Notes under the pieces: generated by a model | Database searches by the model: none | What the model saw: the letters and a program-made list of their open reading frames with translations, nothing else | What the model was told of the DNA's origin: nothing | Made by a program: the position numbers and the translations under genes | Part shown: positions 1-64,000 of the stretch, piece after piece | How positions within the stretch are numbered: position 1 is the stretch's first letter | Layout of the letters: each line of letters starts with the position of its first letter | Assembly (NCBI RefSeq): GCF_024502345.1 | Contig: NZ_JALDNN010000001.1 | Strand: one strand, 5' to 3' | DNA from: Escherichia coli | GTDB taxonomy: Bacteria > Pseudomonadota > Gammaproteobacteria > Enterobacterales > Enterobacteriaceae | Length of the DNA stretch: 64,000 nucleotides

Positions 1-230
1 ACCAGCGTTTGTCGACCGCCGTTGAACTGGGGAAATGGCCCGATGGCGTTGCGTTGACCGAGGAACAAAAAGCGAACTGCCTGCAACTGGTGATGCTGTG
101 GCAAGCTCGCCATAATACCGAAGCACAGCATATGACAATTGACACAAATGGTCAGATGGTCATGAAGAGCAAACAGCAGTTAAAAGAAGATTTTGGTATC
201 TCAGCAAAGCCTATTGCTATGTTTAAGTGA
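1..230 (+). CDS. 3' portion of a small conserved protein (DUF1315 / YeaC-like); start lies upstream of the window
   Basis: Frame is open from the window edge to the stop at 228-230. Translation ...LSTAVELGKWPDGVALTEEQKANCLQLVMLWQARHN... resembles the small YeaC-type protein from memory; not verified. Confidence 0.5.
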   Translation, partial: QRLSTAVELGKWPDGVALTEEQKANCLQLVMLWQARHNTEAQHMTIDTNGQMVMKSKQQLKEDFGISAKPIAMFK

Positions 231-390
231 ATGAGTTATCTAGTATTTAAGCCTGTTATTAAGGGAGGGCAAATATACTTGTTAGGACGTCGTGTTTTAG
301 CTGCAAGTAGGTTAAATGCAACACTGACAAGTATTATCTGGCCTACAATGTCATTGAGGAAATGTAGGCCAGAGATGAATTCAACTAATA

Positions 391-1032
391 TTACCCCTGC
401 GTCTCTTCCCAGTCTGCCAGCGTATATAGCGTTGCCCCAGCTGCTGACATCTCCATAAACGCGTGCGCACTGTCCTGGGGCTGGATATTCACGCCACGAC
501 AACCATCGGTAATCACGTTTACCTTATAACCTAACTGTAACGCGTCCAGCACGGTAAACTTCACGCAATAGTCAGTAGCCAGGCCCATAACGATCAATTC
601 ATCGATTTCATGATCGCGTAACCAGTCATCGAGAGAGGTTTTCTGCCGACGGCCGTTATCAAAAAAGGCACTGTAACTGTCAACTAAAGGATTTTCGCCT
701 TTATGGAACACCGCTGCGATCGCTTTTTGGTTCAGTAACGGATGTAATTGTGCGCCTTCACTGTTCTGCACACAGTGATCTGGCCAGAAGGTTTGTGGCA
801 AACCGTCGAGTTGGCCTGGCGTATAAGGCTCTACACCGTGCTGACTGGCAAAACTGCCGTGATTCGCCGGGTGCCAGTCCTGACTGGCGATAACCGCTTC
901 ACCGCGCGACTGGCACCAGTCAATCAGGCGGTTAGCGACATCTACCGTACTGTCACCTTCCGGCACGGCGAGCGCGCCACCAGCACAGAAATCATTTTGT
1001 AAATCGACCAGTAACAGGGCGCGAGGGGGCAT
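391..1032 (-). CDS. pncA: nicotinamidase / pyrazinamidase
   Basis: 213-aa product MPPRALLLVDLQNDFCAGGALAV... (isochorismatase fold). Track ORF extends 6 codons upstream; start set at the conserved MPPRALL. Lies 8 nt downstream of ansA. Confidence 0.93.
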   Translation of the reverse strand: MPPRALLLVDLQNDFCAGGALAVPEGDSTVDVANRLIDWCQSRGEAVIASQDWHPANHGSFASQHGVEPYTPGQLDGLPQTFWPDHCVQNSEGAQLHPLLNQKAIAAVFHKGENPLVDSYSAFFDNGRRQKTSLDDWLRDHEIDELIVMGLATDYCVKFTVLDALQLGYKVNVITDGCRGVNIQPQDSAHAFMEMSAAGATLYTLADWEETQG

Positions 1033-1042
1033 TGCAGTCTCC

Positions 1043-2059
1043 TTAATCATCCGGCGTCAGTTCGCCGCGCAGGTTTTGGCTCATGGCCTTGCGAATGGTT
1101 TCAGTATCCAGTTCCTGGCTCAGCAGGTAATGCAGTTTGGTTAGCGTGGCTTCTACAGTCATATCTGCACCGCCAATAACGCCGGCATGGGCGAGGGCGT
1201 TACCGGTGGCATAACCACCCATATTCACTTTACCGGACATACATTGTGTCAGGTTGACCACCACAATACCGCGATCGCTGGCTTCTTGTAATTCCTGCAG
1301 GAAGGCTTTGTTTTGTGGCGCATTACCCACGCCATAGGAGCGCAGAATCAATGCTTTCACCGGTTGGCGCAGAAAATTGCGCACGACATCAGCAGAAATC
1401 CCCGGATAAATCGTCACTACGCCAATTGGTTGTGGCGTGATTGGATGAACGATTAATTCCCCTTCACCGTGCGGGGCGGGTGGCGTATTCAAACGACGAA
1501 TATGGATACCAGCTTCCAGTAACGGAGGAAGGTTTGGAGAGGCAAACGCATCAAAACCATCGGCATGGGCTTTGGTAGTGCGGTTGCCGCGATACAATCG
1601 GTTATTGAAAAAGAGCGTTACTTCGTTGATCGGATAATTCGCCGCAACGTACAACGCATTCAGCAGATTAATTTGTCCGTCAGAGCGTAACTCAGCCAGC
1701 GGGATTTGTGACCCTGTCACAATGACCGGTTTACCGAGATTCTCGAGCATGAACGACAGCGCAGAGGCGGTATACGCCATCGTGTCGGTACCGTGTAGAA
1801 TGACAAAACCATCATAGTCGTCATAGTGCGCTTTAATATCTTCAGCAATATGCTGCCAGTCTTCCGGCGTCATATCAGAAGAATCCATCAACGGCGTATA
1901 TTCATGAATGGTGAAATCTGGCATCTCCGGGCGATGGAATTCCGGCATCAGCGCCAGTTGGCGTTGTAGATGACCTGACACCGGAATATAACCCTGCTCG
2001 GAACGCTGCATCCCGATGGTCCCGCCCGTGTAGGCGACGTAAATTGATTTCTTTTGCAT
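1043..2059 (-). CDS. ansA: cytoplasmic L-asparaginase I
   Basis: 338-aa ORF MQKKSIYVAYTGGTIGM...HGTDTMAYTASALSFM..., the asparaginase signature. Confidence 0.95.
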   Translation of the reverse strand: MQKKSIYVAYTGGTIGMQRSEQGYIPVSGHLQRQLALMPEFHRPEMPDFTIHEYTPLMDSSDMTPEDWQHIAEDIKAHYDDYDGFVILHGTDTMAYTASALSFMLENLGKPVIVTGSQIPLAELRSDGQINLLNALYVAANYPINEVTLFFNNRLYRGNRTTKAHADGFDAFASPNLPPLLEAGIHIRRLNTPPAPHGEGELIVHPITPQPIGVVTIYPGISADVVRNFLRQPVKALILRSYGVGNAPQNKAFLQELQEASDRGIVVVNLTQCMSGKVNMGGYATGNALAHAGVIGGADMTVEATLTKLHYLLSQELDTETIRKAMSQNLRGELTPDD

Positions 2060-2225
2060 GATATTGATATGAATGATATCGAAAGAGCAAAAGTATATAC
2101 GTGAGGCAGGAGGAGCGCACCTGATACTATGCGGATAAGGAAATATGGGGCGAGACAGCGGGAAGAGGATTCGTCGAGGTAAAAAATAATGTGGCCGACG
2201 ATCTGTCGGCCACTCAGTACAAGAC

Positions 2226-4082
2226 TTAACGCACGTTGGCGCAGGTCAGGCAAAACGCATAACGGTTTTGTGGGTCGTTAAACGCGGCCAGCTTGTCGCT
2301 TTCACTTTTAACGGTAGAGGCTACCGAGGCAAGCGGTGCAGGTAATATGGCCTGGAACGCATCTGGCAAAATTGCCCGGACAGAACCAGACATGTTGTCC
2401 ATCACTTTGTCGAAGAAGGTCGGTTCATCAACGTAGTATTCCAGATGCCACTGTTTCACTTTTGCGAGCTCTGCTGCTTTGGCAACCGCATCATCGAAAT
2501 CCCCGAGACTATCGACCAGCCCGTTAGCTTTTGCATCCTGACCGGTCCAGACGTGGCCCTGGGCGATTTTATCAATTTGCTCCGGCGTCGAATGACGCGC
2601 ATCAGCAACCAGCGTGATAAAGCGTTTATAGCCATTCTCAATGCTTAATTGCATCATCTGCTGCGCTTCCGGCGGCAGTGCCCTGGTGATAGAAACATCC
2701 GCCAGCGGTGAAGTTGAGACACCATCAGTATGAACACCAATCGAATCCAGACTATTTTCTACGGTGGTGATCACGCCGAAGATACCGATAGAACCGGTCA
2801 GGGTGCTGGGGTTAGCCACAATGTAATTAGCTGGCGTGGAAATCCAGTAACCACCAGATGCCGCCATGCCGCCCATCGATACAACCACAGGCTTACCCGC
2901 TGCCCGGGCTGCTGCCAGTTCAGCGCGAATCACTTCAGACGCGGTAACGCTGCCGCCTGGGCTATTAACACGCAGGACAATCGCTTTCACTTTCGGGTCA
3001 AGGCGAGCGTCGCGGATTTGTGCCGCAGTGGTATCACCGCCAACATTCCCCTGAGTTTCCTCGCCATCCATAATTGCGCCATTAGCGAAGACGACACCGA
3101 TGCTGTCACCGGTATCTGCCGGCGTTTTCAATGCGTAATCGTAATAACTGATGGCGCGATAATTTTTATCAGTCTTACTCCAGCCGAACTCTTTGGTCAG
3201 AGCTTTTTCGATTTCGGCACTCGATGCCAGTGCATCGACCAGCTTGTTTTCCAGTGCATATTTCGCGGTATCGCCACCGGTTTTGGTTAAACCCTCAAGC
3301 AACCCTTGCGCGCCAGGGAATACCTGCTGAGCAGGGATCTGCCGGTTAGCGGCAACAGTATTCAGATAGTTTTGCCACAGCTCACCAATCCAGCGGCTGT
3401 CAGCTTCGCGGGCTGCCGGTGACATGTCATCACGAATAAACGGTTCAACGGCAGATTTATACGTACCCACGCGGAACACATGGGTGGAAACTTTCAGCTT
3501 ATCCAGCAACGATTTGTAGTACAGACCGTTGGTAGCAAAACCGTGCAAATCCACCACGCCTTGCGGTGACAGCCAAATTTTATTGGCGAAACTGGCGAGA
3601 TAATATTGCCCCTGGCTGTAGTTCTCGCCAACGGCATAAACCGGTTTCCCGCTGTCACGAAACTCTTTCAGGGCTTTGCCGATGTACTGCATAGACGGCT
3701 GGTCGCCGCCTGCGAAGTTTTTCAGATCCATCACGATACCGGTGATATTGCGGTCGTCCTTCGCCTGGCGAATGGTGTTGACGATATCAAACAGTGAGTT
3801 TTCCTGCAGACGATCGGAACTGGCACCAAGCAGCTGGCGGCTTAATTTACTAAACCGCTGAGAACTGTCGGGTTTATCGACGATCACACCAGAAATGTCC
3901 AGCAGCAGTGCGCCACGACTGGCCGTTTCTTTCGAATCACCACCACTGACCTGCATCCAGATCCCCACACCAACCAGTACGAGGAAAATAAAGAACAGGT
4001 TAAGTACCATTTCACGGACGAAATTCAGCAGACGCCACGTCCATTTAAAAAATCCGGCAATAAATCGCCAAAGGGTTCGCAT
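2226..4082 (-). CDS. sppA: signal peptide peptidase A (protease IV)
   Basis: 618-aa product starting [21 protein letters not shown]... with an N-terminal TM segment and tandem S49 peptidase domains. Track ORF extends 48 codons further upstream. Confidence 0.93.
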
Positions 4083-4242
4083 GTATTCTCCCAACTTAAG
4101 GTCACACCTGTCACAGGCGCAATAGATGTGGTTATCGTAATGACCCAACCGGCACTTGTCAGCAGGAATTGCGGACTGTGCTGTAACAAAATCCACTCTC
4201 GTGTTAATTTTGTGAATAAATCTCACGACAGGAGTTAATCAA

Positions 4243-4794
4243 ATGGATGCACTCGAACTATTGATCAATCGCCGTAGCGCCTCCCGCCTGGCTGAACCCG
4301 CACCAACGGGTGAACAACTGCAAAACATCCTGCGTGCGGGTATGCGCGCGCCGGACCATAAGTCCATGCAACCGTGGCATTTTTTTGTGATTGAAGGGGA
4401 AGGGCGCGAGCGTTTCAGCGCCGTACTGGAACAGGGGGCGATTGCTGCCGGTAGTGATGACAAAGCTATCGACAAAGCCCGTAATGCGCCGTTCCGCGCA
4501 CCGCTCATCATCACGGTGGTGGCGAAATGCGAAGAAAATCATAAAGTCCCGCGATGGGAACAGGAAATGTCTGCCGGATGCGCGGTCATGGCGATGCAAA
4601 TGGCAGCCGTTGCCCAGGGATTTGGCGGCATCTGGCGCAGTGGCGCATTAACTGAAAGTCCGGTAGTGCGTGAAGCATTCGGTTGCCGTGAGCAGGATAA
4701 AATTGTCGGTTTTCTCTACCTCGGCACGCCGCAGTTGAAAGCATCTACGTCGATTAACGTCCCGGACCCGACGCCGTTTGTAACTTATTTCTGA
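4243..4794 (+). CDS. ydjA: NAD(P)H nitroreductase family protein
   Basis: 183-aa [29 protein letters not shown]...; divergent from sppA. Confidence 0.9.
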
Positions 4795-4910
4795 TAATTG
4801 TCGCGAAACTGTCTGGATTGTGAGCAAAGGCGCAGGAATTCAGAGACTCTCACTTATCACTTCACGGAATGAGGGTTACCATACCCGGATTGCATTGACA
4901 GGAGATGTCC

Positions 4911-5954
4911 ATGAGCGAGAACTCGATTCGTTTGACCCAATACAGCCACGGAGCTGGTTGCGGCTGTAAAATTTCCCCAAAAGTGTTGGAAACCATCCTG
5001 CACAGTGAGCAGGCGAAGTTTGTTGATCCGAATTTGCTTGTGGGTAATGAAACCCGCGACGATGCGGCGGTGTACGATCTGGGCAATGGCACCAGCGTTA
5101 TCAGTACCACCGACTTCTTTATGCCGATCGTTGATAATCCTTTCGATTTTGGCCGCATTGCGGCGACTAACGCCATCAGCGATATCTTCGCGATGGGGGG
5201 CAAACCGATTATGGCGATTGCGATCCTCGGCTGGCCGATTAACAAACTTTCCCCAGAAATTGCCCGCGAAGTAACCGAAGGTGGACGCTATGCATGCCGT
5301 CAGGCGGGTATTGCGCTGGCTGGCGGTCACTCCATCGATGCGCCGGAGCCGATTTTTGGTCTGGCGGTAACGGGGATCGTACCGACCGAGCGGGTGAAGA
5401 AAAACAGTACCGCACAAGCCGGATGCAAACTGTTCCTGACGAAACCGCTGGGGATCGGCGTTCTTACCACGGCTGAGAAAAAATCACTGTTGAAACCAGA
5501 ACATCAGGGACTGGCGACGGAAGTGATGTGCCGGATGAACATCGCAGGTGCGTCCTTTGCCAACATCGAAGGCGTAAAAGCGATGACCGACGTTACTGGT
5601 TTTGGTCTGCTGGGCCATTTGAGCGAAATGTGTCAGGGCGCAGGTGTGCAGGCGCGCGTTGACTATGACGCGATCCCAAAATTGCCGGGGGTTGAAGAGT
5701 ACATTAAGTTGGGCGCAGTGCCTGGCGGCACCGAACGTAACTTTGCCAGCTACGGTCATCTGATGGGTGAAATGCCGCGTGAAGTGCGCGATTTGCTGTG
5801 CGATCCGCAAACTTCTGGCGGTTTGCTGCTGGCGGTCATGCCGGAAGCAGAAAATGAGGTTAAAGCTACAGCCGCCGAGTTTGGCATTGAACTGACGGCG
5901 ATTGGCGAACTGGTGCCAGCGCGCGGCGGTCGTGCCATGGTTGAGATCCGTTAA
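4911..5954 (+). CDS. selD: selenide, water dikinase (selenophosphate synthetase)
   Basis: 347-aa product [30 protein letters not shown]... (Cys17 form). Track start is 2 codons upstream. Confidence 0.95.
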
Positions 5955-5958
5955 TTCA

Positions 5959-7920
5959 ATGCGGTTGTTTATTGCCGAAAAACCGAGTCTGGCGCGCGCC
6001 ATTGCTGATGTCCTGCCCAAACCGCACCGTAAAGGCGATGGCTTTATCGAGTGCGGTAATGGTCAGGTGGTGACCTGGTGTATCGGTCACCTGCTTGAGC
6101 AGGCGCAGCCAGACGCCTACGACAGCCGCTATGCGCGCTGGAATCTTGCGGATTTGCCGATTGTCCCGGAAAAGTGGCAATTACAGCCCCGACCCTCCGT
6201 GATCAAACAACTTAACGTCATCAAACGGTACCTGCATGAAGCCAGCGAAATCGTTCACGCCGGGGACCCGGATCGCGAAGGGCAACTGCTGGTGGATGAA
6301 GTGCTGGACTATCTGCAACTGGCACCGGAAAAGCGCCAGCAGGTGCAGCGTTGCTTGATAAACGACCTGAACCCGCAGGCGGTTGAGCGGGCGATCGACC
6401 GTCTTCGTTCCAACAGTGAGTTTGTACCGCTGTGCGTTTCTGCGCTGGCGCGAGCGCGTGCCGACTGGCTGTACGGCATCAATATGACCCGTGCGTATAC
6501 TATTCTCGGTCGCAATGCCGGTTATCAGGGCGTGCTTTCCGTGGGACGCGTGCAGACACCCGTGCTCGGGCTGGTGGTGCGCCGCGATGAAGAGATTGAA
6601 AACTTCGTGGCGAAAGACTTCTTTGAAGTCAAAGCGCATATCGTGACACCTGCCGATGAGCGGTTTACCGCTATCTGGCAACCGAGCGAAGCGTGTGAAC
6701 CGTACCAGGATGAAGAAGGGCGCTTGTTACATCGTCCACTGGCGGAGCATGTGGTTAACCGCATTAGTGGTCAACCGGCTATTGTCACCAGCTATAACGA
6801 TAAACGGGAATCAGAATCCGCGCCGCTGCCTTTTTCGCTTTCGGCGTTGCAGATTGAAGCGGCAAAACGTTTTGGTCTGAGTGCGCAGAACGTGCTTGAT
6901 ATCTGTCAGAAACTGTACGAAACGCACAAGCTAATCACTTATCCGCGTTCTGATTGTCGCTATTTGCCAGAAGAACATTTTGCCGGACGCCACGCGGTGA
7001 TGAATGCCATCAGCGTTCATGCACCGGATCTGTTGCCACAGCCAGTGGTAGATCCAGATATACGCAACCGCTGTTGGGATGACAAAAAGGTCGATGCGCA
7101 CCACGCCATCATTCCGACCGCACGGAGTTCTGCGATCAACCTGACGGAGAACGAAGCGAAGGTCTATAACCTGATTGCCCGTCAGTACTTGATGCAGTTC
7201 TGCCCGGATGCGGTGTTCCGCAAGTGTGTTATCGAACTGGACATTGCCAAAGGCAAATTTGTCGCTAAAGCGCGTTTTCTTGCTGAAGCAGGTTGGCGCG
7301 CGCTGTTAGGCAGCAAAGAGCGCGATGAAGAAAACGACGGCACGCCATTGCCTGTGGTGGCGAAAGGCGATGAGTTGCTGTGTGAAAAAGGTGAAGTGGT
7401 AGAGCGGCAAACCCAGCCGCCGCGCCATTTTACCGATGCAACACTGCTTTCGGCGATGACCGGGATCGCGCGCTTTGTGCAGGACAAAGATCTGAAAAAG
7501 ATCCTTCGTGCGACCGATGGTCTGGGGACAGAAGCAACGCGTGCCGGGATTATTGAACTGTTGTTCAAGCGTGGTTTCCTCACCAAAAAAGGGCGCTATA
7601 TCCACTCCACCGACGCCGGAAAAGCGTTATTCCATTCGCTGCCAGAAATGGCTACGCGACCGGACATGACCGCGCACTGGGAATCGGTGCTGACGCAAAT
7701 CAGCGAAAAGCAGTGTCGCTATCAGGACTTTATGCAGCCGCTGGTGGGGACGCTATATCAGCTTATTGATCAAGCCAAACGTACTCCGGTGCGGCAGTTT
7801 CGCGGCATTGTGGCTCCGGGCAGTGGTGGCAGTGCTGATAAGAAAAAGGCTGCACCGCGTAAACGTAGTGCGAAAAAAAGTCCGCCAGCAGATGAAGCCG
7901 GAAGCGGGGCGATAGCGTAA
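5959..7920 (+). CDS. topB: DNA topoisomerase III
   Basis: 653-aa product [48 protein letters not shown]... with Toprim and topo-IA domains. Starts 5 nt after the selD stop. Confidence 0.95.
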
Positions 7921-8171
7921 GCGAGCGAATCTTTCGTGCTATTCGAGTTATATTCTGAAATATCCAGCGGATCAAGAAAATTCGTTGGATATTTTTTTTG
8001 CATGGATAAAATTATCGCCTCTAAAGTACGTAATAACAGGGAATGTGATGAAAAAAGTTTTATTACAAAACCATCCTGGGAGCGAGAAGTATTCTTTTAA
8101 TGGCTGGGAAATATTTAATAGTAATTTTGAACGGATGATTAAAGAAAATAAGGCCATGCTGCTTTGTAAGT

Positions 8172-8181
8172 GGGGGGGGGG
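8172..8181. repeat. homopolymeric G10 tract inside ynjI, site of the frameshift
   Basis: Ten consecutive G read directly. G8 or G11 would restore a continuous ynjI frame. Confidence 0.9.
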
Positions 8182-9006
8182 TATTTAACATGTGTTGTCG
8201 CTGTAATGTTTGTATTCGCAGCGATAACATCCAACGGTTTGAATGAAAGAGGCCTGATTACCGCGGGATGCTCATTTCTTTATCTATTAATTATGATGGG
8301 GCTTATTGTTCGGGCCGGTTTTAAAGCAAAAAAAGAACAGCTGCATTATTATCAGGCTAAAGGTATTGAGCCGCTCAGTATCGAGAAATTACAGGCGCTA
8401 CAATTGATCACACCTTATCGATTCTATCATAAGCAATGGTCTGAAACGCTGGAGTTCTGGCCGCGAAAGCCTGAACCTGGCAAAGATACCTTCCAATATC
8501 ATGTGCTTCCTTTTTACTCGATCGATATCATAAGTAAAAGACGCGAGTCTTTAGAGGATCAATGGGGTATCGAAGATAGCGAAAGTTATTGTGCCTTAAT
8601 GGAGCATTTTCTTTCTGGCGACCATGGAGCCAATACCTTTAAAGCAAACATGGAGGAAGCCCCAGAGCAGGTTATCGCCTTGTTGAATAAATTTGCTGTT
8701 TTTCCCTCTGACTATATCTCTGATTGCGCTAATCATAGCTCCGGTAAATCCTCGGCGAAGCTAATATGGGCGGCGGAATTATCATGGATGACCTCGATAT
8801 CAAGCACAGCTTTTCAAAACGGGACAATTGAAGAAGAACTGGCCTGGCATTATATAATGCTTGCTTCTCGAAAGGCGCACGAGTTGTTCGAAAGCGAAGA
8901 AGATTATCAAAAAAATAGTCTAATGGGATTTCTTTACTGGCATATCTGCTGCTATCGCAGAAAGTTAACGGATGCTGAACTTGAAGCGTGTTATCGTTAC
9001 GACAAG

Positions 9007-9014
9007 CAGTTTTG
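9007..9014. repeat. target-site duplication (left copy) of the IS1 insertion
   Basis: cagttttg immediately left of the IS1 GGTGATGCTGCC end, identical to 9783-9790. Possibly 9 bp depending on the G at the boundary. Confidence 0.8.
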
Positions 9015-9069
9015 GGTGATGCTGCCAACTTACTGATTTAGTGTATGATGGTGTTTTTGAGGTGCTCCA

Positions 9070-9345
9070 GTGGCTTCTGTTTCTATCAGCTGTCCCTCCT
9101 GTTCAGCTACTGACGGGGTGGTGCGTAACGGCAAAAGCACCGCCGGACATCAGCGCTATCTCTGCTCTCACTGCCGTAAAACATGGCAACTGCAGTTCAC
9201 TTACACCGCTTCTCAACCCGGTACGCACCAGAAAATCATTGATATGGCCATGAATGGCGTTGGATGCCGGGCAACCGCCCGAATTATGGGCGTTGGCCTC
9301 AACACGATTTTCCGCCATTTAAAAAACTCAGGCCGCAGTCGGTAA
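9070..9345 (+). CDS. insA: IS1 InsA (transposition repressor / N-terminal part of the transposase)
   Basis: 91-aa [43 protein letters not shown]... matches IS1 InsA. Confidence 0.95.
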
Positions 9346-9767
9346 CCTCGCGCATACAGCCGGGCAGTGACGTCATCGTCTGCGCGGAAATGGACGAACA
9401 GTGGGGATACGTCGGGGCTAAATCGCGCCAGCGCTGGCTGTTTTACGCGTATGACAGGCTCCGGAAGACGGTTGTTGCGCACGTATTCGGTGAACGCACT
9501 ATGGCGACGCTGGGGCGTCTTATGAGCCTGCTGTCACCCTTTGACGTGGTGATATGGATGACGGATGGCTGGCCGCTGTATGAATCCCGCCTGAAGGGAA
9601 AGCTGCACGTAATCAGCAAGCGATATACGCAGCGAATTGAGCGGCATAACCTGAATCTGAGGCAGCACCTGGCACGGCTGGGACGGAAGTCGCTGTCGTT
9701 CTCAAAATCGGTGGAGCTGCATGACAAAGTCATCGGGCATTATCTGAACATAAAACACTATCAATAA
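9264..9767 (+). CDS. insB: IS1 InsB reading frame (expressed as the InsAB' transposase by -1 frameshifting)
   Basis: ORF ...[21 protein letters not shown]...[39 protein letters not shown]...; the slippery TTAAAAAACTC motif lies at about 9318-9328. Confidence 0.92.
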
Positions 9768-9782
9768 GTTGGAGTCATTACC

Positions 9783-9790
9783 CAGTTTTG
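9783..9790. repeat. target-site duplication (right copy) of the IS1 insertion
   Basis: cagttttg directly after the IS1 right end. Confidence 0.8.
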
Positions 9791-9876
9791 GGAGCACTAC
9801 AGTAAGAAATGCCGTTGGCCCATAAGAAATGTTCCCTGGGGAGCATCATCCGTTAAATACTCATAAACGCCTGAAA

Positions 9877-9976
9877 TTTTGCCGGGGGCGCTGCGCTTGC
9901 CCGGCCTACATTAGAGCGTAACTGCAATGAATTGTGCCCATTTGTAGGCCTGATAAGCGTAGCGCCATCAGGCATT
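9877..9976. repeat. REP / BIME palindromic elements between ynjI and gdhA
   Basis: gcccggcctaca ... tgtaggcctgataagcgtagcgccatcaggc, REP-type imperfect palindromes in inverted arrangement. Confidence 0.7.
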
Positions 9977-9982
9977 TACAAC

Positions 9983-11326
9983 TTAAATCACACCCTGCGC
10001 CAGCATCGCATCGGCAACCTTCACAAAACCGGCAATGTTCGCGCCCTGCACGTAGTTGGTTTGCTCACCTTCACCACCATGCTCAACACAGGCATGGTGG
10101 ATATCCAGCATGATGTGATGCAAACGTGCGTCAACTTTCTCGGCTTTCCAGCCCAGGCGCGCAGCGTTTTGCGCCATTTCAAGGCCTGACGTTGCTACAC
10201 CGCCAGCATTAGCCGCTTTACCCGGTGCAAACAGTACGCCTGCCTGCTGGAACAGTTCAGTCGCTTCGATGGTGGTCGGCATATTTGCCCCTTCGGCGAC
10301 GGCTTTAACGCCATTGGCGATAAGCTGATGCGCGGCGTCAACATCCAGTTCGTTCTGGGTAGCGCAAGGCAGGGCGATATCAACCGGTACAGACCACGGC
10401 TGTTGGCCTTCGAGATAGACCAGACCAAATTCTTTGGCGTAATCTGCCACTCGACCATCGCGGCTGGCTTTGATTTCGATAAGACGTGCCAGTTTCTCTT
10501 TCGTGAATCCGCTTTCATCAACTACAGTGCCGCTGGAGTCTGACGCAGTGATCACCCGAGCACCAAATTCCATCGCTTTTTCGATAGCGTACTGGGCGAC
10601 GTTGCCGGAGCCAGAAACGGAAACGCGCATCCCTTCAAAACCCATACCGTGGCGTTTTAGCATTGCTTCTGTGAAATAAACCAGACCGTAGCCGGTAGCT
10701 TCCGGGCGAATAAGACTGCCGCCAAATGAAAGGCCCTTACCGGTGAAGACGCAGGCGGTATTGTTGGAGAGCTTTTTCATCATCCCCGCCATAAAGCCGA
10801 CTTCACGACCACCAACCCCGATATCACCTGCCGGAACGTCGGTATCCGCGCCCAGGTGGCGATACAGTTCAGTCATCAGCGCCTGGCAAAAACGCATCAC
10901 TTCACCTTCGCTTTTTCCTTTTGGATCGAAATCGCTGCCGCCTTTACCACCGCCCATCGGCAGAGTAGTCAGGGCATTTTTGAAGGTTTGTTCGAAGCCG
11001 AGGAATTTAAGAATGGAGAGGTTAACTGACGGATGGAAACGCATACCGCCTTTGTACGGGCCGATGGCAGAGCTGAACTGCACACGCCATGCACGGTTGA
11101 CCTGTACCTGATTGCGATCATCAACCCATACCACGCGAAACTGGATCACGCGCTCCGGTTCAACCAGACGCTCCAGTAATGACATCTGGCGATATTTTGG
11201 ATTTTGTTCAAGAAAAGGCCAGAGTGTGGTCATTACTTCACGAACGGCTTGCGCGAACTCGGTTTGATTCGGGTCGCGCTTTTGGACATGGTTGAGGAAT
11301 GACTCCAGAGAATATGTCTGATCCAT
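9983..11326 (-). CDS. gdhA: NADP-specific glutamate dehydrogenase
   Basis: 447-aa MDQTYSLESFLNHVQKRDPNQTEFAQAVREV... with the GGGKGG motif. Confidence 0.96.
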   Translation of the reverse strand: MDQTYSLESFLNHVQKRDPNQTEFAQAVREVMTTLWPFLEQNPKYRQMSLLERLVEPERVIQFRVVWVDDRNQVQVNRAWRVQFSSAIGPYKGGMRFHPSVNLSILKFLGFEQTFKNALTTLPMGGGKGGSDFDPKGKSEGEVMRFCQALMTELYRHLGADTDVPAGDIGVGGREVGFMAGMMKKLSNNTACVFTGKGLSFGGSLIRPEATGYGLVYFTEAMLKRHGMGFEGMRVSVSGSGNVAQYAIEKAMEFGARVITASDSSGTVVDESGFTKEKLARLIEIKASRDGRVADYAKEFGLVYLEGQQPWSVPVDIALPCATQNELDVDAAHQLIANGVKAVAEGANMPTTIEATELFQQAGVLFAPGKAANAGGVATSGLEMAQNAARLGWKAEKVDARLHHIMLDIHHACVEHGGEGEQTNYVQGANIAGFVKVADAMLAQGVI

Positions 11327-11561
11327 AGATATAAAACCCTTATATATTAATACGATTGTGCTTATGTTGTTTATGTGATGTGCTTTTGCAGTTTTCGACT
11401 ATACCATCAAGAATGTGACGGTAAGCAAGAAAAAAATGACCCAGGAAAGCAAATTAATAACGAGAGTAATCTCATAACCAAATGCGATAACTCAGACGCT
11501 AAAGTTTTGCCACCCGGCTACCGTTATCAGTAGCAGAGACAATAACGTTAAGGAGTTCCCT

Positions 11562-11834
11562 GTGAGTCGAGCATTGTTCGCCGTAGTATTAGCATTTCCA
11601 TTAATTGCACTGGCTAACCCGCATTATCGTCCGGACGTGGAGGTAAACGTACCGCCAGAAGTGTTCAGTTCAGGCGGGCAATCAGCGCAGCCCTGTACTC
11701 AGTGCTGCGTTTATCAGGATAAAAATTATTCTGAAGGGGCGGTAATTAAAGCCGAAGGAATACTGCTGCAATGCCAGCGGGATGACAAAACCCTTAGCAC
11801 TAATCCGCTGGTCTGGCGGCGCGTAAAGCCATAA
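11562..11834 (+). CDS. ynjH: small secreted protein (DUF1496)
   Basis: 90-aa ORF with GTG start preceded by AAGGAG, an N-terminal signal-like segment and a Cys-rich body. Confidence 0.75.
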   Translation: MSRALFAVVLAFPLIALANPHYRPDVEVNVPPEVFSSGGQSAQPCTQCCVYQDKNYSEGAVIKAEGILLQCQRDDKTLSTNPLVWRRVKP

Positions 11835-12207
11835 ACGCCTCTAATAATGGAATGTCAGCAGGAGCCAGCGGATATTGCAGCGCCTCTTCAGGTGAGCACC
11901 AGACCAGCGCCTGATGTTCATGTGCCTGTAACGTCCCGTGGAAGTCGGGTACGTGCCAGGCATGAAGATGGATAATCCGCCCCGAAACTTCTCGCTGATG
12001 GCTGGCAACATACTCACCCACAGTTGCTTCGATGCCCAGTTCTTCGCGTAACTCACGCACCAGCGCCTGCCGCTGGCTTTCATCCAGCTCGACTTTACCA
12101 CCGGCAAACTCCCATAATCCCGCCTGATCGCTCTGGGCGGGGCGTTGCGCGAGTAAAATTTTGCCATCACGTTCAATGAGGGCGGCAACAACTTCAATCA
12201 TTTTCAT
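11800..12207 (-). CDS. nudG: Nudix hydrolase (CTP / 5-methyl-dCTP pyrophosphohydrolase)
   Basis: 135-aa MKMIEVVAALIERDGKILLAQR...GGKVELDESQRQALVRELREELGIE, the Nudix box. Its 3' end overlaps ynjH convergently. Confidence 0.9.
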   Translation of the reverse strand: MKMIEVVAALIERDGKILLAQRPAQSDQAGLWEFAGGKVELDESQRQALVRELREELGIEATVGEYVASHQREVSGRIIHLHAWHVPDFHGTLQAHEHQALVWCSPEEALQYPLAPADIPLLEAFMALRAARPAD

Positions 12208-12293
12208 AAATTACACACGGGCAGATAAGCGAAAAATGCCATAATATCCGCACTGTTGCTCAATCAGAAAGGCTTTATATTTAAGGAGTGCCT

Positions 12294-12914
12294 GTGCTAG
12301 ACCGCCATCTTCATCCCCGGATTAAACCGTTGTTGCATCAGTGCGTGCGGGTTCTTGATAAACCGGGCATTACGCCAGATGGTTTAACATTAGTGGGATT
12401 TGCCATCGGCGTGCTGGCTCTGCCGTTTCTGGCTCTGGGCTGGTATCTGGCGGCGCTAGTCGTCATTTTGTTGAATCGTCTGCTTGATGGTCTGGATGGC
12501 GCACTGGCGCGGCGCAGAGGGCTTACCGACGCGGGCGGATTTCTCGATATTTCTCTCGATTTTCTCTTTTACGCGCTGGTGCCGTTTGGTTTTATTCTTG
12601 CTGCACCGGAGCAAAATGCGCTGGCAGGCGGCTGGCTGCTGTTTGCGTTTATCGGTACGGGCAGCAGTTTTCTCGCTTTTGCTGCGCTGGCGGCGAAACA
12701 TCAGATTGATAATCCCGGTTATGCGCATAAATCGTTTTATTATCTGGGGGGATTAACCGAAGGCACAGAAACGATCTTACTGTTTGTGCTGGGATGTTTA
12801 TTCCCTGCATGGTTTGCGTGGTTTGCGTGGATCTTCGGTGCGTTGTGCTGGATGACGACCTTTACGCGGGTGTGGAGTGGGTATCTGACGCTGAAGTCGT
12901 TCCAGCGTCAGTAA
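12294..12914 (+). CDS. ynjF: CDP-alcohol phosphatidyltransferase family membrane protein
   Basis: 206-aa from the GTG at 12294, 6 nt after AAGGAG; the track start at 12288 abuts the RBS. Contains the DG..AR motif and multiple TM segments. Confidence 0.8.
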   Translation: MLDRHLHPRIKPLLHQCVRVLDKPGITPDGLTLVGFAIGVLALPFLALGWYLAALVVILLNRLLDGLDGALARRRGLTDAGGFLDISLDFLFYALVPFGFILAAPEQNALAGGWLLFAFIGTGSSFLAFAALAAKHQIDNPGYAHKSFYYLGGLTEGTETILLFVLGCLFPAWFAWFAWIFGALCWMTTFTRVWSGYLTLKSFQRQ

Positions 12915-12922
12915 TTGCAATG

Positions 12923-14230
12923 TTATTTGCTGCTGTCCGGGCCGCGTTCACCGGTTGCTACCGGATTTTTGGGATCGCTGCTCCATTCGTACCAGCCGCC
13001 GTCGTAAACGGAGACGTTATTCCAGCCCATTGCTCGTGCGTACATAAAGGTTTCGGACGCGCGCCAGCCGGTGCCGCAGTAGAATGAAACTTGCTGATCT
13101 GGTTTGATATTCCATGCTTTCCACATAGCGGTAATATCATCGGCGCTACGCATGGTGCCATCGGGGTTATGGAAATCTTCCATATGCGTCGAGTCGCTAC
13201 CAGCGTGTCCCCAACGTGCTCCGGCTATTTCACCTTTTGGTTTAATATAACTGTAACCGCTGGTCGTACCGATAAATTCTGGCCACGAACGAATGCTCAC
13301 CAGCGATGCATCCTGGCGATGCAGCAGTCCACGGGCCTGTTCCATATCGAGCATCAACTGCGGTTGCGCCGGGATCTTCACGCCGAAATCCGGTTCCGCT
13401 TTCACTTTCGGTGGCGTTCCGCGCTCAACAGGCAGTCCCGCGTCGGACCAGGTTTGCCAGCCGCCATCCAGCAGGCGCACATCTTTCACGCCAGCATAAA
13501 GCATAATCTGCGCCACACGCGCTGCAGCATATACGTCACGCCCGTACAGAATGACCGTGGTGTCATGGCGAATGCCGTGTTTTGCCAGCATCGCTTTTAG
13601 TTGTTCATCAGAAACTTTGTTCCACAGCGGTTCGCTTTCCACTTCGTTGGTATCGATGTAGTCAGCGCCAGGAATATGGCTGATAAGGTAAAGCTTAGGA
13701 GCGCCCCAGGCCGCTTCAATGACTTTCCAGTCTCCGGCAGGTTTCGCCGTAACCTCTTTACCTTGTTGCAGGTCGTGCAGCCATTGCGGATAAACCAGCT
13801 GCTCAAAGTGCGGCAGTTTTTGTAGACGGGAAGGTTCGCTTAGCGCGTCACTCAGAATGGAGATATGCGTAAAACCTGCTTTTTGCAGTCGCGTTTTGAC
13901 GGCGTCGACATCTTTGCCATTACCGTATAGCGCCACCGGGGCATCGGCTTTCAGGTTATGTTGCTTGATCCACGCGTTTAGCTGTTCGGTGCTCATTTTG
14001 TCAAGCCAGCTAGCAGAGAGGTTTAAGGCGGCAGGTTCATGACCAGAAGGGCCATTTAAGGTTTGTGGCCAGCCGTTATAAAACGCGCTGGGGCGAGTAT
14101 CTATCGCTTTGCCATTTTGTTGTTGAAGCTGGTCAAGTGTAAGAGGCTTCGCCAGTTCAGCGGCCCACGAAGAAGCGCAAGCCAGCCCTAAAGCCATTGC
14201 CAGCGCGGTCATTTGAGAAACACGTTTCAT
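12923..14230 (-). CDS. ynjE: periplasmic sulfurtransferase with three rhodanese domains
   Basis: 435-aa MKRVSQMTALAMALGLACASSWAAE... with a signal peptide and three rhodanese repeats. Confidence 0.9.
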   Translation of the reverse strand: MKRVSQMTALAMALGLACASSWAAELAKPLTLDQLQQQNGKAIDTRPSAFYNGWPQTLNGPSGHEPAALNLSASWLDKMSTEQLNAWIKQHNLKADAPVALYGNGKDVDAVKTRLQKAGFTHISILSDALSEPSRLQKLPHFEQLVYPQWLHDLQQGKEVTAKPAGDWKVIEAAWGAPKLYLISHIPGADYIDTNEVESEPLWNKVSDEQLKAMLAKHGIRHDTTVILYGRDVYAAARVAQIMLYAGVKDVRLLDGGWQTWSDAGLPVERGTPPKVKAEPDFGVKIPAQPQLMLDMEQARGLLHRQDASLVSIRSWPEFIGTTSGYSYIKPKGEIAGARWGHAGSDSTHMEDFHNPDGTMRSADDITAMWKAWNIKPDQQVSFYCGTGWRASETFMYARAMGWNNVSVYDGGWYEWSSDPKNPVATGERGPDSSK

Positions 14231-14296
14231 CGAAAATCCCGACATTGTAGTTTTGAGTGCGCCATTCTGAACTGACGCATTGGGAAAAACTTTGCG

Positions 14297-14950
14297 TTAT
14301 CGCAGTTTGTTGTAATTTTCTGACCACTGAGCCATATCCAGAACAGAACTATCAGCAGGAACATCCTGGAGATCGTGCGTTACCTGAACGACGGGGAGCG
14401 CCAGTTCGCGAACTTCGCTGAACACCCACTGGCGAAAATTATCGCGCAGAGCCACATCAAGACGGCTGAATGGCTCATCCAGTAGCAACGCTTTTGGCTG
14501 AGCGAGAAGGGCGCGAAGCAGAGCAACGCGCGCTCGCTGACCGCCAGACAAAGTGGCAGGATCCTGATGGAAAGCTCCGTCAAGGCCTGAACGCTCAAGT
14601 GCATCATTCACGGCATTACGTCGGGCATTCCCCTTAAGTGTCGCCGGTAGCGCCAGCAGTAAATTTTGCCCGACACTGAACTGGTCAAATAACAGTACAT
14701 CCTGGAAAAGAATGCCAATATGACGCTGTGCGGTGGGTAGCATGTCAATCCGTTGCTCATTGAGCCATAGCTCACCTGTACAAGAAAACTGTCCAGCCAG
14801 TGCACCAATCATCCATGAAAACAGAGTGGATTTTCCACAGCCAGACGGACCCATTAACGTGACAATGTCACCTTTATCCACCGTAAAGTTAACGTTTGTC
14901 AGCAAGCGGCTTTCTGGTAAACGTAGCGAAACATTTTTCACGCAGAGCAT
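14297..14950 (-). CDS. ynjD: ABC transporter ATP-binding protein
   Basis: 217-aa MLCVKNVSL...GPSGCGKST...LSGGQRARVALLRAL...LLLDEP (Walker A, signature, Walker B). Its start overlaps the ynjC stop by 1 nt. Confidence 0.9.
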   Translation of the reverse strand: MLCVKNVSLRLPESRLLTNVNFTVDKGDIVTLMGPSGCGKSTLFSWMIGALAGQFSCTGELWLNEQRIDMLPTAQRHIGILFQDVLLFDQFSVGQNLLLALPATLKGNARRNAVNDALERSGLDGAFHQDPATLSGGQRARVALLRALLAQPKALLLDEPFSRLDVALRDNFRQWVFSEVRELALPVVQVTHDLQDVPADSSVLDMAQWSENYNKLR

Positions 14951-16485
14951 TAGCGGAGTCCTTGTCTGACATAACCTACCCATTTTGCGACTAACGCGGT
15001 CAGGGCAAAAATAGTAAGCGGTAATAGCAGTTGCCATAAAGCCTGGGCGGCGAGAATACCGTTGCTGCCGCCGCTGCTTAATGCCACCGCCTCAGTGGTG
15101 AGCGTCGGAAAACGCCCCGCGCCCAGCCACAGCGTCGGCATATACTGCGCAATACTGACTGAAAATCCCACCGCGAAGGCAATCAGCGTAGGGCGTAGCA
15201 TAAGCGGACATTTCACGTAAAAGAAGATTTTGGCCCGCGACCAGCCCAGTGTTTGTGCAATCAAAATTAACCGTGAATCAATGCGCTGCCAGGCGGGTTG
15301 CAGGATAAACAGCATCCACGGCATTACCCACAGCAGATGCCCCCAGACCACCGCCGTCCAGCTTCCATCCATGTTCAGCCATAGCGCCAGCGTGTACTGG
15401 CCCGCCACCAGCTGCAGTGCCGGTAATAAAATGGGCAACCATAGCCACAACTGGCGACGCTGTGGCCCCCATTCCAGCCACAGCAGTAACAGGAGCCAAG
15501 CGATGAATGTCGCCACCAGCCCCATTGTCAGGCTGTTGATGAGCGCTTCACTATTGATCGTCGACTGATCCGCGAGGATCGCCAGCAGAACCACACACAG
15601 CACACCGGTCAAGGGTAAAAAACTCGCCAGCGTAATGCCTGGCAATAAAGGCGTGGCAGGCTTACGAACGCCATCTACGCGGGGAATAGTACGCCGCCAG
15701 GTACACCATAGCAGATAGCCCAGCAAAACGTAGGCGGCGAGTAACAACATCAGCAGCAGGCTGGCGAGTGCGCCTTTCGTTTGTTGATCGGCGTCGCCCT
15801 GAGTTAACCACTGCCAGCTAATTACTGCCAGCGTCGGTGGATTACCTGGCCCAAGAATAATCGCCACATCCACGACCGACAGCGACCAGGCAACAATCGC
15901 CAGCATCGCCATTGCCAGCGCAGGCGCGACGGAGGGCAACAGCAGCCAGTTCAGGCATTGCCAGCGGCTGTAGCCCAGCGAATCCAGCACGATGACTTGC
16001 TGTAAAAGCCGTTTTTCACTCAATACCGCTGCTAAGATCCACAGCAGAAATGCGCTTTCTTTCACCGCCAGCGTGAAGCCCAGCCCAATACCCAATTTGT
16101 CCATTGGCGGAGTGAAATACGGGAAATAGTCATAAAGCAGCCCTCCGTCAGCAAAGAGCAGAAGGGCGCTGGTGGCAAAAGCCACATGGGGAATGGCGAG
16201 CAGCCACGGCAGACGGGTGCACATACGCTGCCATTTCGGCCCAGGCCACAGCGCCACAATCACCAGCAGGGCAATCAACAACGCCCCGACCGCCGCGATG
16301 GTTGTCGACACCAGCGTTGCCAGTAATGCCTGCGGTAACTGTGGATCGGCAAATAACGCCTGCCAGTGTGTCAACGACAAAGCAGGCGATATCAGCGTGA
16401 GAGCTGCCGGGATCAGCGGTGCATAAATCACCGCCACCATCGCCCACAGCAAAAAGATTAATGCGTACCGTAACGGTGTAGCCAT
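14950..16485 (-). CDS. ynjC: ABC transporter permease with two fused permease domains
   Basis: 511-aa highly hydrophobic product MATPLRYALIFLLWAMVAV... Confidence 0.9.
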   Translation of the reverse strand: MATPLRYALIFLLWAMVAVIYAPLIPAALTLISPALSLTHWQALFADPQLPQALLATLVSTTIAAVGALLIALLVIVALWPGPKWQRMCTRLPWLLAIPHVAFATSALLLFADGGLLYDYFPYFTPPMDKLGIGLGFTLAVKESAFLLWILAAVLSEKRLLQQVIVLDSLGYSRWQCLNWLLLPSVAPALAMAMLAIVAWSLSVVDVAIILGPGNPPTLAVISWQWLTQGDADQQTKGALASLLLMLLLAAYVLLGYLLWCTWRRTIPRVDGVRKPATPLLPGITLASFLPLTGVLCVVLLAILADQSTINSEALINSLTMGLVATFIAWLLLLLWLEWGPQRRQLWLWLPILLPALQLVAGQYTLALWLNMDGSWTAVVWGHLLWVMPWMLFILQPAWQRIDSRLILIAQTLGWSRAKIFFYVKCPLMLRPTLIAFAVGFSVSIAQYMPTLWLGAGRFPTLTTEAVALSSGGSNGILAAQALWQLLLPLTIFALTALVAKWVGYVRQGLR

Positions 16486-17624
16486 TCTTGTTCCAGCGCA
16501 TTTACCCAACCTGCGTGCGGTTCAGCCAGTACCGGCGGCAGATCTTGCGGCATTCTTGATTGCAATGTTTCGCGCTGCCCATCAGGCAGTTTTTGCGGAT
16601 CGAGAACAGAAGGATCGCCCCAGACAGCGGGATCTGCTTTACGCAATTGCGCATCGGGTGAGAGCAAGAAATTGGCAACTACCTTCGCCGCAGCACTGGC
16701 ATTCGCGTTGGCAGGAATGGTGACGAAATGCACGTTGCCAATCGTCCCCTCGCGAAAGCCAAAACTGTAACTGCTTGCAGGCAAATCGCCGCTGGCGATT
16801 TTTTGCTGCGCATGCGCGGGGTTAAAGGTCAGCGACAGGCGCAATGTGCCGGCTTTCAGCAGAGCATCCATCCGCGCGGGCGAAGGCGGGAAATCCTTTC
16901 CTTCGCGCCACAAATACGGATGCAGCGCATCAAGATATTGCCACAAGGGAGCAGTGACGCGGGCGAAAGTCGCATCGTCCGGCGCTTCTTTTAATGCGGC
17001 GGGATCGGCCGTCAGCATAATCAGCAACTGTTCAAGAAACGCCGTGCCGGTAAAGTCCGGTGGGCGCGGATAGGTAACCGTGCCGGGATTGGCTTTAGCA
17101 AACTCCAGTAAGGCTTGCGGCGTTTGTGGTGGCTGTGGCGTAACATCGCGGCGGGCGATAAATGTCAGTTGTGCGCCCCCCCAGGGCGATTCAGCCCCTT
17201 CTGTAGGCACTGAAAAATCTTCCCGCACCGGCAGCTGTGTGTCGACATAGCGCCAGTTGGGCAGAGTCTCTGCCCAGTCGGTTTGCAGTAAATTGGCCTC
17301 TTTTAAGGTGCGGAAGTTTTCGCCGTTCACCCAGAGTAGATCCACCGAGCCGCCCGTTTTACGTCCGGCTGCGGCTTCGGTCTGAATGCGCTTCACCGCG
17401 TCTGCGGCATCCGCCAGACGGACAATCTTCAGGTTTATAGCGTAATGGGTTTTCATCTCGCCGCTCACCCAGTCGAGATAGCGGTTAATTGCGGTATCGC
17501 CGCCCCAGGCGTTAAACCAGACGGTTTGCCCTTTGGCCTCATTTTTAATTTCTTGCCAGTCACTGGCATATGTTGCCAGAGAAAACAGCGATAACAATCC
17601 CAGCAACCACCCACAATGGCGCAT
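16458..17624 (-). CDS. ynjB: ABC transporter periplasmic substrate-binding protein
   Basis: 388-aa product with a signal peptide (MRHCGWLLGLLSLFSLATYA); overlaps the ynjC start. Confidence 0.88.
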   Translation of the reverse strand: MRHCGWLLGLLSLFSLATYASDWQEIKNEAKGQTVWFNAWGGDTAINRYLDWVSGEMKTHYAINLKIVRLADAADAVKRIQTEAAAGRKTGGSVDLLWVNGENFRTLKEANLLQTDWAETLPNWRYVDTQLPVREDFSVPTEGAESPWGGAQLTFIARRDVTPQPPQTPQALLEFAKANPGTVTYPRPPDFTGTAFLEQLLIMLTADPAALKEAPDDATFARVTAPLWQYLDALHPYLWREGKDFPPSPARMDALLKAGTLRLSLTFNPAHAQQKIASGDLPASSYSFGFREGTIGNVHFVTIPANANASAAAKVVANFLLSPDAQLRKADPAVWGDPSVLDPQKLPDGQRETLQSRMPQDLPPVLAEPHAGWVNALEQEWLHRYGTH

Positions 17625-17633
17625 CATCTCTCC

Positions 17634-18182
17634 TTAAGAACGTTTTTCCGGAATACGGCACAGTCCCTGAGCGGGAATGTCCATGGCAGAATTAAAACGA
17701 GCCGACAGGTTTTGCAGGCCGATCAATGCCGTCAGTTCGGTGAGCGCCTGAGCGTCAAAATGCGCAGCCAGTCGGGTACGCAGGGCATCATCGACCGTTG
17801 GCGGCGTTACGCTTGCGGCTTCGGCGTACTCCAGCGCCAGCCGTTCTTCATCGCTAAAGAGCGGGCTTTGCCGCCAGTCAGCCACTGCCAGCAGTTTATC
17901 GCTGCTGCCGGTGCGCTCGGCGACTTTCATACTGGTGATATCCACACAAAACTCACACAGGCACATTTGCGCAATGCGCGCGCTGACAAGCGATCGTACT
18001 ACCGGATCGAGCGGTGAGCGTTTGCGCTCCAGCCAGCCAACAAACATCGACACCAGATAAAAGATAAACGGGATCCGCCCCCACCAGCGAATGGGGCTTA
18101 GCACCTCGCCGTAATGGCGACGATGCAGCCACGCCTGCGGACGTAAAATGAAAGGAATTTTGCTAAGCGGCGGTAAACCCAT
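17634..18182 (-). CDS. ynjA: AhpD-like / carboxymuconolactone decarboxylase family protein
   Basis: 182-aa ORF; its start overlaps the ydjZ stop by 1 nt (TGATG arrangement). Confidence 0.85.
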   Translation of the reverse strand: MGLPPLSKIPFILRPQAWLHRRHYGEVLSPIRWWGRIPFIFYLVSMFVGWLERKRSPLDPVVRSLVSARIAQMCLCEFCVDITSMKVAERTGSSDKLLAVADWRQSPLFSDEERLALEYAEAASVTPPTVDDALRTRLAAHFDAQALTELTALIGLQNLSARFNSAMDIPAQGLCRIPEKRS

Positions 18183-18889
18183 CAGGCATTCCTCTTCTGG
18201 CGCTCAAGCCATATTTTCTTCGCCATAAAAATCACCACGGTCAGGGCAAACAGAATAAACAGTCCGGTGACAAACCAGAAGGTACCGCCTGTTAACATGC
18301 TGCCCGCCCAGGAATAAACAATAGTCGCCGGTAACTGACCAAGCCCGGTGGCGATAAAAAACGAGCGAAAACGTATTGAAGTCAAACCGGCAGCATAGCT
18401 GATTGGATCGAAAGGGACAAAAGGCAATAACCGACAGACCAGGATGGTGTGTTTGCCGTAGCGAGTGAAAAAGCCGTCCATACTGTCAAGTACGGTTTTG
18501 CCGGTTAATTTTTCCACCACTTCGCGGCCCATCACTCTGGCGATAAAAAAGCACAGTGCCGCGCCGGCCATCGAACTGGTCCACGACAGCAAGCCGCCCC
18601 AGAACGCGCCAAACAGCGACGCATTGGCAAAGGTGATCAAAAACGCAGGTAGCGGTGCAGCAATGGCCTGTAAAATCATCAACAAGAACGAGACAACTGC
18701 CGCCAGTGCGCCGTAAGACTGAATAAAGCGTTCTATACCCTGTTGGTCCACGGCGGCAAACGCCGCAACGCTGCGATTGATAAACTCATGGACGCCGGGA
18801 AGCAGCGCCCATGCCAGCAGCATAGCGAACAACAGGATGATGAGGGTTATACGGTAGTACCAGATTTTACGCGATTGCATCTTCATCAT
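18182..18889 (-). CDS. ydjZ: DedA / TVP38-TMEM64 family inner membrane protein
   Basis: 235-aa polytopic membrane protein MMKMQSRKIWYYRITLIILLFAMLLAWALL... Confidence 0.88.
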   Translation of the reverse strand: MMKMQSRKIWYYRITLIILLFAMLLAWALLPGVHEFINRSVAAFAAVDQQGIERFIQSYGALAAVVSFLLMILQAIAAPLPAFLITFANASLFGAFWGGLLSWTSSMAGAALCFFIARVMGREVVEKLTGKTVLDSMDGFFTRYGKHTILVCRLLPFVPFDPISYAAGLTSIRFRSFFIATGLGQLPATIVYSWAGSMLTGGTFWFVTGLFILFALTVVIFMAKKIWLERQKRNA

Positions 18890-18903
18890 CCTTTATCCTG
18901 GCT

Positions 18904-19581
18904 TTATTCGGTGATTTTAAAGGTAACCGTTGCCAGCGTGTTATCCGCCGGGAGAACCGAGGCATTGCCTTTGAATTTAACTTCACCTCGTTTTTCAACC
19001 GCACCATAAGTGTATGTTGCATTGCTGACGATGCCGACCGGGCAGCTATCCAGACACACCAGGCAACCCGTTTTCTTCTCTTCTGCTGCCGTTAAATTAC
19101 CGCCAAAGCGCATGTCCAGTTTCTTGCCATTACTGTCAACAATCACTTCATCGAAGGAATACGTTTTTGCCGCCCCTTGCCAGTTGACCGAAATATCCAG
19201 TTTGCTGCCCGTGACATGAGTCGTTTCTTTATTATCCATCGTCATGTTTTCGCCCGGCGTACCACCTGCCTCTTTCAGGGCTTCATAAAATGCTTTCGGG
19301 GTCGCATAACCCATAAACAGCGATTTATGTCCGTTGGAGCCATCTTTAAACACAATACCGTGACGAGTGTCGTCGGTGAGGAAACGACCATTAATTTGCA
19401 CCAGCATGGTTACCGTATGGTTATTGGCATCGACGCGCAGCGGTTGGCTGTTCGAAAGTCCGTCGTATTCCACTTTTGCCGCCGTATTCTCTTTTTGATC
19501 GCAGCCGCTAAGCCCAGCAACAGCCAGTAAGCAGAGTGCAGTCAGTCCTTTTTTCCATGACACTGAATAATGTTGCAACAT
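18904..19581 (-). CDS. ydjY: lipoprotein of unknown function
   Basis: 225-aa MLQHYSVSWKKGLTALCLLAVAGLSGC... (lipobox LSGC) with a C-terminal CLVCLDSCPVG Cys cluster. Track ORF is longer; start set at the ATG at 19579-19581. Confidence 0.85.
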   Translation of the reverse strand: MLQHYSVSWKKGLTALCLLAVAGLSGCDQKENTAAKVEYDGLSNSQPLRVDANNHTVTMLVQINGRFLTDDTRHGIVFKDGSNGHKSLFMGYATPKAFYEALKEAGGTPGENMTMDNKETTHVTGSKLDISVNWQGAAKTYSFDEVIVDSNGKKLDMRFGGNLTAAEEKKTGCLVCLDSCPVGIVSNATYTYGAVEKRGEVKFKGNASVLPADNTLATVTFKITE

Positions 19582-19585
19582 CGTT

Positions 19586-20295
19586 CTATCCTTCATTTTT
19601 TGGGTGAGTAAGTGGGTTGCGGCGCGAAGCAGACAGATCCACATGTTTGTGTCGGGCGTAGAGTTTGGCGAGCTGGACGAGAATAAACAGCGCCAGGCCC
19701 GCCAGACAGAGTTGTAAAATAAAGCGCAGCGTAATGCCTTCATTGGCGAGATCGCTTGCCATCACGGTATAAATAACAATACCGGGCAGGGTCGTGAGTG
19801 CCGAAATAAGGGTATAAGGCCAGAAGGCGATTGTGGTTAATCCGTAAGCGTAATTTTGAATATTGTAAGGAAACAACGGGATTAAGCGGGTCAGAATAAG
19901 AAAATCAATACCGTTACGCGCGATGCCTTTTTCAATGGCCTGGAAGGTATGGCTATGGCCAACGTATTTCAGCAGTAAATCACGTCCCAGCCAGCGCGCC
20001 AGCAGGAATGAGCACGAGGAGGCCAGCGTGGCGGCAATTAATGAGAGTAGTGTTCCTAAGAGCGGCCAAAAACTATTCCTCCAGCGATCACCAGTATGCT
20101 TCCTGGTAACAGAAAGAGGGTGGCAATGATGAATAACAGAATATAGAGGCTATAACCGAACAATCCGCTCTGGCGGATGAGTGTCTGTAAGTGGGGTAAA
20201 TCGGTGAGCAGATCGAATAAACCGAAAGCGTGGATAGCGTAAATGACCAGCGCAAAAATAAGACAGGCAAAAAGAAATTTACGCTCAGCGTTCAT
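19586..20295 (-). pseudogene. ydjX: DedA / TVP38-TMEM64 family membrane protein gene with a 1-bp deletion frameshift
   Basis: Upstream frame ends ...ILVIAGGIVFGRS* at 20056. The downstream frame reads ...WPLLGTLLSLIAATLASSCSFLLARWLGRDLLLKYVGHSHTFQAIEKG...LFPYNIQNYAYG... to 19586. A single C missing from GGCC(C)G at about 20063-20066 joins them into a 236-aa protein. Confidence 0.8.
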
Positions 20296-20461
20296 CGTGG
20301 AGTTTCCTATATCAAACTTGATAATAGAGAAGTGGTCAGACAACTAAAAACGCAGAGACGGTATAACAAAGGACGGCAGGCAACAAATCATTACTGACAG
20401 TTTGTTGATTTTTCTCAAGGTTAATTCTCCTGACCCAGTTTGAGCCAGGAGAGCTGTTAAA

Positions 20462-21268
20462 TTAGCGGCGGAAGGTCGCCCAGACGGGGGCGTGATCGGA
20501 CGGTTTTTCCATGCTGCGGATTTCATAGTCGATGCCGGTTTCTACGCAACATTCTGCCAGCGGTTGGCTGGCGAGCAGCAGGTCGATGCGCAGACCACGG
20601 TTATCGTCAAAACCTTTTGAGCGGTAATCAAACCATGAGAAACGATCTGCTGTTTGCGGATTCGCATGGCGGAAGGTATCGACCAACCCCCAGCTCATCA
20701 GCCTGTCCATCCATTCGCGCTCTTCCGGCAGGAAAGAGCATTTACCGGTACGCAGCCAGCGCTTACGGTTTTCTTCGCCAATGCCAATATCCAGGTCGCC
20801 AGGACTGATATTCATATCGCCCATAATCAGCACCGGATTTTCACGCTTGAGTTCGGTTTCCAGGTAGTTTTGCAGATTCTGATAAAACTGCGCTTTTGCC
20901 GGGAATTTTATCGGATGGTCGCGGCTTTCACCCTGCGGGAAGTAACCGTTGATCACGGTGACATTGCCCAGCGGCGAGGGGATTTCCGCCATAATAATCC
21001 GCCGCTGCGCCTCTTCGTCGTCACCGGGAAAGCCGCGACGCACGGCAATCGGCGTCTCTTTGGTCAGCAGCGCCACGCCATAATGGCCTTTCTGCCCGTG
21101 ATAAAACACGTTGTAGCCGAGCTTCGCCACCTCTTCGAGCGGAAACATATCGTCATGAACTTTTGTCTCCTGCAGGCCAATCACATCCGGTTGGTGCTTT
21201 TCGACGATGGCTTTAAGCTGGTGGGGCCTGGCGCGCAGGCCGTTGATATTAAAAGAGACAAATTTCAT
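20462..21268 (-). CDS. xthA: exodeoxyribonuclease III
   Basis: 268-aa [37 protein letters not shown]... Confidence 0.95.
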
Positions 21269-21625
21269 AGTCGCTGCCATTTATTCAGATAAAGAGTGCG
21301 TGGATGGTAGCAGAATTTCGCTTTGCTTACCGCCTGTTGTTAAGTGATTTGATCGATGGTTGTTAATGATGTCAACGATGGCGCAAAAAATGCCCGCTTT
21401 TGGTGCGAGCTGCGTCAGAATGGCGCAGTAATTTCCAGTAAATTTCGTCAATGATCACAATTCCAGAATTATATTTTACTTCTGCATAACATTGCGTTTT
21501 TTATTCTTTTTATTCACTCACATCGCAAACGTATTCACTTAATATGCACTTTAAATGTATATGGTTTGGTTATAACTCCTTGATTTCCAGTTAGCCTCCG
21601 CGGTTTATGCACTTTCATCACTGGC

Positions 21626-21641
21626 TGGCACGAACCCTGCA
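21626..21641 (+). promoter_or_regulatory. sigma54 (-24/-12) promoter upstream of astC
   Basis: TGGCACgaaccCTGCA, i.e. GG-N10-GC, about 70 nt upstream of the astC ATG. The ast operon is known to be nitrogen-regulated. Confidence 0.7.
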
Positions 21642-21677
21642 ATCTACATTTACAGCGCAAACATTACTTATAGTTAA

Positions 21678-27741
<6,064 letters not shown>

Positions 27742-27747
27742 TACTTA

Positions 27748-27780
27748 CCCGCAGAAATCATTCTGCGGGTATTAAGTTGC
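27748..27780 (+). terminator. putative intrinsic terminator after astE
   Basis: Stem cccgcagaa / ttctgcggg with a 4-nt loop, followed by a weak T-rich stretch. Confidence 0.5.
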
Positions 27781-27914
27781 TTTCTTATAAATTAATACAG
27801 ATTAATCCTGGTTATTTGCTTTATTTATCACCAGTCATCCGGTATAGTTCTTCATAATCTCTGCAAAATCATCGTGTTGTAATATTCGCTCATCACTCTC
27901 CATCAAATTTTCTT

Positions 27915-27932
27915 TTTTTCTCCATAATTGGC
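27915..27932 (+). promoter_or_regulatory. BaeR-box-like site upstream of spy
   Basis: tttttctccataattggc matches the BaeR binding motif (TTTTTCTCCATDATTGGC) as I recall it; located about 150 nt upstream of the spy ATG. Confidence 0.6.
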
Positions 27933-27940
27933 GCAAAAGT

Positions 27941-27956
27941 GTTTTTTACACTTTCA
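27941..27956 (-). promoter_or_regulatory. possible CpxR half-site pair upstream of spy
   Basis: Reverse complement reads GTAAAacaatGAAAG, close to GTAAA-N5-GTAAA. Confidence 0.35.
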
Positions 27957-27970
27957 TTGTTTTACCGTTG

Positions 27971-27998
27971 CTCTGATTAATTGACGCTAAAGTCAGTA
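27971..27998 (+). promoter_or_regulatory. candidate sigma70 promoter of spy
   Basis: -35 TTGACG (27971-27976), 16-nt spacer, -10 TAATCT (27993-27998). Confidence 0.45.
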
Positions 27999-28070
27999 AA
28001 GTTAATCTCGTCAACACGGCACGCTACTTAAGAAAGCCGTAATAAATAACTGAAAGGAAGGATATAGAAT

Positions 28071-28556
28071 ATGCGTAAATTAACTGCACTGTTTGTTGCC
28101 TCTACCCTGGCTCTTGGCGCGGCTAACCTGGCCCATGCCGCAGACACCACTACCGCAGCACCGGCTGACGCGAAGCCGATGATGCACCACAAAGGCAAGT
28201 TCGGTCCGCATCAGGACATGATGTTCAAAGACCTGAACCTGACCGACGCGCAGAAACAGCAGATCCGCGAAATCATGAAAGGCCAGCGTGACCAGATGAA
28301 ACGTCCGCCGCTGGAAGAACGCCGCGCAATGCATGACATCATTGCCAGCGATACCTTCGATAAAGCAAAAGCTGAAGCGCAGATCGCAAAAATGGAAGAA
28401 CAGCGCAAAGCTAACATGCTGGCGCACATGGAAACCCAGAACAAAATTTACAACATCCTGACGCCGGAACAGAAAAAGCAATTTAATGCTAATTTTGAGA
28501 AGCGTCTGACAGAACGTCCAGCGGCAAAAGGTAAAATGCCTGCAACTGCTGAATAA
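28071..28556 (+). CDS. spy: periplasmic ATP-independent chaperone Spy
   Basis: 161-aa product with a signal peptide MRKLTALFVASTLALGAANLAHA and LTDAQKQQIREI motifs. Confidence 0.95.
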   Translation: MRKLTALFVASTLALGAANLAHAADTTTAAPADAKPMMHHKGKFGPHQDMMFKDLNLTDAQKQQIREIMKGQRDQMKRPPLEERRAMHDIIASDTFDKAKAEAQIAKMEEQRKANMLAHMETQNKIYNILTPEQKKQFNANFEKRLTERPAAKGKMPATAE

Positions 28557-28577
28557 TCTTTCAGCCAAAAAACTTAA

Positions 28578-28645
28578 GACCGCCGGTCTTGTCCACTACC
28601 TTGCAGTAATGCGGTGGACAGGATCGGCGGTTTTCTTTTCTCTTC
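28578..28645 (+). terminator. intrinsic terminator after spy
   Basis: Long imperfect hairpin ccgccggtcttgtccac ... gtggacaggatcggcgg followed by TTTTCTTTTCTCTTC. Confidence 0.7.
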
Positions 28646-28680
28646 TCAAACAGTTGTAAAAAAAGCCTGATCACCACTAA

Positions 28681-30181
<1,501 letters not shown>

Positions 30182-30196
30182 TGTTGACTCCGAATG

Positions 30197-30212
30197 CTGG
30201 TTATCTATCCAG
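30197..30212. promoter_or_regulatory. candidate LexA (SOS) box upstream of cho
   Basis: CTGgttatctatcCAG (CTG-N10-CAG) 16-31 nt upstream of the cho start; cho is known to be SOS-regulated. Confidence 0.35.
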
Positions 30213-30274
30213 TGTAACAGGCGGGAAGCGATTAAAAAAGAGGCGGGTTGATGACAAAGGTTACACCGTCTGAC

Positions 30275-30370
30275 GTGCTACGCCTGTCAGGCCTATTCGA
30301 CTCCTGCAATGCATTGAATTTGCATAGTTTTGTAGGTCGAATAAGGCGTTCACGCCGCATCCGGCGTGAA
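30275..30370. repeat. REP / BIME elements between cho and nadE
   Basis: ...ttgtaggtcgaataaggcgttcacgccgcatccggcgtgaac..., the canonical REP consensus, plus a second partial copy. Confidence 0.75.
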
Positions 30371-30410
30371 CAAATTACTCTTTTTCGCACAATCCAATAG
30401 GTGCAAATTA

Positions 30411-31238
30411 TTACTTTTTCCAGAAATCATCGAAAACGGTAATTGGCGGACGGCGTTTATGTGCGGTTTTCAGATACCAGTTCTCTATTGTTCTGGCGAC
30501 CTGTTCAGGTACGTTTTTCCCTTCCAGATAGTCGTCGATATTGTCATAGGTCACGCCGAGTGCCACTTCATCTGGCAGAGAAGGGCGATCATCTTCCAGA
30601 TCGGCCGTTGGCGCTTTCTTATAAAGGTGTTCCGGGCAACCTAATGCCGCCAGTAACTGTTTACCCTGACGTTTGTTGAGACGATACAGCGGATTAATGT
30701 CCGTACCGCCGTCACCATATTTAGTGAAGAATCCGGTAATGGCTTCTGCTGCATGATCGGTGCCCACCACGACACCGCTGGTCATACCCGCAATGCTATA
30801 TTGTGCTTTCATCCGCTCACGCGCTTTTTCATTGCCACGGACAAAATCGCTCAGTTCAATGCCTGCTTCCCGCAATGCCTGCTCGCTAGCCAATACCGCG
30901 CCCTTGATATTAACGGTTAATACGCGATCCGGTTGAATAAAGGCAATGGCATCCTGGCAATCTTGTTCGTCGGCCTGAATACCATAGGGCAGGCGTACGG
31001 CAATAAATTGCAGTGATTCGTTGCCGGTTTCCTGGCGCAGCTCATTAATCGCCATCTGGCACAGCTTTCCGGCAAGCGTGGAGTCCTGACCGCCGCTGAT
31101 CCCGAGCACCAGTGATTTAATGAACGGATAAGTTCGCAGGTAGCTTTTCAGAAAATCGACACTACGACGAATTTCCTCTTCGGCATTAATCTGCGGTTTT
31201 GCGCCCAGCGCCTTTATTATTTGTTGTTGCAATGTCAT
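30411..31238 (-). CDS. nadE: NH3-dependent NAD+ synthetase
   Basis: 275-aa [34 protein letters not shown]...SGGQDS... Confidence 0.95.
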
Positions 31239-31439
31239 TGAACCCCTCCAGACAGAAAAGACAAAACTTCCTTAAAGCTAACCCGTTGCCACTGAAACGA
31301 CAAGCGACAGCGGGCTGAATGGTGGTTAAAACGTCATACAGGAATCCTCTGAAAGCGGAGCCGTTTCGTTCATGGGCTTGAAAAAGCGCCCAATGTATTC
31401 CAGGCTTATCTAACACGCTGATAAACAAGAGGACGGAAT

Positions 31440-31778
31440 ATGAACAAGAATATGGCAGGAATTCTGAGTGCAGCGGCGGTATTAACCATGCTGGCGGGTT
31501 GTACGGCTTATGATCGTACCAAAGACCAGTTTGTACAGCCTGTGGTGAAAGACGTCAAAAAAGGCATGAGCCGGGCGCAGGTTGCACAAATTGCGGGTAA
31601 ACCTTCGTCTGAAGTGAGCATGATCCATGCTCGTGGTACTTGCCAGACCTACATCCTGGGTCAACGTGATGGTAAAGCAGAAACCTACTTTGTCGCGTTA
31701 GATGATACCGGACATGTCATCAACTCCGGTTATCAGACCTGTGCTGAATACGACACTGATCCACAGGCTGCGAAGTAA
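31440..31778 (+). CDS. osmE: osmotically inducible lipoprotein E
   Basis: 112-aa product with lipobox LAGC. Confidence 0.92.
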
Positions 31779-31808
31779 TCACTTCGTCTGAAAGCTTGAG
31801 TAACAACG

Positions 31809-31836
31809 GAAACCGGCCATTGCGCCGGTTTTTTTT
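31809..31836 (+). terminator. intrinsic terminator after osmE
   Basis: aaccggc cattgc gccggtt followed by a T8 run. Confidence 0.8.
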
Positions 31837-32076
31837 GGTCTGAGTTCTTAATTATCTTCGCGAATTATTTACCCGAAATGTGAAGAGGGTCATAACCGCA
31901 GGTCAAGGAGAGACAATTTATAAGGTCAAAGAAATACTATTGCTCAGGTCTATACCGTATACTCCTTTCAGCCACAAAAAAAGTCATGTTGGTTTCGCAA
32001 GTTACCCAGAGCATGGAAGCAGGTTAAGGCTTGCGGAGTGTCTGGCTGACAGATAATCGTCGATGAGGGCAGTTTT

Positions 32077-32397
32077 ATGGAAAAGAAACACATTTATCTG
32101 TTTTGTTCTGCGGGCATGTCTACCTCTTTACTGGTATCAAAAATGCGTGCACAGGCAGAAAAATATGAAGTTCCGGTCATTATTGAAGCATTTCCGGAAA
32201 CACTGGCTGGTGAAAAAGGTCAGAATGCCGATGTCGTGTTATTAGGGCCGCAGATTGCTTATATGTTGCCCGAAATCCAGCGTTTGTTACCCAACAAACC
32301 GGTTGAAGTAATTGACTCGCTGCTTTATGGCAAAGTCGATGGTTTAGGCGTGCTTAAGGCTGCGGTTGCAGCGATTAAAAAAGCCGCAGCAAATTAA
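32077..32397 (+). CDS. chbB: PTS chitobiose-specific EIIB
   Basis: 106-aa [29 protein letters not shown]... with the active-site Cys. Confidence 0.93.
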
Positions 32398-32481
32398 TTT
32401 ATTTTAAATTTTCCCGTCAAAGAGTTATTTCATAAATCAATACCGCAATATTTAAATTGCGGTTTTTAAGGGTATTTTTCT

Positions 32482-33840
32482 ATGAGTAATGTTATTGCAT
32501 CGCTTGAAAAGGTACTCCTCCCTTTTGCAGTTAAAATAGGAAAGCAGCCACACGTTAATGCAATCAAAAATGGCTTTATACGCTTAATGCCGTTAACCCT
32601 TGCGGGGGCCATGTTTGTATTAATTAACAACGTTTTTCTAAGCTTTGGGGAGGGGTCGTTTTTTTATTCCTTAGGTATTCGCCTCGACGCCTCAACCATT
32701 GAAACACTTAATGGTCTGAAAGGTATTGGCGGCAACGTATATAACGGAACATTAGGGATAATGTCTTTAATGGCACCGTTCTTTATTGGCATGGCGCTGG
32801 CAGAAGAGCGTAAAGTCGATGCGCTGGCGGCTGGGTTGTTATCCGTTGCAGCATTTATGACCGTCACCCCATATAGTGTCGGTGAGGCCTATGCGGTTGG
32901 CGCAAACTGGTTAGGTGGGGCGAATATCATCTCCGGGATTATTATTGGCCTGGTGGTGGCAGAAATGTTTACCTTTATTGTCCGCCGCAATTGGGTCATT
33001 AAACTGCCCGACAGCGTACCTGCTTCAGTATCGCGTTCCTTCTCGGCATTAATTCCCGGCTTTATTATTCTTTCCGTGATGGGGATTATTGCCTGGGCGT
33101 TGAATACCTGGGGCACCAACTTCCATCAGATCATTATGGATACCATCTCAACCCCACTGGCATCGTTGGGTAGCGTGGTGGGCTGGGCCTATGTGATCTT
33201 TGTTCCACTGCTCTGGTTCTTCGGTATTCATGGCGCGCTGGCGCTGACCGCACTGGACAACGGCATTATGACGCCGTGGGCGCTGGAAAATATCGCGACC
33301 TATCAGCAATATGGTTCCGTCGAAGCGGCGCTGGCAGCCGGTAAGACCTTCCATATCTGGGCCAAGCCGATGCTGGACTCCTTTATTTTCCTTGGGGGCA
33401 GTGGTGCGACTTTAGGCCTGATCCTGGCTATCTTTATCGCCTCTCGCCGTGCTGATTATCGTCAGGTGGCAAAACTGGCGCTGCCGTCCGGCATCTTCCA
33501 AATTAACGAACCGATTCTGTTTGGTCTGCCAATTATCATGAACCCGGTGATGTTTATCCCGTTTGTACTGGTACAACCGATTCTGGCGGCAATCACCCTG
33601 GCAGCGTACTACATGGGCATTATTCCTCCGGTGACCAATATTGCACCGTGGACCATGCCAACCGGTCTGGGAGCCTTCTTTAACACCAACGGTAGCGTCG
33701 CCGCATTGCTGGTTGCACTCTTCAACCTTGGTATCGCAACGTTAATTTATCTGCCCTTTGTTGTGGTGGCTAACAAAGCACAAAACGCGATTGATAAAGA
33801 AGAGAGCGAAGAAGATATCGCTAACGCCCTGAAATTTTAA
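32482..33840 (+). CDS. chbC: PTS chitobiose-specific EIIC
   Basis: 452-aa polytopic permease. Confidence 0.93.
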
Positions 33841-33890
33841 TCGATGCCGGTACGGGTAATCGTGCCGGTAAGAATAGAGAGGAACGATGT

Positions 33891-34241
33891 ATGATGGATC
33901 TCGATAATATTCCCGATACGCAAACGGAAGCTGAAGAGCTGGAAGAAGTGGTGATGGGGCTTATCATCAACTCCGGACAAGCGCGCAGCCTGGCGTATGC
34001 GGCACTGAAACAGGCGAAGCAGGGCGATTTTGCCGCAGCAAAAGCCATGATGGATCAGTCACGGATGGCATTGAATGAAGCACATCTGGTACAGACGAAA
34101 CTGATTGAAGGCGATGCGGGCGAAGGTAAGATGAAAGTGAGTCTGGTGCTGGTCCACGCTCAGGATCATTTAATGACGTCCATGCTTGCGCGTGAACTGA
34201 TTACCGAATTAATTGAGCTTCATGAAAAACTGAAAGCATAA
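33891..34241 (+). CDS. chbA: PTS chitobiose-specific EIIA
   Basis: 116-aa [33 protein letters not shown]... Confidence 0.93.
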
Positions 34242-34248
34242 GGAGTCG

Positions 34249-35091
34249 ATGATGCAGCCAGTGATTAACGCGCCGGAAATTGCCACTGCCCGAGAACAGC
34301 AGTTGTTTAATGGCAAAAACTTCCATGTGTTTATCTATAACAAAACTGAGAGTATCAGCGGACTGCATCAGCACGACTATTATGAATTTACTCTGGTATT
34401 AACCGGGCGTTATTTCCAGGAGATTAACGGTAAGCGCGTGTTACTGGAACGGGGCGATTTTGTTTTTATTCCGTTAGGTTCGTACCATCAAAGTTTTTAT
34501 GAGTTTGGTGCCACGCGCATATTGAACGTTGGGATCAGTAAACGCTTTTTTGAGCAGCATTACCTGCCATTGTTGCCTTATTGCTTTGTAGCTTCGCAGG
34601 TATACCGGACCAATAACGCTTTTCTCACCTATGTGGAAACAGTGATTTCTTCATTGAATTTCCGCGAAACAGGGCTGGAAGAGTTTGTTGAGATGGTTAC
34701 TTTTTATGTCATTAACCGTTTACGTCATTACCGCGAAGAACAGGTGATTGATGATGTACCGCAGTGGCTGAAAAGTACGGTAGAAAAGATGCATGATAAA
34801 GAGCAGTTTAGTGAATCGGCGCTGGAGAATATGGTGACGTTGTCAGCCAAATCACAGGAATATTTGACGCGGGCGACTCAACGATATTATGGCAAAACGC
34901 CAATGCAGATTATTAATGAAATCCGTATTAATTTTGCCAAAAAACAACTGGAAATGACCAACTATTCAGTGACGGATATTGCGTTTGAGTCCGGTTATAG
35001 TAGCCCGAGTTTGTTTATTAAAACGTTTAAGAAATTAACGTCCTTTACGCCTAAGAGCTATCGTAAGAAATTGACTGAATTTAATCTGTAA
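34249..35091 (+). CDS. chbR: AraC-family dual regulator of the chb operon
   Basis: 280-aa product with a C-terminal AraC-type HTH. Confidence 0.92.
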
Positions 35092-35194
35092 GTCGTTATA
35101 CCTGACAATTCACATATCTGTCCTGTTGCTGGATTATTTATGTCCGGGGGGCAGATATGCCAGATATCAGTATTCTGTACTGAAGGGAGAAATT

Positions 35195-36547
35195 ATGAGC
35201 CAGAAATTAAAAGTCGTCACTATTGGTGGCGGGAGCAGCTATACCCCGGAGTTACTGGAAGGATTTATTAAGCGTTATCACGAATTGCCGGTCAGCGAAT
35301 TATGGCTGGTGGATGTCGAAGGTGGCAAAGCTAAACTGGATATTATTTTCGATCTCTGCCAACGGATGATTGATAACGCTGGCGTCCCGATGAAGCTTTA
35401 TAAAACGCTGGATCGCCGCGAAGCATTGAAAGATGCTGATTTCGTTACTACCCAACTGCGCGTAGGCCAATTACCGGCGCGCGAACTGGATGAACGTATT
35501 CCGTTAAGTCATGGTTATCTTGGTCAGGAAACCAACGGCGCGGGCGGTCTGTTTAAAGGTCTGCGTACCATTCCGGTGATTTTTGACATCGTAAAAGATG
35601 TCGAAGAACTTTGTCCGAATGCATGGGTGATTAACTTCACTAACCCGGCGGGAATGGTCACTGAAGCCGTTTATCGTCATACCGGATTTAAACGTTTTAT
35701 CGGCGTGTGTAATATTCCGATCGGCATGAAGATGTTTATTCGCGATGTTCTGATGCTGAAAGACAGCGATGATTTATCTATCGATCTGTTCGGCCTCAAC
35801 CATATGGTGTTCATTAAGGATGTGCTGGTAAATGGCAAATCTCGCTTTGCCGAATTACTTGATGGTGTGGCATCCGGGCAGTTAAAAGCATCTGGCGTTA
35901 AAAATATTTTCGATCTGCCATTTAGCGAAGGCTTAATTCGTTCTCTGAATCTGTTGCCGTGTTCTTATTTGCTTTATTACTTCAAGCAAAAAGAGATGCT
36001 GGCTATTGAAATGGGCGAATACTACAAAGGCGGCGCACGAGCGCAGGTAGTACAGAAAGTCGAGAAACAACTTTTTGAGCTGTATAAAAACCCGGAGTTG
36101 AAAGTTAAGCCGAAAGAACTGGAACAGCGCGGTGGGGCTTATTACTCTGATGCAGCGTGCGAAGTGATCAACGCTATCTACAACGACAAGCAAGCAGAAC
36201 ATTACGTTAATATCCCGCATCATGGGCATATTGATAATATTCCGGCAGACTGGGCGGTAGAAATGACCTGTACGCTGGGGCGCGATGGCGCGACGCCACA
36301 TCCGCGCATTACGCATTTCGATGATAAAGTGATGGGGCTGATTCACACCATTAAAGGCTTCGAGATTGCTGCCAGCAACGCCGCACTTAGCGGAGAATTT
36401 AACGATGTGTTACTGGCGCTAAACCTTAGTCCGTTGGTGCATTCCGATCGCGATGCTGAGCTGCTGGCACGCGAGATGATTCTGGCGCACGAGAAATGGC
36501 TGCCAAATTTTGCCGACTGCATCGCAGAGCTTAAAAAAGCACATTAA
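35195..36547 (+). CDS. chbF: 6-phospho-beta-glucosidase (GH4, NAD+/Mn2+ dependent)
   Basis: 450-aa MSQKLKVVTIGGGSSYTPELLEGF...; start at the ATG 23 codons inside the track ORF. Confidence 0.92.
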   Translation: MSQKLKVVTIGGGSSYTPELLEGFIKRYHELPVSELWLVDVEGGKAKLDIIFDLCQRMIDNAGVPMKLYKTLDRREALKDADFVTTQLRVGQLPARELDERIPLSHGYLGQETNGAGGLFKGLRTIPVIFDIVKDVEELCPNAWVINFTNPAGMVTEAVYRHTGFKRFIGVCNIPIGMKMFIRDVLMLKDSDDLSIDLFGLNHMVFIKDVLVNGKSRFAELLDGVASGQLKASGVKNIFDLPFSEGLIRSLNLLPCSYLLYYFKQKEMLAIEMGEYYKGGARAQVVQKVEKQLFELYKNPELKVKPKELEQRGGAYYSDAACEVINAIYNDKQAEHYVNIPHHGHIDNIPADWAVEMTCTLGRDGATPHPRITHFDDKVMGLIHTIKGFEIAASNAALSGEFNDVLLALNLSPLVHSDRDAELLAREMILAHEKWLPNFADCIAELKKAH

Positions 36548-37318
<771 letters not shown>

Positions 37319-37328
37319 GTAAGGTGGT

Positions 37329-37356
37329 AAGGTCACTCCCCAGGGGACGTGACCTT
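37329..37356. terminator. bidirectional terminator-like hairpin between convergent chbG and katE
   Basis: aaggtcac tccccagggga c gtgacctt: 8-bp stem with an internally palindromic loop, in the 46-nt gap between convergent stops. Confidence 0.55.
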
Positions 37357-37364
37357 ATCCATAT

Positions 37365-39626
37365 TTACGCCGGAATTTTGTCAATCTTAGGAATGCGTGA
37401 CCACACGCGGTGTGCTGCCATCAGCGTTAACAGTTCATCCATAAAACTACCGTCGGCGCTGTCAGCTTCCACAATCCCTTCTTCACCCTGGTCAGCGACC
37501 TTGATTGTTGCTTTAAACTTGCGCGCGTCTCCCGCCAGCGCAATCGGTTTAAGGTGTTTGTAGGCTTCCATCAGGTAGTAGTTGGCATCGCCGTTGTCAG
37601 CGATATCCGCGATATTGCCGCAAGGGACAATGACCGCATCGACCGTCAGCGAAGGCGCACCGGCAAAGGTAGCGGCTATAGGCAACACCGTACCGTCATC
37701 CGCAGTCACTTCACCCATTCGGGAGTAGAGCAGTTTGGCATGAACGCCTTTGGCCTTCAGGGCCTTAAGAATGGCCAGAAGGTCTGCCGATCTCACTTCA
37801 TCATTAAGTAAAATCGCTACCACGCGACCTTTCACATCACCGTCAGGAATGGCGTACAAACTTAAGGATGGATCCTTTTTCAGACCGTTGACGTCCGGAG
37901 GTGGGGTGATATTCAGCTGGTCGTCAGTCAGTTCGATACCGAGATTTTTCGCCACCGCCTGGGCCAGAGTGAGATCAATATGCGCCAGCTGGTCAACAAC
38001 GCGCTCACGAATATACGGACGAACGACTTTGCTTAACTCAAAACTGAAACCATCGACAATATGACGCTGCTCGAATGGCGTCTGACTTAGCCAGAACAGA
38101 CGCGGATGGGAATAATATTCGCCAAAAGATGGACTGCGCTCGCGAACTTTATTTCCTTCCACGCGTTCCTGATATGATTCAAAACCGCCGCGTTTCGGTC
38201 CCGGCGGTGTTTCGCGCGGCCAGTTATCGTTGATCGAGTTCGGTTCGTAATTCGCCGGGTTAGTGTCGATCCCCATACGATGCATGCCATCACGCTGGAA
38301 GTTGTGGTAAGGGCAGGTCGGACGGTTAATCGGAATCTCATGGAAATTCGGCCCACCAAGACGACTGATTTGTGTATCGGTATAGGAGAACAAACGTCCC
38401 TGCAACAGCGGATCGTTGGTGAAGTCCAGTCCCGGCACGATATGCCCAGGATGGAAAGCCGCCTGTTCGTTTTCAGCAAAGAAGTTATCCGGGTTGCGAT
38501 TGAGCACCATTTTGCCGACACGCTGAACGGGCACCAGTTCTTCCGGGATAAGTTTGGTTGGATCGAGAAGATCGAAGTCGAACTTGAATTCATCTTCTTC
38601 AGGAATCAACTGGAAGCCCAGTTCGTATTCCGGAAAATCGCCTGCTTCAATGGCTTCCCACAACTCGCGGCGGTGGAAGTCCGGGTCACGTCCGGTTAGT
38701 TTTTGTGCTTCATCCCAAACGAGTGAGGCTTTACCTGCCAGTGGTTTCCAGTGGAAACGTACAAACGTTGCCTTCCCTTCGGCATTAATCAGGCGGAAGG
38801 TATGAATACCAAAGCCTTCCATGGTGCGGTAACTGCGGGGGATGCCGCGATCCGACATCGCCCACATCACGTTGTGCAGAGTTTCAGGTTGCAGAGAAAC
38901 ATAATCCCAGAAAGTATCGTGGGCGCTTTGCCCTTGTGGAATTGCCCAGTGTGGTTCTGGTTTTACCGCATGAACAAAATCGGGGAATTTATGCGCATCC
39001 TGGATAAAGAAGATTGGCGTGTTATTGCCAACAAGGTCAAAAATACCCTCTTCGGTATAGAATTTGGTGGCAAAGCCACGGATATCACGCACGGTATCGG
39101 CAGAGCCAGCACCACCCTGAACAGTAGAGAACCTAACAAATACTGGGGTGATTTTGTTCGGATCTGAGAGGAAATCCGCTTTGGTGATATCGCTTAAGCT
39201 TTTATATGGCTGGAAATAACCGTGAGCTGCTGATCCACGTGCATGAACAATACGTTCCGGGATGCGCTCATGGTCAAAGTGGGTGATTTTCTCGCGCAGA
39301 ATAAAATCTTCCAGCAGCGTTGGACCACGGCTACCGGCACGCAGTGAGTTTTGATCGTCGGCGATGCGCACGCCCTGATTAGTGGTCAGCGCATAATTTT
39401 CACTGCCTTTGCGTACGTCTTCCAGAGAATTAAGTTTTTCGTTACGTGTATCAGGGGCTTTCAGGCTCCCAGGGGCGGTAGGTTGTGCACCTGGCGGTGT
39501 TGGTTCAGCCGCTGGACGATGAGATCCGTCCTCAGGTGCCAGTGAGTCCATCCCCGGTTTCGCTTCGCTGGAATCGTGTAGTGGTGACTGGTGCTGATGT
39601 GGGTTCTTTTCGTTATGTTGCGACAT
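37365..39626 (-). CDS. katE: catalase HPII
   Basis: 753-aa [38 protein letters not shown]... Confidence 0.96.
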
Positions 39627-39829
39627 TGAACTCGTCTCCTTAATTTATTACTGAAAGGGCCGCTGTTTTGGTCAAAAAACTCTCTAACTATAGACCACCA
39701 GCCAGATCCCGCTTCGGAGACTATTCTGGAAACGGTGTTATGAAATACACGCAAAGCGGGACGTACAGGGGCTAAATCGGCTAAACTACAGTTTTTCTAA
39801 TTTTTAATATGCGTTTAGTGAAGCCAGTA

Positions 39830-40072
39830 ATGAAGAAACCGCTCCGCCAGCAAAACCGCCAGATTATTAGCTATATCCCACGCACGGAACCCGCGCCGCC
39901 AGAACATGCGATAAAGATGGATTCGTTTCGTGATGTCTGGATGCTGCGTGGCAAATATGTTGCGTTTGTACTGATGGGAGAGTCATTTCTGCGCTCACCG
40001 GCGTTTACTGTGCCTGAATCTGCCCAACGTTGGGCAAATCAGATCCGCCAGGAAGGGGAAGTGACTGAGTAA
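39830..40072 (+). CDS. cedA: cell division modulator CedA
   Basis: 80-aa MKKPLRQQNRQIISYIPRTEPAPPEHAIKMDSFRDVWMLRGKYVAF... Confidence 0.88.
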   Translation: MKKPLRQQNRQIISYIPRTEPAPPEHAIKMDSFRDVWMLRGKYVAFVLMGESFLRSPAFTVPESAQRWANQIRQEGEVTE

Positions 40073-40360
40073 GGATTACATACCTCCCGGTTTTGCCGGG
40101 AGTTACATGACCTGAAATTCTGCATTTCGTTGCTACATTCATTCAAACCACCTGTAACAAAAAGCTGCCTTTGACGAGCTATTGCTATAAATAAGTGATC
40201 TTTTTTCTTTAATTGTTCATTTATTTTAAAATGGTTAAGTTTTGCTAATCATGATGAGCTATTTTTGATAGTTCATCCTGTGGCGTCGCGCTTAAACTTA
40301 TATTGTAAGTGACTTAGATTTAAATGAGATAATAATTTTGTTAACAATATGAGGCGGGAG

Positions 40361-41165
40361 ATGTTTTCTACAAACTTAATACAGAGTAATTATGGTGATT
40401 TAAATATTAAAAGCCTGGCTTTCGAATCTTTTAAAGAAAGGCTTGAGTCTACCATGGCGGCACTCACTTTCTTTATATCAACGGGTCAATGTGACTGCGA
40501 TGAAATAGCAGAGTCGAACTTCAATCGTATGATTGCCTATATGTCTAACATTAACTATGATGCCTCAAAGCCAGGAGCGCCAGCACTTAGTTTTGATACG
40601 TATCTGCAGGACAATGTTAAATATAGAGTGATAATTAATAATCTTTATGGCAGTGAGTTTCGGATAAGAGATGTTAATGAGAATTTTGTTGGGATGGATT
40701 TTACCTGTGAATTCCGACCCGAAAAAATGACGAATTTGATCAATATAAAAAATAGGTTGGTTATTCATTATTTAAGGACTATATACTATGAAAAAAATTA
40801 TATACATCCTGCCGGGAGCATTTTTGCTGCGATTCAAAAAAAATGAGAGTCTCCTAAAGTTTCCTTCGATAATATCAATGCTTAATATCAATCTTCTTTT
40901 TAATCCACTAAATCTTCCGGGAATGGGAAGTGGTGTGCTTGAAGATATTATGAGTATTCCAGATAGTTCACTTAGAAAACGTCTCGGGTATGAGGTTTTA
41001 AGCTTCTCACTACAGGCACATTCATTGAGCCAGGAATGTATTGATAAGTTGGACATTTTTTTCGCTGACGATCTGTTTAAATATGAGTCAGTATGCATCG
41101 CCGCGATGGAACATTTAAAAAGTAAAGCAACGGCCCCTATACAAAACGGACCGTTGCCAGCATAA
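40361..41165 (+). pseudogene. ydjO: AT-rich gene of unknown function, ydjO-like, with a frameshift between two poly-A tracts
   Basis: ORFs 40349-40846 and 40788-41165 overlap in different frames. Removing one A from the A8 run (40836-40843) or the A7 run (40791-40797) gives a single ORF of about 267 aa. Confidence 0.65.
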
Positions 41166-41168
41166 GAA

Positions 41169-64000: not shown

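Follow-up and report, generated by a model that had tools for sequence, protein, structure and literature searches.

In Escherichia coli K-12 MG1655 the genes pncA and yeaC are separated by 9.1 kb of DNA, and the order of the region (b1768-b1777) is pncA-ydjE-F-G-H-I-J-K-L-yeaC. The ydjE-ydjL block encodes two MFS transporters, a DeoR-type regulator, a kinase, an aldolase and three dehydrogenases/reductases, and the K-12 annotation of the interval contains ydjE-L only. The ydj genes have already been described as a variable operon, with a ydjI prevalence of 96.6% in phylogroup A, 29.9% in B1, 50% in C and 100% in B2/D/E (PMC9602453). In a pan-genome study, ydjE, ydjH and ydjJ were assigned to the "extended core" and ydjH was recorded as a true deletion in some strains (PMC12595684), while another paper mentions only ydjM (PMC3444427). 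The variable presence of ydj and its low frequency in phylogroup B1 are already known.

In the E. coli window analyzed here (i.e. the whole stretch of 64,000 nucleotides under study), pncA and yeaC are direct neighbours. At pncA-yeaC there is very probably an old polymorphism in which the 9.1-kb ydjE-ydjL block alternates with a spacer of ~93 bp; the window has the "empty" one of these two alleles, and the two forms have probably been swapped by recombination in the flanks.

Organization of the pncA-yeaC locus

The features distinguished at the beginning of the window are as follows.

1..230, plus strand: 3′ part of yeaC (DUF1315 protein), residues 16-90 and stop codon, identified by tblastn, blastn and RefSeq naming; the window begins inside the gene
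229..321, no strand: allele-specific spacer of the ydj-less form, with a G+C content of 36.6%; 93 bp according to BLAST, ~241-315 when aligned by hand
322..390, no strand: pncA-proximal intergenic stretch common to ydj+ chromosomes, defined by blastn, alignment and divergence profile
337..373, no strand: hairpin-forming palindrome, arms 337-347 and 363-373, 15-nt loop
391..1032, minus strand: pncA (nicotinamidase/pyrazinamidase), stop codon at 391-393; from the ORF list, with identical RefSeq coordinates in the matching genome L002
1043..2059, minus strand: ansA (asparaginase I), from the ORF list, RefSeq annotation and comparison with K-12

The first reading frame is that of yeaC: positions 3-227 share 97.3% amino acid identity with residues 16-90 of K-12 YeaC (tblastn), the DNA of positions 1-228 is 97.8% identical to b1777 (blastn), and the TGA stop codon occupies 228-230. 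This is also the name that RefSeq gives to the gene in matching genomes, and the PF07023/DUF1315 domain was found on the 90-aa YeaC product of draft contig L087 (GCA_050022275.1), which is 99.98% identical to the window. The PncA protein is 99.5% identical to that of K-12. Both genes are convergent, and the intergenic gap between them (231-390) is exactly 160 bp long, so a preliminary description of this DNA was correct in placing the end of a YeaC-like ORF 160 bp from the pncA stop codon. Beyond pncA the K-12 gene order (ansA, sppA, ydjA, selD, topB) is unchanged. No homologue of the ydj genes was found anywhere in the 64-kb window, as the same description had supposed for ydjE-ydjL, and window 1-1100 contains neither an IS element nor a ydj fragment.

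The mechanically predicted pncA ORF starts 6 codons upstream of the annotated gene (MIKETAM..., window 1033-1050) and overlaps the end of ansA; the RefSeq start is at 1032. Two further ORFs within the gap, 231-458 (plus strand) and 236-502 (minus strand), are open in both E. coli haplotypes of the spacer described below. They were treated as spurious, being absent from the RefSeq annotation, overlapping pncA in antisense and containing stop codons in the related genome L006. An Rfam scan of positions 1-1100 (E ≤ 1) returned just AsdA and the Mnt IRES, both at chance level and far under their gathering scores, and a promoter and terminator scan of the same region found none.

Several other differences from K-12 were observed in the window. 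A copy of IS1 (InsA/InsB frames) at 9017-9782 is inserted, relative to K-12, in ynjI, whose frame is truncated; the junction overlap is ~10 bp, and draft contig L087 ends inside this element. In the katE-chbG intergenic region (37325-37371), ~258 bp of K-12 are replaced by 47 bp with a strong hairpin (GGTAAGGTCAC...GTGACCTTATCC), another small replacement-type difference. Identity to K-12 falls to 94.8-97% in positions 5501-6000 and 12501-16500, as against 98-99.5% elsewhere, and these stretches may be recombination tracts.

The junction and its distribution in E. coli

Comparison with K-12 by blastn revealed a segment of 9,117 bp (K-12 record L001, 3588-12704) that has no counterpart in the window and in whose place only 93 bp (229-321) are found. 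The preliminary description had placed ydjE-ydjL between pncA and yeaC in K-12, and the 9.1 kb lying there mean that K-12 does not share the adjacency; its "deletion or ancestral-absence junction of roughly 9 kb" is right as worded. On the pncA side, homology to K-12 spans pncA and the adjoining ~70 intergenic bp, in which the palindrome lies, and stops after ...GCAT at 316-321. Window 322-1100 is aligned by blastn to L001 3587-2820, and the shared stretch 322-390 lies, in K-12, between pncA and ydjE. On the yeaC side, homology stops within ~12 bp of the stop codon. The shared intergenic core of ~70 bp is ~80-86% identical to K-12, including an 11-bp indel (the K-12 version being an 11-bp deletion). 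The flanking genes pncA, ansA, sppA, msrB and gapA are 98-100% identical, a divergence of the ordinary within-species level.

Remnants of the spacer in the ydj regions of K-12 and Escherichia sp. E1V33, and of those regions in the spacer, were sought by local alignment against shuffled sequences, and nothing above chance was found. Since a plain deletion would leave parental sequence only and the spacer has no match in the ydj region, the junction is not the scar of a plain deletion. Nor does the adjacency result from misassembly, because it recurs in 1,089 complete genomes as well as in the independent, near-identical draft assembly GCA_050022275.1.

These complete genomes come from a sample of 5,426 for E. 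coli, 5,425 of which gave a match at the locus; the arrangement was taken as contiguous where a single place in a genome accounted for 80% or more of window 1-1100. The comparison of the junction with K-12 and other E. coli, which the preliminary description had envisaged, placed contiguous yeaC-pncA in 1,089/5,425 genomes (99.5-99.7% identity) and the ydj block in 4,336/5,425. As these counts add up to 5,425, the two alleles split all locus-bearing genomes at ~80:20 (ydj+ : ydj-less). The spacer (229-321) is present in one copy each in 1,086 genomes and in no ydj+ genome. The ydj genes do not seem to have been relocated in the ydj-less genomes: only 4,336 genomes match the block at all, and the 64-kb window has no copy. 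Among the listed ydj-less carriers are O26:H11 str. 11368 and O103 and O111 strains, and the arrangement is, judging from these counts, a common allele and not a strain-specific event.

The nearest complete genome was searched for with window 1-9000 as the query. Even the best of the 5,426 reaches no more than 99.4% identity over this interval, and the exact SppA variant of the window is rare (7 contigs). The source lineage is thus poorly represented among complete E. coli genomes, and may be a Shigella or some unusual lineage.

The presence of the block in K-12 and in 80% of E. coli would also agree with the idea that a K-12-like ancestor in the strain's own lineage recently lost ydjE-ydjL through illegitimate or IS-mediated recombination. 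Recent IS-mediated losses of ydj do exist: E. coli KTa005 (L093 3593-4913) has a copy of IS1 beside yeaC together with a truncated ydjE, i.e. an IS1-mediated partial deletion, and the block is less than 80% complete in 75 genomes. Moreover, an IS1 element lies 9 kb away in the window. However, the 93 bp of the junction are found in no ydj+ chromosome, the identical junction is shared by 1,089 genomes, among which two diverged haplotypes occur, and by another Escherichia lineage, and neither an IS element nor a truncated ydj gene is located at the junction. We regard a recent deletion as extremely improbable, and the sequence comparisons effectively refute it.

Age of the two alleles and variability of the site

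Within E. coli the spacer exists in at least two haplotypes that are ~5-6% apart. It also has an ortholog in genome L006 (deposited as E. coli SCPM-O-B-8794), which is ydj-less and matches window 1-7920 in a single collinear alignment at 91.3% identity. The alignment score of the spacer with the pncA-yeaC spacer of L006 was 78, compared with 23 ± 3.7 for shuffled sequences, and blastn E-values ranged from 1e-6 down to 1e-22. Given the two haplotypes, and an ortholog in a lineage that shares 91% identity with the window, the spacer predates the diversification of E. coli. The ydj+ genome of Escherichia sp. E1V33 (L004) and the ydj-less L006, whose species identity is in both cases judged by percent identity, are 91-95% identical to each other, and aligning them gives the same two breakpoints as aligning K-12 with the window. 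A single ancient event, now represented in several Escherichia lineages, appears to underlie both alleles. The spacers of Salmonella and Citrobacter show no homology to the Escherichia spacer.

The ydj block is located at the same site beside pncA in E1V33, Citrobacter youngae, Klebsiella spallanzanii and Yokenella, and also in Citrobacter sp. FP75. Identities to K-12 for the first four are as follows.

Escherichia sp. E1V33: ydj block 89.2%, flanks 88-91%
Citrobacter youngae: ydj block 78.5%, flanks 78.5-80.4%
Klebsiella spallanzanii: ydj block 78.8%, flanks 75.7-77.2%
Yokenella: ydj block 77.3%, flanks 77.1-78.8%

Since its identity to K-12 equals that of the flanks in four other lineages, the block is old at this locus and not a recent island. 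Its G+C content is 46.4%, with 51.8% and 47.9% in its flanks and a window mean of 50.2%. Marks of a mobile island were sought around the K-12 ydj block, and no integrase, transposase, tRNA, terminal repeats or target duplication were found, nor any repeat pairs bridging its ends.

Comparison of 67 Enterobacterales loci revealed that the interval between pncA and yeaC is a variable site. Direct adjacency of the two genes (gap ≤ 274 bp) was found at 34 of the 67 loci, including those of Salmonella, Yersinia, Serratia oryzae, Pantoea and Xenorhabdus. A further 26 carry an insert of 1.3-2.8 kb, which in the loci examined contains a GH18-like gene, sometimes accompanied by an HNH-like gene. The former encodes a GH18-like (chitinase-like) secreted protein of 417-461 aa and occupies the site in several Enterobacterales, with a truncated copy in Citrobacter sp. 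On2M (L031); the 114-aa HNH-like gene is present there in some Citrobacter. In all four Citrobacter, Klebsiella and Yokenella ydj loci, ydjL is followed by the GH18-like gene, and no remnants of this gene were found by tblastn in the Escherichia and Salmonella spacers. In Kluyvera, 7.7-7.9 kb of other genes separate pncA from yeaC. Downstream of pncA in E. albertii NBRC 107761 (L003 2128-3701), a 112-aa membrane-protein ORF and an ISAs1/H-repeat-type transposase take the place of yeaC or ydjE, and a related 117-aa ORF occupies the same site in Citrobacter werkmanii (L016). The observations on GH18-like, HNH-like and Kluyvera cargo between pncA and yeaC come from loci L010, L014, L009, L016, L022-L024, L033, L039, L054 and L065.

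This variability bears on a further explanation, that of pure ancestral absence, in which the window would keep the original empty site and ydj would be an island acquired horizontally, relatively recently, by the ancestor of most E. coli. The frequency of convergent pncA-yeaC with a gap of at most 274 bp (34/67 Enterobacterales loci), the G+C content of the ydj block (46.4%), which is below the window mean (50.2%), and the different cargo carried in different genera, which marks the site as a hot spot, are all in its favour. Nevertheless, ydj occupies the same site in E1V33, C. youngae, K. spallanzanii and Yokenella with a divergence no different from that of its flanks, and is therefore at least as old as those splits. 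In addition, the block is not bordered by two parts of the spacer, neither a target duplication nor a mobility gene is present, and the spacers of Salmonella and Citrobacter are not homologous to that of Escherichia, so there is no demonstrated continuity of the empty state. We consider pure ancestral absence possible, if on balance unlikely.

In the preferred reading, an old two-allele polymorphism, the founding difference would have had a single origin, long ago, in or before the genus Escherichia. We lean slightly to an ancient loss over a gain as the founding event, since four other lineages have ydj at the same site with as much divergence as in its flanks; the pncA-yeaC adjacency in outgroups (34/67 loci) and the lower G+C content of ydj (46.4% versus ~50%) would favour a gain. 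The alleles would then have been inherited and exchanged among different backgrounds through homologous recombination in the flanks, i.e. pncA/ansA on one side and yeaC/msrB/gapA on the other, probably with no participation of mobile-element machinery. Repeated flank recombination fits the presence of an old, diverged allele core inside otherwise homogenised flanks, and it is from this sharply localised divergence that we infer the mode of spread.

A wider form of this explanation would be a trans-species polymorphism of the ydj operon and the 93-bp spacer, kept or repeatedly exchanged across Escherichia with identical breakpoints under niche-dependent selection, the interval being an Enterobacterales hot spot of cassette exchange (ydj, GH18-like, HNH-like and other clusters) via flank recombination. 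We regard this extension as speculative and rather improbable; if true, it would be of modest evolutionary interest.

A ydj-less strain would presumably be without a pathway for an uncertain acid-sugar substrate, and its allele leaves pncA and yeaC as convergent neighbours 160 bp apart. The allele is a handy lineage marker, mostly of phylogroup B1 (PMC9602453). As the junction belongs to an alternative allele that is old and has a spacer of its own, "deletion" calls at pncA-yeaC that are centred on K-12 should not be taken as recent gene loss.

The hairpin downstream of pncA and comparison with known systems

The palindrome in the shared pncA-proximal stretch has the arms ggcctaca (340-347) and tgtaggcc (363-370), which extend to a full stem of 11 bp (337-347/363-373) enclosing a loop of 15 nt. 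The folding energies of the two strands are -18.9 and -20.7 kcal/mol, with z-scores of -3.1 and -3.7 against shuffled sequences. By our own estimate, ~7e-4 perfect 11-bp inverted repeats (loop ≤ 20 nt) are expected per 160 random bases, and the palindrome is therefore not a chance occurrence. K-12, Escherichia sp. E1V33 and L006 have a conserved stem and a variable loop. The palindrome occurs in ydj+ and ydj- alleles alike, 20-55 bp within the stretch common with K-12 and not at the breakpoint.

The preliminary description had called this palindrome in the gap (~340-370) REP-like. The palindrome itself is real, but the REP body is missing, the sequence is single-copy and it lies outside the junction. 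That a REP/BIME element brought about or marks the rearrangement could be suspected from the GTAGGCC motif, the E. coli REP head, which occurs on both arms, at 364 (plus strand) and 346 (minus strand), in an extragenic site between convergent genes, and which faces outward like the REP pair at 9909/9944. That canonical pair (window 9905-9975; GTAGGCCTGATAAGCG... and GTAGGCCGGGCAAGCG...) adjoins IS1 and served as the REP reference. One arm of the palindrome goes on with GTAGGCCAGATAA, compared with GTAGGCCTGATAA in the true REP, so that GATAA on one arm is shared besides the head. However, the imperfect G+C-rich palindrome that forms the REP body, ~35 nt after GTAG (e.g. GCCTGATAAGCG...CATCAGGC), is absent: GTAGGCC is followed by AGAGATGAATTC on one arm and AGATAATACTTG on the other, whereas the REPs at 9909/9944 have the full body. 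Window 330-380 was found in exactly one place per genome, at this locus only, in 1,089 genomes, all of them ydj-less. The position of the palindrome within the K-12-shared stretch, off the breakpoint, and its occurrence in ydj+ and ydj- alleles alike also speak against a REP origin of the rearrangement, which we consider very unlikely. The K-12 record has no repeat features of any kind, and the missing REP annotation there was not used as evidence.

As regards an intrinsic terminator, the stem is present, the loop is 15 nt long, neither strand has a T-run, and the scan of positions 1-1100 gave 0 terminator-like sites. The palindrome is a single-copy local hairpin, neither a member of the REP family nor a mark of rearrangement, and would most likely serve as a transcript-end or stabilising stem 3′ of pncA.

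Compared with known systems, the window palindrome resembles the REP/BIME elements of E. coli in being extragenic and palindromic with the GTAGGCC head on both arms, but it has no REP body, is single-copy and has a stem built from the head motifs themselves. Salmonella enterica (subsp. arizonae and diarizonae) also has convergent pncA and yeaC genes with a spacer of 181-274 bp and without ydj; its spacer sequence, however, is unrelated, carries a true REP-like element beside yeaC and lacks the GGCCTACA hairpin. The K-12 pncA-ydjEFGHIJKL-yeaC locus has the same flanking genes in the same orientation and the same hairpin 3′ of pncA, but contains 9,117 bp where the window has ~93 bp, and its hairpin loop differs. 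The ydj-less E. coli (O26:H11 11368, O103, O111 and others), which a few SNPs set apart from the window (99.4% identity over 9 kb for the nearest of the complete genomes), share its gene order, its 160-bp gap and 99.5-99.7% identity over 1,100 bp, and in many of these genomes the spacer is 100% identical over its 93 bp.

Follow-up and report, generated by a model that had tools for sequence, protein, structure and literature searches.

The window analysed here is a contiguous 64-kb stretch of E. coli DNA, in which ynjI lies between topB and gdhA, as in other E. coli (Table 1). The ynjI sequence of the window is 98.8-99.0% identical to the ynjI genes of complete E. coli genomes, and its orthologues are named 'DUF1266 domain-containing protein' in RefSeq. 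Intact orthologues of 346 or 347 aa are present in K-12, S19-651, and GF3-3. The repaired 347-aa YnjI of the window matches the Pfam family DUF1266 (PF06889) over residues 168-339 (E = 1.7e-25), which covers the full model (1-175). A terminator-like hairpin with a T run was observed at 7957-7995, directly after topB and upstream of the ynjI start. A search for sigma-70 consensus matches around the tract (7850-8350) gave none.

Table 1. Features of the ynjI locus and its neighbours, in window coordinates.
Feature	Position	Strand	Basis
topB (DNA topoisomerase III), upstream neighbour	5959..7920	+	ORF end at 7920; RefSeq annotation of homologous loci; start approximate, derived from the homologue length of 653 aa
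ynjI 5' fragment, 46 codons, MKKVLL...MLLCKWGGGI	8048..8188	+	ATG at 8048, TAA at 8186-8188
G10 homopolymer, codons 42-45 of ynjI	8172..8181	+	Sequence; G6-G12 at the same position elsewhere
ynjI remainder, shifted frame, up to the IS1 junction	8182..9014	+	ORF list, sequence comparison
IS1, 768 bp	9015..9782	+	Sequence; insA/insB-like ORFs
ynjI displaced last 74 bp (...EHYSKKCRWPIRNVPWGASSVKYS, stop)	9792..9865	+	Split off from the gene by IS1
gdhA (NADP-glutamate dehydrogenase), downstream convergent neighbour	9983..11326	-	ORFs; RefSeq annotation of homologous loci

The initial annotation had described a change of the ynjI reading frame across a run of ten G, and this was confirmed. Direct reading and a pattern search both gave exactly ten G, in the context ...TGC TTT GTA AGT GGGGGGGGGG TAT TTA ACA.... 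Because the run shifts the frame, translation meets a premature TAA after 46 codons, and the rest of the gene (YLTCVVAVMFVF...) is read in another frame as the ORF 8170-9036. Setting the tract to G8 yields a single continuous ynjI frame, and the G11 alleles of other genomes encode one full-length protein. The lengths G8 and G11 are thus in frame (346 and 347 aa), while G6, G7, G9, G10, and G12 lead to products of 45-66 aa. At the out-of-frame lengths, translation ends upstream of the first membrane helix; two predicted membrane helices and the greater part of the DUF1266 domain are encoded between the tract and the IS1 junction. It had also been proposed that G8 or G11 would give one continuous ORF. 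The two frames do join at these lengths, but in this genome the joined frame ends early, at 9034-9036 inside IS1, with a product of 328 or 329 aa.

G10 is the only G/C run of at least 8 bases found by a homopolymer scan of the 64-kb window, and the second-longest is a C7 at 17176-17182. A search for G8 returned three overlapping matches, all of them within G10. At least three such matches were also obtained in 15 of 100 dinucleotide-preserving shuffles of the window, and the occurrence of G10 by chance alone is not very improbable. The significance of the tract comes from comparison with other genomes and not from run statistics.

The second lesion, which the initial annotation overlooked, is the IS1 insertion. 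The element begins with GGTGATGCTGCCAACTTACTG..., and a 9-bp target duplication, CAGTTTTGG, borders it at 9007-9015 on one side and at 9783-9791 on the other. The insertion point is 74 bp upstream of the native ynjI stop codon, and the last 24 codons have been replaced by IS1 sequence, giving a fusion tail of ...DKQFW-VMLPTY that terminates at 9034-9036. When IS1 and one copy of the duplication were removed and the tract was normalised, a frame of 346 codons with the layout of K-12 ynjI was recovered. The cut falls at approximately residue 323, inside the DUF1266 match; therefore, the end of the domain is lost. Only one copy of this IS is present in the 64-kb window. The ynjI gene of the window is most plausibly a pseudogene that was disrupted twice independently, by the poly-G frameshift and by IS1, and in the annotation of this genome it should be described as one pseudogene with two lesions and not as two genes. 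Because of the second lesion, a return of the tract to G11 would not restore a normal YnjI. The IS1 lesion is effectively irreversible and separate from the tract mechanism.

Apart from IS1, the window is collinear with the genome of E. coli GF3-3 over 49.6 kb. The nucleotide identity to GF3-3 falls from approximately 98.9% to 95.7% from 48771 onward. In this region, a 544-aa ORF (48736-50370, minus strand) corresponds in position to espL1 of GF3-3, a type III effector gene of 1,899 bp (632 aa), and it may be a shortened or divergent espL1.

The tract length was counted in 5,426 complete E. coli genomes by BLAST queries that combined each tract length with 35-bp exact flanks. The band of identity '>=99%' was inflated because a divergent allele contributed 16-20 partial 100% hits to every query; coverage figures were used to correct the counts, which were checked against the listed rows for G7 (36), G11 (11), G6 (28), and G7T2 (12). 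The ynjI region is present in approximately 3,480-3,510 of these genomes, and about 35% have no ynjI match. The K-12-type sequence TGGGGGTTTTAT, AAG TGG GGG TTT TAT (G5T4, K-W-G-F-Y), is found in approximately 2,480 of the 5,426 genomes; this non-mutable form accounts for about 70% of the ynjI carriers. The derived pure tract, AAG TGG (G)n TAT, is present in approximately 985 genomes, or about 28% of the carriers. The exact counts, which refer to phylogenetically non-independent genomes, are 28 for G6, 36 for G7, 444 for G8, 169 for G9, 88 for G10, 11 for G11, and 3 for G12. Among these exactly counted genomes, the tract is in frame in 455 (58%) and out of frame in 324 (42%). The alleles with G9, G10, and G12 are annotated as 'frameshifted' pseudogenes by RefSeq. 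The fragments of YnjI in S. sonnei and S. dysenteriae are of the K-12-type WGFY.

Truncated products are also on record in an independent assembly collection, which consists of draft genomes, metagenomes, and re-assembled read sets. The numbers of collection blocks are 3,783 for the G7 product, 18,301 for G9, 6,282 for G10, and 352 for G12. One full-length haplotype is recorded with G8 in 18,204 blocks and with G11 in 947. At one locus (L048, GCA_000163155.1), a 45-aa OFF peptide identical to that of G7 was observed that results from G8 with loss of the following T (GGGGGGGG-ATTTAAC).

The K-12-type G5T4 sequence is also retained in a divergent ynjI allele with approximately 90% identity (L011), and G5T4 is therefore taken as the ancestral state. 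From this state, TGG GGG TTT TAT (W-G-F-Y, as in K-12) would have been converted into TGG GGG GGG TAT (W-G-G-Y, G8) by three T-to-G substitutions adjoining the G5 run on its 3' side, replacing Phe (TTT) by Gly (GGG). An in-frame intermediate, G7T2, with the sequence TGGGGGGGTTAT (TGGGGGGG-TT-AT; W-G-G-Y), is present with an intact gene in 12 complete genomes (compare loci L007, L072, and L073), while a G6T3 intermediate was found in none of the complete E. coli genomes. We infer that the run grew stepwise by border substitutions, from G5TTT through G7TT to G8. Substitutions at the border that extend a run are expected from transient misalignment. From G8 on, insertions and deletions would dominate, with repeated expansion and contraction in many E. 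coli lineages, and these length changes would arise by slipped-strand mispairing during replication. Indel rates in E. coli climb exponentially with homopolymer length, and G:C runs of 8 bp are already outliers in K-12 (PMC8510543).

The variation in length is reproducible among related genomes. STEC306, STEC307, and STEC308 all have G7; 94-3024 and CFSAN002236 both have G9, as do JE86-ST02 and JE86-ST05; AR436 and AR_0374 both have G10; and strain T28R, which was sequenced twice, gave G6 each time. Early finished genomes also carry out-of-frame tracts, G10 in SE11 and G9 in O103:H2 12009, and we take both of these genomes to be Sanger-finished. Since clonal isolates and re-sequenced strains agree in length, the variation is not mainly sequencing error. 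At the same time, the tract length is not fixed within a haplotype. One identical tract-normalised haplotype of 346 aa was seen with G7, G9, G10, G11, and G12, and a second one with G9, G10, and G12.

An alignment of 48 loci (4,793 ungapped columns, 199 variable sites) contains 18 pairs that differ by at most one SNP over 4.8 kb, yet have unequal tract lengths. Pairs without a single SNP include L014 (G10) and L069 (G11), L034 (G9) and L049 (G7), and L038 (G9) and L053 (G12), and this comparison is independent of any tree. Parsimony on a neighbour-joining tree of the 48 loci required a minimum of 30 length changes, 48 single-base steps, and 12 switches between in-frame and out-of-frame states, in a sample that was stratified by tract length and with counts that recombination can inflate. 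The tract length thus varies faster than the flanking point substitutions among close relatives. The view in the initial annotation that such G runs are prone to slippage is borne out by the range of G6-G12 among near-identical alleles, including those of the window's own IS1-bearing lineage; relatives with an invariant G10, which it had held out as evidence to the contrary, were not what the comparison returned.

This lineage was traced by exact look-ups of the IS1-fused products, which identified 30 contigs with the ynjI::IS1 junction of the window. The contigs differ from the window by 1-3 SNPs over 3.8 kb, and their labels are E. coli or human gut metagenome. In the contigs that were returned as sequence, the tract is G10 in three (L022, L025, L027), G9 in two (L023, L026), G12 in one (L024), and G11 in four (L028-L031). 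The in-frame G11 is present in 10 contigs of the lineage, and its IS1-fused product is recorded as WP_306422446.1, labelled E. coli. An exact-protein look-up for the in-frame G8 version of the IS1-fused YnjI found none on record. G10 is thus independently attested in this lineage by three assemblies. The tract appears to have kept changing within the lineage that shares IS1, a behaviour expected of a slippage-prone tract whose gene is no longer functional. When the segment 11400-36000 of the window was compared with the 5,426 complete E. coli genomes, the best identity was only 98.8% over 24.6 kb, and the lineage does not appear to be represented among them. This low identity and the presence of IS1 had raised the suspicion of a Shigella origin, which was rejected in view of the single IS copy, the collinearity with GF3-3, the K-12-type WGFY in the S. 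sonnei and S. dysenteriae fragments, and the E. coli label of WP_306422446.1.

These contigs bear on the question of whether the G10 of the window is itself an error of sequencing or assembly, in which case the real length would be G11 (or G8) and the frame would stay open as far as IS1. Several sequencing platforms make errors in long runs of G, and the ten G11 contigs with the same IS1 junction would fit such an error. However, the three assemblies with both G10 and this junction were obtained independently, the 88 complete genomes with G10 include consistent clonal pairs and SE11, and the 46-aa product of G10 is recorded in the 6,282 collection blocks given above. An error in the window is therefore considered decidedly unlikely. 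Even if G11 were the true length, ynjI would still be truncated by IS1.

The frameshift could also be bypassed at expression by RNA polymerase slippage, by -1 ribosomal slippage, or by re-initiation at the ATG at 8206, so that G10 would be a leaky allele and not a null allele. A pure G run allows Gly-tRNAs to re-pair without mismatch after a -1 shift. The ATG at 8206 is located 18 nt past the premature stop and is chosen by gene callers. On the other hand, the RNA fold downstream of the tract is non-significant (z = -1.44), and no match to an Rfam frameshift or other RNA element was found at or after the tract on either strand. No Shine-Dalgarno sequence is visible upstream of this ATG, which is placed inside the first membrane helix. 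Transcriptional slippage on homopolymers is established for A/T runs; to our knowledge, efficient slippage of this kind has been documented for A/T runs and not for G runs. In addition, the C-terminus is removed by IS1 in any case. Bypass of the frameshift thus seems very improbable.

Taken together, it is highly probable that the poly-G tract of ynjI is hypermutable by nature, with G10 as one of its states, and that the gene in the window is a doubly disrupted pseudogene. The tract in the window has an OFF length, IS1 has independently cut away the end of the DUF1266 domain, and the tract is most likely now drifting neutrally.

The initial annotation had suggested a phase-variable switch as one possibility, and the mechanical part of this suggestion is supported. 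The tract is a slippage hot spot that resembles a contingency tract in its mechanics, with lengths that switch the frame. Selection for the switching itself is a separate matter. If the tract were a selected contingency switch, G10 would be the OFF state, from which a single +1 slippage would lead to ON (G11). Several observations are compatible with such a switch. The poly-G run of at least 8 bases is close to the start of the coding sequence for a membrane protein, and ON and OFF lengths occur on identical haplotypes, with the frame switches counted above among the 48 loci. G11 is found at five separate places of the tree beside relatives with G7, G8, G9, G10, or G12; therefore, the frame has probably been regained several times, if single-base steps dominate. 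In the lineage of the window itself, both G10 and G11 are present. The promoter of ynjI is regulated: BglJ-RcsB activates it, and H-NS/StpA repress it in part (PMC3950696). The counts peak sharply at G8, with G7 and G6 scarce, and selection in favour of in-frame alleles could contribute to this pattern in addition to ancestry. Among 32 OFF alleles fetched via an N-terminal peptide, 28-29 (approximately 90%) are otherwise intact, and dN/dS between ynjI alleles is 0.08-0.46, based on very few substitutions. Because the OFF alleles are mostly intact and dN/dS is below 1, simple decay does not describe ynjI everywhere, and a reversible switch under selection is conceivable.

However, the distribution of lengths does not have the form that selection for switching would suggest. 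The counts drop steadily from G8 to G12 without a bump at the in-frame G11, which is not enriched over its OFF neighbours: G10, G11, and G12 are present in 88, 11, and 3 genomes, and geometric interpolation gives approximately 16. The share of complete genomes that have no ynjI match and the predominance of the non-mutable G5T4 among the carriers also speak against a selected switch. Clonal isolates and re-sequenced strains have the same length, which argues against very high rates of switching. Literature on YnjI describes the regulation of its promoter only, and gives no function or phenotype (PMC3950696).

Irreversible lesions, namely stop codons, second frameshifts, and IS1, have accumulated in in-frame and out-of-frame alleles alike, which is a further argument against a selected switch. 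One G8 allele has a stop at codon 118 (L002), and a G8 and a G7 allele have a second frameshift in common (L003 and L005). A stop at codon 246 is common to a G6 and a G7 allele (L009 and L043), and two other loci contain further ynjI lesions (L016 and L042). Strain 100416 (hit H26) combines a G7 tract with an IS1 in ynjI at a different site from that of the window. In the window, IS1 makes switching moot. Two observations may be added on these loci. The codon-246 stop is also present in a G5T4 allele (L008), and its distribution suggests either intragenic recombination or a nonsense allele older than the changes in the tract. In L060, a transposase of the IS110 family lies between ynjI and gdhA (4228-5208).

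On balance, a selected contingency switch is unlikely, and we are equally doubtful that stochastic ON/OFF expression of YnjI benefits the G-tract lineages, for example against phage or host factors. The preferred reading remains that of a hypermutable tract, which in the disrupted ynjI of the window is most likely drifting neutrally.

The locus can be regarded as a clean natural case in which a coding homopolymer was probably born and then became a recurrent frameshift hot spot in E. coli. Thousands of draft assemblies hold truncated ynjI products. This affects pan-genome and pseudogene counts and the frameshift flags of annotation pipelines, as well as typing or association studies that use the presence or integrity of ynjI as a stable character. 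There is a small chance that the poly-G of ynjI is a genuine slipped-strand phase-variation locus under selection, in an E. coli lineage that is proficient in mismatch repair, and that it is being observed shortly after it arose from G5TTT. If so, it would represent a chromosomal contingency gene in a species that is usually said to lack homopolymer-based phase variation, and it would offer a handle on the function of DUF1266 membrane proteins.

The ynjI tract can be compared with the contingency loci of Neisseria, Campylobacter jejuni, Helicobacter pylori, and Bordetella pertussis, such as the poly-G of gonococcal pgtA (PMC2193922) and the homopolymeric tracts of B. pertussis (PMC1891110); homopolymeric tracts in general have also been surveyed (PMC2831843). 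As in these loci, a poly-G/C run of at least 8 bases is located in the 5' part of the coding sequence, one-base changes flip the frame between ON and OFF, and lengths differ between very close isolates. However, those organisms possess many tracts with measured switching rates and phenotypes, whereas E. coli has few long G/C runs (PMC8510543). In addition, the ynjI tract is recent, is limited to about 28% of the ynjI-carrying complete genomes, is not enriched at G11, and co-occurs with irreversible lesions.

A closer parallel in some respects is the 7C tract of glpK in Mycobacterium tuberculosis (bioRxiv 10.1101/717272). In that species, which has no classical phasome, one homopolymer within a coding sequence is likewise involved, and frameshifted as well as restored alleles circulate in natural isolates. 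Unlike ynjI, glpK confers a selectable phenotype (drug tolerance and small colonies), and its reversion in culture has been demonstrated (bioRxiv 10.1101/717272).

In the literature on ynjI and on homopolymer phase variation in E. coli, we found no description of this tract, and the name ynjI is absent from the main text of a survey of homopolymers in 1,346 Escherichia assemblies (PMC8928963). The length distribution and its recurrence on identical haplotypes are thus apparently undescribed, as far as we could find. According to that survey, longer tracts are over-represented in pseudogenes, and the tracts of conserved genes are mostly 6-8 bases long (PMC8928963). The 'frameshifted' G9, G10, and G12 alleles of ynjI resemble the homopolymer-associated Escherichia pseudogenes described there. 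The second lesion of the window has familiar counterparts as well: as in other gene disruptions by IS1 in E. coli and Shigella, an element of 768 bp is flanked by a 9-bp target duplication and truncates the coding sequence.

Follow-up and report, generated by a model that had tools for sequence, protein, structure and literature searches.

A complete IS1B-type IS1 in the 3' end of ynjI marks a rare lineage of Escherichia coli

Insertions of IS1 are among the commonest structural variants in Escherichia coli, the usual picture of IS1 target choice is that of an AT-rich, H-NS-bound target, and a published study reportedly links H-NS with IS1 transposition. The gene ynjI is regarded as a dispensable, non-essential membrane-protein gene of E. 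coli. Its product was described as an inner-membrane protein of 346 amino acid residues, the promoter of which is activated by BglJ-RcsB and repressed by H-NS/StpA (PMC3950696). For IS1, the insA/A6C/insB' layout and the role of the A6C motif, a weak promoter partly overlapping the left terminal inverted repeat (IRL) and a target-site duplication of 8 or 9 bp have been documented (PMC12428005). Among the copies of E. coli K-12, the 'consensus' elements IS1A and IS1E were reported to be transpositionally active, and very low transposition rates were observed for the non-consensus copies IS1B, IS1C, IS1D and IS1F in the same 2025 study, in which the substitution L81F in the helix-turn-helix (HTH) domain, present in three low-activity copies, was proposed as a change that may limit transposase activity (PMC12428005). 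Insertion into ynjI itself has a precedent in a heat-evolved laboratory E. coli, where IS10 entered at codon 310 of 346 and generated a 9-bp duplication (PMC10044804).

In the window, i.e., the whole 64-kb stretch of E. coli DNA analysed here, direct reading revealed a complete IS1 of 768 bp and IS1B-like subtype at positions 9015-9782 (plus strand), which aligns to IS1B-type copies of E. coli with 99.9% identity over 768/768 bp. The element starts with GGTGATGCTGCC and ends with GTCATTACC, its right-hand tail, as extracted from the window, reading ...AAGTTGGAGTCATTACC, and both ends are identical to those of the K-12 IS1 copies. An inverted-repeat search together with direct reading placed the terminal inverted repeats at 9015-9037 (IRL, GGTGATGCTGCCAACTTACTGAT) and 9760-9782 (IRR, with the reverse complement GGTAATGACTCCAACTTATTGAT), both given on the plus strand. 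These are imperfect repeats of ~23 bp that begin with GGT and, as the length (768 bp against the ~768 bp of the family), are those of an IS1; the 23-mer of the left end occurs once in the 64-kb window, against 0 occurrences expected from shuffled sequences.

The coding content is equally complete. The insA frame (9070-9345, plus strand, GTG start), identified by reading of the open reading frames, encodes a zinc-finger/HTH repressor of 91 residues that matches the NCBIfam model NF050000 (IS1/IS1595 zinc-binding domain) with 41 bits, above the cut-off of 28. It overlaps insB', whose frame is open to position 9767, and a programmed -1 ribosomal frameshift site, A6C (AAAAAAC), is present in the sequence at 9321-9327 (plus strand), its role being taken from the published description (PMC12428005). 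A -1 slip within the A-run gives a transframe InsAB' transposase of 232 residues (9070-9767, plus strand) that contains no internal stop and scores 243.8 bits against the curated equivalog model NF033558 (IS1 family transposase; cut-off 100), covering profile positions 1-199 of 199. This full-length profile match and the identity of the protein to a widespread IS1B-type transposase suggest that the enzyme is intact. A promoter scan identified a sigma-70-like site at 9022-9049, partly within IRL, at the position published for the weak IS1 promoter (PMC12428005). The promoter and terminator scan of 8900-10100 yielded nothing beyond this promoter-like site and a single weak hairpin within IS1, in numbers at the level of chance. 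Together with the duplication described below, the element has every IS1-defining feature that can be tested in a sequence, namely length, ends, two frames with A6C and a match to the transposase model.

Among the 5,426 complete RefSeq E. coli genomes, the nearest IS1 copies share 99.9% identity with that of the window and are annotated as IS1B-type, under the RefSeq name 'IS1-like element IS1B family transposase'. The copy of E. coli strain 53 differs by a single nucleotide, at IS position 268 (window position 9282; CGA versus CGC, both arginine codons), and its InsAB' is identical. The K-12 copies are more distant, with 3 nucleotide differences for IS1B/IS1C, 5 for IS1D and 8 for IS1A/IS1E. 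The window element and K-12 MG1655 IS1B/IS1C share the length of 768 bp, identical terminal repeats, the same insA/A6C/insB' order, 765 of 768 bases and an identical InsA, Phe81 included; they differ in chromosomal site, at IS positions 127, 268 and 704, and in one amino acid residue of InsAB' (Leu217 here, Gln in IS1B/C). IS1A and IS1E are the same element with the same ends and mechanism and 760/768 identical bases, but the 8 nucleotide differences result in L81F and S130R in InsAB': codon 81 of InsA and InsAB' (window 9310-9312) encodes Phe here and Leu in IS1A/E, and residue 130 is Arg here and Ser there. By analogy with the low-activity K-12 copies, the transposase of the window copy may be weak through L81F, and a transposase acting in trans may have catalysed the move. 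The IS1B-type is, nevertheless, the most abundant IS1 subtype in E. coli, represented by 5,388 records of at least 99% identity in the complete RefSeq genomes, and evidently transposed in this lineage; its abundance implies that the subtype has moved in nature, possibly with transposase supplied in trans.

The insertion left a duplication of the 8-bp sequence CAGTTTTG, found by direct reading and by a repeat search immediately to the left (9007-9014, corresponding to ynjI nucleotides 958-965) and immediately to the right (9783-9790) of the element, so that the span 9007-9790 contains IS1 and both octamers (768 + 16 = 784 bp). The repeat search returned an identity of 10 bp at the IS1 ends (CAGTTTTGGG), because IS1 opens with GG and the target likewise continues with GG. 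The length of the duplication is, therefore, formally ambiguous between 8 and 10 bp, and canonical IS1 ends fit 8 bp only; a duplication of 9 or 10 bp was rejected, as it would require an IS1 without its terminal G or GG. The octamer is weak evidence when taken by itself, since CAGTTTTG occurs 10 times in the window against ~3 expected; what makes it decisive is that it abuts both IS1 ends exactly and that the uninterrupted site of relatives contains one copy. We read this empty site, with a single CAGTTTTG, directly in K-12, in E. coli GF3-3 and in three sister contigs that encode a TopB identical to that of the window; in K-12 the uninterrupted sequence is CGTTACGACAAGCAGTTTTGGGAGCAC. An 8-bp repeat on both sides that is present once in the empty site is one of the two duplication lengths documented for IS1 (PMC12428005).

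The target was identified as ynjI, a DUF1266 gene, by the YnjI equivalog model NF008480 (558.7 bits, cut-off 386), by tblastn with the YnjI of GF3-3 and by the gene order topB-ynjI-gdhA, which is that of K-12. The 5' portion of the gene (codons 1-322) lies at 8048-9014 and the 3' remnant (the last 24 codons and the stop, displaced by IS1 and recognised in the restored frame) at 9791-9866, both on the plus strand. With the GF3-3 query, residues 1-44 align at 8048-8179, residues 43-322 at 8176-9015 in another frame, and residues 320-346 at 9783-9863 with 100% identity. The left flank stops at ynjI nucleotide 965 and the right flank restarts at nucleotide 958, from which it follows that the insertion point lies within codon 322 of 346, where a Trp codon is restored by the first G of the element. 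From the sequence, an in-frame allele would give a product ending in ...YDKQFW-VMLPTY-stop, i.e., YnjI residues 1-322 followed by VMLPTY. As the DUF1266 domain (PF06889) covers residues 167-338 of the intact GF3-3 protein, such a truncation takes away 24 residues and, with them, the domain's last 16 positions. The GC content of ynjI (38-44%) is below that of topB and gdhA (51-58%). As an AT-rich gene under H-NS repression, ynjI agrees with the common pattern of IS1 target choice.

The original prediction, a complete 768-bp IS1 with intact insA, insB and A6C, flanked by an 8-bp direct repeat within the last ~25 codons of ynjI, absent from the K-12 site and with its end about 200 bp from the 3' end of gdhA, agrees with these readings in all respects, the insertion lying in the last 24 codons and the distance to the gdhA stop codon being 200 bp. 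The placement in ynjI was right, but it had been overlooked that this ynjI is already frameshifted, at a G10 homopolymer at 8172-8181. No other homopolymer in the window reaches 9 nt. When compared with the in-frame alleles G8T and G5T4, the tract (plus strand, codons ~43-46) represents a +2 frameshift: K-12-like genomes read GGGGGTTTT at this place (G5T4 in K-12), GF3-3 has G8T, the window has a net gain of 2, and the translation of the restored ynjI shifts frame at codon ~44. IS1 is thus a second lesion in a pseudogene, since the G10 frameshift already breaks ynjI at codon ~44; the gene was probably off before IS1 arrived and, given this upstream frameshift, the element would have had essentially no extra effect on it.

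We counted the alleles of the tract in complete genomes as exact matches of 78-82-mers spanning it. The in-frame alleles G5T4, G8T and G11T were found in 2,058, 460 and 31 complete genomes, respectively, and the out-of-frame alleles G7T, G9T and G10T in 52, 189 and 108, so that out-of-frame poly-G alleles of ynjI are present in at least 349 complete genomes; across E. coli the tract ranges from G7 to G12. In SE11 (G10T) ynjI is annotated as 'frameshifted', and a G11T strain has an intact gene (347 aa). Twelve sequences with the IS1 junction of the window are identical over ynjI nucleotides 1-965 except in the tract, which is G9 in three, G10 in four, G11 in four and G12 in one. A comparison of these sequences points to a genuinely hypermutable tract or, with lower probability given the consistency across platforms and assemblers, to noise in homopolymer sequencing.

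A long homopolymer inside a reading frame, with a length that varies among clonally related genomes, is what is expected of a contingency locus, and we considered that the tract could be a slipped-strand contingency switch. The protein so switched would be an inner-membrane DUF1266 protein, silenced by H-NS and activated by BglJ-RcsB. Selected switching finds no such counterpart: the allele counts decay smoothly from G8, and there was no rebound of in-frame G11 over out-of-frame G10 in the complete genomes. This smooth decay gives no sign of selection maintaining the reading frame, and thereby speaks more for a hotspot of mutation in a dispensable gene than for an adaptive phase switch. We therefore regard a switch as unlikely, and favour the duller alternative of a mutational hotspot and nothing more, by which dispensable ynjI is being degraded. 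To our knowledge, slipped-strand contingency switches are uncommon in E. coli. None of the open-access papers mentioning ynjI appears, from its title and abstract, to concern the poly-G tract, and a search of the literature on poly-G phase variation in E. coli gave, among the papers listed, none on ynjI or on E. coli.

Other IS1 copies were found in ynjI, at different places. In strains CT02, HCP8S3_I1 and ETEC1720 the element is located at ynjI nucleotides 738-746 (9-bp duplication, 99.0% identity to the window copy), 649-657 (9-bp duplication, 93.9%) and 489-496 (8-bp duplication, 97.0%), respectively; in strain 53 the IS1 (99.87%) lacks a duplication, ynjI has lost its 5' part, and an IS621 is adjacent, beside gdhA. 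All four are independent insertions that share with the window the gene and the orientation relative to it; the window IS1 is at nucleotides 958-965, and their IS1 subtypes differ. In the IS10 case, too, the cell tolerates an element inserted into the 3' end of ynjI; this case is distinguished by the family of the element (IS1 here), by the codon and by its origin in a laboratory strain (PMC10044804). In total, IS1 in this orientation is present in ynjI in ~15 of the 5,426 complete genomes, some of them clonal. By our own estimate, uniform insertion would give ~13 (59,345 chromosomal IS1 places x 1,041 bp / ~4.9 Mb), and ynjI was accordingly rejected as an IS1 hotspot.

IS1 at the ynjI junction of the window is absent from all 5,426 complete RefSeq E. 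coli genomes, as judged by single-piece matches to 400-bp junction-spanning queries. The matches that covered a junction query in full were all in two pieces, spread over 545-1,087 bp, and hence represent IS1 elsewhere in ynjI. No match to the exact left junction was found in GTDB species-representative genomes, and none to the exact right junction in JGI metagenome contigs. The same left junction is, however, present on at least 30 IS1-positive contigs. Their sources are NCBI drafts, Logan assemblies and metagenomes of ENA, one of which bears the label human gut metagenome. Three contigs with the TopB of the window break inside IS1 exactly at this junction, and IS1-truncated YnjI products of 276 and 329 residues are encoded on at least 20 contigs and on 10 contigs, respectively. 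The original prediction of a strain-specific insertion is thus too narrow: the insertion is specific to a lineage, not to a strain, and is best described from these comparisons as derived, recent and fixed in a sub-lineage.

From yeaC to selO, over its full 64 kb, the window aligns collinearly with E. coli GF3-3 (98.6-99.1% identity), IS1 being the only large indel, and the nearest complete genomes are GF3-3 and the O55:H7/O157 group; the best of the 5,426 complete genomes searched reaches no more than 98.7% identity over 20 kb. For the relatives, by comparison, identity to the window is 99.8-99.97% over stretches of 3-6 kb. The exact TopB protein of the window was found in 58 index blocks, none with a contig longer than 1 Mb, and its exact GdhA in 63,614 index blocks, with only empty-site loci among the matches listed. 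The right junction was seen in the window alone, the short-read contigs of the relatives ending inside IS1. Since it was recovered from no other assembly, the completeness of the element at this site rests on the window; that all short-read contigs break in IS1 points to several IS1 copies per genome.

We consider that this locus almost certainly arose by simple transposition of an IS1B-type IS1 into AT-rich ynjI in a recent ancestor of a rare E. coli lineage. Following the established IS1 mechanism, the InsAB' transposase would have been made by a ribosomal -1 slip at A6C, and would have bound both terminal inverted repeats and joined the element to staggered cuts in the target, the repair of the stagger yielding the 8-bp duplication of CAGTTTTG; this chemistry is presumed to have operated here as it does elsewhere. 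IS1 would have arrived as a second hit on a gene already out of frame from codon ~44, and the event was presumably neutral. An assembler could, in principle, have mis-threaded a multi-copy IS1 into ynjI, as most E. coli have IS1 in several copies (a median of 11 places per genome), the short-read assemblies of the relatives break inside it and the right junction was not found elsewhere. Such an artefact is, nevertheless, extremely improbable: at least 30 independent NCBI, ENA and Logan contigs share the identical left junction, the exact octamer at both ends is not something that a mis-join can create, and both flanks are, this insertion aside, collinear with the reference. We give just as little credence to the converse history, in which IS1 was ancestral at the site and was precisely excised in the other E. 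coli. It is a formal possibility only, set against the absence of the junction from all complete genomes, the clean single-copy site in K-12, GF3-3 and the three contigs with identical TopB, the identity of the two copies of the duplication, an IS1 that is one base off the commonest IS1B-type sequence, and the different positions and subtypes of the other IS1 copies in ynjI.

Slightly less remote, but still very unlikely, is an adaptive insertion, selected for the inactivation of ynjI or for an altered 3'-end formation of gdhA or antisense transcription into it. The gene has been hit repeatedly, by IS1 in ~15 complete genomes and by IS10 at codon 310 (PMC10044804), its out-of-frame poly-G alleles are found in at least 349 complete genomes, and the IS1 end is only 200 bp from gdhA. 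The number of IS1 insertions in ynjI is, however, close to that given by uniform random insertion (~15 against ~13), and a gene that was probably already off by frameshift leaves little to select. As for the neighbour, gdhA is convergent and intact, and at the right end of IS1 the scan of 8900-10100 revealed no promoter-like site that faces outward.

The neighbouring gdhA (9983-11326, minus strand) encodes a full-length protein of 447 residues, 99.8% identical to the GdhA of GF3-3, and is convergent with both ynjI and IS1; its stop codon is at 9983-9985. The inverted-repeat search detected, between IS1 and gdhA, an imperfect palindrome pair that looks REP-like. Since no co-directional gene lies downstream of the monocistronic ynjI, and since gdhA is intact and transcribed towards it, we expect neither a polar nor an activating effect on a neighbour, and gdhA would be unaffected by IS1. 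A different arrangement was observed in GCA_044160525.1, which has an identical GdhA: no ynjI is called there and a topB encoding 651 aa starts ~85 bp from gdhA (locus 2844-2930), which suggests that ynjI has been wholly deleted.

IS1 is the one insertion sequence in the 64 kb, in which five of ~64 genes are pseudogenes. These five, together with the proximity to the O55:H7/O157 group, led us to consider Shigella as the source, a reading that finds no support in a stretch with a single insertion sequence and in a TopB allele that the public index lists on no contig above 1 Mb. Relative to GF3-3, ydjX (19589-20295, minus strand) has a 1-bp deletion at 20064 (GCGGGCC to GCGGCC) that splits it into two frames (residues 1-77 and 76-236). 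In ydjO (40361-41162), unusually diverged at 89-92% amino acid identity to GF3-3, a homopolymer insertion from A7 to A8 at 40836 causes a frameshift. A homologue of espL1, a type III effector gene (48504-50370, minus strand), is degraded by indels and has 10 stops in the gene frame, the terminal one included; it is only 88% identical to GF3-3 over most of its length, with an 18-bp alignment discontinuity at ~48780. In selO (62218-63654), a TTG-to-TAG nonsense change at 63565-63567 (codon 450 of 478) makes SelO, a protein adenylyltransferase, 29 residues shorter.

The insertion described here is an ordinary one, an already-known kind of event and not new biology, at a site that is new with respect to complete reference genomes and already present in public draft and metagenome data. 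Its junction, in which CAAGCAGTTTTG is directly followed by GGTGATGCTG, is usable as a clean and unique clonal marker, and the lineage so marked recurs in human-gut metagenomes and draft assemblies while being absent from the 5,426 complete RefSeq genomes. The poly-G tract of ynjI matters for annotation, as the gene is out of frame in hundreds of strains and many of the 'frameshifted' calls are probably real, and it could serve, on a small scale, for testing how unstable homopolymers are in E. coli.

Follow-up and report, generated by a model that had tools for sequence, protein, structure and literature searches.

Introduction

Convergent genes that overlap at their 3' ends are a described class (Rogozin 2002; Palleja 2008, PMC2478687; PMC4161906). 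Their members lie on opposite strands, share less than 60 nt, are kept in relatives, and originate by movement of a stop codon or by extension of a tail. E. coli has 75 convergent overlapping pairs of coding sequences genome-wide (Huvet & Stumpf 2014, PMC4161906), and of its 370 convergent operons, 276 have overlapping 3' ends, with a mean overlap of 286 nt (Conway 2014, PMC4161252). Since 3' overlap is the rule in E. coli, overlap alone is no evidence of regulation. Other described systems share parts of this arrangement. In convergent excludons (PMC4161252, PMC12288877), the transcripts overlap at their 3' ends and a terminator lies inside the transcription unit of the neighbour; the feature that defines the class is mutual exclusion of expression. 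Bidirectional or collision terminators (Ju 2019), as outlined in a preprint that relates that work (bioRxiv 10.1101/2022.10.23.513370), feature a stem-loop that lacks a canonical U-tract and lies in the 3' region common to both genes. Moreover, Rho suppresses antisense read-through on untranslated RNA that follows the stop codon and holds more C than G (Peters 2012; Adams 2021, PMC7815308).

We analysed a 64-kb stretch of E. coli DNA (64,000 nucleotides, hereafter the window), for which an initial annotation had listed four tail-to-tail junctions, ynjH/nudG, ves/cho, ydjO/tcyP and selO/hemP, and had proposed that they leave no room for terminators, force transcription into the partner gene and thereby set the stage for antisense interference. 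Two of them, ynjH/nudG and ves/cho, fit the class of convergent overlapping genes and differ from it in nothing: the last 35 or 41 nt are shared between opposite strands, the overlaps are kept in relatives, and their origin is accounted for by a stop codon that moved or a tail that was extended. Unlike the members of that class, ydjO/tcyP and selO/hemP abut at 3 nt without any overlap and do not belong to it. The four junctions are real, ordinary and already known in E. coli. Indeed, the overlaps are present in every E. coli annotation, convergent transcript overlap has been documented genome-wide, and three of the pairs have already been listed.

Results

Geometry and background frequency of the junctions

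The window is collinear with K-12 from ydjE/gdhA to hemP, with aroH just past its end, and the gene names of the initial annotation are therefore right. The region around ynjH/nudG was matched in 5,423 of 5,426 complete E. coli genomes (best identity 99.4%). The spacings that had been reported were confirmed from ORF coordinates, namely 35 nt common to ynjH and nudG, 41 nt common to ves and cho, and 3 nt between the two stop codons at each of the remaining junctions. The same overlaps are found in the RefSeq annotation of a near-identical E. coli genome, and all four junctions are present in K-12 coordinates with identical spacings. The features are as follows.

11562-11834, + strand: ynjH CDS, secreted DUF1496 protein, 90 aa (ORF, RefSeq annotation, Pfam)
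11800-12207, - strand: nudG CDS, Nudix CTP pyrophosphohydrolase, 135 aa (ORF, annotation, Pfam)
11800-11834, both strands: 35-nt ynjH/nudG CDS overlap (ORF coordinates, comparison of 53 species)
28759-29334, + strand: ves CDS, HutD family, 191 aa (ORF, annotation, Pfam HutD at residues 8-175)
29294-30181, - strand: cho CDS, excinuclease Cho, 295 aa (ORF, annotation, domains of homologues)
29294-29334, both strands: 41-nt ves/cho CDS overlap (ORF coordinates, tail alignment)
40349-41165, + strand: ydjO, frameshifted, in ORFs 40349-40846 and 40788-41165, the latter retaining the ancestral stop (41163-41165)
41169-42560, - strand: tcyP (ydjN) CDS; its stop starts at 41169, 3 nt from the end of the ydjO stop at 41165
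62218-63654, + strand: selO (ydiU); premature stop TAG, 63565-63567; ancestral stop TAA, 63652-63654; Pfam SelO at residues 2-448
63658-63849, - strand: hemP (ydiE) CDS, 63 aa, stop at 63658-63660 (ORF, annotation, Pfam hemP match)

A fifth tail-to-tail junction, ynjF/ynjE, which is the neighbour of nudG, was absent from the first list; its gap measures 8 nt (12915-12922).

Junctions of this kind are common. Among the convergent pairs of the K-12 gene table from b1700 to b1844, a 144-kb stretch, 9 of 23 are tight, that is, overlapping or within 3 nt. A local enrichment in the window was considered and rejected, since tight pairs make up 4 of 10 inside it and 5 of 13 in the flanking 70-80 kb of the same table (yeaK/yoaI, 0 nt; yeaL/yeaM, -44; yoaD/yoaE, 3; yebN/rrmA, -4; yebW/pphA, 0). 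From the 75 convergent overlaps of the genome about one would be expected per 64 kb, and two were observed. Overlap length is equally ordinary. In the antisense phase shared by both overlaps, measured on the window's own 37 long ORFs, a frame that runs on by chance reaches its first stop at a median of 59 nt (interquartile range 26-125), and 35 and 41 nt are thus what chance run-on gives.

At ves/cho, tail alignment showed that the shared stretch encodes the variable C-terminal tails of both proteins; the Cho homologues carry precomputed Cho_C and UvrC_M domains. Among other genera, the two genes share 41 nt in C. freundii, but E. hormaechei has an overlap of 23 nt and Kosakonia one of 4 nt; Salmonella is without ves.

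Transcription across the junctions

Since the spacer is absent or short (0-3 nt) and an mRNA extends past its own stop, each transcript enters the partner gene. The initial annotation was correct on this point, which is trivial for the two CDS overlaps and with which antisense RNA-seq and ExcludonFinder agree in K-12. The 165 convergent transcript overlaps of ExcludonFinder (2025), each seen in at least 50% of 58 transcriptomes, include nudG-ynjH, cho-ves, ydiE-selO and ynjE-ynjF; ydjO-tcyP is absent from that list (PMC12288877). In the total RNA-seq of Huang et al. (PMC7373196, Table S1c), which provides per-gene counts without positions for K-12 in a few growth conditions, the weaker gene of each pair carried more antisense than sense RNA in the wild type (sense/antisense RPM: nudG 9.0/45.4, cho 7.9/19.2, ydjO 1.8/14.7, ydiE 0.5/5.0). 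The stronger genes had the opposite balance (ynjH 80/2.7, ves 157/4.7, tcyP 351/1.4, selO 29.7/2.4). By arithmetic on these counts, the antisense density on the weaker gene amounts to about 38% of the sense density of the stronger one for nudG, 8% for cho, 7% for ydjO and about 100% for hemP. We infer that these K-12 data apply to the strain of the window.

The claim that no room is left for terminators stood in part. Promoter and terminator scans found no canonical terminator (GC hairpin followed by a T-tract) at any of the four junctions, and none lies in the spacers of 0-3 nt. As a general statement the claim is wrong, because terminators can sit inside the partner ORF: termination signals of both tcyP and hemP lie within their partners. 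In the Term-seq tables (PMC7815308), neither the ves/cho junction nor any of ynjH, nudG, ynjE and ynjF has a 3' end listed, and the supplementary text of the SMRT-Cappable-seq study has no entry for the genes of the nudG/ynjH region. The RNA that would be made by read-through has a C/G ratio of 1.1-1.6 in 9 of 10 downstream regions, which suits Rho. Among the four junctions, a bicyclomycin-sensitive region has been published only for the hemP strand inside selO (PMC7815308); the other three junctions are without a reported region, possibly owing to low expression.

The ynjH/nudG overlap

The conserved domains of the two proteins reach almost to the junction. Pfam DUF1496 covers residues 33-89 of the 90 of YnjH, and Pfam NUDIX residues 4-125 of the 135 of NudG; judging from these domain ends, the functional cores abut. 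A scan for NudG with one genome per species returned 80 loci, and ynjH was adjacent and convergent to nudG in 78 of the 80 species. Every Enterobacteriaceae genus sampled (about 60 species; Escherichia, Citrobacter, Salmonella, Kluyvera, Kosakonia, Enterobacter, Buttiauxella, Mangrovibacter and others) has an overlap of 23-44 nt, and no spacer has been inserted. In Serratia, Yersinia and Erwinia, the genes are separated by gaps of 4-100 nt or overlap by 8-12 nt, with 50 nt in Y. ruckeri.

The stop of ynjH is fixed relative to nudG, and that of nudG wanders among five positions. Across 53 Enterobacteriaceae species, the variable columns of the overlap are third positions of ynjH codons, which are second positions of nudG codons, and the wobble positions of nudG are invariant within it. 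Consistent with this, the TNPLVWRRV motif of YnjH is 91-100% conserved, and the tail of NudG beyond PLLEAFM is variable. Because variation is confined to the wobble positions of ynjH, the last ~10 residues of NudG are a passenger that is read on into ynjH, with selection acting on the YnjH frame only. The comparison points to an overlap that would have arisen passively and then been locked in, since any insertion of a spacer would truncate YnjH. The case may therefore be of value for teaching, as an overlap kept family-wide with only one of its two frames under selection.

No conserved RNA structure was detected at the nudG/ynjH junction on either strand in the 53 species (structure conservation index <=0.11), and a conserved stem-loop of the collision type was likewise not found at that index. 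In this respect the junction is unlike the bidirectional terminators outlined in the preprint cited above, as it has no conserved hairpin. The lack of conserved structure fits the high antisense signal over nudG.

A weak sigma-70-like site lies at 12089-12118 on the + strand, in the 5' part of nudG and facing ynjF. An active promoter there would contribute antisense RNA at the beginning of nudG without any read-through from ynjH.

A hairpin in the ynjF tail

The following features were found at the fifth junction.

12294-12914, + strand: ynjF CDS (ORF, transferred annotation)
12923-14230, - strand: ynjE CDS, stop 8 nt from the ynjF stop (ORF, annotation)
12885-12911: hairpin of 11-12 bp in the last ynjF codons, dG about -18 to -20 kcal/mol (folding)

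The hairpin lies 12-38 nt downstream of the ynjE stop and has no U-tract. The junction, which is named as an excludon in the ExcludonFinder list (PMC12288877), is labile: across species the genes overlap by 4 nt, are 6-8 nt apart, or are separated by 21-948 nt with REP-like palindromes. A strong hairpin in the last 15 codons of ynjF was found in all 18 species that lack a spacer (mean -18.9 kcal/mol), and in the 21 species with a spacer it is mostly absent (median -5.5; Mann-Whitney p = 2e-6, with species treated as independent and no phylogenetic correction). Two Citrobacter-like genomes have a different hairpin in the same place in the ynjF tail. Among 15 sequences, 98% of the cells of the hairpin pair; its closing pair is A-U, C-G or G-C across sequences (one compensatory pair), and 7 of its 11 pairs never vary, synonymous sites included.

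The hairpin may be an ORF-embedded substitute for an intergenic terminator. With its stem-loop that lacks a U-tract, placed where the 3' ends of ynjE and ynjF meet, it resembles the bidirectional terminators of the preprint's outline, as does a hairpin of the Salmonella selO-hemP spacer described below. A hairpin within a coding sequence that appears exactly where the spacer is missing is also an example of value for teaching.

A tcyP terminator inside ydjO

One further feature lies at the ydjO/tcyP junction.

41117-41158, - strand: intrinsic terminator of tcyP, inside the last ~15 codons of ydjO (folding, Term-seq)

It consists of the hairpin GGCAACGG...CCGTTGCT followed by TTTACTTTTT, a hairpin with a U-tract. 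The canonical terminator scan misses it, since the loop exceeds the length limit of the scan, and folding reveals it. In Term-seq, tcyP has its primary 3' end at K-12 1812373(+), 48 nt beyond its stop codon (PMC7815308, supplementary file 1), and the sequence at that end in K-12 is that of the embedded terminator of the window. A hairpin, a U-tract and a mapped 3' end inside the partner ORF come together for tcyP only. By arithmetic, the obligatory overlap of 48 nt at the read density of tcyP yields about 12 of the 14.7 antisense RPM on ydjO.

ydjO itself is frameshifted by one extra A near 40836. A 201-nt segment of it is 100% identical in other E. coli strains, and in the one checked ydjO is annotated as a pseudogene. 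About 21% of complete E. coli genomes do not match the segment at all, and neither Salmonella nor Siccibacter has the gene. ydjO looks like a decaying accessory gene, yet its 3' end holds the terminator of tcyP. In Salmonella and Siccibacter, a spacer of ~100 nt after tcyP contains a canonical bidirectional terminator (A-tract, GC hairpin, T-tract), the sequence of which differs from that of the E. coli terminator embedded in ydjO.

L087 2893-2993 and L088 2893-2982 (Salmonella/Siccibacter): bidirectional terminator 3' of tcyP

The selO/hemP junction

The initial annotation had called selO a relic. This description did not hold, as the gene is not decayed: a single nonsense change, T>A at 63566, creates the premature TAG, which removes the last 29 codons and leaves 449 of 478 intact. 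Over 63440-63700, the closest of the complete E. coli genomes in the collection reaches 99.2% identity and none is a perfect match, and for this reason the nonsense allele looks private to the strain or lineage.

selO and hemP are convergent and tight wherever they were sampled. The gap measures 3 nt in E. coli and 6 nt in Kosakonia; Salmonella and C. rodentium have 34-36 nt. A region of Rho termination that is sensitive to bicyclomycin has been reported on the hemP strand at K-12 1790016, where it lies antisense to selO and ~211 nt beyond the stop codon of hemP (Rho score 3.2, p = 7.6e-5; PMC7815308). The 34-nt spacer of Salmonella (L089 2644-2677) contains an 8-bp hairpin, GCCAGCAG...CTGCTGGC, without a T-tract on either strand.

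Discussion

Our results make it likely that these are ordinary compact junctions, and that the antisense RNA over the weaker partner is mainly a by-product of their geometry. Conserved protein cores would stand back to back essentially without a spacer, and a frame that lacks a stop at the end of its core would run on in the antisense strand of the neighbour until it meets a chance stop, which would give a short CDS overlap. The mRNA, extending past its own stop, would then enter the partner gene as antisense RNA. Its end would be set in different ways: for tcyP, by the intrinsic terminator in the last codons of the partner; for hemP, by Rho acting on untranslated C-rich antisense RNA; for ynjE/ynjF, by a hairpin without a U-tract, of the bidirectional-terminator type. 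The transcripts of ynjH, nudG, ves, cho and selO probably also end by Rho on such RNA, so that Rho termination would extend beyond hemP to the other junctions. The antisense signals on nudG, cho, ydjO and hemP might thus mainly reflect geometry, and the overlaps presumably have no regulatory function.

An unlikely alternative is that the junctions are functional convergent excludons, in which loss of the spacer was selected and the stronger, condition-induced gene represses its neighbour (ynjH acting on nudG, ves on cho, tcyP on ydjO and hemP on selO) through collision of RNA polymerases, cleavage of the sense-antisense duplex by RNase III, or both. The presence of three of the four pairs and of ynjE-ynjF in the E. 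coli excludome list speaks for it, as does the excess of antisense over sense RNA on each weaker partner in K-12; moreover, the class as a whole has been reported to show higher synteny and less co-expression (mutually exclusive) in single cells (PMC12288877). The label as applied to these pairs denotes transcript overlap alone, however, and in bulk K-12 RNA-seq they display asymmetric levels only. The dsRNA captured with p19 divides the junctions. At ydiE/ydiU it reaches 1,000-2,200 RPM against <60 for the neighbours, an enrichment so strong that sense-antisense pairing must occur there; it is moderate at cho/ves, and no enrichment was reported at nudG/ynjH or ydjN/ydjO (PMC7373196). Huang et al. 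also found that 3' (convergent) overlaps yield far less captured dsRNA than 5' overlaps (PMC7373196). The sense RNA of nudG and cho was not raised in the RNase III mutants rnc-14 and rnc-38 (PMC7373196), and for that reason interference between the partners is no more than a possibility, and weak at best.

Conservation bears on the same alternative from both sides. The nudG/ynjH overlap is kept across the Enterobacteriaceae, and this spacer-free arrangement, set against the labile ynjE/ynjF junction, could reflect selection on the arrangement itself. On the other hand, the length of the overlaps drifts (23-44 nt at nudG/ynjH, 4-41 nt at ves/cho), the substitution pattern is fully accounted for by protein-level selection on YnjH alone, and no conserved RNA structure marks the nudG/ynjH junction. 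Nor are the partners constant: ydjO is a pseudogene here, is unmatched in about a fifth of complete E. coli genomes and does not occur in Salmonella or Siccibacter, and Salmonella lacks ves as well. tcyP, for its part, terminates efficiently at its embedded terminator. If interference were true, expression of ves and ynjH would dampen cho, which encodes an SOS excinuclease, and nudG, whose product sanitises nucleotides, and stress responses would be linked to mutation avoidance; the present findings give no support for such a link.

A related and still more doubtful proposal is that, where convergent genes have lost their spacer, selection places the missing 3'-end signals of the RNA in the codons for the partner's C-terminus, and that, at junctions free of such signals, a stress-induced partner silences a neighbour in DNA repair or nucleotide sanitation. 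Pointers to tails shaped by RNA structure may be seen in the ynjF hairpin of the spacer-less species and in the tcyP terminator within ydjO. The signal-less junctions would be ynjH acting on nudG, ves acting on cho, and hemP and selO acting on each other, and cho and nudG would be silenced by read-through.

Compared with the geometric by-product that we favour, it is quite improbable that ynjH reads through nudG in antisense into ynjF, so that ynjH and ynjF are co-transcribed as a noncontiguous operon. The two genes share a strand, with nudG between them; ynjH is followed by neither a terminator nor a conserved hairpin; its read-through RNA is richest in C only in a window at +217 nt; and the antisense density over nudG is a sizeable part of the sense density of ynjH, as given above. 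A ynjF promoter inside nudG fits the counts equally well, however, and the promoter-like site at 12089-12118 (+) is a candidate; per-gene counts do not distinguish the two sources. In addition, the read density of ynjF is ~10% of that of ynjH, the noncontiguous operons that ExcludonFinder reports for E. coli number only three, none of them ynjH-ynjF (PMC12288877), and the SMRT-Cappable-seq supplementary text has no entry for ynjH, nudG or ynjF.

An annotation artefact, with one gene of each pair unreal or its end miscalled, is hardly credible and was rejected: many long overlaps in databases are misannotations (PMC2478687) and ydjO is a pseudogene in the window, but the stop codons are unambiguous, overlaps that are convergent and <60 nt belong to a class accepted as real in a published overlap study, ynjH, nudG, ves, selO and hemP have significant Pfam domains and Cho homologues carry Cho_C and UvrC_M, both nudG and ynjH are conserved in nearly all species scanned, and the ribosome-profiling tracks of these overlapping genes are a published example (PMC5753223).

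A minor observation concerns an espL1/arpB-like ORF elsewhere in the window (48736-50370, - strand). Its product has 544 aa, compared with 632 aa in the close relative NZ_LR882990; the ORF is probably truncated, like arpB in K-12.

Follow-up and report, generated by a model that had tools for sequence, protein, structure and literature searches.

The 64,000-nucleotide stretch of Escherichia coli DNA analysed here (the window) carries the ydjXYZ-ynjABCDE cluster, which occupies exactly 12923-20295 on the minus strand throughout, from the first base of the ydjX ATG (20295) to the final base of the ynjE stop codon (12923). Gene boundaries were taken from the RefSeq annotation of an E. coli genome showing 99.2% identity to the window (Table 1). 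The cluster is already known in this E. coli form, and 5,424 of the 5,426 complete E. coli genomes carry it; what is new is its comparison across taxa and its association with selenium genes. A sequence-only reading had described it as eight same-strand genes separated by minimal gaps. Its coordinates, strand and protein types (a DedA pair, a cysteine-containing lipoprotein, an AhpD-like protein, an ABC importer and a three-domain rhodanese) were all recovered. However, the spacing from ydjX to ynjE (4, 14, -1, 9, -28, -1 and 66 nt) is minimal only as far as ynjD, the 66-nt gap before ynjE containing a promoter-like site; the neighbouring ynjF had been omitted; and only seven of the eight genes are intact. 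In ydjX, alignment to an E. coli genome reveals a 1-nt deletion (a T absent between 20064 and 20063, changing GGCCTGCTC to GGCCGCTC) that shifts the frame at codon 78, ends the product at residue 79 of 236 and leaves ORF fragments at 20056-20343 and 19586-19876. This deletion is found in none of the 5,426 complete E. coli genomes. The distance of about 14 kb given for selD is right when measured from the ydjX start (14.3 kb) and falls to 7.0 kb from the ynjE stop; selD is a possible downstream user.

Table 1. Features of the ydjXYZ-ynjABCDE cluster and its surroundings in the window
Feature	Coordinates	Strand	Description	Supporting data
selD	4905-5954	+	selenide, water dikinase; outside the operon	ORF; annotated selD in collinear E. 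coli genome
ynjF	12288-12914	+	CDP-alcohol phosphatidyltransferase	convergent to ynjE, stop codons 8 nt apart
ynjE	12923-14230	-	exported three-domain rhodanese, active-site Cys385 in FYCGTGWRASE	954 bits to PDB 3IPO/3IPP, 2WLR/2WLX (near-identical)
promoter-like site	14244-14271	-	TTCAGA-16-TACAAT	within the ynjD-ynjE gap
ynjD	14297-14950	-	ABC ATPase, 217 aa, without C-terminal regulatory domain	generic ABC ATPase matches
ynjC	14950-16485	-	fused two-domain ABC permease	permease-like stretches at residues ~20-215 and ~360-497
ynjB	16458-17624	-	periplasmic binding protein	NF008633, 563 bits vs cut-off 203; PF13416 match
ynjA	17634-18182	-	CMD/AhpD-like, C74-x-C76-x-x-C79 (CxCxxC)	PF02627, E 5e-8
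ydjZ	18182-18889	-	TVP38/TMEM64-type DedA protein, conserved membrane partner of YdjY	YdjZ-like ORFs 200-280 bits
ydjY	18904-19581	-	exported lipoprotein, signature protein of the system	lipobox LSGC, Cys27
ydjX	19586-20295	-	TVP38/TMEM64-type DedA protein, pseudogene here	intact orthologue annotated TVP38/TMEM64 family
FNR-like box	20405-20418	-	TTGAGAAAAATCAA, ~110 nt 5' of ydjX ATG	1 mismatch to TTGAT-N4-ATCAA

Published transcript data make ydjXYZ-ynjABCD a single FNR-activated operon, with an FNR site at -60.5 and direct activation by ChIP and RNA-seq, and set ynjE apart as an independent FNR-dependent transcription unit with an FNR site at -41.5 (PMC3688515). The promoter-like site upstream of ynjE is consistent with such a separate unit. 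The FNR-like box upstream of ydjX is identical in the E. coli reference; by itself it is no proof, as the window shows no enrichment of the pattern (43 matches versus 35 expected). The operon, ynjE and yedEF belong to one anaerobic expression module in E. coli, proposed for molybdenum/selenium use (PMC7888660).

YdjY has three groups of invariant residues, the cysteine motif G-C173-x-x-C176-x-D-S-C180 (CxxCxxxC), R73-H74 and FGGN159-162; its predicted model is confident, and no solved structural relatives were found for it. Among NCBIfam families, YnjA best matches the YciW-related (seleno)proteins (101 bits, below cut-off), and its orthologue is co-operonic with ynjF in Salmonella and Kluyvera, whose versions of the cluster lack YdjY and keep everything else. 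YdjX and YdjZ belong to the superfamily of the UptA/DedA flippases and TMEM41B/VMP1 scramblases, whose characterised members move undecaprenyl phosphate and phospholipids. One DedA protein has an old link to selenite; to our knowledge, no characterised member moves an inorganic species and no other DedA protein has an obligate lipoprotein partner. Assignment to the UptA equivalog was rejected for both YdjZ and YdjX (36 and 28 bits, respectively, versus a cut-off of 250), which group with the eukaryotic TMEM41/Tvp38 branch (bioRxiv 2020.12.18.423352).

The neighbourhoods of YdjY were compared at 80 loci from about 36 taxa or taxon groups, the screen for selenium genes covering 1.31 Mb of these loci. 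Unbiased clustering places a VTT/DedA gene at most 7 kb from YdjY in 82 of 83 YdjY loci, and labelled hits give 77 such loci, spread over 31 of the 36 taxon groups; YdjZ-like ORFs adjoin YdjY in most loci. YdjY also co-occurs with importers of the YnjB subfamily, exported rhodaneses related to YnjE and EanB, YnjF-type phosphatidyltransferases and clusters of the ArsS radical-SAM type, and the combination reappears in Firmicutes, Campylobacterota and Desulfobacterota, which supports the view of the genes as one functional unit. YdjY and its TVP38 partner are the conserved conduit, not the ABC system; the latter is present in only 8 of the 36 groups (as is YnjB itself), YnjF in 6. Natural fusions join the same partners: DedA to YdjY (P0432), rhodanese to YdjY behind a lipoprotein signal (P0390) and YdjY-rhodanese-YdjY with a signal-like N-terminus (P0466). 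In other taxa, the DedA protein sometimes carries a fused HdrD-like Fe-S/CCG domain.

The signal peptide of YnjE lies before the start of the crystallised chains. Beyond these structures, it matches EanB next best, along the full length and at 300 bits. This anaerobic ergothioneine synthase (PDB 6KTV, 6H98) is its closest characterised relative, with a near-identical active-site loop (FYCGTGWR-A/G-SE) and conserved flanking SGY and PE(F/Y)IG motifs. The sulfur donor of EanB is polysulfide (PMC9516567). EanB is cytoplasmic and has a histidine methyltransferase as partner, whereas YnjE is exported and its partners are YdjY and the DedA proteins. Related rhodaneses carry signal peptides or lipoboxes in five taxon groups from three phyla. 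Export holds for each phylum that has them, the homologues beside YdjY in Firmicutes and Campylobacter being lipoproteins or secreted. Together with the rhodanese-YdjY fusions, this agrees with the earlier suggestion of sulfurtransferase chemistry outside the cytoplasmic membrane. YnjE has no useful thiosulfate:glutathione activity, the experiments having used versions without the signal peptide (PMC10215317). In published work it is named molybdopterin-synthase sulfurtransferase (cited in PMC3688515 and PMC7888660), a link that the sequence-only reading had also mentioned; it is indeed reported, but a role in molybdenum cofactor synthesis fits poorly with an exported protein. It is highly improbable that YnjE serves synthesis of the cofactor in the cytoplasm and merely adjoins an unrelated transporter operon, the eight genes not being one system. 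The published name and the separate promoter of ynjE speak for this explanation; the signal peptide removed in the experiments, the export of homologues encoded beside YdjY, the co-occurrence and fusion of the families across phyla and the single expression module uniting ynjE and the operon speak against it.

The sequence-only reading had assigned to YnjBCD the import of a sulfur or selenium species, and for an oxyanion this part is not supported. YnjB belongs to a subfamily (NF008633) that is also encoded near YdjY in Firmicutes (381-491 bits), where the counterpart of ynjC is split into two genes. The structure prediction that the reading called for gave a model of YnjB (AF2, pLDDT 88) whose nearest folds (PhnS-like, FutA/FbpA, PotD, MctA and AfuA, 12-18% identity) are binders of aminoethylphosphonate, iron, polyamine or sugar-phosphate. 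Neither NCBIfam nor the 50 best PDB folds yielded a match to sulfate, thiosulfate or molybdate binders; profile matches are to polyamine and opine binders, and the 47 invariant positions comprise many Trp, Phe and Tyr together with Asp and Glu, one Lys and no Arg. YnjB is therefore, from its sequence and predicted fold, unlikely to be an oxyanion binder. YnjC weakly matches PhnU2, ModB and CysT, far below their cut-offs, and YnjD matches PhnT2, sulfate, ThiQ and PotA proteins, again below cut-offs. YnjBCD shares a general architecture with the CysPUWA and ThiBPQ importers and is filed under the thiamine family by databases (PMC9184624). It nevertheless differs from both, with ThiQ at 133 bits versus a cut-off of 245 and TbpA matched at just E 0.15 in one case, and CysT at about 22 bits versus 246-415 and no match to Sbp or CysP in the other. 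That YnjBCD takes up thiosulfate, selenite or tellurite from the periplasm for processing by YnjE appears improbable. A complete ABC importer does adjoin an exported rhodanese, YnjD and YnjC do weakly resemble sulfate/molybdate systems, and the general selenium context applies equally to this scheme; on the other side stand the properties of YnjB, the low CysT score, the poor activity of YnjE on thiosulfate and the absence of the importer from most YdjY-DedA loci.

Although ynjF lies outside 12923-20295, it is part of the conserved system: in five Firmicute taxa the YnjBCD/YdjY operons include same-strand homologues matching its profile, beside YnjB-subfamily importers, and the two also adjoin in Enterobacteria. 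Its motif DGx2ARx7Gx3Dx3D is intact at residue 70, and it best matches, below cut-off, the archaetidylinositol-phosphate and PIP synthase families. YnjBCD-YnjF might follow the logic of choline import and Pcs, where a CDP-alcohol phosphatidyltransferase works with an ABC importer that supplies its head-group alcohol; the parallel is an analogy only, Pcs families scoring about 19 bits on YnjF versus cut-offs of 300-440. The whole locus might accordingly be a lipid head-group pathway, in which YnjBCD would import a polar alcohol or phosphorylated polyol, YnjF would join it to CDP-diacylglycerol, YdjX and YdjZ would flip the lipid (as would an MprF-like flippase domain in Firmicutes) and YdjY and YnjE would act on it or use it at the outer surface, with a secondary role or none for sulfur and selenium. 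Besides YnjF and its neighbours, this unlikely alternative draws on a TIGR00374 flippase-like protein encoded after YdjZ in six taxa, an OlsE-like lipid hydroxylase fused to a YdjY domain (P0481), the envelope phenotype of an ynjC point mutation that increases fitness under colistin (PMC9184624) and the lipids moved by characterised members of the DedA superfamily (bioRxiv 2022.02.03.479048). It is weakened by the rarity of YnjF and YnjB relative to the near-universal YdjY-DedA core, and it leaves the rhodanese and Hdr-like fusions and the selD/yedF neighbours unaccounted for. Moreover, the E. coli protein that gives high-level rescue of undecaprenyl-phosphate transport is the one named DedA, not YdjX or YdjZ (bioRxiv 2022.02.03.479048).

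ArsS (TIGR04167, 337 bits versus a cut-off of 300) and TIGR04282/TIGR04283 transferases are found in YdjY clusters of 8 of the 36 taxon groups, and these 'rSAM-selenodomain' or 'arsenosugar' clusters include accessory CMD/AhpD-like proteins, rhodaneses and DedA proteins. The system might then handle organo-arsenic or a related metalloid: the three cysteines of YdjY and of YnjA would serve to bind As(III) within an ArsS-type 'arsenosugar' pathway, from which E. coli would have retained a subset for scavenging or lipid attachment. Cysteine triplets are typical of As(III) sites, the nucleoside hydrolase expected after 5'-deoxyadenosyl transfer is present, and ArsS in Bacteroidota comes with a CMD protein (TIGR04169), much like YnjA here. 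We nonetheless hold this explanation to be improbable: the window lacks ArsS, TIGR04282/3 and a kinase, and the regulator is FNR and not an arsenic sensor. Of three Bacteroidota loci examined, two have an arsenite-methyltransferase-like gene adjoining ArsS and lack DedA and YdjY, whereas the DedA-YdjY clusters of anaerobes lack this gene and have rhodaneses together with selenium genes; for these homologues, 'arsenosugar' is an annotation label.

The hint of selenium in the sequence-only reading gains from the neighbourhoods as well as from the yedEF module. Calls above NCBIfam cut-offs place selD and/or yedF beside YdjY-TVP38 at 8 loci in 6 of the 36 taxon groups, about 0.2-0.4 being expected by chance, and SelD homologues adjoin YdjY-TVP38 in four taxon groups besides E. 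coli. The arrangements include SelD>YedF>YdjY on one strand (L081), Hdr-DedA>YdjY>SelD (L025), YedF and SelD immediately upstream of Hdr-DedA>YdjY (L080), selD-yedF-selB-selA 3 kb downstream of the cluster in Facklamia (L077, L085) and YedF near YdjY (L023, L051, L078). Most of these adjacencies are in Desulfobacterota and Facklamia. Other Cys/Sec redox families occur near YdjY (ArsS (seleno)protein, C-GCAxxG-C-C (seleno)protein, 'dicluster near Sec' and CcdA/ResA-like), together with a GRDB-like gene containing a conserved in-frame TGA. The adjacency could also mean that these clusters encode selenoproteins rather than import selenium.

From the gene content, export signals, conserved cysteines, and co-occurrence and fusions across phyla observed here, and from the FNR control known from the literature, we infer which atom is moved, in which direction and by which transfer steps in the following scheme, sulfur and selenium being indistinguishable from sequence. 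The cluster would represent, in enterobacteria, a modular envelope system that brings a reduced chalcogen into the cytoplasm from beyond the cytoplasmic membrane; selenium is the most likely cargo, sulfane sulfur a possible one. Cys385 of exported YnjE would load the atom as a persulfide or perselenide and pass it to the three invariant cysteines of membrane-anchored YdjY; YdjZ and YdjX would carry it across the membrane, directly or lipid-bound; and a cytoplasmic thiol-redox protein, AhpD-like YnjA in E. coli and the HdrD-like domain elsewhere, would free selenide for SelD. FNR turns the operon on under anaerobiosis, when most E. coli selenoproteins are made. In a second, genetically linked arm, YnjBCD would probably import an organic, non-oxyanion solute that YnjF couples to phospholipid.

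This relay is our tentative choice, with somewhat less than an even chance of being right. It is suggested by the near-universal YdjY-DedA core, the exported rhodaneses and their fusions to YdjY, the selD/yedF neighbours, selD itself 7-14 kb away, the yedEF module, the Cys/Sec-rich neighbourhoods and the (seleno)protein match of YnjA. The lack of useful thiosulfate:glutathione activity in YnjE adds to this, as does a vacant role, since no organism is known to have a dedicated selenium transporter (PMC11097638). Against it count the presence of selD/yedF in just 6 of 36 groups, the lipid substrates of characterised DedA proteins, the Salmonella and Kluyvera versions without YdjY, the silence of a 2015 comparative-genomics survey of selenium genes on these families, and the importer, phospholipid-synthase-like enzyme and ArsS-type sugar-building neighbours that it leaves over. 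If it is true, YdjY, DedA-type proteins and an exported sulfurtransferase constitute a testable candidate for a bacterial selenium uptake route.

The proposed relay resembles YedE-YedF and YeeE(TsuA)-YeeD(TsuB), in which a membrane protein and a small sulfur carrier import sulfur or selenium species, as in thiosulfate uptake by TsuA/TsuB; YedF, moreover, adjoins YdjY in several taxa. However, the YeeE/YedE and TusA-like families are unrelated to TVP38/DedA and YdjY, and the carriers YdjY and YnjE sit outside the membrane.

The cluster ydjX-ydjY-ydjZ-ynjA-ynjB-ynjC-ynjD-ynjE of the window is collinear with its E. coli counterpart, and the region is found in 5,424 of the 5,426 complete E. coli genomes, with a top identity to any of them of 99.2%. 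The spacings from ydjX to ynjD are 4, 14, -1, 9, -28 and -1 nt, and a 66-nt gap containing a -10-like TACAAT lies ahead of ynjE. The sequence-only reading described eight co-directional genes. This observation is right apart from ydjX, in which the absence of one T reduces the product to 79 aa versus 236 aa; the other seven genes are intact, each being 0–4 residues off the reference. The deletion has no counterpart in these 5,426 genomes. Its site is outside any homopolymer run, and no decay is seen in the genes downstream. Loss of ydjX may be tolerated, as many taxa carry a YdjZ-like DedA copy only. An IS1 element in the 3' end of ynjI shortens this gene to 288 aa, and the topB-gdhA interval is 778 bp longer than in the E. 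coli reference. The ydjX frameshift, the IS1 insertion and the fact that identity to complete genomes peaks at only 99.2% suggest a genome that may be Shigella-like and decaying.

A sequence matching the FNR box with one mismatch, TTGAGAAAAATCAA, is located about 110 nt upstream of ydjX. In E. coli K-12, ydjXYZ-ynjABCD is directly activated by FNR from a site at -60.5, and FNR also activates ynjE as a unit of its own, with its site at -41.5 (PMC3688515). When E. coli transcriptomes were resolved by independent component analysis, the operon and ynjE fell, together with yedEF and yjiLM, into an uncharacterised anaerobic module, for which the authors proposed a role in molybdenum and selenium use (PMC7888660). 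Over-production of BaeR mildly induces ynjABCD. The literature search returned regulon lists, screens and reviews only, and no substrate or functional study for ydjX, ydjY, ydjZ, ynjA, ynjB, ynjC, ynjD or ynjF.

YdjY, a lipoprotein with a lipobox, belongs to the small family NF040466/PF27149 (146.4 bits). The Pfam-A library scan gave no significant match for it, PF27149 being listed in the precomputed annotations of its homologues. YdjY exceeds the 50-bit domain threshold of the family and carries the motif G-C-x-x-C-x-D-S-C, which is present in 79 of the 85 members from the loci. The family is rare (391 among 1.84 billion 50%-identity representatives); its proteins share 50–60% identity across E. 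coli, Firmicutes, Campylobacterota and Desulfobacterota, and the 42 invariant columns include R73-H74, FGGN159-162 and G-C173-x-x-C176-x-D-S-C180. The structural model of YdjY is confident, and no solved structural relative was found. Some sources name it a 4Fe-4S ferredoxin, for which a significant Fer4 domain, four cluster cysteines and a Tat signal or cytoplasmic location would be expected. YdjY shows Fer4 only at E >= 0.09, three motif cysteines and a Sec-type lipobox signal that lacks a twin arginine, and this assignment was rejected.

The conservation of its surroundings was analysed by scanning one genome per species, which gave 80 loci from about 36 taxon groups. E. coli proteins were mapped onto all locus ORFs, and ORFs within 7 kb of YdjY were separately clustered without labels. 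A VTT/DedA gene accompanies YdjY in 31 of the 36 taxon groups and, according to the label-free clustering, in 82 of 83 YdjY-holding loci. This partner is usually YdjZ-like (200–280 bits) and directly adjacent, a second, YdjX-like copy being often present. YdjX and YdjZ are TVP38/TMEM64-type DedA proteins by their RefSeq names, and the VTT/DedA domain PF09335 is seen in their Salmonella and Kluyvera orthologues and in the partners of distant YdjY proteins. They were not retained as UptA (NF052604 equivalog), since YdjZ and YdjX score 36.4 and 27.6 bits versus a cut-off of 250 and published complementation is also against it. In Desulfobacterota, the DedA/VTT protein is fused to an HdrD-like Fe-S domain (Fer4_8, Fer4_17, CCG; about 570–650 aa); the same Fe-S/CCG protein is encoded by a separate gene in Campylobacter, Catonella and some Firmicutes, its best family being NF045663, 'dicluster near Sec'. 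Encoded directly after YdjY in 30 loci (15 taxon groups) is a small multi-pass membrane protein (about 125–155 aa) with a W(V/I)WLEMR motif; it has neither an NCBIfam match nor an E. coli counterpart.

Fusions are also found among the representative proteins of the YdjY family. In the lipoprotein P0390, a YdjY domain comes after a single rhodanese domain, P0466 has the order YdjY-rhodanese-YdjY, and P0432 combines the C-terminal portion of a DedA protein with a YdjY domain. P0362, an apparent YdjX-YdjY fusion, was set aside as E. coli ydjX-ydjY joined by mutation. The rhodanese-YdjY and DedA-YdjY fusions argue for direct cooperation of YdjY with both kinds of partner.

The E. coli rhodanese YnjE is a crystallised protein of three rhodanese domains (PDB 3IPO, 2WLR; 954 bits) with a signal peptide and, as in YnjE-type rhodaneses, a catalytic cysteine (Cys385) in a six-residue CGTGWR loop. 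YnjE/EanB-like rhodaneses occur in 5 groups, all with a signal peptide or lipobox. By sequence, the closest characterised relative of YnjE appears to be EanB, the polysulfide-dependent anaerobic ergothioneine synthase (full length, 300 bits), with near-identical active-site loops. EanB forms a C-S bond on trimethylhistidine and works with the methyltransferase EanA; no EanA-like gene is seen in the cluster. YnjE was already counted among the 'EanB-like enzymes' of unknown function by the Seebeck group (PMC9516567); it is located in the periplasm, lacks useful thiosulfate:glutathione activity and has no assigned physiological substrate (PMC10215317). Its own FNR site and the gap before its gene would suit a mere adjacency of ynjE, acting in molybdenum cofactor synthesis, to the other genes; given the exported rhodaneses at other YdjY loci and the fusions, such an explanation seems highly improbable.

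YnjA is a CMD/AhpD-like protein (PF02627, E 5.3e-8) with a CxCxxC motif (C74-x-C76-x-x-C79) that scores under the cut-offs of the specific CMD/AhpD subfamilies; no homologue was detected at E < 1e-5 in YdjY loci outside Enterobacteria.

A connection with selenium is suggested by other neighbours. All locus ORFs (1.31 Mb) were searched with SelD of the window, then with YedF, SelA and SelB. Eight loci from 6 of the 36 taxon groups hold selD and/or yedF, versus 0.2–0.4 loci expected for one selD per ~3 Mb genome (Poisson probability roughly 1e-4 by our own estimate). The SelD, YedF, SelB and SelA proteins submitted to NCBIfam, those of L025, L077, L080 and L081, exceed the curated cut-offs. This adjacency agrees with two facts from E. 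coli, namely the co-expression of yedEF and the location of selD 7–14 kb from the cluster. Several neighbour families bear the NCBI label '(seleno)protein', and a C-GCAxxG-C-C (seleno)protein occurs together with an MprF-like flippase domain in 6 groups. GRDB/PrdB-like genes from the ArsS-DedA clusters of Facklamia and Aerococcus, each called as two ORFs, contain a conserved in-frame TGA (SPG-U-YIC), beyond which about 84 residues are conserved; by this read-through they encode selenoproteins.

Features of the window and of other YdjY-holding or ArsS loci (L numbers; L090–L092 are ArsS loci of Bacteroidota); > gives gene order
Sequence	Feature	Coordinates	Strand	Remark
Window	ydjX to ynjE	12923-20295	minus	eight genes
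Window	ynjC	14950-16485	minus
Window	T absent from ydjX	between 20064 and 20063
Window	FNR box	20405-20418
Window	ynjF	12288-12914	plus	outside the cluster as delimited by the sequence-only reading
Window	ynjF and ynjE stop codons	12914-12923		convergent
Window	IS1	9040-9810		InsA ORF 9070-9345; InsB ORF 9264-9767
Window	selD	4905-5954
L004	Hdr-DedA fusion	11205-12977
L018	Hdr-DedA fusion	8002-9957
L051	Hdr-DedA fusion	7148-9001
L078	Hdr-DedA fusion	8173-9888
L002	small membrane protein	10649-11029
L004	small membrane protein	10666-11130
L022	small membrane protein	8174-8578
L077	GRDB/PrdB-like gene	3693-4412
L089	GRDB/PrdB-like gene	3599-4273
L081	SelD>YedF>YdjY		one strand
L025	Hdr-DedA>YdjY>SelD			adjacent
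L080	YedF and SelD			just upstream of Hdr-DedA>YdjY
L077, L085	selD-yedF-selB-selA			Facklamia; 3 kb downstream of cluster
L023, L051, L078	YedF
L090	ArsS locus	8659-10035		no DedA or rhodanese neighbours
L091	ArsS locus	7528-11039		no DedA or rhodanese neighbours
L092	ArsS locus	9001-11043		no DedA or rhodanese neighbours

The best-supported reading, which we hold tentatively, is a relay of a chalcogen across the membrane. Its steps may be inferred from the observed anatomy, export signals, conserved cysteines, co-occurrence and fusions, and can be viewed as follows: the exported rhodanese YnjE would pick up the chalcogen atom and pass it to the cysteines of YdjY, the TVP38-type DedA proteins would move it across the membrane, and a cytoplasmic thiol-redox protein (in E. 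coli YnjA, in other taxa the Hdr-like domain) would free it for consumption by SelD. Selenium is the likelier cargo, given the selD and yedF neighbours, the co-regulation with yedEF and the fact that a trace element would justify such machinery. The YnjBCD-YnjF arm and the ArsS-type neighbours are not accounted for by this relay.

The ABC system has the components of an importer: YnjB, which defines the binding-protein subfamily NF008633 (562.8 bits versus a cut-off of 203), YnjC, made of two permease halves, and YnjD, a short ABC ATPase. Binding proteins of this subfamily (381–491 bits versus 203), with a split YnjC and YnjD, are encoded in 8 groups of YdjY loci. The CysPUWA sulfate/thiosulfate importer was rejected (CysT 22–23 bits versus 246–415, CysA 112 versus 502, no Sbp or CysP match), as was the thiamine importer ThiBPQ (ThiQ 133 bits versus 245; TbpA structure 2QRY only at E 0.15). 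The model of YnjB (pLDDT 88) resembles aminoethylphosphonate, iron, polyamine, metal-citrate and sugar-phosphate binders at 12–18% identity, sulfate and molybdate binders being absent from its top 50 folds, and a profile search of PDB sequences retrieved PotD and an opine binder. Its 47 invariant positions include many Trp, Phe and Tyr as well as Asp, Glu and Asn, one Lys and zero Arg. Residues, fold and family thus argue against an oxyanion ligand and leave the ligand unnamed. The sequence-only reading had combined sulfur or selenium chemistry outside the membrane with import of the same species by the ABC system. The former is supported by the exported rhodaneses and the fusions, whereas the latter is probably not correct in view of the family scores, fold neighbours and conserved residues; import of an oxyanion by YnjBCD, to which the composition of the operon had pointed, is therefore improbable.

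Methanococcus maripaludis responds to selenium starvation with a 20- to 60-fold induction of an ABC operon (PMC11097638). The PgtC-like binding protein and PhnU-like permease of this operon belong, by annotation only, to the same broad ABC class as YnjBC.

YnjF is a CDP-alcohol phosphatidyltransferase, in which the motif D-G-x2-A-R-x7,8-G-x3-D-x3-D is represented by DGALARRRGLTDAGGFLDISLD from residue 70; it reaches the cut-off of no specific synthase family. Genes of this type occur in 6 groups, those of Firmicutes being located within the operon on the same strand and sharing the family profile of E. coli YnjF. Salmonella and Kluyvera harbour versions of the cluster without ydjY, in which a YnjA-like CMD gene is found upstream of ynjF, co-transcribed with it and convergent to ynjE, not inside the main operon. 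This unit and the Firmicute operon positions indicate that ynjF belongs to the system. A second hint at a lipid connection comes from P0481 (478 aa), in which a fatty-acid-hydroxylase/OlsE-like membrane lipid-hydroxylase domain is fused to a YdjY domain. That the whole would be a pure lipid pathway is nonetheless unlikely, considering the rhodanese fusions and the selenium genes.

Both sets of data could be united by a speculative lipid-linked carrier, comparable to the undecaprenyl-phosphate cycle for glycans. YdjY, the TVP38 DedA proteins and the exported rhodanese would then form a dedicated selenium uptake machine feeding SelD via a lipid head-group carrier, a proposal that we consider distinctly unlikely as it stands. 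The head group would be imported by YnjBCD in E. coli or, in other taxa, built by the ArsS-type radical-SAM, nucleosidase, kinase and transferase genes. YnjF would attach it to a phospholipid. This membrane-embedded carrier would take on selenium at the outer face, the DedA proteins would flip it, and YnjA or the Hdr-like domain would remove the selenium on the inner side. The strong increase in fitness under colistin conferred by ynjC P213S in laboratory evolution (PMC9184624) is an envelope phenotype explained by none of the models.

ArsS (TIGR04167) is encoded in 8 groups of YdjY loci and TIGR04282/TIGR04283 transferases in 8, all exceeding the curated cut-offs; a kinase-like protein and a nucleoside hydrolase accompany them. 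The cluster of the window encodes no ArsS, TIGR04282 or TIGR04283, these being neighbours of YdjY in other taxa only. Conversely, DedA is present beside ArsS in Aerococcus and absent from three Bacteroidota loci, so that it is no general partner of ArsS; the literature search found no study tying the two. In these three Bacteroidota loci, ArsS adjoins a TIGR04169 CMD protein (L090 and L091) and an ArsM-like methyltransferase (L091 and L092), and only L091 has a PHO4 transporter. Where ArsS clusters occur in Firmicutes and other anaerobes, they include rhodaneses, DedA, the nucleosidase and the kinase-like protein, without a methyltransferase. 'ArsS' clusters seem to come in two different kinds, and the 'arsenosugar' label may misfit those of anaerobes, as they lack the arsenite methyltransferase that two of the three examined loci from Bacteroidota carry next to ArsS. 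Handling of organo-arsenic, which the presence of ArsS would suggest, has accordingly a small probability.

The locus itself is already known; the cross-phylum architecture, ynjF membership, selenium-gene adjacency and fusions were not found in the searched papers and are new here. They give a first functional context to YdjY, a lipoprotein with a confident model and no solved relative, to the DedA branch related to eukaryotic TMEM41/Tvp38 proteins, and to the anaerobe ArsS-type clusters without arsenite methyltransferase. Through this comparative evidence, an orphan operon leads to specific, cheap experiments: the cluster is near-universal in E. coli, on under selenoprotein-making conditions and genetically tractable, making trace-level bacterial selenium uptake directly testable. 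If the selenium idea fails, the YnjBCD-YnjF-DedA arm may still point to an unknown anaerobic membrane lipid.

At the other end of the cluster, the stop codons of the convergent genes ynjF and ynjE are 8 nt apart. In E. coli they give overlapping transcripts, and PMC12288877 lists the two genes as an 'excludon'.

Follow-up and report, generated by a model that had tools for sequence, protein, structure and literature searches.

Is ydjX in this Escherichia coli strain truly inactivated by the loss of a single base, and, if so, what would follow for the encoded protein, for the genes behind it and for the lineage that carries it? The question arises from a window of 64,000 nucleotides, by which we mean the whole stretch of DNA that was analysed. 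In this window, a first-pass annotation had pointed to a 1-bp deletion (GGCCCG to GGCCG) at 20050-20075, to a 236-aa DedA-family protein upon restoration of the base, and to possible polar effects on a tightly packed operon. ydjX lies on the minus strand, with its ATG at 20295 and its native TAG stop at 19586-19588. It is flanked by xthA (20462-21268, minus strand) on one side and by ydjY-ydjZ-ynjA-ynjB-ynjC-ynjD on the other, the same order as in E. coli K-12 but in the opposite direction. With these neighbours (xthA and ydjY) and 98.5% identity to K-12 ydjX, interrupted by one gap, the locus is orthologous to that encoding E. coli YdjX.

Alignment of window positions 19560-20360 to the three closest complete genomes (FDAARGOS_943, FDAARGOS_944 and A30) revealed exactly one gap in ydjX. 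On the minus strand, the window reads ...GTTTTTGG-CCGCTCTTAGG... at this point (GGCCG), while all three genomes have GGCCCG; in a longer form of the same gap, GTTTTTGG-CCGCTC in the window stands against GTTTTTGGCCCGCTC in the three genomes. K-12 MG1655 also has GGCCCG at the site. Seen from the plus strand, the shortened run is the GG at 20064-20065, GGG in the reference strains, and it thus falls inside the interval first given for it. The claimed deletion was borne out by the alignments, and no reference strain combined the same nucleotide string with an intact reading frame. The resulting parts of the gene are as follows.

20064..20065, minus strand: site of the 1-bp deletion, a C run of CC against CCC in the references, as read from the alignments and the sequence
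20056..20295, minus strand: truncated ydjX frame, from the ATG at 20295 through 77 native residues and Arg-Ser to a premature TAG at 20056-20058; 79 aa by translation
19586..20062, minus strand: 3' remainder of ydjX, cut off from its start and equivalent to codons 79-236 in the intact gene; its -1 frame runs open to the native TAG and is free of any further lesion

The deletion falls in the Pro78 codon, changing GGC CCG CTC into GGC CGC TCT TAG, and the broken upstream frame ends in GGIVFGRS followed by the stop at 20056-20058, leaving one third of the protein's length. The downstream frame reads LLGTLLSLIAATLA... through to the native stop; its earliest ATG, GTG or TTG is a TTG at 19876, and there is therefore no useful restart for ydjX. 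With one C put back, the gene encodes a collinear YdjX of 236 aa with four residue differences from the K-12 protein. Because the two halves are collinear with the annotated gene at 98.5-99.8% nucleotide identity (98.5% for K-12 ydjX) and with one gap, the joining of the two frames is, judged by these alignments, no chance effect. Relative to four intact references, then, ydjX carries an indel that is not a multiple of three and that breaks the frame, with a premature TAG two codons later, as in a pseudogene.

The restored 236-aa YdjX matches the Pfam family VTT_dom (PF09335) over residues 63-179 (E = 2.3e-26) and goes by the RefSeq name TVP38/TMEM64 or DedA family protein, in agreement with the family and length originally proposed. 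The VTT domain of YdjX has been modelled as two re-entrant loops and two helices, re-entrant loop 1 being N-terminal (10.1101/2020.12.18.423352), and by its position Pro78 of the GGIVFGPLLG segment would lie in the first re-entrant loop. The truncated product keeps only residues 63-77 of the domain and loses approximately 87% of it; with a stop after residue 77 of a domain spanning 63-179, it would be without the DedA fold. Since the truncation takes most of the VTT/DedA domain (63-179), loss of YdjX function is likely. A different change of the same codon is seen in strain 2018-05-2CC (NZ_AP027877.1), where codon 78 is CTG (Leu) instead of CCG (Pro), a P78L missense in the GGIVFGPLLG segment.

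E. coli has eight DedA paralogues, and when each of them was expressed in B. subtilis, strong undecaprenyl-phosphate recycling was provided by DedA alone (10.1101/2022.02.03.479048). The paralogue most similar to ydjX is ydjZ, which lies two genes downstream and is intact in the window. The loss of ydjX is presumably tolerated because E. coli has these eight paralogues and the closest of them is preserved.

A lesion of this kind invites the suspicion of a homopolymer miscall, by which sequencing or assembly would have dropped one C from a genome with an intact ydjX. Indeed, the lesion is the loss of one base in a homopolymer, and two other broken genes of the window also differ from their counterparts at homopolymers (ynjI, G8 to G10; ydjO, A7 to A8). 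Moreover, the allele was in no complete RefSeq genome: the 801-nt ydjX region was found in 5,353 of the 5,426 complete RefSeq E. coli genomes, and a 71-nt probe across the site had no gap-free match in any of these 5,353, all best matches spanning 72 nt. The run is, however, just three bases long, and the exact 79-aa product is encoded on at least 14 public contigs. Three further, independent NCBI or Logan assemblies share the allele and the haplotype, namely GCA_050022275.1 (0 differences to the window in 6,240 bp), Logan ERR14375843 (0 differences in 3,730 bp) and GCA_001484235.1 (1 SNP in 11,536 bp), although the same isolate may, in principle, have been sequenced again for one or more of them. 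Close relatives with the other state at this site are otherwise only 2-3 SNPs away over 11.5 kb, as would be expected of a true segregating variant, and there are very few indels in the rest of the window. Because three further assemblies of a near-clonal lineage carry the same allele on the same haplotype, we regard the deletion as a true allele, with the same high confidence that we place in our explanation as a whole (see below), and an artefact as very improbable.

An error-ridden assembly was ruled out as well, given that 59 of the 63 K-12 genes that we compared one by one are undisrupted in the window, 57 of them without any gap. Frame-breaking indels among the 63 genes occur only in ydjX, ynjI and ydjO, while selO has a nonsense substitution. 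Similarly, in an alignment of ~43 kb to the 98.6%-identical strain 2018-05-2CC, indels are limited to three small ones in coding sequence and one cluster between genes. The latter, the only non-coding indel cluster in this alignment, consists of insertions of 10, 1 and 2 bp in the sppA-ansA intergenic region (2172-2190).

The other disrupted or divergent genes of the window are of several kinds. ynjI (about 8048-9866, plus strand) is broken twice, by an IS1 insertion and by a poly-G frameshift. The IS1 element (768 bp, 9017-9784) starts with GGTGATGCTGCC, ends with GGAGTCATTACC and is flanked by duplicated CAGTTTTG(G), while the poly-G tract at 8172-8181 is G10 in the window against G8 in both K-12 and strain 2018-05-2CC, and the frame is shifted as a result. 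In ydjO (40361-41165, plus strand), A8 at 40836 replaces the A7 of K-12 and strain 2018-05-2CC and shortens the ORF from 267 to 165 aa; with 94.9% identity to K-12, ydjO also shows unusual divergence. In selO/ydiU (62218-63654, plus strand), a TTG to TAG change at 63565-63567 creates an amber codon at position 450 of 478 and removes 29 residues. Exact matches to the 449-aa SelO product occur on no fewer than 24 public contigs filed under E. coli, and for this reason the SelO truncation is, as far as the labels of those contigs go, a trait of the lineage that is spread more widely than the ydjX frameshift. chbG (36560-37318, plus strand), between neighbours that are 97-99% identical to K-12, reaches only 90.5% identity and contains an in-frame insertion of 9 bp (37022-37030), which points to recombination of a divergent allele. 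Lastly, the arpB region (48501-50370, minus strand) has 1-bp and 29-bp deletions relative to K-12 and a 544-aa ORF at 48736-50370; arpB is an annotated pseudogene in K-12 and may be intact over much of its length in the window strain.

A real deletion could still be harmless to the protein if a programmed -1 ribosomal slip on the GTTTTTG just upstream restored the frame, such that full-length YdjX continued to be made. The T5 run does lie directly 5' of the deletion, where tRNA-Phe could shift back by one base and pair again, and no stop interrupts the -1 frame between this point and the native one. There is, however, no canonical X XXY YYZ heptamer in the zero frame, and every reference strain, including sisters that are 2-3 SNPs away, encodes YdjX in one frame. 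The two-frame arrangement is thus not conserved, the deletion being found in none of the 5,353 complete genomes and in none of the sister assemblies, and we consider such recoding extremely improbable. Nor does the tract resemble a phase-variable homopolymer, typically at least 7 nt long and of varying length among relatives; here it is either CCC or CC, with two states only, the short one being rare.

How old is the deletion? Close sisters of the window are found among the assemblies with exactly the same YnjC protein. Three sister assemblies (L021, L025 and L026) are 2-3 SNPs from the window over 11.5 kb, read GGCCCG and have an uninterrupted 236-aa ydjX, whereas the deletion-carrying assemblies of the window's near-clonal lineage differ from it by 0-1 SNP over 3.7-11.5 kb. 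Since sisters at a distance of only 2-3 SNPs over 11.5 kb still read GGCCCG, the deletion is, on this SNP count, very recent and marks a small sub-clade of one E. coli lineage. The allele can thus be used as a marker of a very young sub-clade. Private homopolymer indels were also seen among the relatives: in L023 (Logan SRR3987614), G8 instead of G7 at the equivalent of window position 17175 splits ynjB into 176 and 186 aa, and in L026 (Logan SRR27009579), C5 instead of C6 at the equivalent of position 12746 truncates ynjF to 153 aa. These may reflect either sporadic decay or errors in the Logan assemblies.

The IS1 element in ynjI gives a second point of reference for the lineage. The contigs of the carrier assemblies and of the sisters L021 and L022 end at window positions ~9710-9730, inside IS1, and the insertion is probably common to the lineage relatives, several of whose short-read contigs end within the element. 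Because the carrier contigs and those of L021 and L022 all stop there, the contig-end coordinates indicate that the IS1 insertion probably predates the ydjX deletion. The IS1 element, the several broken genes and an identity of at most 98.6% to complete E. coli genomes had also raised the suspicion of a Shigella origin, which was ruled out by the exact-match proteins (the 449-aa SelO, YnjC and YdjY), all of them labelled Escherichia coli in public records.

The same missing C was also found on other ydjX haplotypes, at a distance of 17-93 SNPs per 6.2 kb from the window. One of these carrier haplotypes, L012, shows SNPs at distances of 10 and 18 bp from the deletion. It has intact twins, i.e., complete genomes at 99.9% identity in which 1,352 query bases span 1,353, and from which it is set apart by the missing C alone. 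The deletion is the sole ydjX lesion in every carrier, and adding the base back produces an ORF of 236 aa in the window as well as in each of the ten carrier loci. A single old allele spread by descent was ruled out, with carrier haplotypes up to 93 SNPs apart in 6.2 kb and with the intact twins of L012. Because the deletion sits on unrelated haplotypes, one of which has intact twins that differ by one C, the comparison of haplotypes indicates that it is a mutation that arose more than once.

As a control, exact matches were sought for the products that nine further hypothetical homopolymer indels would give on the same protein background. The product of a deletion in the T5 run next to the site occurred on 10 contigs and that of a deletion in the TTT run (nucleotide 181 of ydjX) on 2 contigs, while the products of the remaining seven were absent from public contigs in this exact-product look-up. 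With two of the nine control indels also present (10 and 2 contigs), a uniquely hot site was ruled out. The K-12-haplotype version of the C deletion, encoding the K-12-type protein, was found on 1 contig. The same clusters also hold truncated forms of YdjX labelled S. sonnei (152 aa) and S. flexneri (168 aa on at least 190 contigs and 179 aa on at least 1,000 contigs). Because the same deletion recurs, other sporadic frameshifts exist at comparably low counts and truncations are found among Shigella-labelled entries, ydjX is evidently, as far as public sequences tell, a dispensable gene that is lost repeatedly and collects sporadic low-frequency frameshifts.

Such recurrence could also be read as positively selected inactivation or as a mutational hotspot, in which case loss of ydjX or down-regulation of the operon would be advantageous in some niche, or TTTTTGGCCC would be a preferred target. 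The occurrence of the same deletion on several ydjX haplotypes, one with intact twins differing by that base, fits this reading, as do the version of the allele with a K-12-type protein, the neighbouring T5-run deletion on 10 contigs, the P78L missense in the same codon of strain 2018-05-2CC, and the other truncations among the Shigella-labelled entries. The counts are tiny, however, with about 7-14 contigs among very many E. coli assemblies and none of the 5,353 complete genomes. The detection of two of the nine control indels also argues against anything unique about the site, and the allele is fixed in no lineage beyond a small sub-clade. Such a pattern agrees with a dispensable gene that is hit repeatedly by neutral or mildly deleterious mutations, and we regard selection or a hotspot as unlikely. 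A more specific version, in which TTTTTGGCCC is a recurrent target owing to convergent selected inactivation of YdjX, or to polar down-tuning of an FNR-activated operon in the anaerobic gut, rather than to neutral decay, appears more doubtful still. Nevertheless, the recurrence on several backgrounds leaves some room for site-specific mutational bias or selection as opposed to neutral decay.

We now turn to the genes behind ydjX. The first-pass annotation had named ydjX as the first gene of a ydjXYZ-ynjABCD cluster, and this agrees both with the gene order in the window and with the listing of ydjXYZ-ynjABCD as one FNR-activated operon (PMC3688515). The relevant features are the following.

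20405..20418, minus strand: FNR-like box TTGAGAAAAATCAA in the xthA-ydjX intergenic region, matching 9 of 10 consensus positions
18904..19581, minus strand: ydjY (lipoprotein, 225 aa), intact, with its ATG 4 nt past the native ydjX stop and GAAGGA before the ATG
14297..18889, minus strand: ydjZ (second DedA/VTT paralogue, 235 aa), ynjA, ynjB, ynjC and ynjD, all full length and gap-free relative to K-12

The upstream region between xthA and ydjX is the same as in K-12 except for one SNP, and because of this identity the promoter region of the operon looks intact. A promoter and terminator scan around ydjX returned no promoter-like sites and one weak terminator-like hairpin within the gene. The tight spacing and overlapping stops and starts claimed for the downstream genes are indeed there: in addition to the 4 nt between ydjX and ydjY, ydjZ and ynjA overlap in ATGA, ynjB and ynjC overlap by 28 nt, and ynjC and ynjD overlap in TAATG.

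As a consequence of the premature stop, 474 nt remain untranslated between it and the ydjY ATG at 19581. Within this interval, C is abundant and G scarce at 19910-19781 (C 24-35%, G 10-15%) and again at 19676-19599 (C 41%, G 15%), and the C/G ratio of the two C-rich stretches is 2.2-2.75. Such a C-rich, G-poor composition is typical of Rho loading sites. Because 474 nt with stretches of this composition become untranslated, it is plausible, as judged from the sequence, that the frameshift is polar on the downstream genes. On the other hand, ydjY has its own GAAGGA Shine-Dalgarno sequence, and its translation could be independent of that of ydjX.

Taken together, we propose that the case of ydjX is very probably one of a recent, spontaneous, pseudogenising 1-bp deletion in one sub-clade, in a gene that is dispensable. 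The deletion would most likely have arisen by strand slippage that shortened a run of three C to two and, in one sub-clade of an E. coli lineage, would have turned ydjX into a pseudogene. Translation would end after residue 77 and two foreign residues, with most of the predicted region of two re-entrant loops gone, and the truncated YdjX would almost certainly be non-functional. The cell may tolerate the loss by virtue of its eight DedA paralogues, the closest of which (ydjZ) is intact downstream. Expression of the downstream genes may drop in two ways, either by Rho termination within the 474 untranslated nt, or by loss of the translational coupling of ydjY, whose ATG is 4 nt past the native ydjX stop.

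Seen this way, the window holds an ordinary, routine loss-of-function allele of a dispensable DedA paralogue. Its main consequence is for strain annotation, in that ydjX of this strain and of its sub-clade should be marked as a pseudogene, and it has little importance otherwise. Those who use the strain for work on the DedA family or on the FNR-activated ydjXYZ-ynjABCD operon should nonetheless be aware that the leading gene of the operon is in all likelihood null and that expression of the genes behind it may be reduced. The allele also adds one more data point on the individual dispensability of YdjX in natural E. coli.

Compared with known systems, the window stands closest to the intact versions of the gene. 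K-12 YdjX (b1750, NP_416264.4) and WP_001307832.1 are proteins of the DedA superfamily, TVP38/TMEM64 type, and share with the window the same locus (xthA-ydjX-ydjY-ydjZ-ynjABCD), 98.5-99.8% nucleotide identity and the same VTT domain; unlike them, the window lacks a C in codon 78 and encodes only 77 native residues. The truncated forms of YdjX in Shigella-labelled entries are similar to the window in showing inactivation of ydjX in further E. coli/Shigella lineages, but these truncations lie at other positions. The S. flexneri forms, moreover, are found on very many contigs, while the allele of the window does not extend beyond a small sub-clade within a lineage that bears the label E. coli. 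Finally, the arrangement is reminiscent of classical Rho-dependent polar mutations, with which it shares a premature stop in the first gene of a tight operon and a stretch of untranslated C-rich mRNA before the next gene, the difference being that polarity in the window is a prediction from sequence.

Follow-up and report, generated by a model that had tools for sequence, protein, structure and literature searches.

The window analysed here, a stretch of 64,000 nucleotides of Escherichia coli DNA, carries the whole astCADBE operon on the plus strand (21714-27741), with its genes in the order annotated in E. coli. The five open reading frames, astC (21714-22934), astA (22931-23965), astD (23962-25440), astB (25437-26780) and astE (26773-27741), match their NCBIfam families above the curated cut-offs, astC scoring 848 bits against PRK12381 (cut-off 630), and the naming of the downstream gene and operon in the original prediction is thereby upheld. 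The divergent neighbour on the minus strand is xthA, encoding exodeoxyribonuclease III (20462-21268; NF008733). Its start at 21268 is fixed by the profile alignment, the K-12 annotation and the translated N-terminus, and xthA forms the upstream limit of an intergenic region of 445 bp at 21269-21713. The next gene after the ast operon is that of the periplasmic chaperone Spy (28071-28556, plus strand), an ordinary synteny that matches the E. coli K-12 map.

Within the xthA/astC intergenic region, the 16-mer TGGCACGAACCCTGCA is read directly at 21626-21641 on the astC strand (+) and is assigned as a sigma-54 -24/-12 core promoter element from its sequence, its identity with K-12 and its invariant core. 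The GG at 21627-21628 and the GC at 21639-21640 are separated by 12 bp from start to start, which is the canonical -24/-12 geometry, and the sole departure from TGGCAC-N5-TTGCA is a C for T at 21637, so that the near-consensus TGGCAC-N5-CTGCA originally called on this strand is found as described. Against the extended consensus YTGGCACGr-N3-TTGCW, the local sequence CTGGCACGA-ACC-CTGCA shows the same single departure, a C for the first T of TTGCA. The element lies on the strand of astC, between genes and at a plausible distance from its target, with 72 nt between the 3′ end of TGGCACGAACCCTGCA and the ATG at 21714, where about 70 nt had been estimated. By the convention that places the start 19 bp beyond the motif centre (PMC4591121), transcription in this strain is predicted to begin at 21652 (+), 62 nt before the astC ATG. 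The predicted 5′ leader would then span 21652-21713 on the plus strand, with a Shine-Dalgarno sequence AGAGG at 21704-21708, and has a predicted length of 61-66 nt in all 80 of the astC loci compared below. Two short sequences in this leader, TTAACA (21674-21679) and ATTTAC (21695-21700), show little or no variation in an alignment of 27 sequences. An Rfam scan of 21000-22000 detects no family above threshold, and a match to mgtC_leader in that interval, with 23 bits against the 48 required, was rejected as chance.

The comparison across enterobacteria used AstC as the query and one genome per species, and comprises 80 loci from about 25 genera, including Escherichia, Citrobacter, Salmonella, Enterobacter, Klebsiella, Raoultella, Lelliottia, Leclercia, Kosakonia, Buttiauxella, Cedecea, Trabulsiella and Yokenella, with AstC identities of 80-98%. 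TGGCA[C/T]G-N4-[C/G]TGCA is present 71-76 nt before the ATG in every one of these loci (80/80), and the GG/GC geometry is kept in all of them. Per-position counts were taken over the 63 distinct versions of the element that the 80 loci contain. Across these versions TGGCA, the following G and TGCA, and with them the GG and GC, are invariant, and each of spacer positions 8-11 is occupied by two to four different bases. An invariant core with a free spacer is the pattern expected of a two-part sigma-54 element and reflects purifying selection on the core from which the spacer is exempt. Position 21637 never carries the consensus T in the 80 loci (38 C and 25 G among the 63 distinct versions), and this persistent departure from TTGCA is in keeping with a promoter that is called weak in the literature. 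Conservation extends beyond the element over a block at 21621-21654 (+), CTGGC TGGCACG ... TGCAATCTACATTTACA, which is delimited by the per-position counts and a 27-sequence footprint and includes the predicted start at 21652. At the upstream end of this block, CTGGC (21621-21625) is invariant save for one A at its last base and gives rise to the repeat CTGGCTGGCA. Its conservation exceeds expectation, as the consensus requires just a pyrimidine at -27.

Within E. coli the region is nearly uniform. Aligned with its K-12 MG1655 counterpart, the intergenic region is 98% identical and shows no difference in the element or its flanks. Of 5426 complete E. coli genomes, 5424 contain the region, most of them at 95-99% identity, and at least 5227 carry a 46-nt core without any change. 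Base for base, the element of the window is the 17-mer CTGGCACGAACCCTGCA, which the sigma-54 ChIP-seq study of E. coli K-12 lists as site OS17 (Bonocora et al. 2015, PMC4591121). In that map OS17 has a fold above threshold of 7 and a PSSM score of 11.29, in the range of confirmed promoters, and its predicted start lies 62 nt before K-12 astC at a promoter that EcoCyc lists as 'experimentally confirmed' (PMC4591121). ChIP-seq of NtrC in nitrogen-starved E. coli yields a 23-fold peak at astCADBE that is annotated with both 'direct binding' and 'gene expression analysis' (PMC4066584), and gSELEX peaks for the RpoN holoenzyme, for NtrC and for both combined are located in the astC/xthA spacer (PMC8743547). 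The astC promoter astCp also supports NtrC-dependent reporter expression in synthetic enhancers, where it is a weak sigma-54 promoter (10.1101/086108), and it is weak in a promoter survey (PMC7045595). Published summaries name RpoN, NtrC, ArgR, RpoS and CRP as the regulators of astCADBE (PMC3590144, PMC3037356). Nitrogen-limitation control of the ast operon, as originally proposed, is supported by the identity to OS17 and by the NtrC peak on the K-12 site, and the identical sequence suggests that sigma-54 and NtrC would occupy the window strain in the same way.

The published ChIP and gSELEX peaks at astC have low positional resolution. The NtrC ChIP-seq intervals at astC, glnK, glnA and glnH lie on the centres of the sigma-54 motifs or at most 10 bp from them, and not at the upstream enhancers, a placement for which either cross-linking through the loop or limited resolution could account. 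The mapped start of E. coli astC is known here via secondary sources, and a literature search for genome-wide start-site data for astC under nitrogen limitation returned none. Kiupakis and Reitzer reportedly mapped the astC start site in 2002 and footprinted both NtrC and ArgR.

Two sequences resembling the NtrC consensus TGCACC-N4-TGGTGCA are located farther upstream. The first, TGCCCGCTTTTGGTGCG at 21391-21407, is centred at -253 and has three mismatches in the 13 specified bases, and the second, TGCGTCAGAATGGCGCA at 21411-21427, is centred at -233 with three mismatches to the same consensus. Their centres are 20 bp apart, or about two helical turns. A minus-strand 'terminator' proposed by a consensus scan at 21410-21392 coincides with the palindromic first site and lies upstream of xthA, and it is therefore very unlikely to be a terminator. 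With up to four mismatches allowed in the comparison, an NtrC-like site is present at -253±1 in 70 of 79 loci (background positions, 1-3 loci) and at -233±1 in 53 of 79 (other positions, at most 3 loci), so that at the level of sequence the arrangement is that of a tandem upstream NtrC enhancer. The distances from these sites to the predicted start are held at 253 and 233 ±1 bp over about 25 genera, with much of the intervening sequence diverged. Measured from the xthA start codon, the predicted start is between 329 and 835 bp away, depending on the locus. Insertions and deletions appear to be accepted on the far side of the enhancer, but apparently not between enhancer and promoter. Because the enhancer-promoter distance is kept to within 1 bp while that on the xthA side varies, the data suggest that the enhancer-promoter length is itself under selection.

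The DNA between the NtrC-like enhancer and the promoter includes an AT-rich tract at 21429-21588, which has a GC content of 22-33% as compared with 50% for the window and contains ARG-box-like sequences. The original prediction was that an AT-rich region upstream of the element could hold both activator and ArgR sites; the low GC content and the ArgR-type boxes inside the tract agree with it, and the NtrC-like sites do not, as they lie upstream of the tract within an island of 60% GC. The 18-bp ARG box WNTGAATWWWWATTCANW has several matches with three to five mismatches, the best candidates being 21533-21550 (the best of all), 21522-21539 and 21481-21498, in a setting of AT-rich DNA where weak matches are common and with the canonical 21-bp pairing not clear. 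Among 79 loci, 73 have an ARG-box-like 18-mer beginning at -119 and 55 have one beginning at -130. The role of ArgR is taken from the literature, and the consensus matches suggest that these boxes may be the ones it uses. The tract also contains GATCACA (21453-21459), which lies within AAATTTCG-N5/6-GATCACAATT and is a candidate CRP-type half-site centred near -200. Of 79 loci, 77 have it between -198 and -200, and it is invariant in the 27-sequence alignment. A scan of the region with the full-palindrome CRP consensus detects no good site; the right half GATCACA alone is conserved and the left half is poor. With CRP listed in the literature and only the right half fitting the consensus, GATCACA may be the right half of a CRP site. 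The heptamer includes a GATC Dam site. A scan with the IHF consensus gives one exact match at 21573-21585 (-), of which the part TTGATTT (21579-21585) is conserved. A search of the literature for support for IHF at astC found none.

Two other explanations for the element have to be considered, of which the simpler is that the motif is a chance match without promoter function. The motif match alone is weak evidence, being within chance expectation for a 64-kb window: one-mismatch matches to the sigma-54 consensus number two against 2.26 expected, an exact TGGCAC-N5-YTGCA is observed once where 0.15 would be expected, and at least one exact match turns up in 13 of 100 shuffled windows. The second of the one-mismatch matches, TGGCACATGACTTCCA at 37161-37176 (-), lacks the -12 GC, lies antisense inside the open reading frame 36560-37318 and is evidently a product of chance, which lends the same explanation some credit at 21626-21641. 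The element upstream of astC nevertheless exceeds chance because of its position, its orientation, its conservation and its identity to an experimentally bound site. A fortuitous match would not account for a core that in all 80 loci, drawn from about 25 genera, stays unchanged and keeps its distance from the ATG while the adjacent spacer bases vary, nor for the occupancy of the identical K-12 sequence by sigma-54 in vivo. Conservation and published occupancy together exclude pure chance, and the probability left to it is negligible.

The other explanation holds that the conserved block is chiefly a stationary-phase promoter and start of astC used by RpoS (or sigma-70), to which the sigma-54-like motif is incidental or secondary. 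According to the literature, astC is RpoS-dependent and directly transcribed by RpoS, and TGCAATCTACATTTACA (21638-21654) is nearly invariant among the 63 versions from the -12 element to about +3, which is beyond the needs of sigma-54. This segment contains -10-like hexamers, TGCAAT and TACATT, the latter preceded by C. However, an invariant core with a free spacer fits the two-part sigma-54 element exactly, sigma-54 is bound in vivo in both E. coli and Salmonella, and the NtrC-like sites of the enhancer keep constant distances across the loci, all of which counts against a promoter that belongs chiefly to RpoS. RpoS ChIP-seq in rich medium has detected no binding upstream of astC, according to the literature, and a simple sigma-70-type scan of the intergenic spacer locates no RpoS or sigma-70 promoter on the plus strand. 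That RpoS is the chief user of the block is thus very improbable, if somewhat less so than a chance match. The RpoS and sigma-54 readings are not exclusive, as the literature has both sigma factors acting at astC, and promoters of the two kinds probably coexist there because conservation runs through TGCAATCTACATTTACA, farther than sigma-54 requires. Given the reported RpoS dependence, the block at 21621-21654 possibly overlaps the RpoS-dependent promoter. If this is true, one and the same stretch of DNA would be contested by the RpoS holoenzyme and the waiting sigma-54 closed complex. A more elaborate proposal, to be regarded as tentative and rather doubtful, is that ArgR, NtrC and sigma-54 form a stereospecific complex in which length is selected as well as sequence, together with an RpoS promoter overlapping at -12 to +3.

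The element is best explained as the sigma-54 (RpoN), NtrC-activated and ArgR-assisted promoter of astCADBE, which is astCp2 in E. coli K-12, and we assign this reading a probability of about 96%. On the side of the present analysis it draws on the sequence, the identity with K-12, the conservation and the fixed geometry across genera. Points that weigh against it are the chance-level match of the motif by itself, the C in place of the first T of TTGCA, the reported weakness of the promoter and the low resolution of the published peaks. In the mechanism that would follow, sigma-54 RNA polymerase would be seated on the GG at -24 and the GC at -12 and be held there as a closed complex. Upon nitrogen limitation, phosphorylated NtrC would assemble at the pair of sites some 253 and 233 bp upstream, meet the polymerase through a loop of the intervening DNA and use ATP for opening of the promoter, and transcription would then start near 21652, 62 nt before astC. 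Formation of this loop would be aided by arginine-bound ArgR sitting on ARG boxes within the AT-rich tract that separates the enhancer from the promoter. The published term 'superinduction' describes ArgR as accessory and not essential. The occupancy by sigma-54 and NtrC and the roles of ArgR, RpoS and CRP come from the literature on the identical K-12 sequence, and the individual boxes named above are the putative sites of ArgR and CRP. The astC sigma-54 promoter is already known and has been experimentally characterised in E. coli K-12 and Salmonella. The element marks the promoter from which enteric bacteria express their main arginine-catabolic operon under nitrogen limitation, and it carries little weight beyond correct annotation. 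The modest addition is that promoter, enhancer and spacing are conserved across the sampled Enterobacteriaceae, which supports the published architecture of looping plus ArgR.

The closest relative among known systems is astCp2 of E. coli K-12, whose -24/-12 17-mer is identical to that of the window, with flanks identical from at least -30 to +22, and which shares the divergent xthA and astCADBE order, the AT-rich tract and both NtrC-like sites. Relative to K-12, the 445-bp spacer has nine substitutions, none of them in the sigma-54 core; one lies between the NtrC-like sites and a few are in the ARG-box tract, and no functional difference is expected from them. The ast promoter of Salmonella Typhimurium was reportedly studied by Lu and Abdelal in 1999. 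According to the literature it is activated by ArgR. Its counterpart of the element is TGGCACGAATGCTGCAAT, which precedes STM1303 (astC); ChIP-chip shows sigma-54 bound to it, and it is assigned to NtrC (Samuels et al. 2013, PMC3844500). TGGCACGAATGCTGCAAT differs from the element of the window in two spacer bases (AATG as compared with AACC), at positions that vary freely from genus to genus. The glnHp2 promoter resembles astCp in being a weak sigma-54 promoter with a distant NtrC enhancer and an architectural protein bound in between. The helper at glnHp2 is the DNA-bending IHF, whereas that at astCp is ArgR with arginine, so that the architecture doubles as a sensor of the substrate, and the enhancer of astCp, at about 250 bp, is farther away than that of glnHp2. 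The archetypal NtrC/sigma-54 promoter, glnAp2, is a strong promoter whose high-affinity NtrC sites lie about 110-140 bp upstream. It has in common with astCp the GG-N10-GC core, the tandem upstream NtrC sites and activation by looping, and astCp differs from it in being reportedly weak and in having NtrC-like sites that are poorer matches, with three mismatches each.

Follow-up and report, generated by a model that had tools for sequence, protein, structure and literature searches.

The spy control region and the loci compared

The window analysed here, a stretch of 64 kb, is E. coli chromosome, and the interval flagged in the original prediction (27915-27998) lies inside the astE–spy intergenic region, a spacer of 329 bp (Table 1). 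A 421-nt query (27700-28120) containing the intergenic region and the first 50 nt of spy was 100% identical to E. coli loci annotated astE and spy, was found in 5424 of 5426 complete E. coli genomes, and differed from K-12 MG1655 by 1 nt. The downstream gene is thus spy, as had been predicted; its product is a periplasmic chaperone. MG1655 coordinates were converted by the relation window = 28071 + (1825625 - MG1655 coordinate). All elements had been placed within 90 bp upstream of spy, and the named elements do fit a span of 84 nt, but this span is located 73-156 nt upstream of the ATG. The control region as a whole runs from approximately 27843 to 28021, which is about twice the flagged interval; the distal BaeR region, the -10 and the start region were left out of the latter.

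For the comparison across enterobacteria, 80 spy loci were obtained from a scan of one genome per species, and the genera included Escherichia, Citrobacter, Salmonella, Enterobacter, Klebsiella, Raoultella, Kosakonia, Phytobacter, Cedecea, Buttiauxella, Franconibacter, Siccibacter and others. The identity of each element was calculated as the mean identity to E. coli over the 66 non-Escherichia loci. The -35 hexamer and TTTAC were used as anchors of the stack, so their conservation is partly by construction. The anchors did not include GAAAG, the BaeR cores, GTAAAGT or the start region.

Table 1 Coordinates and cross-genus identity of features at the astE–spy locus (identity, mean to E. coli over 66 non-Escherichia loci)
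Feature	Position	Strand	Sequence or description	Identity
astE	26773-27741	+	From the ORF list	
Upstream flank and inter-site spacer				0.50-0.55
Candidate -10 for the start at 27856	27843-27848	+	TATAGT; adjoins the distal BaeR repeat at its 5' edge	
Distal BaeR region	27848-27868	+	TTCTTCATAATCTCTGCAAAA; two TCTNCANAA cores 11 bp apart; outside the flagged interval	0.68
Distal TCTNCANAA cores	27849-27857, 27860-27868	+	Exact	
Proximal BaeR region	27915-27938	+	18-mer box plus degenerate second half-site	
BaeR box	27915-27932	+	TTTTTCTCCATAATTGGC; 18/18 to consensus TTTTTCTCCATDATTGGC, partly circular (see text)	0.80
Core inside the BaeR box	27919-27927	+	TCTCCATAA; consensus TCTNCANAA	
Degenerate second half-site	27930-27938	+	GGCGCAAAA; part of the proximal BaeR region	
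Near-invariant block	27941-27965	-	GTTTTTTACACTTTCATTGTTTTAC; includes the CpxR-like site and a third GTAAA	0.96 (TTTAC used as anchor)
Third GTAAA	27945-27949	-	Inside the near-invariant block	
CpxR-like site	27951-27965	-	GTAAAACAATGAAAG; GTAAA-N5-GAAAG, 2 mismatches from GTAAA-N5-GTAAA	
Conserved linker	27966-27980	+	CGTTGCTCTGATTAA; between the CpxR-like site and the -35	0.87
-35 hexamer	27981-27986	+	TTGACG; 5/6 to consensus	1.00 (used as anchor)
GTAAAGT in the -35/-10 spacer	27996-28002	+	Very strongly conserved	0.96
Best candidate -10	28003-28008	+	TAATCT; 16-nt spacer; 3/6, A at position 2 and T at position 6	0.84
Conserved start region	28009-28021	+	CGTCAACACGGCA	0.97
5'-terminal stem-loop	28016-28040	+	ACGGC (28016-28020) pairs with GCCGT (28036-28040)	
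5'UTR after the start region				0.35
spy coding sequence (regulated gene)	28071-28556	+	161 aa, ATG at 28071; from the ORF list	

Published dependence of spy on BaeR and CpxR

The dependence of spy on BaeR and CpxR, and the occupancy of the spy region by BaeR, have been shown by others. In MG1655 under ethanol, spy changed by -5.76 log2 in the baeR knockout and by -3.04 log2 in the cpxR knockout, and BaeR ChIP-exo under the same stress gave two peaks upstream of spy (PMC7657598). A Pspy reporter gave no response in baeR mutants and a weaker one in cpxR mutants (PMC12488859); reporter assays in these mutants had been suggested as a check on the original prediction, and the published data support its reading. 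Under chlorite stress in E. coli, the induction of spy was BaeR-dependent and the effect of cpxR was only partial (PMC12503329), while the induction in Salmonella required both BaeR and CpxR (PMC5355577). In addition, spy was raised by 6.1 log2 in a Klebsiella baeS mutant that had been selected as resistant to a BamA inhibitor, and mdtA was also up in this mutant.

The proximal BaeR region

Two BaeR consensus sequences are in use in the literature: TTTTTCTCCATDATTGGC, quoted in PMC3799227 and PMC11644481 and attributed to Nishino 2005, and TCTNCANAA, attributed to Yamamoto 2008 in PMC3799227. At spy, the 18-mer box covers the first of the two half-sites in the proximal BaeR region, and the core inside it was found at a fixed offset in the compared loci, with an exact TCTNCANAA in 56/80 and nCTnCA in 73/80. 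The box had been described as near-exact; it matched TTTTTCTCCATDATTGGC at 18 of 18 positions, although this score is partly circular because spy, together with mdtA and acrD, was reportedly among the promoters from which the consensus was built. Both BaeR consensus sequences reportedly go back in part to the spy promoter, so matches to either of them at spy are circular as evidence. The box is also unique, being the sole match in the 64-kb window even when up to 3 mismatches were allowed (0.24 expected).

The same 18-mer box was found with one mismatch in the mdtA promoter (TTTTTCTCCCTTATTGGC) and in the acrD promoter (TTTTTCTCCACGATTGGC), but the arrangement at spy is different. By our reading of the sequence, the mdtA box lies directly against the -35 region or overlaps it, and inspection by eye suggests much the same for acrD. 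At spy, by contrast, 42-48 bp separate the end of the proximal box from the -35 downstream of it, the CpxR-like site is located in this gap, and a second BaeR copy is found 70 bp further upstream. The ChIP-exo data differ as well, since the mdtA box is inside a BaeR peak, while neither of the two spy peaks obtained under ethanol covers the 18-mer box itself. After re-mapping, the two BaeR peaks at mdtA covered the 18-mer box and the core promoter, which suggests that paired BaeR peaks may mark the outer borders of a BaeR–polymerase complex.

The distal BaeR region and the upstream start site

Analysis with a repeat finder showed that 27848-27868 (TTCTTCATAATCTCTGCAAAA) and 27918-27938 (TTCTCCATAATTGGCGCAAAA) form a 21-nt direct repeat with 76% identity, 70 bp apart. 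Exact TCTNCANAA cores begin at 27849, 27860 and 27919 on the plus strand, that is, three within 79 bp. A same-strand triple of this core within 100 bp did not occur in any of 1000 Markov simulations of the 64-kb window and occurred in 1 of 50,000 simulations at AT-rich intergenic composition. The direct repeat and the three same-strand cores point to two BaeR regions at spy, each with two half-sites at a distance of 11 bp, as expected for a dimer of the OmpR/PhoB type. Yamamoto and colleagues are said to have described in 2008 two BaeR-binding regions with the TCTNCANAA repeat on the spy promoter, together with a separate CpxR site, and this account fits the two BaeR regions and the separate CpxR-like site that we find in the sequence. 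BaeR ChIP-exo peak_2 re-mapped to 27853-27873, on the distal repeat. Across genera, the distal core was exact in 35/80 loci, about 70 nt beyond the proximal core, and TTCTTCATAAT was matched at 9 or more of 11 positions at a fixed offset in 57/74 loci.

The only spy start reported from TSS-seq of cultures without envelope-stress induction, with a 5'UTR of 215 nt (Kim 2012), corresponds to window position 27856 and falls inside the distal BaeR repeat. The hexamer TATAGT is a candidate -10 for this start by its position, and TAnnnT was found at the same place in 58/74 loci; there may be an upstream promoter at 27843-27856, and BaeR would occlude it. The long leader and the conserved hexamer could also mean that the distal element (27843-27868) is mainly the core of a separate weak promoter, with peak_2 a polymerase-associated signal and not a second BaeR site, and many BaeR ChIP-exo peaks do sit at strong core promoters (rplJ, ssrS, raiA, rpoH). 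We consider this unlikely, however, since the element repeats the proximal region, carries two exact cores at the 11-bp distance and keeps its 70-bp spacing to the proximal site in other genera, in line with the two binding regions reportedly found in 2008. Moreover, a start at 27856 is compatible with a BaeR site, because BaeR could bind over it.

The CpxR-like site

The CpxR-like GTAAA-N5-GAAAG that had been predicted on the opposite strand is present as sequence, but it is not significant alone, as GTAAA-N5-GTAAA with up to 2 mismatches had 85 matches in the window against 56 expected. It becomes a credible site on the strength of the phylogenetic footprint. GTAAA-N5-GAAAG was kept in 78/80 spy loci, always 30-31 nt upstream of TTGACG, and the block around it was among the most conserved elements of the region (Table 1). 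The linker between this site and the -35 was conserved too, except in Cedecea and Buttiauxella. Taken together, the motif and the genetics suggest that CpxR would bind at this site, and a CpxR footprint on the spy promoter, apart from the BaeR sites, was reportedly described by Yamamoto et al. in 2008.

The CpxR-activated promoters of cpxP, ppiA, yccA and degP share with spy the CpxR dependence and a tandem pentamer with a periodicity of 10 bp upstream of the -35. They have GTAAA-N5-GTAAA boxes, whereas the second pentamer of spy is GAAAG in nearly every genus, that is, fixed and non-consensus, and this fixed half may stand outside the textbook picture of BaeR, CpxR and sigma-70. The binding data also separate spy from these genes: CpxR ChIP-exo, done in ethanol as a single condition and with low signal-to-noise, had peaks at cpxP, yccA and ppiA and listed none at spy, which was classed among the CpxR genes other than direct targets (PMC7657598).

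The missing peak, in spite of a drop of 3 log2 in the cpxR knockout, raises the question of whether CpxR acts mainly indirectly, for example via the mdtABCD-baeSR operon or other Cpx genes, with 27941-27980 bound by the alpha subunit of RNA polymerase or another factor. In favour of such a route, baeR is in the CpxR iModulon and RegulonDB has mdtABCD-baeSR as a CpxR target, and the site itself is 2 mismatches off consensus, with a non-consensus GAAAG half that is invariant. We nevertheless regard mainly indirect control as quite unlikely. The conserved distance of the site from the -35 is typical of an activator of the OmpR family, the footprint is said to be separate from the BaeR sites, and the ChIP-exo experiment had low signal-to-noise and ethanol as its sole condition. 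Direct binding of CpxR at GTAAA-N5-GAAAG is the reading kept below.

Two further CpxR-like matches were considered. One is the CpxR motif GTAAAAATAACTGAA from a motif-finder study in Salmonella, 16 nt upstream of the ATG, which was rejected as the main site because it is purely computational and is located in the 5'UTR beside the ribosome-binding site. The other is a match at 27986-28000 in the spacer of the core promoter, of which only the GTAAA half is conserved, hence it is not a conserved two-half site.

The core promoter

The original prediction had included a reasonable sigma70 -35/-10 pair. Its -35, TTGACG, is in the flagged interval and matches at five of six positions, but the best candidate -10 lies beyond 27998, and the sigma-70 consensus scan of 27650-28150 called no promoter. 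TTGACG, 16 nt and TAATCT together score 8/12, which is below the scan threshold of 9/12. TTGACG was present in 80/80 loci, though it served as the alignment anchor, and TAATCT was found in 41/74 loci, with most variants retaining its second-position A and its final T. A weak -10 of this kind fits the expectation for an activator-dependent promoter.

The spacer between the two hexamers was itself conserved. GTAAAGT was exact in 60/74 loci; Cedecea and Buttiauxella have GTAAACT in its place, and a single locus (TTATAGT) fits neither nTAAAGT nor nTAAACT. The heptamer may represent a single half-site of the CpxR type, but the pentamer that would pair with it upstream is not conserved, so it does not form a complete CpxR box. 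Since this spacer motif is more conserved than the assigned -10, the assignment of the core promoter is not secure, and GTAAAGT could mark the contacts of a further factor or an unusual geometry of CpxR and polymerase.

Based on the position of the -10, the collapse of conservation after 28021 and the stem-loop at the 5' end, the proximal transcription start is predicted at approximately 28014-28016. BaeR ChIP-exo peak_1 re-mapped to 27985-28019, from the -35 through the start region. The predicted start is not listed in the Kim 2012 start-site data, which come from uninduced cultures; the Klebsiella start-site tables had no spy entry, and the Cappable-seq supplement gave no coordinates for the spy region. 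A full-text literature search for footprint descriptions and the spy promoter sequence returned nothing useful.

Three other readings of the promoter were inspected by eye and rejected. A sigma-E promoter (TCTGA at 27972-27976 with ACTT upstream) would have a spacer of 18 nt against the usual 16, and spy is up, not down, in rpoE mutants. If TAAAGT were the -10, TTGACG would be just 10 nt away and a usable -35 would be lacking. A TGTTTA repeat of the PhoP type was a poor match.

The spy leader

The stem-loop at 28016-28040 was seen in every single-sequence fold, and RNAalifold on 20 genera gave 5 pairs, 3 of which had compensatory double changes, while the length of the loop varied by genus from about 4 to about 30 nt. 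The covariation of this hairpin supports a structured 5' end of the RNA at 28016. The hairpin probably stabilises the spy mRNA.

Two observations were made further down the leader. High conservation across genera was seen in the 5'UTR block AATAACTGAAAGGAAGGA (28040-28062), of which the Shine-Dalgarno sequence is a part; this block is where the Salmonella motif-finder study put the CpxR motif of spy, in conflict with the upstream site. There is also a 14-nt inverted repeat, 79% complementary, between 27951-27964 in the CpxR-like block and 28043-28056 in the 5'UTR block AATAACTGAAAG, just upstream of the ribosome-binding site. It would be relevant only in the long transcript from 27856 and may be a coincidence in AT-rich sequence.

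As the start at 27856 is inside the distal BaeR repeat, binding of BaeR could switch spy from the 215-nt leader to a short leader capped by the hairpin. This start, the GTAAAGT of the spacer and the fixed GAAAG leave room for extra control, but they do not overturn the main reading. We see only a slim chance that the locus is more than a textbook promoter of BaeR, CpxR and sigma-70, with the upstream promoter, the fixed GAAAG and the spacer GTAAAGT as additional layers.

Conservation of the arrangement across enterobacteria

The same layout was common to the 80 loci: the -35, 30-31 nt, the CpxR-like site, 32 nt, the proximal BaeR core, about 70 nt, and the distal core. The resulting phylogenetic footprint over the spy control region is strong (Table 1), and the rigid spacing of the elements across genera suggests that the geometry matters. 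The envelope-stress control that had been predicted for this region is thus supported by the published genetics, by BaeR ChIP-exo signal in the intergenic region and by the rigid motif spacing in 80 loci. A reading of the motifs as accidental matches in AT-rich intergenic sequence, with no part in regulation, is effectively refuted by conservation and published genetics: the CpxR-like match alone is at chance level and a simple scan passes no promoter, but the BaeR 18-mer is exact and unique, the TCTNCANAA cluster is nearly absent from the simulations, the elements are near-invariant and rigidly spaced while the flanks diverge, and the ChIP-exo and knockout data back regulation.

Other features of the window and of the compared assemblies

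A perfect GC-rich hairpin (cccgcagaaatcattctgcggg, 27750-27771) just past the astE stop codon looks like the terminator of the ast operon; the terminator scan was silent on it because it is without a T-run. Rfam matches at gathering score were obtained for the Phe leader, the sRNA STnc540 and ES036 (CssrF) at 54188-54312, 58152-58310 and 30289-30331 (minus strand), respectively, and the ES036 match was barely above the Rfam threshold. Over the whole window, TCTNCANAA was commoner than in shuffles (18 vs 7.9 expected), and this excess, like that of GTAAA-N5-GTAAA, is probably an effect of composition or codons and does not represent extra binding sites. Among the compared assemblies, one 'Citrobacter sp.' MAG had an E. 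coli-type spy contig (L002, 99% protein identity) in addition to a Citrobacter-type one (L026), and an 'Arthrobacter sp.' assembly (L052) had a 503-bp contig encoding an enterobacterial Spy. These spy contigs are likely contamination in public assemblies.

Proposed mechanism and significance

Reading the whole region jointly, we consider it very probable that the locus is the activator-dependent spy promoter under the control of BaeR and CpxR. The core promoter, whose -35 is good but whose -10 is weak, would be nearly silent by itself. Phosphorylated BaeR, a regulator of the OmpR/PhoB type, would bind the two tandem-repeat regions of TCTNCANAA-like half-sites 11 bp apart, centred near -89 (proximal region) and -157 (distal region) relative to the predicted start at about 28015, and phosphorylated CpxR would bind GTAAA-N5-GAAAG near -57, between the BaeR sites and the -35. 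RNA polymerase could then be recruited by either pathway or by both together, so that the Bae signals (zinc, ethanol, tannin, chlorite, spheroplasting) and the Cpx signals (copper, misfolded envelope proteins) would converge on one promoter. The transcript would open with the conserved 5' hairpin, which probably has a stabilising role. The bases contacted by each protein, the -10 and start positions and the direct binding of CpxR in this scheme are those that we infer from the analyses above.

The locus is the same as the published E. coli spy promoter and does not differ from it in kind (Raffa & Raivio 2002; Nishino 2005; Yamamoto, Ogasawara & Ishihama 2008). Its dependence on BaeR as well as CpxR is in the literature, and so are the BaeR box and the TCTNCANAA core. 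It is a textbook promoter, and because its regulators, motifs and dual control have been published, nothing fundamental is added here as a discovery; the additions are the conservation of spacing across genera and the ChIP-exo peaks re-mapped onto the motifs. Few envelope-stress genes are induced as strongly as spy, and Pspy is widely used as a biosensor of envelope damage. The full extent of the control region (approximately 27843-28021 plus the 5' hairpin) therefore matters for the construction of reporters and for reading the cross-talk between BaeR and CpxR.

Follow-up and report, generated by a model that had tools for sequence, protein, structure and literature searches.

Hundreds of convergent gene pairs in Escherichia coli use bidirectional terminators that are unlike intrinsic terminators and that work independently of Rho, as reported by Wang, Watters, Ju and Liu (bioRxiv 10.1101/2022.10.23.513370). 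The hairpin of such an element is a pause that positions head-on collisions between polymerases; when the ynaJ-uspE element was transcribed alone and in one direction, it released 9% or 39% of polymerases, according to the length of its U-tract (bioRxiv 10.1101/2022.10.23.513370). As summarised in the same preprint, the class described by Ju, Li and Liu in 2019, for which ynaJ-uspE is the model element, has the proposed role of pausing and positioning polymerases and of stopping read-through. Further marks of the class are transcripts that end on opposite sides of the hairpin, so that their 3’ ends overlap, and a dependence on convergent transcription. In K-12, Term-seq placed strong 3’ ends at hairpins lacking a U-tract between convergent gene pairs such as can/hpt, with ends at 141973 and 142003 (Adams et al. 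2021, PMC7815308). Another group of 3’-end elements is formed by the REP/BIME stabilisers, dispersed repeats with a characteristic consensus.

We examined a palindrome between the convergent genes chbG and katE in a 64,000-nt stretch of E. coli DNA (the window). As far as the 2019 class is summarised in the preprint, the palindrome resembles it in being a single stem-loop in a short convergent gap and in being unlike a classic intrinsic terminator, and the locus has two attributes of an overlapping bidirectional terminator: convergent genes and one hairpin encoded on both strands. It differs from that class in that it is known here from its sequence, the K-12 strain used in those studies having no such palindrome, and in that chbG and katE are conditionally expressed, so that collisions should be rare. 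Compared with ynaJ-uspE, its U-tracts are even poorer.

The chbG-katE gap holds one stable hairpin

The window derives from E. coli, and its positions 37200-37480 are 100% identical to O157:H7 genomes. The chbG gene, the last of the chb operon with celF upstream, encodes chitin disaccharide deacetylase and converges on katE. The two stop codons leave a gap of 46 nt (37319-37364), in agreement with the original prediction. RefSeq annotation of this region, taken from the identical O157:H7 sequence, consists of the two coding sequences only, and a full-text literature search for katE together with chbG found no relevant paper. A 79-aa ORF with a GTG start (37324-37563, + strand) overlaps the hairpin antisense to the 3’ end of katE; we took it to be spurious. 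The features of the locus and the forms of the palindrome are collected in Table 1.

Table 1. Features of the chbG-katE junction and forms of the palindrome in Escherichia (positions are those of the window).
Feature	Coordinates	Strand	Sequence	Basis or remark
chbG CDS	36560-37318	+		ORF list; RefSeq annotation of identical O157:H7 sequence
chbG stop codon	37316-37318	+	TAA	ORF list
katE CDS (catalase HPII)	37365-39626	-		ORF list; RefSeq annotation
katE stop codon	37365-37367	-	TAA (on - strand)	ORF list; RefSeq annotation
Core palindrome, stem-loop in either strand’s transcript	37328-37357	both		Folding; arm conservation in six Escherichia alleles
Extended stem, bulged U37358	37324-37362	+	GUGG (37324-37327) : CCAU (37359-37362)	Fold
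Outermost imperfect helix	37313-37370	+	GUGUAAGUA (37313-37321, includes chbG stop) : UAUUUACGC (37362-37370, complement of katE stop)	RNAalifold consensus; 111-nt fold
3’ tail, chbG direction	37358-37372	+	UCCAUAUUUACGCCG	Tail score 2.6, marginally U-rich
3’ tail, katE direction	37313-37327	-	CCACCUUACUUACAC	Tail score 1.64, not U-rich
Allele, window / O157			TAAGGTCAC-TCCCCAGGGGAC-GTGACCTTA	
Allele, B2 / ST131 and many others			...TCCCCAGGGGGC...	
Allele, one base shorter			...TCCCCAGGGGC...	
Allele, SCPM-O-B-8794 (L005)			TAAGGTCACTCCC-CAGA-GGGAGTGACCTTA	Perfect 13-bp stem
Allele, E. whittamii (L006)			TAAAGTCACTCCC-TGGG-GGGAGTGACTTTA	Perfect 13-bp stem
Allele, strain E69 (L008)			TAAAGTCACTCCC-CTGG-GGGAGTGACTTTA	Perfect 13-bp stem

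Exact inverted repeats, aaggtcac at 37329-37336 and gtgacctt at 37349-37356, enclose 12 nt (tccccaggggac). The 8-bp stem of the original prediction is thus exact, and the real structure is larger: an additional pair, T37328-A37357, brings the outer stem to 9 bp (37328-37336 / 37349-37357). The enclosed loop had been described as palindromic in its own right. This is true of the sequence, the first 11 nt of which (37337-37347) form the odd palindrome tcccc-a-gggga, but not of the fold. Five base pairs cannot close around a 1-nt loop, and the inner palindrome therefore folds as 4 bp, UCCC/GGGA (37337-37340 / 37344-37347), with a CAG triloop (37341-37343) and a bulged C37348. The result, a stem-loop of 9 + 4 bp capped by a triloop just downstream of each gene, has the form of an intrinsic terminator’s hairpin (~5-14 bp, loop of 3-8 nt). 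It begins 9 nt past the chbG stop and 7 nt past the katE stop, so a terminating ribosome would briefly cover its base.

Two further helices can be drawn around the core. The extended stem on the + strand is weaker and less conserved than the core, with partial conservation at alignment columns 18-19 with 50-51. The outermost helix has 9 bp, two of which are G-U on the + strand and mismatched on the - strand. Because the stop regions pair with each other in this helix, the whole feature amounts to a 58-nt imperfect palindrome centred between the stops; the helix itself is probably incidental, and terminating ribosomes would occlude it.

Folding was the check proposed with the original prediction, and it came out in favour of a hairpin on both strands (z of about -4.6). 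The core alone has a free energy of -17.9 kcal/mol on either strand, and for the gap as a whole (46 nt) the values are -24.2 kcal/mol (+) and -22.3 kcal/mol (-). Dinucleotide-shuffled gaps averaged -12.3 (+) and -11.5 (-), giving z = -4.66 and -4.59, and 0 of 200 shuffles were as stable. First-order Markov simulations contained ~14 perfect inverted repeats (8 bp or more, loop of 3-14 nt) per 64 kb, so that ~0.01 is expected per 46-nt gap with the inner stem left uncounted. The palindrome is the sole strong hairpin in the convergent gap.

Neither strand supplies a U-tract

The palindrome had been proposed as a compact bidirectional terminator candidate. In the canonical sense, this would be an intrinsic, Rho-independent terminator whose hairpin alone triggers efficient release on both strands. 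A strong hairpin stands right after both stop codons, as such a terminator demands, and the orthologous site in other genera is a canonical chbG terminator (see below). We therefore scored the 15 nt that follow the stem on each strand with a tail score in the style of TransTermHP, calibrated on 20,000 random 15-mers (median 1.94, 95th percentile 3.12; a true T-run scores 5-6). On the + strand the tail (UCCAUAUUUACGCC / UCCAUAUU in short form) contains AUAUUUA and has an interrupted 4 U in its first 8 nt, and its score lies between the 75th and 90th percentiles of random sequence; some termination in the chbG direction is thus conceivable. On the - strand (CCACCUUA) there are 2 U in 8 nt, and the score falls below the random median. 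Immediately beyond the stem, neither strand has a U-tract, taken as ~5 or more U within 8 nt. Also absent are the 5’ A-run and 3’ T-run that would flank a hairpin used in both directions; the flanks are GGTGG and TCCATA.

A consensus terminator scan of 36900-37800 returned 0 terminator-like sites, yet the same scan detected the osmE terminator elsewhere in the window (31808-31833, + strand), where K-12 Term-seq has a strong 3’ end (1821865; PMC7815308). True bidirectional terminators in the window, such as AAAAAGGCCGCTCTGCGGCCTTTTT at 58223-58247, are bounded by an A-run and a T-run, whereas the palindrome has neither. Canonical terminators and hairpins flanked by A-runs and T-runs occur in the window at 31808-31833 (+), 58223-58247, 54080-54104, 54285-54306 and 43413-43444. 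An Rfam 15 covariance-model scan with E up to 10 gave nothing overlapping 37300-37380. Moreover, even ynaJ-uspE, which does have short U-tracts, releases just 9-39% of polymerases (bioRxiv 10.1101/2022.10.23.513370). On these observations we regard an efficient intrinsic terminator as unlikely.

The original prediction is thus partly supported. Position, symmetry and stability fit an element common to both convergent transcripts, and the orthologous gap of other enterobacteria holds a true intrinsic terminator; the missing U-tracts and the empty scan speak against one here. The term holds solely in the non-canonical sense of Ju, Wang and Liu, that of a pausing hairpin with poor release on its own.

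Sequences beyond the hairpin were also considered. The first 80 nt of katE-strand read-through are C-rich and G-poor (26 C, 9 G), and on the chbG strand the stretch 60-140 nt into the read-through contains 29 C and 13 G. The base composition of both regions is compatible with Rho loading.

A canonical chb operon terminator occupies the gap in other genera

We compared 80 chbG loci, one genome per species, and extracted the chbG-katE gap wherever katE was convergent. All 45 non-Escherichia loci with a convergent katE had a strong fold in the gap, with a median free energy of -22.7. The tails were unequal on the two sides: the chbG side exceeded the random 95th percentile at 31 of the 45 loci (median score 3.9), and the katE side at 6 (median 2.13). 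Because U-tracts are common on the chbG side and rare on the katE side, the ancestral state is a canonical terminator of the chb operon whose hairpin is common to katE, the latter having no U-tract of its own. By the same counts, katE typically ends at a hairpin without a U-tract.

The hairpins themselves differ in sequence from genus to genus. The form TGCGGCGC-loop-GCGCCGCATTTTT is that of Citrobacter and Salmonella, and GCCCGGC-loop-GCCGGGCTTTTT that of Klebsiella, Trabulsiella and others; Enterobacter has REP-like pairs that end with a T-run. In Citrobacter, Salmonella and Klebsiella, the gap is a textbook hairpin-plus-T-run terminator for chbG. The window hairpin lies in the same place between the stops and, like theirs, is a single hairpin common to both transcripts. 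Theirs, however, are short by comparison and rich in GC, with 5-8 T after them on the chbG strand, whereas the window hairpin is longer (13 pairs plus extensions), of mixed composition and unrelated in sequence, and has no T-run.

Some loci have the hairpin with no katE beside it. In E. albertii (L009 3765-3885) no katE lies downstream of chbG within ~1 kb, and a chbG terminator hairpin of the GCGGCGC type is present. In Citrobacter loci L011, L013, L015, L018, L025, L027 and L028 there is no katE within up to 3 kb of chbG, and the hairpin is present. That the chbG hairpin is kept where no katE was found downstream indicates that it belongs primarily to the chb operon.

Palindrome and BIME alleles segregate in E. 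coli

The palindrome is unique in the window with 3 mismatches allowed. Among 5426 complete E. coli genomes it was found in 3251, at one place per genome, with a single extra place on a plasmid; the 46-nt gap allele accordingly accounts for ~60% of complete genomes (3248-3251). This single-copy status, in the window and across E. coli genomes, rules out a reading of the palindrome as a dispersed repeat. REP/BIME elements are present in many dispersed copies that share the REP consensus; the palindrome has neither property, and the REPs in the K-12 allele bear no sequence relation to it. A REP-like palindrome, GTTCACGCCGCATCCGGCGTGAAC, does occur elsewhere in the window, at 30348-30371.

In 1931 genomes (36%), K-12 derivatives among them, a 257-nt spacer takes the place of the palindrome. 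In the K-12-type locus L001 (1237-1493) this spacer comprises three REP units (a BIME), a GGCGGCG/CGCCGCC hairpin and, adjoining the katE stop, a GAGGCGGCGC-AATT-GCGCCGCCTC hairpin; it matches at least 40 places per genome in most genomes, as expected for BIME repeats. The REP/BIME 3’-end stabilisers of the K-12 allele are thus allelic with the palindrome, and both place hairpins without a U-tract downstream of katE. In K-12 Term-seq data (LB, OD600 2.0; Adams et al. 2021, PMC7815308, supplementary file 1), the katE strand has a single 3’ end in the gap, at 1816378. This end follows by 5-6 nt a REP hairpin that adjoins the chbG stop and has no U-tract, and it falls within a spacer that is not homologous to the palindrome. 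Since ~36% of E. coli have REP/BIME hairpins in place of the palindrome, the sequence of the palindrome is dispensable, a point against the role favoured below, although some hairpin is always present.

The K-12 allele is linked to a hyperdivergent block that covers the last 345 nt of chbG (window 36974-37364; L001 890-1493). Identity between the window and K-12 is 78.5% in this block (69-89% per 100 nt) and ~99% on either side, and the ChbG protein of the window has 252 aa, that of K-12 249 aa. From every other Escherichia allele examined, the block of K-12 is at much the same distance (72-78%). From this equidistance, the K-12 haplotype looks imported or anciently diverged, and the palindrome allele looks like the common Escherichia type. 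Two other Escherichia species (L004 and L007) have a 139-nt BIME allele that ends in GGTGGCGC-AGTT-GCGCCACC. In one clinical isolate (L086, NZ_OZ546943.1, 100-215), a deletion has taken the 3’ end of chbG together with the palindrome’s left arm; the annotation lists this chbG as a pseudogene, and the right arm alone is left beside katE.

The stem is conserved among Escherichia alleles

The palindrome occurs in six distinct Escherichia forms (Table 1), all of which fold at -17 to -22.5 kcal/mol. Aligned in a 13-pair register, 10 pairs are invariant across the six alleles. One pair shows a double change that keeps the pairing, G-C to A-U, in E. whittamii and strain E69, which are two related lineages. 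E. coli proper departs from the perfect stem of its relatives at two inner pairs, which are broken or slipped; in the window allele, a slipped register with a bulged C gives back 4 inner pairs. Most of the variation falls in the loop and in the 5’ flank. The covariation score was reached by 27 of 500 shuffles. With six alleles and one compensatory pair, this covariation is suggestive of a conserved stem, thin and not decisive, and the broken or slipped inner pairs of E. coli proper could reflect relaxed constraint. On the chbG side, the tail scores of all Escherichia alleles lie between 2.2 and 2.9, the T-run having been lost in each.

The structure of the gap also bears on whether the palindrome has a selected role at all, or is a neutral by-product of mutation, such as template switching that perfects quasi-palindromes or a remnant of BIME gain and loss. 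The gap is a hot spot of structural turnover in Escherichia, with alleles of 46, 139 and 257 nt, the longer ones consisting of REP/BIME repeats. Two copies of TAAGGT, at 37320-37325 and 37328-37333, lie in tandem register, and each is complementary to ACCTTA at 37352-37357. AAGGTGG and CCATAT, which flank the palindrome, correspond to the arms and flank of the GGTGGCGC...GCGCCACC hairpin at L007, and E. coli proper tolerates its two disrupted inner pairs. However, at least one strong hairpin is retained in the gap of every allele and genus examined, and the arms of the palindrome persist from species to species, with one compensatory change and with variation that preserves length. Moreover, a mutational origin and a present function can coexist. 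We therefore consider a palindrome devoid of selected function improbable.

The flanks can be read for origin as well. In the window (37320-37333 and 37352-37364), the flanks AAGGTGG and CCATAT are identical to those around the GGTGGCGC-AGTT-GCGCCACC hairpin of Escherichia sp. E1V33 (L007 3870-3898). An older terminator stem may thus have had its centre replaced by the 31-nt palindrome, possibly via template switching. Replacement of the centre is proposed because AAGGTGG and CCATAT are common to the window and L007.

Discussion

The hairpin between chbG and katE is an ordinary feature that had not been annotated, most likely a non-canonical bidirectional terminator or a 3’-end stabiliser. We favour, with moderate confidence, the reading that a single stem-loop, encoded by the palindrome, stands at the 3’ end of each of the two convergent transcripts, and that it marks and protects these ends, either pausing polymerase or terminating weakly and non-canonically in both directions, and blocking exonucleases. 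The palindrome would then be the Escherichia replacement for the canonical hairpin-plus-U-tract terminator of Citrobacter, Salmonella and Klebsiella.

In the mechanism that we propose, the hairpin would form in the rightward chb operon mRNA and in the leftward katE mRNA just past the stop codon, where it would pause RNA polymerase with at most partial release and so limit antisense read-through into the partner gene. Because U-tracts are absent, the hairpin alone probably releases polymerase inefficiently. Transcripts that did read through would be untranslated antisense RNA over the partner gene, on which Rho could load and complete release. When both genes were active, head-on collision of polymerases might complete release instead. 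Expression of katE depends on sigma-S and belongs to stationary phase, and the chb operon is induced by chitobiose, so that both are rarely highly active together; the contribution of collisions is for this reason probably minor. The stem would also block 3’-to-5’ exonucleases, and trimming back to it would fix and stabilise mature ends a few nucleotides past the stem. We infer that RNA 3’ ends fall at the stem, and that pausing, Rho, collision and exonuclease trimming each may have a share in producing them.

The symmetry of the element could alternatively reflect a site in DNA, bound by a dimeric protein or used for recombination or attachment. The dyad is perfect over 9 bp per arm, and the gap folds as single-stranded DNA at -12.5 kcal/mol (z = -4.4), yet we consider such a site very improbable: it would lie downstream of both genes, with nothing for a regulator to control and no promoter-like site nearby but for a weak match within chbG; a double change from G-C to A-T preserves the pair yet gives each half-site a different base; the loop varies in length and in sequence; there is no insertion at the site in the short-allele loci fetched or among the short-allele matches listed; and the element is single-copy with no related copies. 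A CRP-like or other dimeric-protein site, judged by eye, was also rejected: the half-sites are wrongly oriented (TCAC...GTGA), and the position is downstream of both genes.

Returning to the stem-loop that we favour at both 3’ ends, the element itself matters little, since hairpins at convergent gene ends are commonplace. The locus is of more use as an example of a gene, katE, whose transcripts routinely end at a hairpin that has no U-tract. Because K-12, the strain mapped by Term-seq and SEnd-seq, does not carry the palindrome, published 3’-end maps are not transferable at this position to O157:H7, B2 and other short-allele lineages.

The gap may also be viewed as a natural allelic series of 3’-end elements: a canonical U-tract terminator in other genera, a unique palindrome without a U-tract in ~60% of E. 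coli, and a BIME array of the K-12 type in ~36%. It might be that the palindrome replaces the centre of an ancestral GGYGGCGC/GCGCCRCC stem and that the alleles differ in transcript ends, stability or read-through; we offer this as a speculative proposal with a low probability of being correct. Were the alleles to alter the ends or stability of katE and chb transcripts, or antisense read-through, they would cause strain-specific differences in expression between pathogenic lineages and K-12, and the locus would provide a clean in vivo test of a hairpin that lacks a U-tract, free of convergent collisions. One intergenic position has thus been occupied by three kinds of 3’-end element, with the hairpin kept and the chbG-side U-tract lost in Escherichia, a small, testable example of terminator turnover.

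What the first reader, a model, noticed from the sequence alone, without database searches (positions are those of the whole stretch)
40788..40846. Poly-A frameshift splitting the AT-rich ydjO gene
Two overlapping ORFs (165 and 125 aa) reconstitute a single ~267-aa protein if one A is removed from the A8 run (40836-40843) or the A7 run (40791-40797). The gene is strongly AT-rich relative to its neighbours, typical of H-NS-silenced accessory loci.
Basis: seen in the sequence. Interest (0 to 1): 0.45.

Follow-up and report, generated by a model that had tools for sequence, protein, structure and literature searches.

The report
Common frameshifted ydjO pseudogene allele
One extra A in a run of adenines (A8 where the intact gene has A7) breaks the small E. 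coli-only gene ydjO; the same broken allele is in hundreds of other E. coli genomes and NCBI already annotates it as a frameshifted pseudogene, so the finding is real but ordinary.

Summary
ORFs 40349-40846 (165 aa) and 40788-41165 (125 aa) overlap at an A8 run (40836-40843), and the locus is about 36% GC against about 50% nearby.

Alignment with E. coli K-12 fixes the lesion at the A8 run only: K-12 has A7 there. Deleting one A restores a 267-aa YdjO.

The allele is inherited, not a sequencing error. Exact-match counts over 5,426 complete E. coli genomes give A6 11, A7 2,582, A8 642, A9 137 and A10 1-2. RefSeq marks A8 copies "frameshifted".

A7 is ancestral. It is intact in distant lineages (dN/dS 0.12-0.27), and a divergent allele class has an interrupted run.

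A8 lineages then picked up more damage: R119* in 671 genomes, extra indels, and drift to A9 and A10. Other lineages lost ydjO in other ways (a T-run deletion in O157:H7, IS insertions, no gene at all in B2 strains).

This is ordinary decay of a dispensable, AT-rich, H-NS-bound orphan gene by replication slippage. Programmed frameshifting and phase variation are poorly supported.

The parts
40073..41168 (.). AT-rich islet between the cedA stop and the tcyP stop, carrying ydjO and its upstream region
   Evidence: 35.6% GC against 50.2% for the window. In the B2 strain Nissle 1917 only 46 nt separate cedA and tcyP. About 1,160 of 5,398 matching genomes match only the tcyP end of the query.
40120..40360 (+). 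AT-rich region upstream of ydjO, equivalent to the K-12 ydjO/cedA 'promoter island'
   Evidence: GC 0.30-0.40. PMC3661553 Table 1 lists this island as H-NS-bound and linked to predicted foreign genes. Consensus promoter hits here are no more frequent than in shuffled sequence.
40361..41165 (+). ydjO pseudogene: 805 nt, one nucleotide longer than the intact 804-nt gene
   Evidence: Alignment with K-12 b1730 and 14 other alleles. RefSeq annotates the same allele as 'frameshifted'.
40349..40846 (+). ORF1: N-terminal YdjO fragment, 165 aa from the upstream ATG or 161 aa from the K-12 start at 40361, ending ...AAIQKK*
   Evidence: The 165-aa product class forms a database cluster of 2,273 member sequences.
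40715..40717 (+). Codon 119 (CGA, Arg), intact in this window. It is TGA in most other A8/A9/A10 alleles.
   Evidence: The R119* haplotype matches 671 genomes exactly; the same block with intact R119 matches 48.
40747..40752 (+). A6 run, unchanged here. It has lost one A in strains STEC17-183 and 89-3156.
40791..40797 (+). It is not the frameshift site.
   Evidence: It aligns without gaps in all 16 alleles. K-12 reads GAACAAAAT here. Repairing here gives a poorer match to YdjO.
40836..40843 (+). A8 run: the frameshift site (+1 A relative to the ancestral A7, which encodes CAA AAA AAT = Gln-Lys-Asn)
   Evidence: Allele counts: A6 11, A7 2,582, A8 642, A9 137, A10 1-2.
40844..40846 (+). Premature TGA created by the frameshift
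40788..41165 (+). ORF2 (125 aa, +1 frame). From 40842 onward it encodes YdjO residues 161-267; the first 18 codons are an out-of-frame overlap with ORF1.
   Evidence: The C-terminal 107 residues are identical to K-12. AAGGA at 40774-40778 lies 9 nt before the ATG (read). Translation of ORF2 is not shown.
41056..41062 (+). T7 run, unchanged here. It is the site of an independent 1-nt deletion that frameshifts ydjO in O157:H7.

Best explanation
ydjO in this window is a true pseudogene, heritable and shared by a whole lineage. An ancestral A7 run, which simply encodes Gln-Lys-Asn (CAA AAA AAT) at codons 159-161, gained one A by replication slippage. The ribosome now reads CAA AAA AAA TGA and stops after residue 161. 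It makes at most an N-terminal fragment that lacks the most conserved part of the protein, residues 161-267.

The gene is a dispensable, AT-rich, H-NS-bound orphan with many homopolymer runs. Run-length indels are therefore its usual route to inactivation, and once broken it keeps decaying.

Shown here: the position and direction of the lesion, its prevalence, that it is derived, the later secondary lesions, and purifying selection on intact alleles.

Inferred: replication slippage as the mutational mechanism, and loss of function of the truncated product.
For: 1. Site and direction. There is a single 1-nt gap relative to K-12, inside the run (A8 against A7). The repaired protein is 251/267 identical to K-12 YdjO and identical after the run.

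2. Real and inherited. There are 642 exact A8 matches among 5,426 complete genomes. All 40 closest haplotypes (99.6% identity or more) have the same length, or are 1 nt longer. PGAP marks them 'frameshifted'.

3. Derived state. Intact A7 alleles occur in K-12, ST648 isolate 648, ECO_1_S, 25-06685 and 19SZHZ663Rt. The allele 25-06685 has the window-type sequence just upstream of the run and still has A7.

4. Real gene when intact. dN/dS is 0.12-0.27 in both halves across intact alleles, and the length stays at 267 codons even at dS of about 0.9.

5. The run is incidental. The divergent allele class (P0005, L018) reads CAAAATAATGAA there.

6. Decay after the hit. Among A8-lineage alleles I found R119* (671 genomes against 48 with the same block intact), an extra +A (ABWA45), a lost A in the A6 run (STEC17-183, 89-3156), A9 (137 genomes) and A10 with R119*.

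7. Dispensability.
- O157:H7 has its own T-run deletion.
- O145 has A6 on a different haplotype.
- IS elements interrupt ydjO in an O104:H4 strain (PMC3486847), in strain 504211 and in a heat-evolved K-12 (PMC10044804).
- B2 strains lack the gene.
Against: The window's own allele carries only the A8 lesion; R119 and the whole downstream frame are intact. From this sequence alone it cannot be told apart from a recently broken gene, or from one rescued at a low level.

The downstream 321 nt differ from K-12 at only 2 synonymous sites, so there is too little divergence to test for relaxed selection in this particular allele.

No reads, RNA or protein data were available. The function of YdjO is unknown, so 'loss of function' cannot be tied to a phenotype.
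Confidence: 0.9

Rival explanations
1. Sequencing or assembly artefact: the genome really has A7 and the extra A is a homopolymer miscall.
For: Homopolymer length errors are common in long-read assemblies (general knowledge). No reads were available. The window has no 100% match over 901 nt in the collection; the best is 99.9%.
Against: The nearest haplotypes all carry A8, and 642 complete genomes from many laboratories do too. The allele travels with a specific upstream haplotype and with nested secondary mutations, which is the pattern expected of inheritance.
Confidence: 0.03
2. Recoding, or a 'pseudo-pseudogene': some full-length YdjO is still made from the A8 allele. The route would be RNA polymerase slippage in the run (an A7 or A10 transcript) or a +1 ribosomal shift of tRNA-Lys on AAA AAA UGA.
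For: A runs are slippery for both RNA polymerase and ribosomes. Baranov et al. 2005 (PMC1088944) argue that some E. coli 'authentic frameshifts' at A/T runs may be restored at the mRNA level. Here the 0-frame stop codon directly follows the run, and a +1 shift within the run would give the exact wild-type sequence (read). This allele has no other lesion.
Against: Restoring the frame needs a 1-nt deletion or a 2-nt insertion. In E. coli transcripts, slippage in A/T runs gives almost only 1-nt insertions, and deletions within runs are rare (PMC5574713).

Baranov et al. find that selection against slippery runs typically becomes evident at 9 nt, not 8.

Neither the run nor the two-ORF layout is conserved: A7 in most alleles, and an interrupted run in the divergent class.

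Most A8/A9 descendants carry an upstream nonsense codon, which indicates that nothing downstream was being maintained.

The bases just upstream of the run are GCGATTC, with no Shine-Dalgarno-like stimulator of the kind prfB uses.
Confidence: 0.05
3. Phase-variable contingency locus: the A run works as an ON/OFF switch for ydjO through frequent reversible changes in length.
For: Five run lengths (A6 to A10) exist in the species. At least four or five separate length changes can be inferred:
- A7 to A8.
- A8 to A9 to A10 within one lineage.
- A7 to A6 on two different haplotypes.
Against: Run length is stable within haplotype groups; all 40 nearest relatives are A8. Run lengths A9 and A10 occur in alleles already killed by R119*, which is drift rather than switching. 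The run is interrupted in the divergent allele class. No A8 to A7 reversion was identified. Runs of 7-9 A in mismatch-repair-proficient E. coli mutate far more slowly than classical contingency loci (general knowledge, not tested here).
Confidence: 0.03
4. Split gene: ORF1 and ORF2 are translated separately and the two polypeptides still function together.
For: The ATG of ORF2 at 40788 has AAGGA 9 nt upstream. ORF2 contains the whole conserved C-terminal half.
Against: The two-ORF state is confined to one derived lineage, and most of its members also carry R119* in ORF1. The first 18 codons of ORF2 are an out-of-frame by-product. No data show that it is translated.
Confidence: 0.02

Closest known systems
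RefSeq/PGAP-annotated 'frameshifted' ydjO pseudogenes in E. coli (e.g. QEO87_RS10845 in strain AREA_C483, BCV59_RS03710 in CFSAN004176; O121:H19 strains carry the same A8 sequence)
   Same: Same gene, same A8 run, same truncated product. The 901-nt region is 99.7-99.9% identical.
   Different: The window has a private D22E change (C to A at gene position 66). Only AREA_C483, among the alleles I sampled, shares its V105 variant. No 100% identical copy is in the collection.
Intact ydjO (b1730, NP_416244.2) of E. coli K-12 MG1655
   Same: Orthologous locus and synteny: katE-cedA-ydjO-tcyP-ydjM. The C-terminal 107 residues are identical.
   Different: K-12 has A7 and a single 267-codon ORF. The 5' half differs at about 9% of nucleotides (16 amino acids), a separate allele class.
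Frameshifts at A/T runs proposed to be rescued by transcriptional slippage ('pseudo pseudogenes', Baranov et al. 2005, PMC1088944)
   Same: An ORF disrupted at a poly-A run, while another strain of the same species has the intact ORF.
   Different: Those cases involve 9-nt runs where a 1-nt insertion restores the frame. This is an 8-nt run that needs a deletion or a 2-nt insertion, and its descendants carry further disabling mutations.
Independent ydjO inactivations: O157:H7 (T7 to T6), O145 RM12275-C1 (A6), O104:H4 and strain 504211 (IS insertions), B2 strains (gene absent)
   Same: Loss of the same dispensable gene. Most of the indels fall in homopolymer runs.
   Different: Different sites and events; each is an independent lesion.

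Membership tests
Frameshifted pseudogene (derived, lineage-specific inactivation) | An intact single-ORF ortholog exists and the lesion maps to a defined indel | tested here: met
   K-12 and five other intact 267-codon alleles. There is a single +1 A in the run.
Frameshifted pseudogene (derived, lineage-specific inactivation) | The disrupted state is derived, not ancestral | tested here: met
   A7 and an intact ORF occur in distant allele classes (K-12 type, ST648, ECO_1_S). The allele 25-06685 has A7 on a window-type local background. The divergent class has an interrupted run.
Frameshifted pseudogene (derived, lineage-specific inactivation) | Further disabling mutations accumulate in the lineage (relaxed constraint) | tested here: met
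   R119* in 671 genomes against 48 with the block intact. Extra indels, A9 and A10 also occur. The window's own copy has only the first hit.
Frameshifted pseudogene (derived, lineage-specific inactivation) | No functional full-length product is made | not testable with these tools
   This needs proteomics or reporter assays.
Programmed transcriptional slippage site (IS-element A9, Thermus dnaX, Shigella mxiE type) | Run length at which slippage is efficient (typically 9 or more A/T in bacteria) | tested here: not met
   The run is A8. The 9-nt threshold is from PMC1088944.
Programmed transcriptional slippage site (IS-element A9, Thermus dnaX, Shigella mxiE type) | The run and the overlapping-ORF layout are conserved among homologs | tested here: not met
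   Most alleles are A7 with a single ORF. The run is interrupted in P0005/L018.
Programmed transcriptional slippage site (IS-element A9, Thermus dnaX, Shigella mxiE type) | The usual slippage product (+1 nt) restores or fuses the frames | tested here: not met
   The frame needs -1 or +2 nt. Slippage in E. coli runs gives mainly 1-nt insertions (PMC5574713).
Programmed +1 ribosomal frameshift (prfB type) | A slippery P-site codon followed by a 0-frame stop codon | tested here: met
   AAA AAA TGA at 40838-40846. This arrangement is an automatic consequence of adding one A to CAA AAA AAT GAG.
Programmed +1 ribosomal frameshift (prfB type) | An upstream Shine-Dalgarno-like stimulator, and conservation of the shift site among orthologs | tested here: not met
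   The upstream sequence is GCTGCGATTC, with no SD-like element. The site is absent from intact orthologs.
Phase-variable contingency locus (simple-sequence repeat switch) | Run length varies among very closely related isolates and reverts | tested here: not met
   All 40 nearest haplotypes have the same run length. Length changes track lineages, and no reversion was seen. The sample is limited: 21 alleles were read in full, the rest only counted.
Phase-variable contingency locus (simple-sequence repeat switch) | High switching rate (above about 1e-5 per generation) | not testable with these tools
   This needs fluctuation assays or deep sequencing.
H-NS-silenced, horizontally acquired AT-rich islet | AT-rich relative to the genome, and present or absent depending on the strain | tested here: met
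   35.6% GC against 50.2%. Absent from B2 strains: Nissle 1917, ATCC 25922, ATCC 11775.
H-NS-silenced, horizontally acquired AT-rich islet | H-NS occupancy and repression | not testable with these tools
   Literature only. PMC3661553 Table 1 marks the K-12 ydjO/cedA island as H-NS-bound in the Kahramanoglou and Oshima data sets. Nothing is known for this strain.

The most novel reading that the evidence does not exclude
The ydjO A run is a mutational and transcriptional hot spot whose length tunes expression of an orphan protein. A8 copies with no other lesion, like this window's and those of O121:H19, would still make a little full-length YdjO by slippage or +1 shifting. A7 and A10 copies would be fully ON. 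On this reading ydjO is a slow contingency or 'pseudo-pseudogene' locus, not a dead gene.
Probability: 0.05. Interest if true: 0.35.

Novelty: already known. Interest (0 to 1): 0.1.

Why it matters
It matters little beyond correct annotation. In this genome ydjO should be called a frameshifted pseudogene, with the lesion assigned to the A8 run.

Two practical notes follow:
- ydjO has been proposed as an E. coli/Shigella 'conserved signature' qPCR target (PMC11057252). In the complete-genome collection it is absent from roughly a fifth of genomes (B2 strains) and disrupted in many others. The gene's presence, and certainly its protein, is not universal.
- The locus is a clean small example of how an AT-rich, H-NS-bound orphan gene decays through homopolymer indels. 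The order of events can be reconstructed: A7 to A8, then R119*, then A9 and A10.

Tried and rejected
1. Repair at the A7 run (40791-40797). Rejected: there is no gap there in any allele, and the repaired protein matches YdjO less well.

2. Function from homology. Nothing was found:
- Pfam, NCBIfam, PADLOC and PHROGs gave no significant family.
- A profile search against PDB sequences gave nothing at E up to 10.
- An exhaustive profile search of 1.84 billion representative proteins returned only YdjO fragments and two spurious hits. P0079 looks like a YdjO with systematic A-to-G-type substitutions, probably an artefact. P0104 is a low-complexity repeat protein.

3. Structure. The AlphaFold2 model built on 16 sequences had mean pLDDT 44 and pTM 0.37. 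That is too poor for fold searches, so none were run.

4. Outgroup scan. An exact 32-mer from the conserved 3' half found nothing among the species-representative genomes. I believe the E. coli representative there is the B2 type strain, which lacks ydjO; this is inferred and my own knowledge.

5. Diversifying selection as the cause of the hypervariable 5' half. Rejected: dN/dS is 0.18-0.24 there. Deep allele classes shuffled by recombination fit better.

6. Promoter and terminator scans around ydjO gave no more hits than shuffled sequence.

7. Rfam found no RNA family in or next to ydjO.

Full report
**Locus.** The window is ordinary E. coli chromosome. The local gene order is katE (37365-39626, minus strand), cedA (39809-40072, plus), ydjO (40361-41165, plus) and tcyP/ydjN (41169-42560, minus).

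**Observation.**
- The A8 run is at 40836-40843, followed at once by TGA. An A7 run lies at 40791-40797.
- The gene is 36% GC against 50% for the window.
- Only three A/T runs of 8 or more occur in the 64 kb, and three of the 24 runs of 7 or more fall inside this 805-nt gene.

**Where the lesion is.** Aligned with K-12 MG1655 ydjO (b1730), the window has exactly one gap, inside the second run: A8 against A7 in K-12. The first run aligns without a gap; K-12 reads GAACAAAAT there. Removing one A from the A8 run gives a 267-aa protein that is 251/267 identical to K-12 YdjO. All 16 differences lie upstream of the run, and the last 107 residues are identical. Repairing the first run instead leaves about 17 out-of-frame residues (242/267). 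The site is therefore unambiguous.

**Is it real, and how common is it?** I used 86-90-nt queries that differ only in run length against 5,426 complete E. coli genomes and counted exact matches.

| Run length | Genomes with an exact match |
|---|---|
| A6 | 11 |
| A7 | 2,582 |
| A8 | 642 |
| A9 | 137 |
| A10 | 1-2 |

- These are lower bounds. Haplotypes with SNPs in the flanks are not counted, and about 480 genomes with divergent flanks were seeded only by the A6 query.
- The 40 best matches to the window's 901-nt region (99.6% identity or more) are all the same length or 1 nt longer, i.e. A8.
- RefSeq annotates these copies as pseudogenes, 'frameshifted'.
- The 165-aa ORF1 product class has 2,273 member sequences in the protein collection.
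- A sequencing artefact is therefore very unlikely, although I could not inspect reads.

**Which state is ancestral?** I read 21 alleles in full.
- Intact 267-codon genes with A7 occur in K-12, ST648 isolate 648, ECO_1_S, 25-06685 and 19SZHZ663Rt.
- The allele 25-06685 has the window-type sequence immediately upstream of the run and still has A7.
- A strongly divergent allele class (P0005; loci L018 and L019) is also intact, in the same synteny. It reads CAAAATAATGAA at the site, so the homopolymer itself is not conserved.
- Among intact alleles dN/dS is 0.12-0.27 in both halves, and the length stays at 267 codons even at dS of about 0.9.
- ydjO is thus a real protein-coding gene under purifying selection where it is intact. 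A8 is derived.

**What happened after the hit?** Every sampled allele with the window-type block has A8 or longer, and most carry more damage.
- A nonsense change, CGA to TGA at codon 119, is in O111:NM, 10_253, MB15, O113:H21, STEC17-183 and 89-3156.
- ABWA45 has an extra +A about 25 nt downstream of the run.
- STEC17-183 and 89-3156 have lost one A from the A6 run 90 nt upstream. This restores the frame but coexists with R119*.
- MB15 and O113:H21 have A9. 23CRST010, in the same lineage, has A10: it is back in frame but is still annotated 'internal stop'.
- Across the collection, the R119* haplotype has 671 exact matches. The same block with R119 intact has 48, largely O121:H19 and relatives.
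- The simplest order is A7 to A8 first, then R119*, then drift of the run to A9 and A10. The window's copy is the minority 'first hit only' state.

**Other routes to loss of ydjO.**
- O157:H7 keeps A7 but has lost a T from the T7 run, equivalent to 41056-41062.
- O145 RM12275-C1 has A6 on a K-12-type haplotype.
- IS elements interrupt the gene in an O104:H4 strain (PMC3486847), in strain 504211 and in a heat-evolved K-12 (PMC10044804).
- About 1,160 genomes match only the tcyP end of the query. In Nissle 1917 just 46 nt separate cedA and tcyP. The strains sampled from this group are Nissle 1917, ATCC 25922 and ATCC 11775, which I know as B2 strains.
- Truncated products are also recorded for Shigella flexneri and S. 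sonnei.

**Nature of the gene.**
- No family, domain or solved relative was found.
- An exhaustive profile search of 1.84 billion representative proteins returned only YdjO fragments and two spurious hits.
- The AlphaFold2 model was unusable, with pLDDT 44.
- In K-12 the ydjO/cedA intergenic region is listed as an H-NS-bound 'promoter island' associated with predicted foreign genes (PMC3661553).
- ydjO is therefore an Escherichia-restricted orphan on a 1.1-kb AT-rich islet.

**Mechanism.** The best explanation is replication slippage adding one A to an incidental A7 run. This creates CAA AAA AAA TGA and truncates the protein before its most conserved half. Neutral decay follows.

**Rivals.**
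- *Transcriptional slippage rescue* needs a 1-nt deletion or a 2-nt insertion in an 8-nt run. E. coli RNA polymerase slippage in A/T runs gives almost only 1-nt insertions (PMC5574713), and the usual threshold is 9 nt (PMC1088944).
- *A prfB-like +1 ribosomal shift* lacks an upstream stimulator and is not conserved among orthologs.
- *Phase variation* is not supported. Run length is stable within haplotype groups, the A9 and A10 steps happened in alleles that were already dead, and no reversion was seen.
- Low-level, non-programmed restoration cannot be excluded without experiments.

**Verdict.** The feature is an ordinary pseudogene allele that is already annotated.

Noticed in passing
window 40218-40900; compare L018:3001-3480, L005 (K-12), L013, L014: The ydjO promoter region and 5' half exist as deeply divergent allele classes within E. 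coli. Differences from the window reach 16-33 per 100 nt for the L018 type and 19 per 100 nt for K-12 in 40618-40717. The 3' half and the flanking cedA and tcyP differ by only about 0-5%. A block at residues 100-118 (EIRIRGINKDFIGMDVTSVF against EFRIRDVNENFVGMDFTCEF) is shuffled among haplotypes. dN/dS is about 0.2, so this looks like old alleles plus recombination, not diversifying selection.
   Followed up: partly
window 40073-41168; L012:2956-3001 (Nissle 1917): The whole ydjO islet is missing from B2 strains, including Nissle 1917, ATCC 25922 and the type strain ATCC 11775. These have a different 46-nt cedA-tcyP spacer with its own hairpin. This conflicts with the use of ydjO as a universal E. 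coli/Shigella 'conserved signature' qPCR target (PMC11057252).
   Followed up: partly
L006 and L007 (strains STEC17-183, 89-3156), equivalent to window 40747-40752: These alleles carry A8 and have also lost one A from the A6 run 90 nt upstream. The gene is back to 804 nt and the downstream frame is restored, but they also carry R119*. It looks like a compensating frameshift in a gene that is already dead.
   Followed up: yes
L011 (O157:H7 Gim1-1), equivalent to window 41056-41062: O157:H7 has an independent ydjO frameshift (T7 to T6) on a K-12-type A7 haplotype.
   Followed up: yes
protein P0079 (299 aa): This YdjO-like protein matches over its full length, but many residues look like the result of systematic A-to-G changes in the DNA (N/K/I become G/S/R/V). 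It is probably an artefact of chemically or enzymatically converted sequencing data, not a true homolog.
   Followed up: no
window 40774-40790: The ATG of ORF2 (40788) is preceded by AAGGA at a 9-nt spacing. Its out-of-frame first 18 codons (MKKIIYILPGAFLLRFKK) look like a signal peptide. K-12 has a 24-codon ORF in the same frame. This is probably a chance effect of AT-rich sequence.
   Followed up: no
window 54188-54312 (+), 58152-58310 (+), 30289-30331 (-): Rfam hits elsewhere in the window: Phe leader (pheST), the sRNA STnc540, and ES036/CssrF just at its threshold. All are expected for this E. coli region.
   Followed up: no
window 40349-40363: An in-frame ATG lies 12 nt upstream of the K-12-annotated ydjO start, giving MRREMFST... 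Gene callers use it for the 165-aa product, and isolate 648 has MLST at the annotated start. The true start codon is not settled.
   Followed up: no
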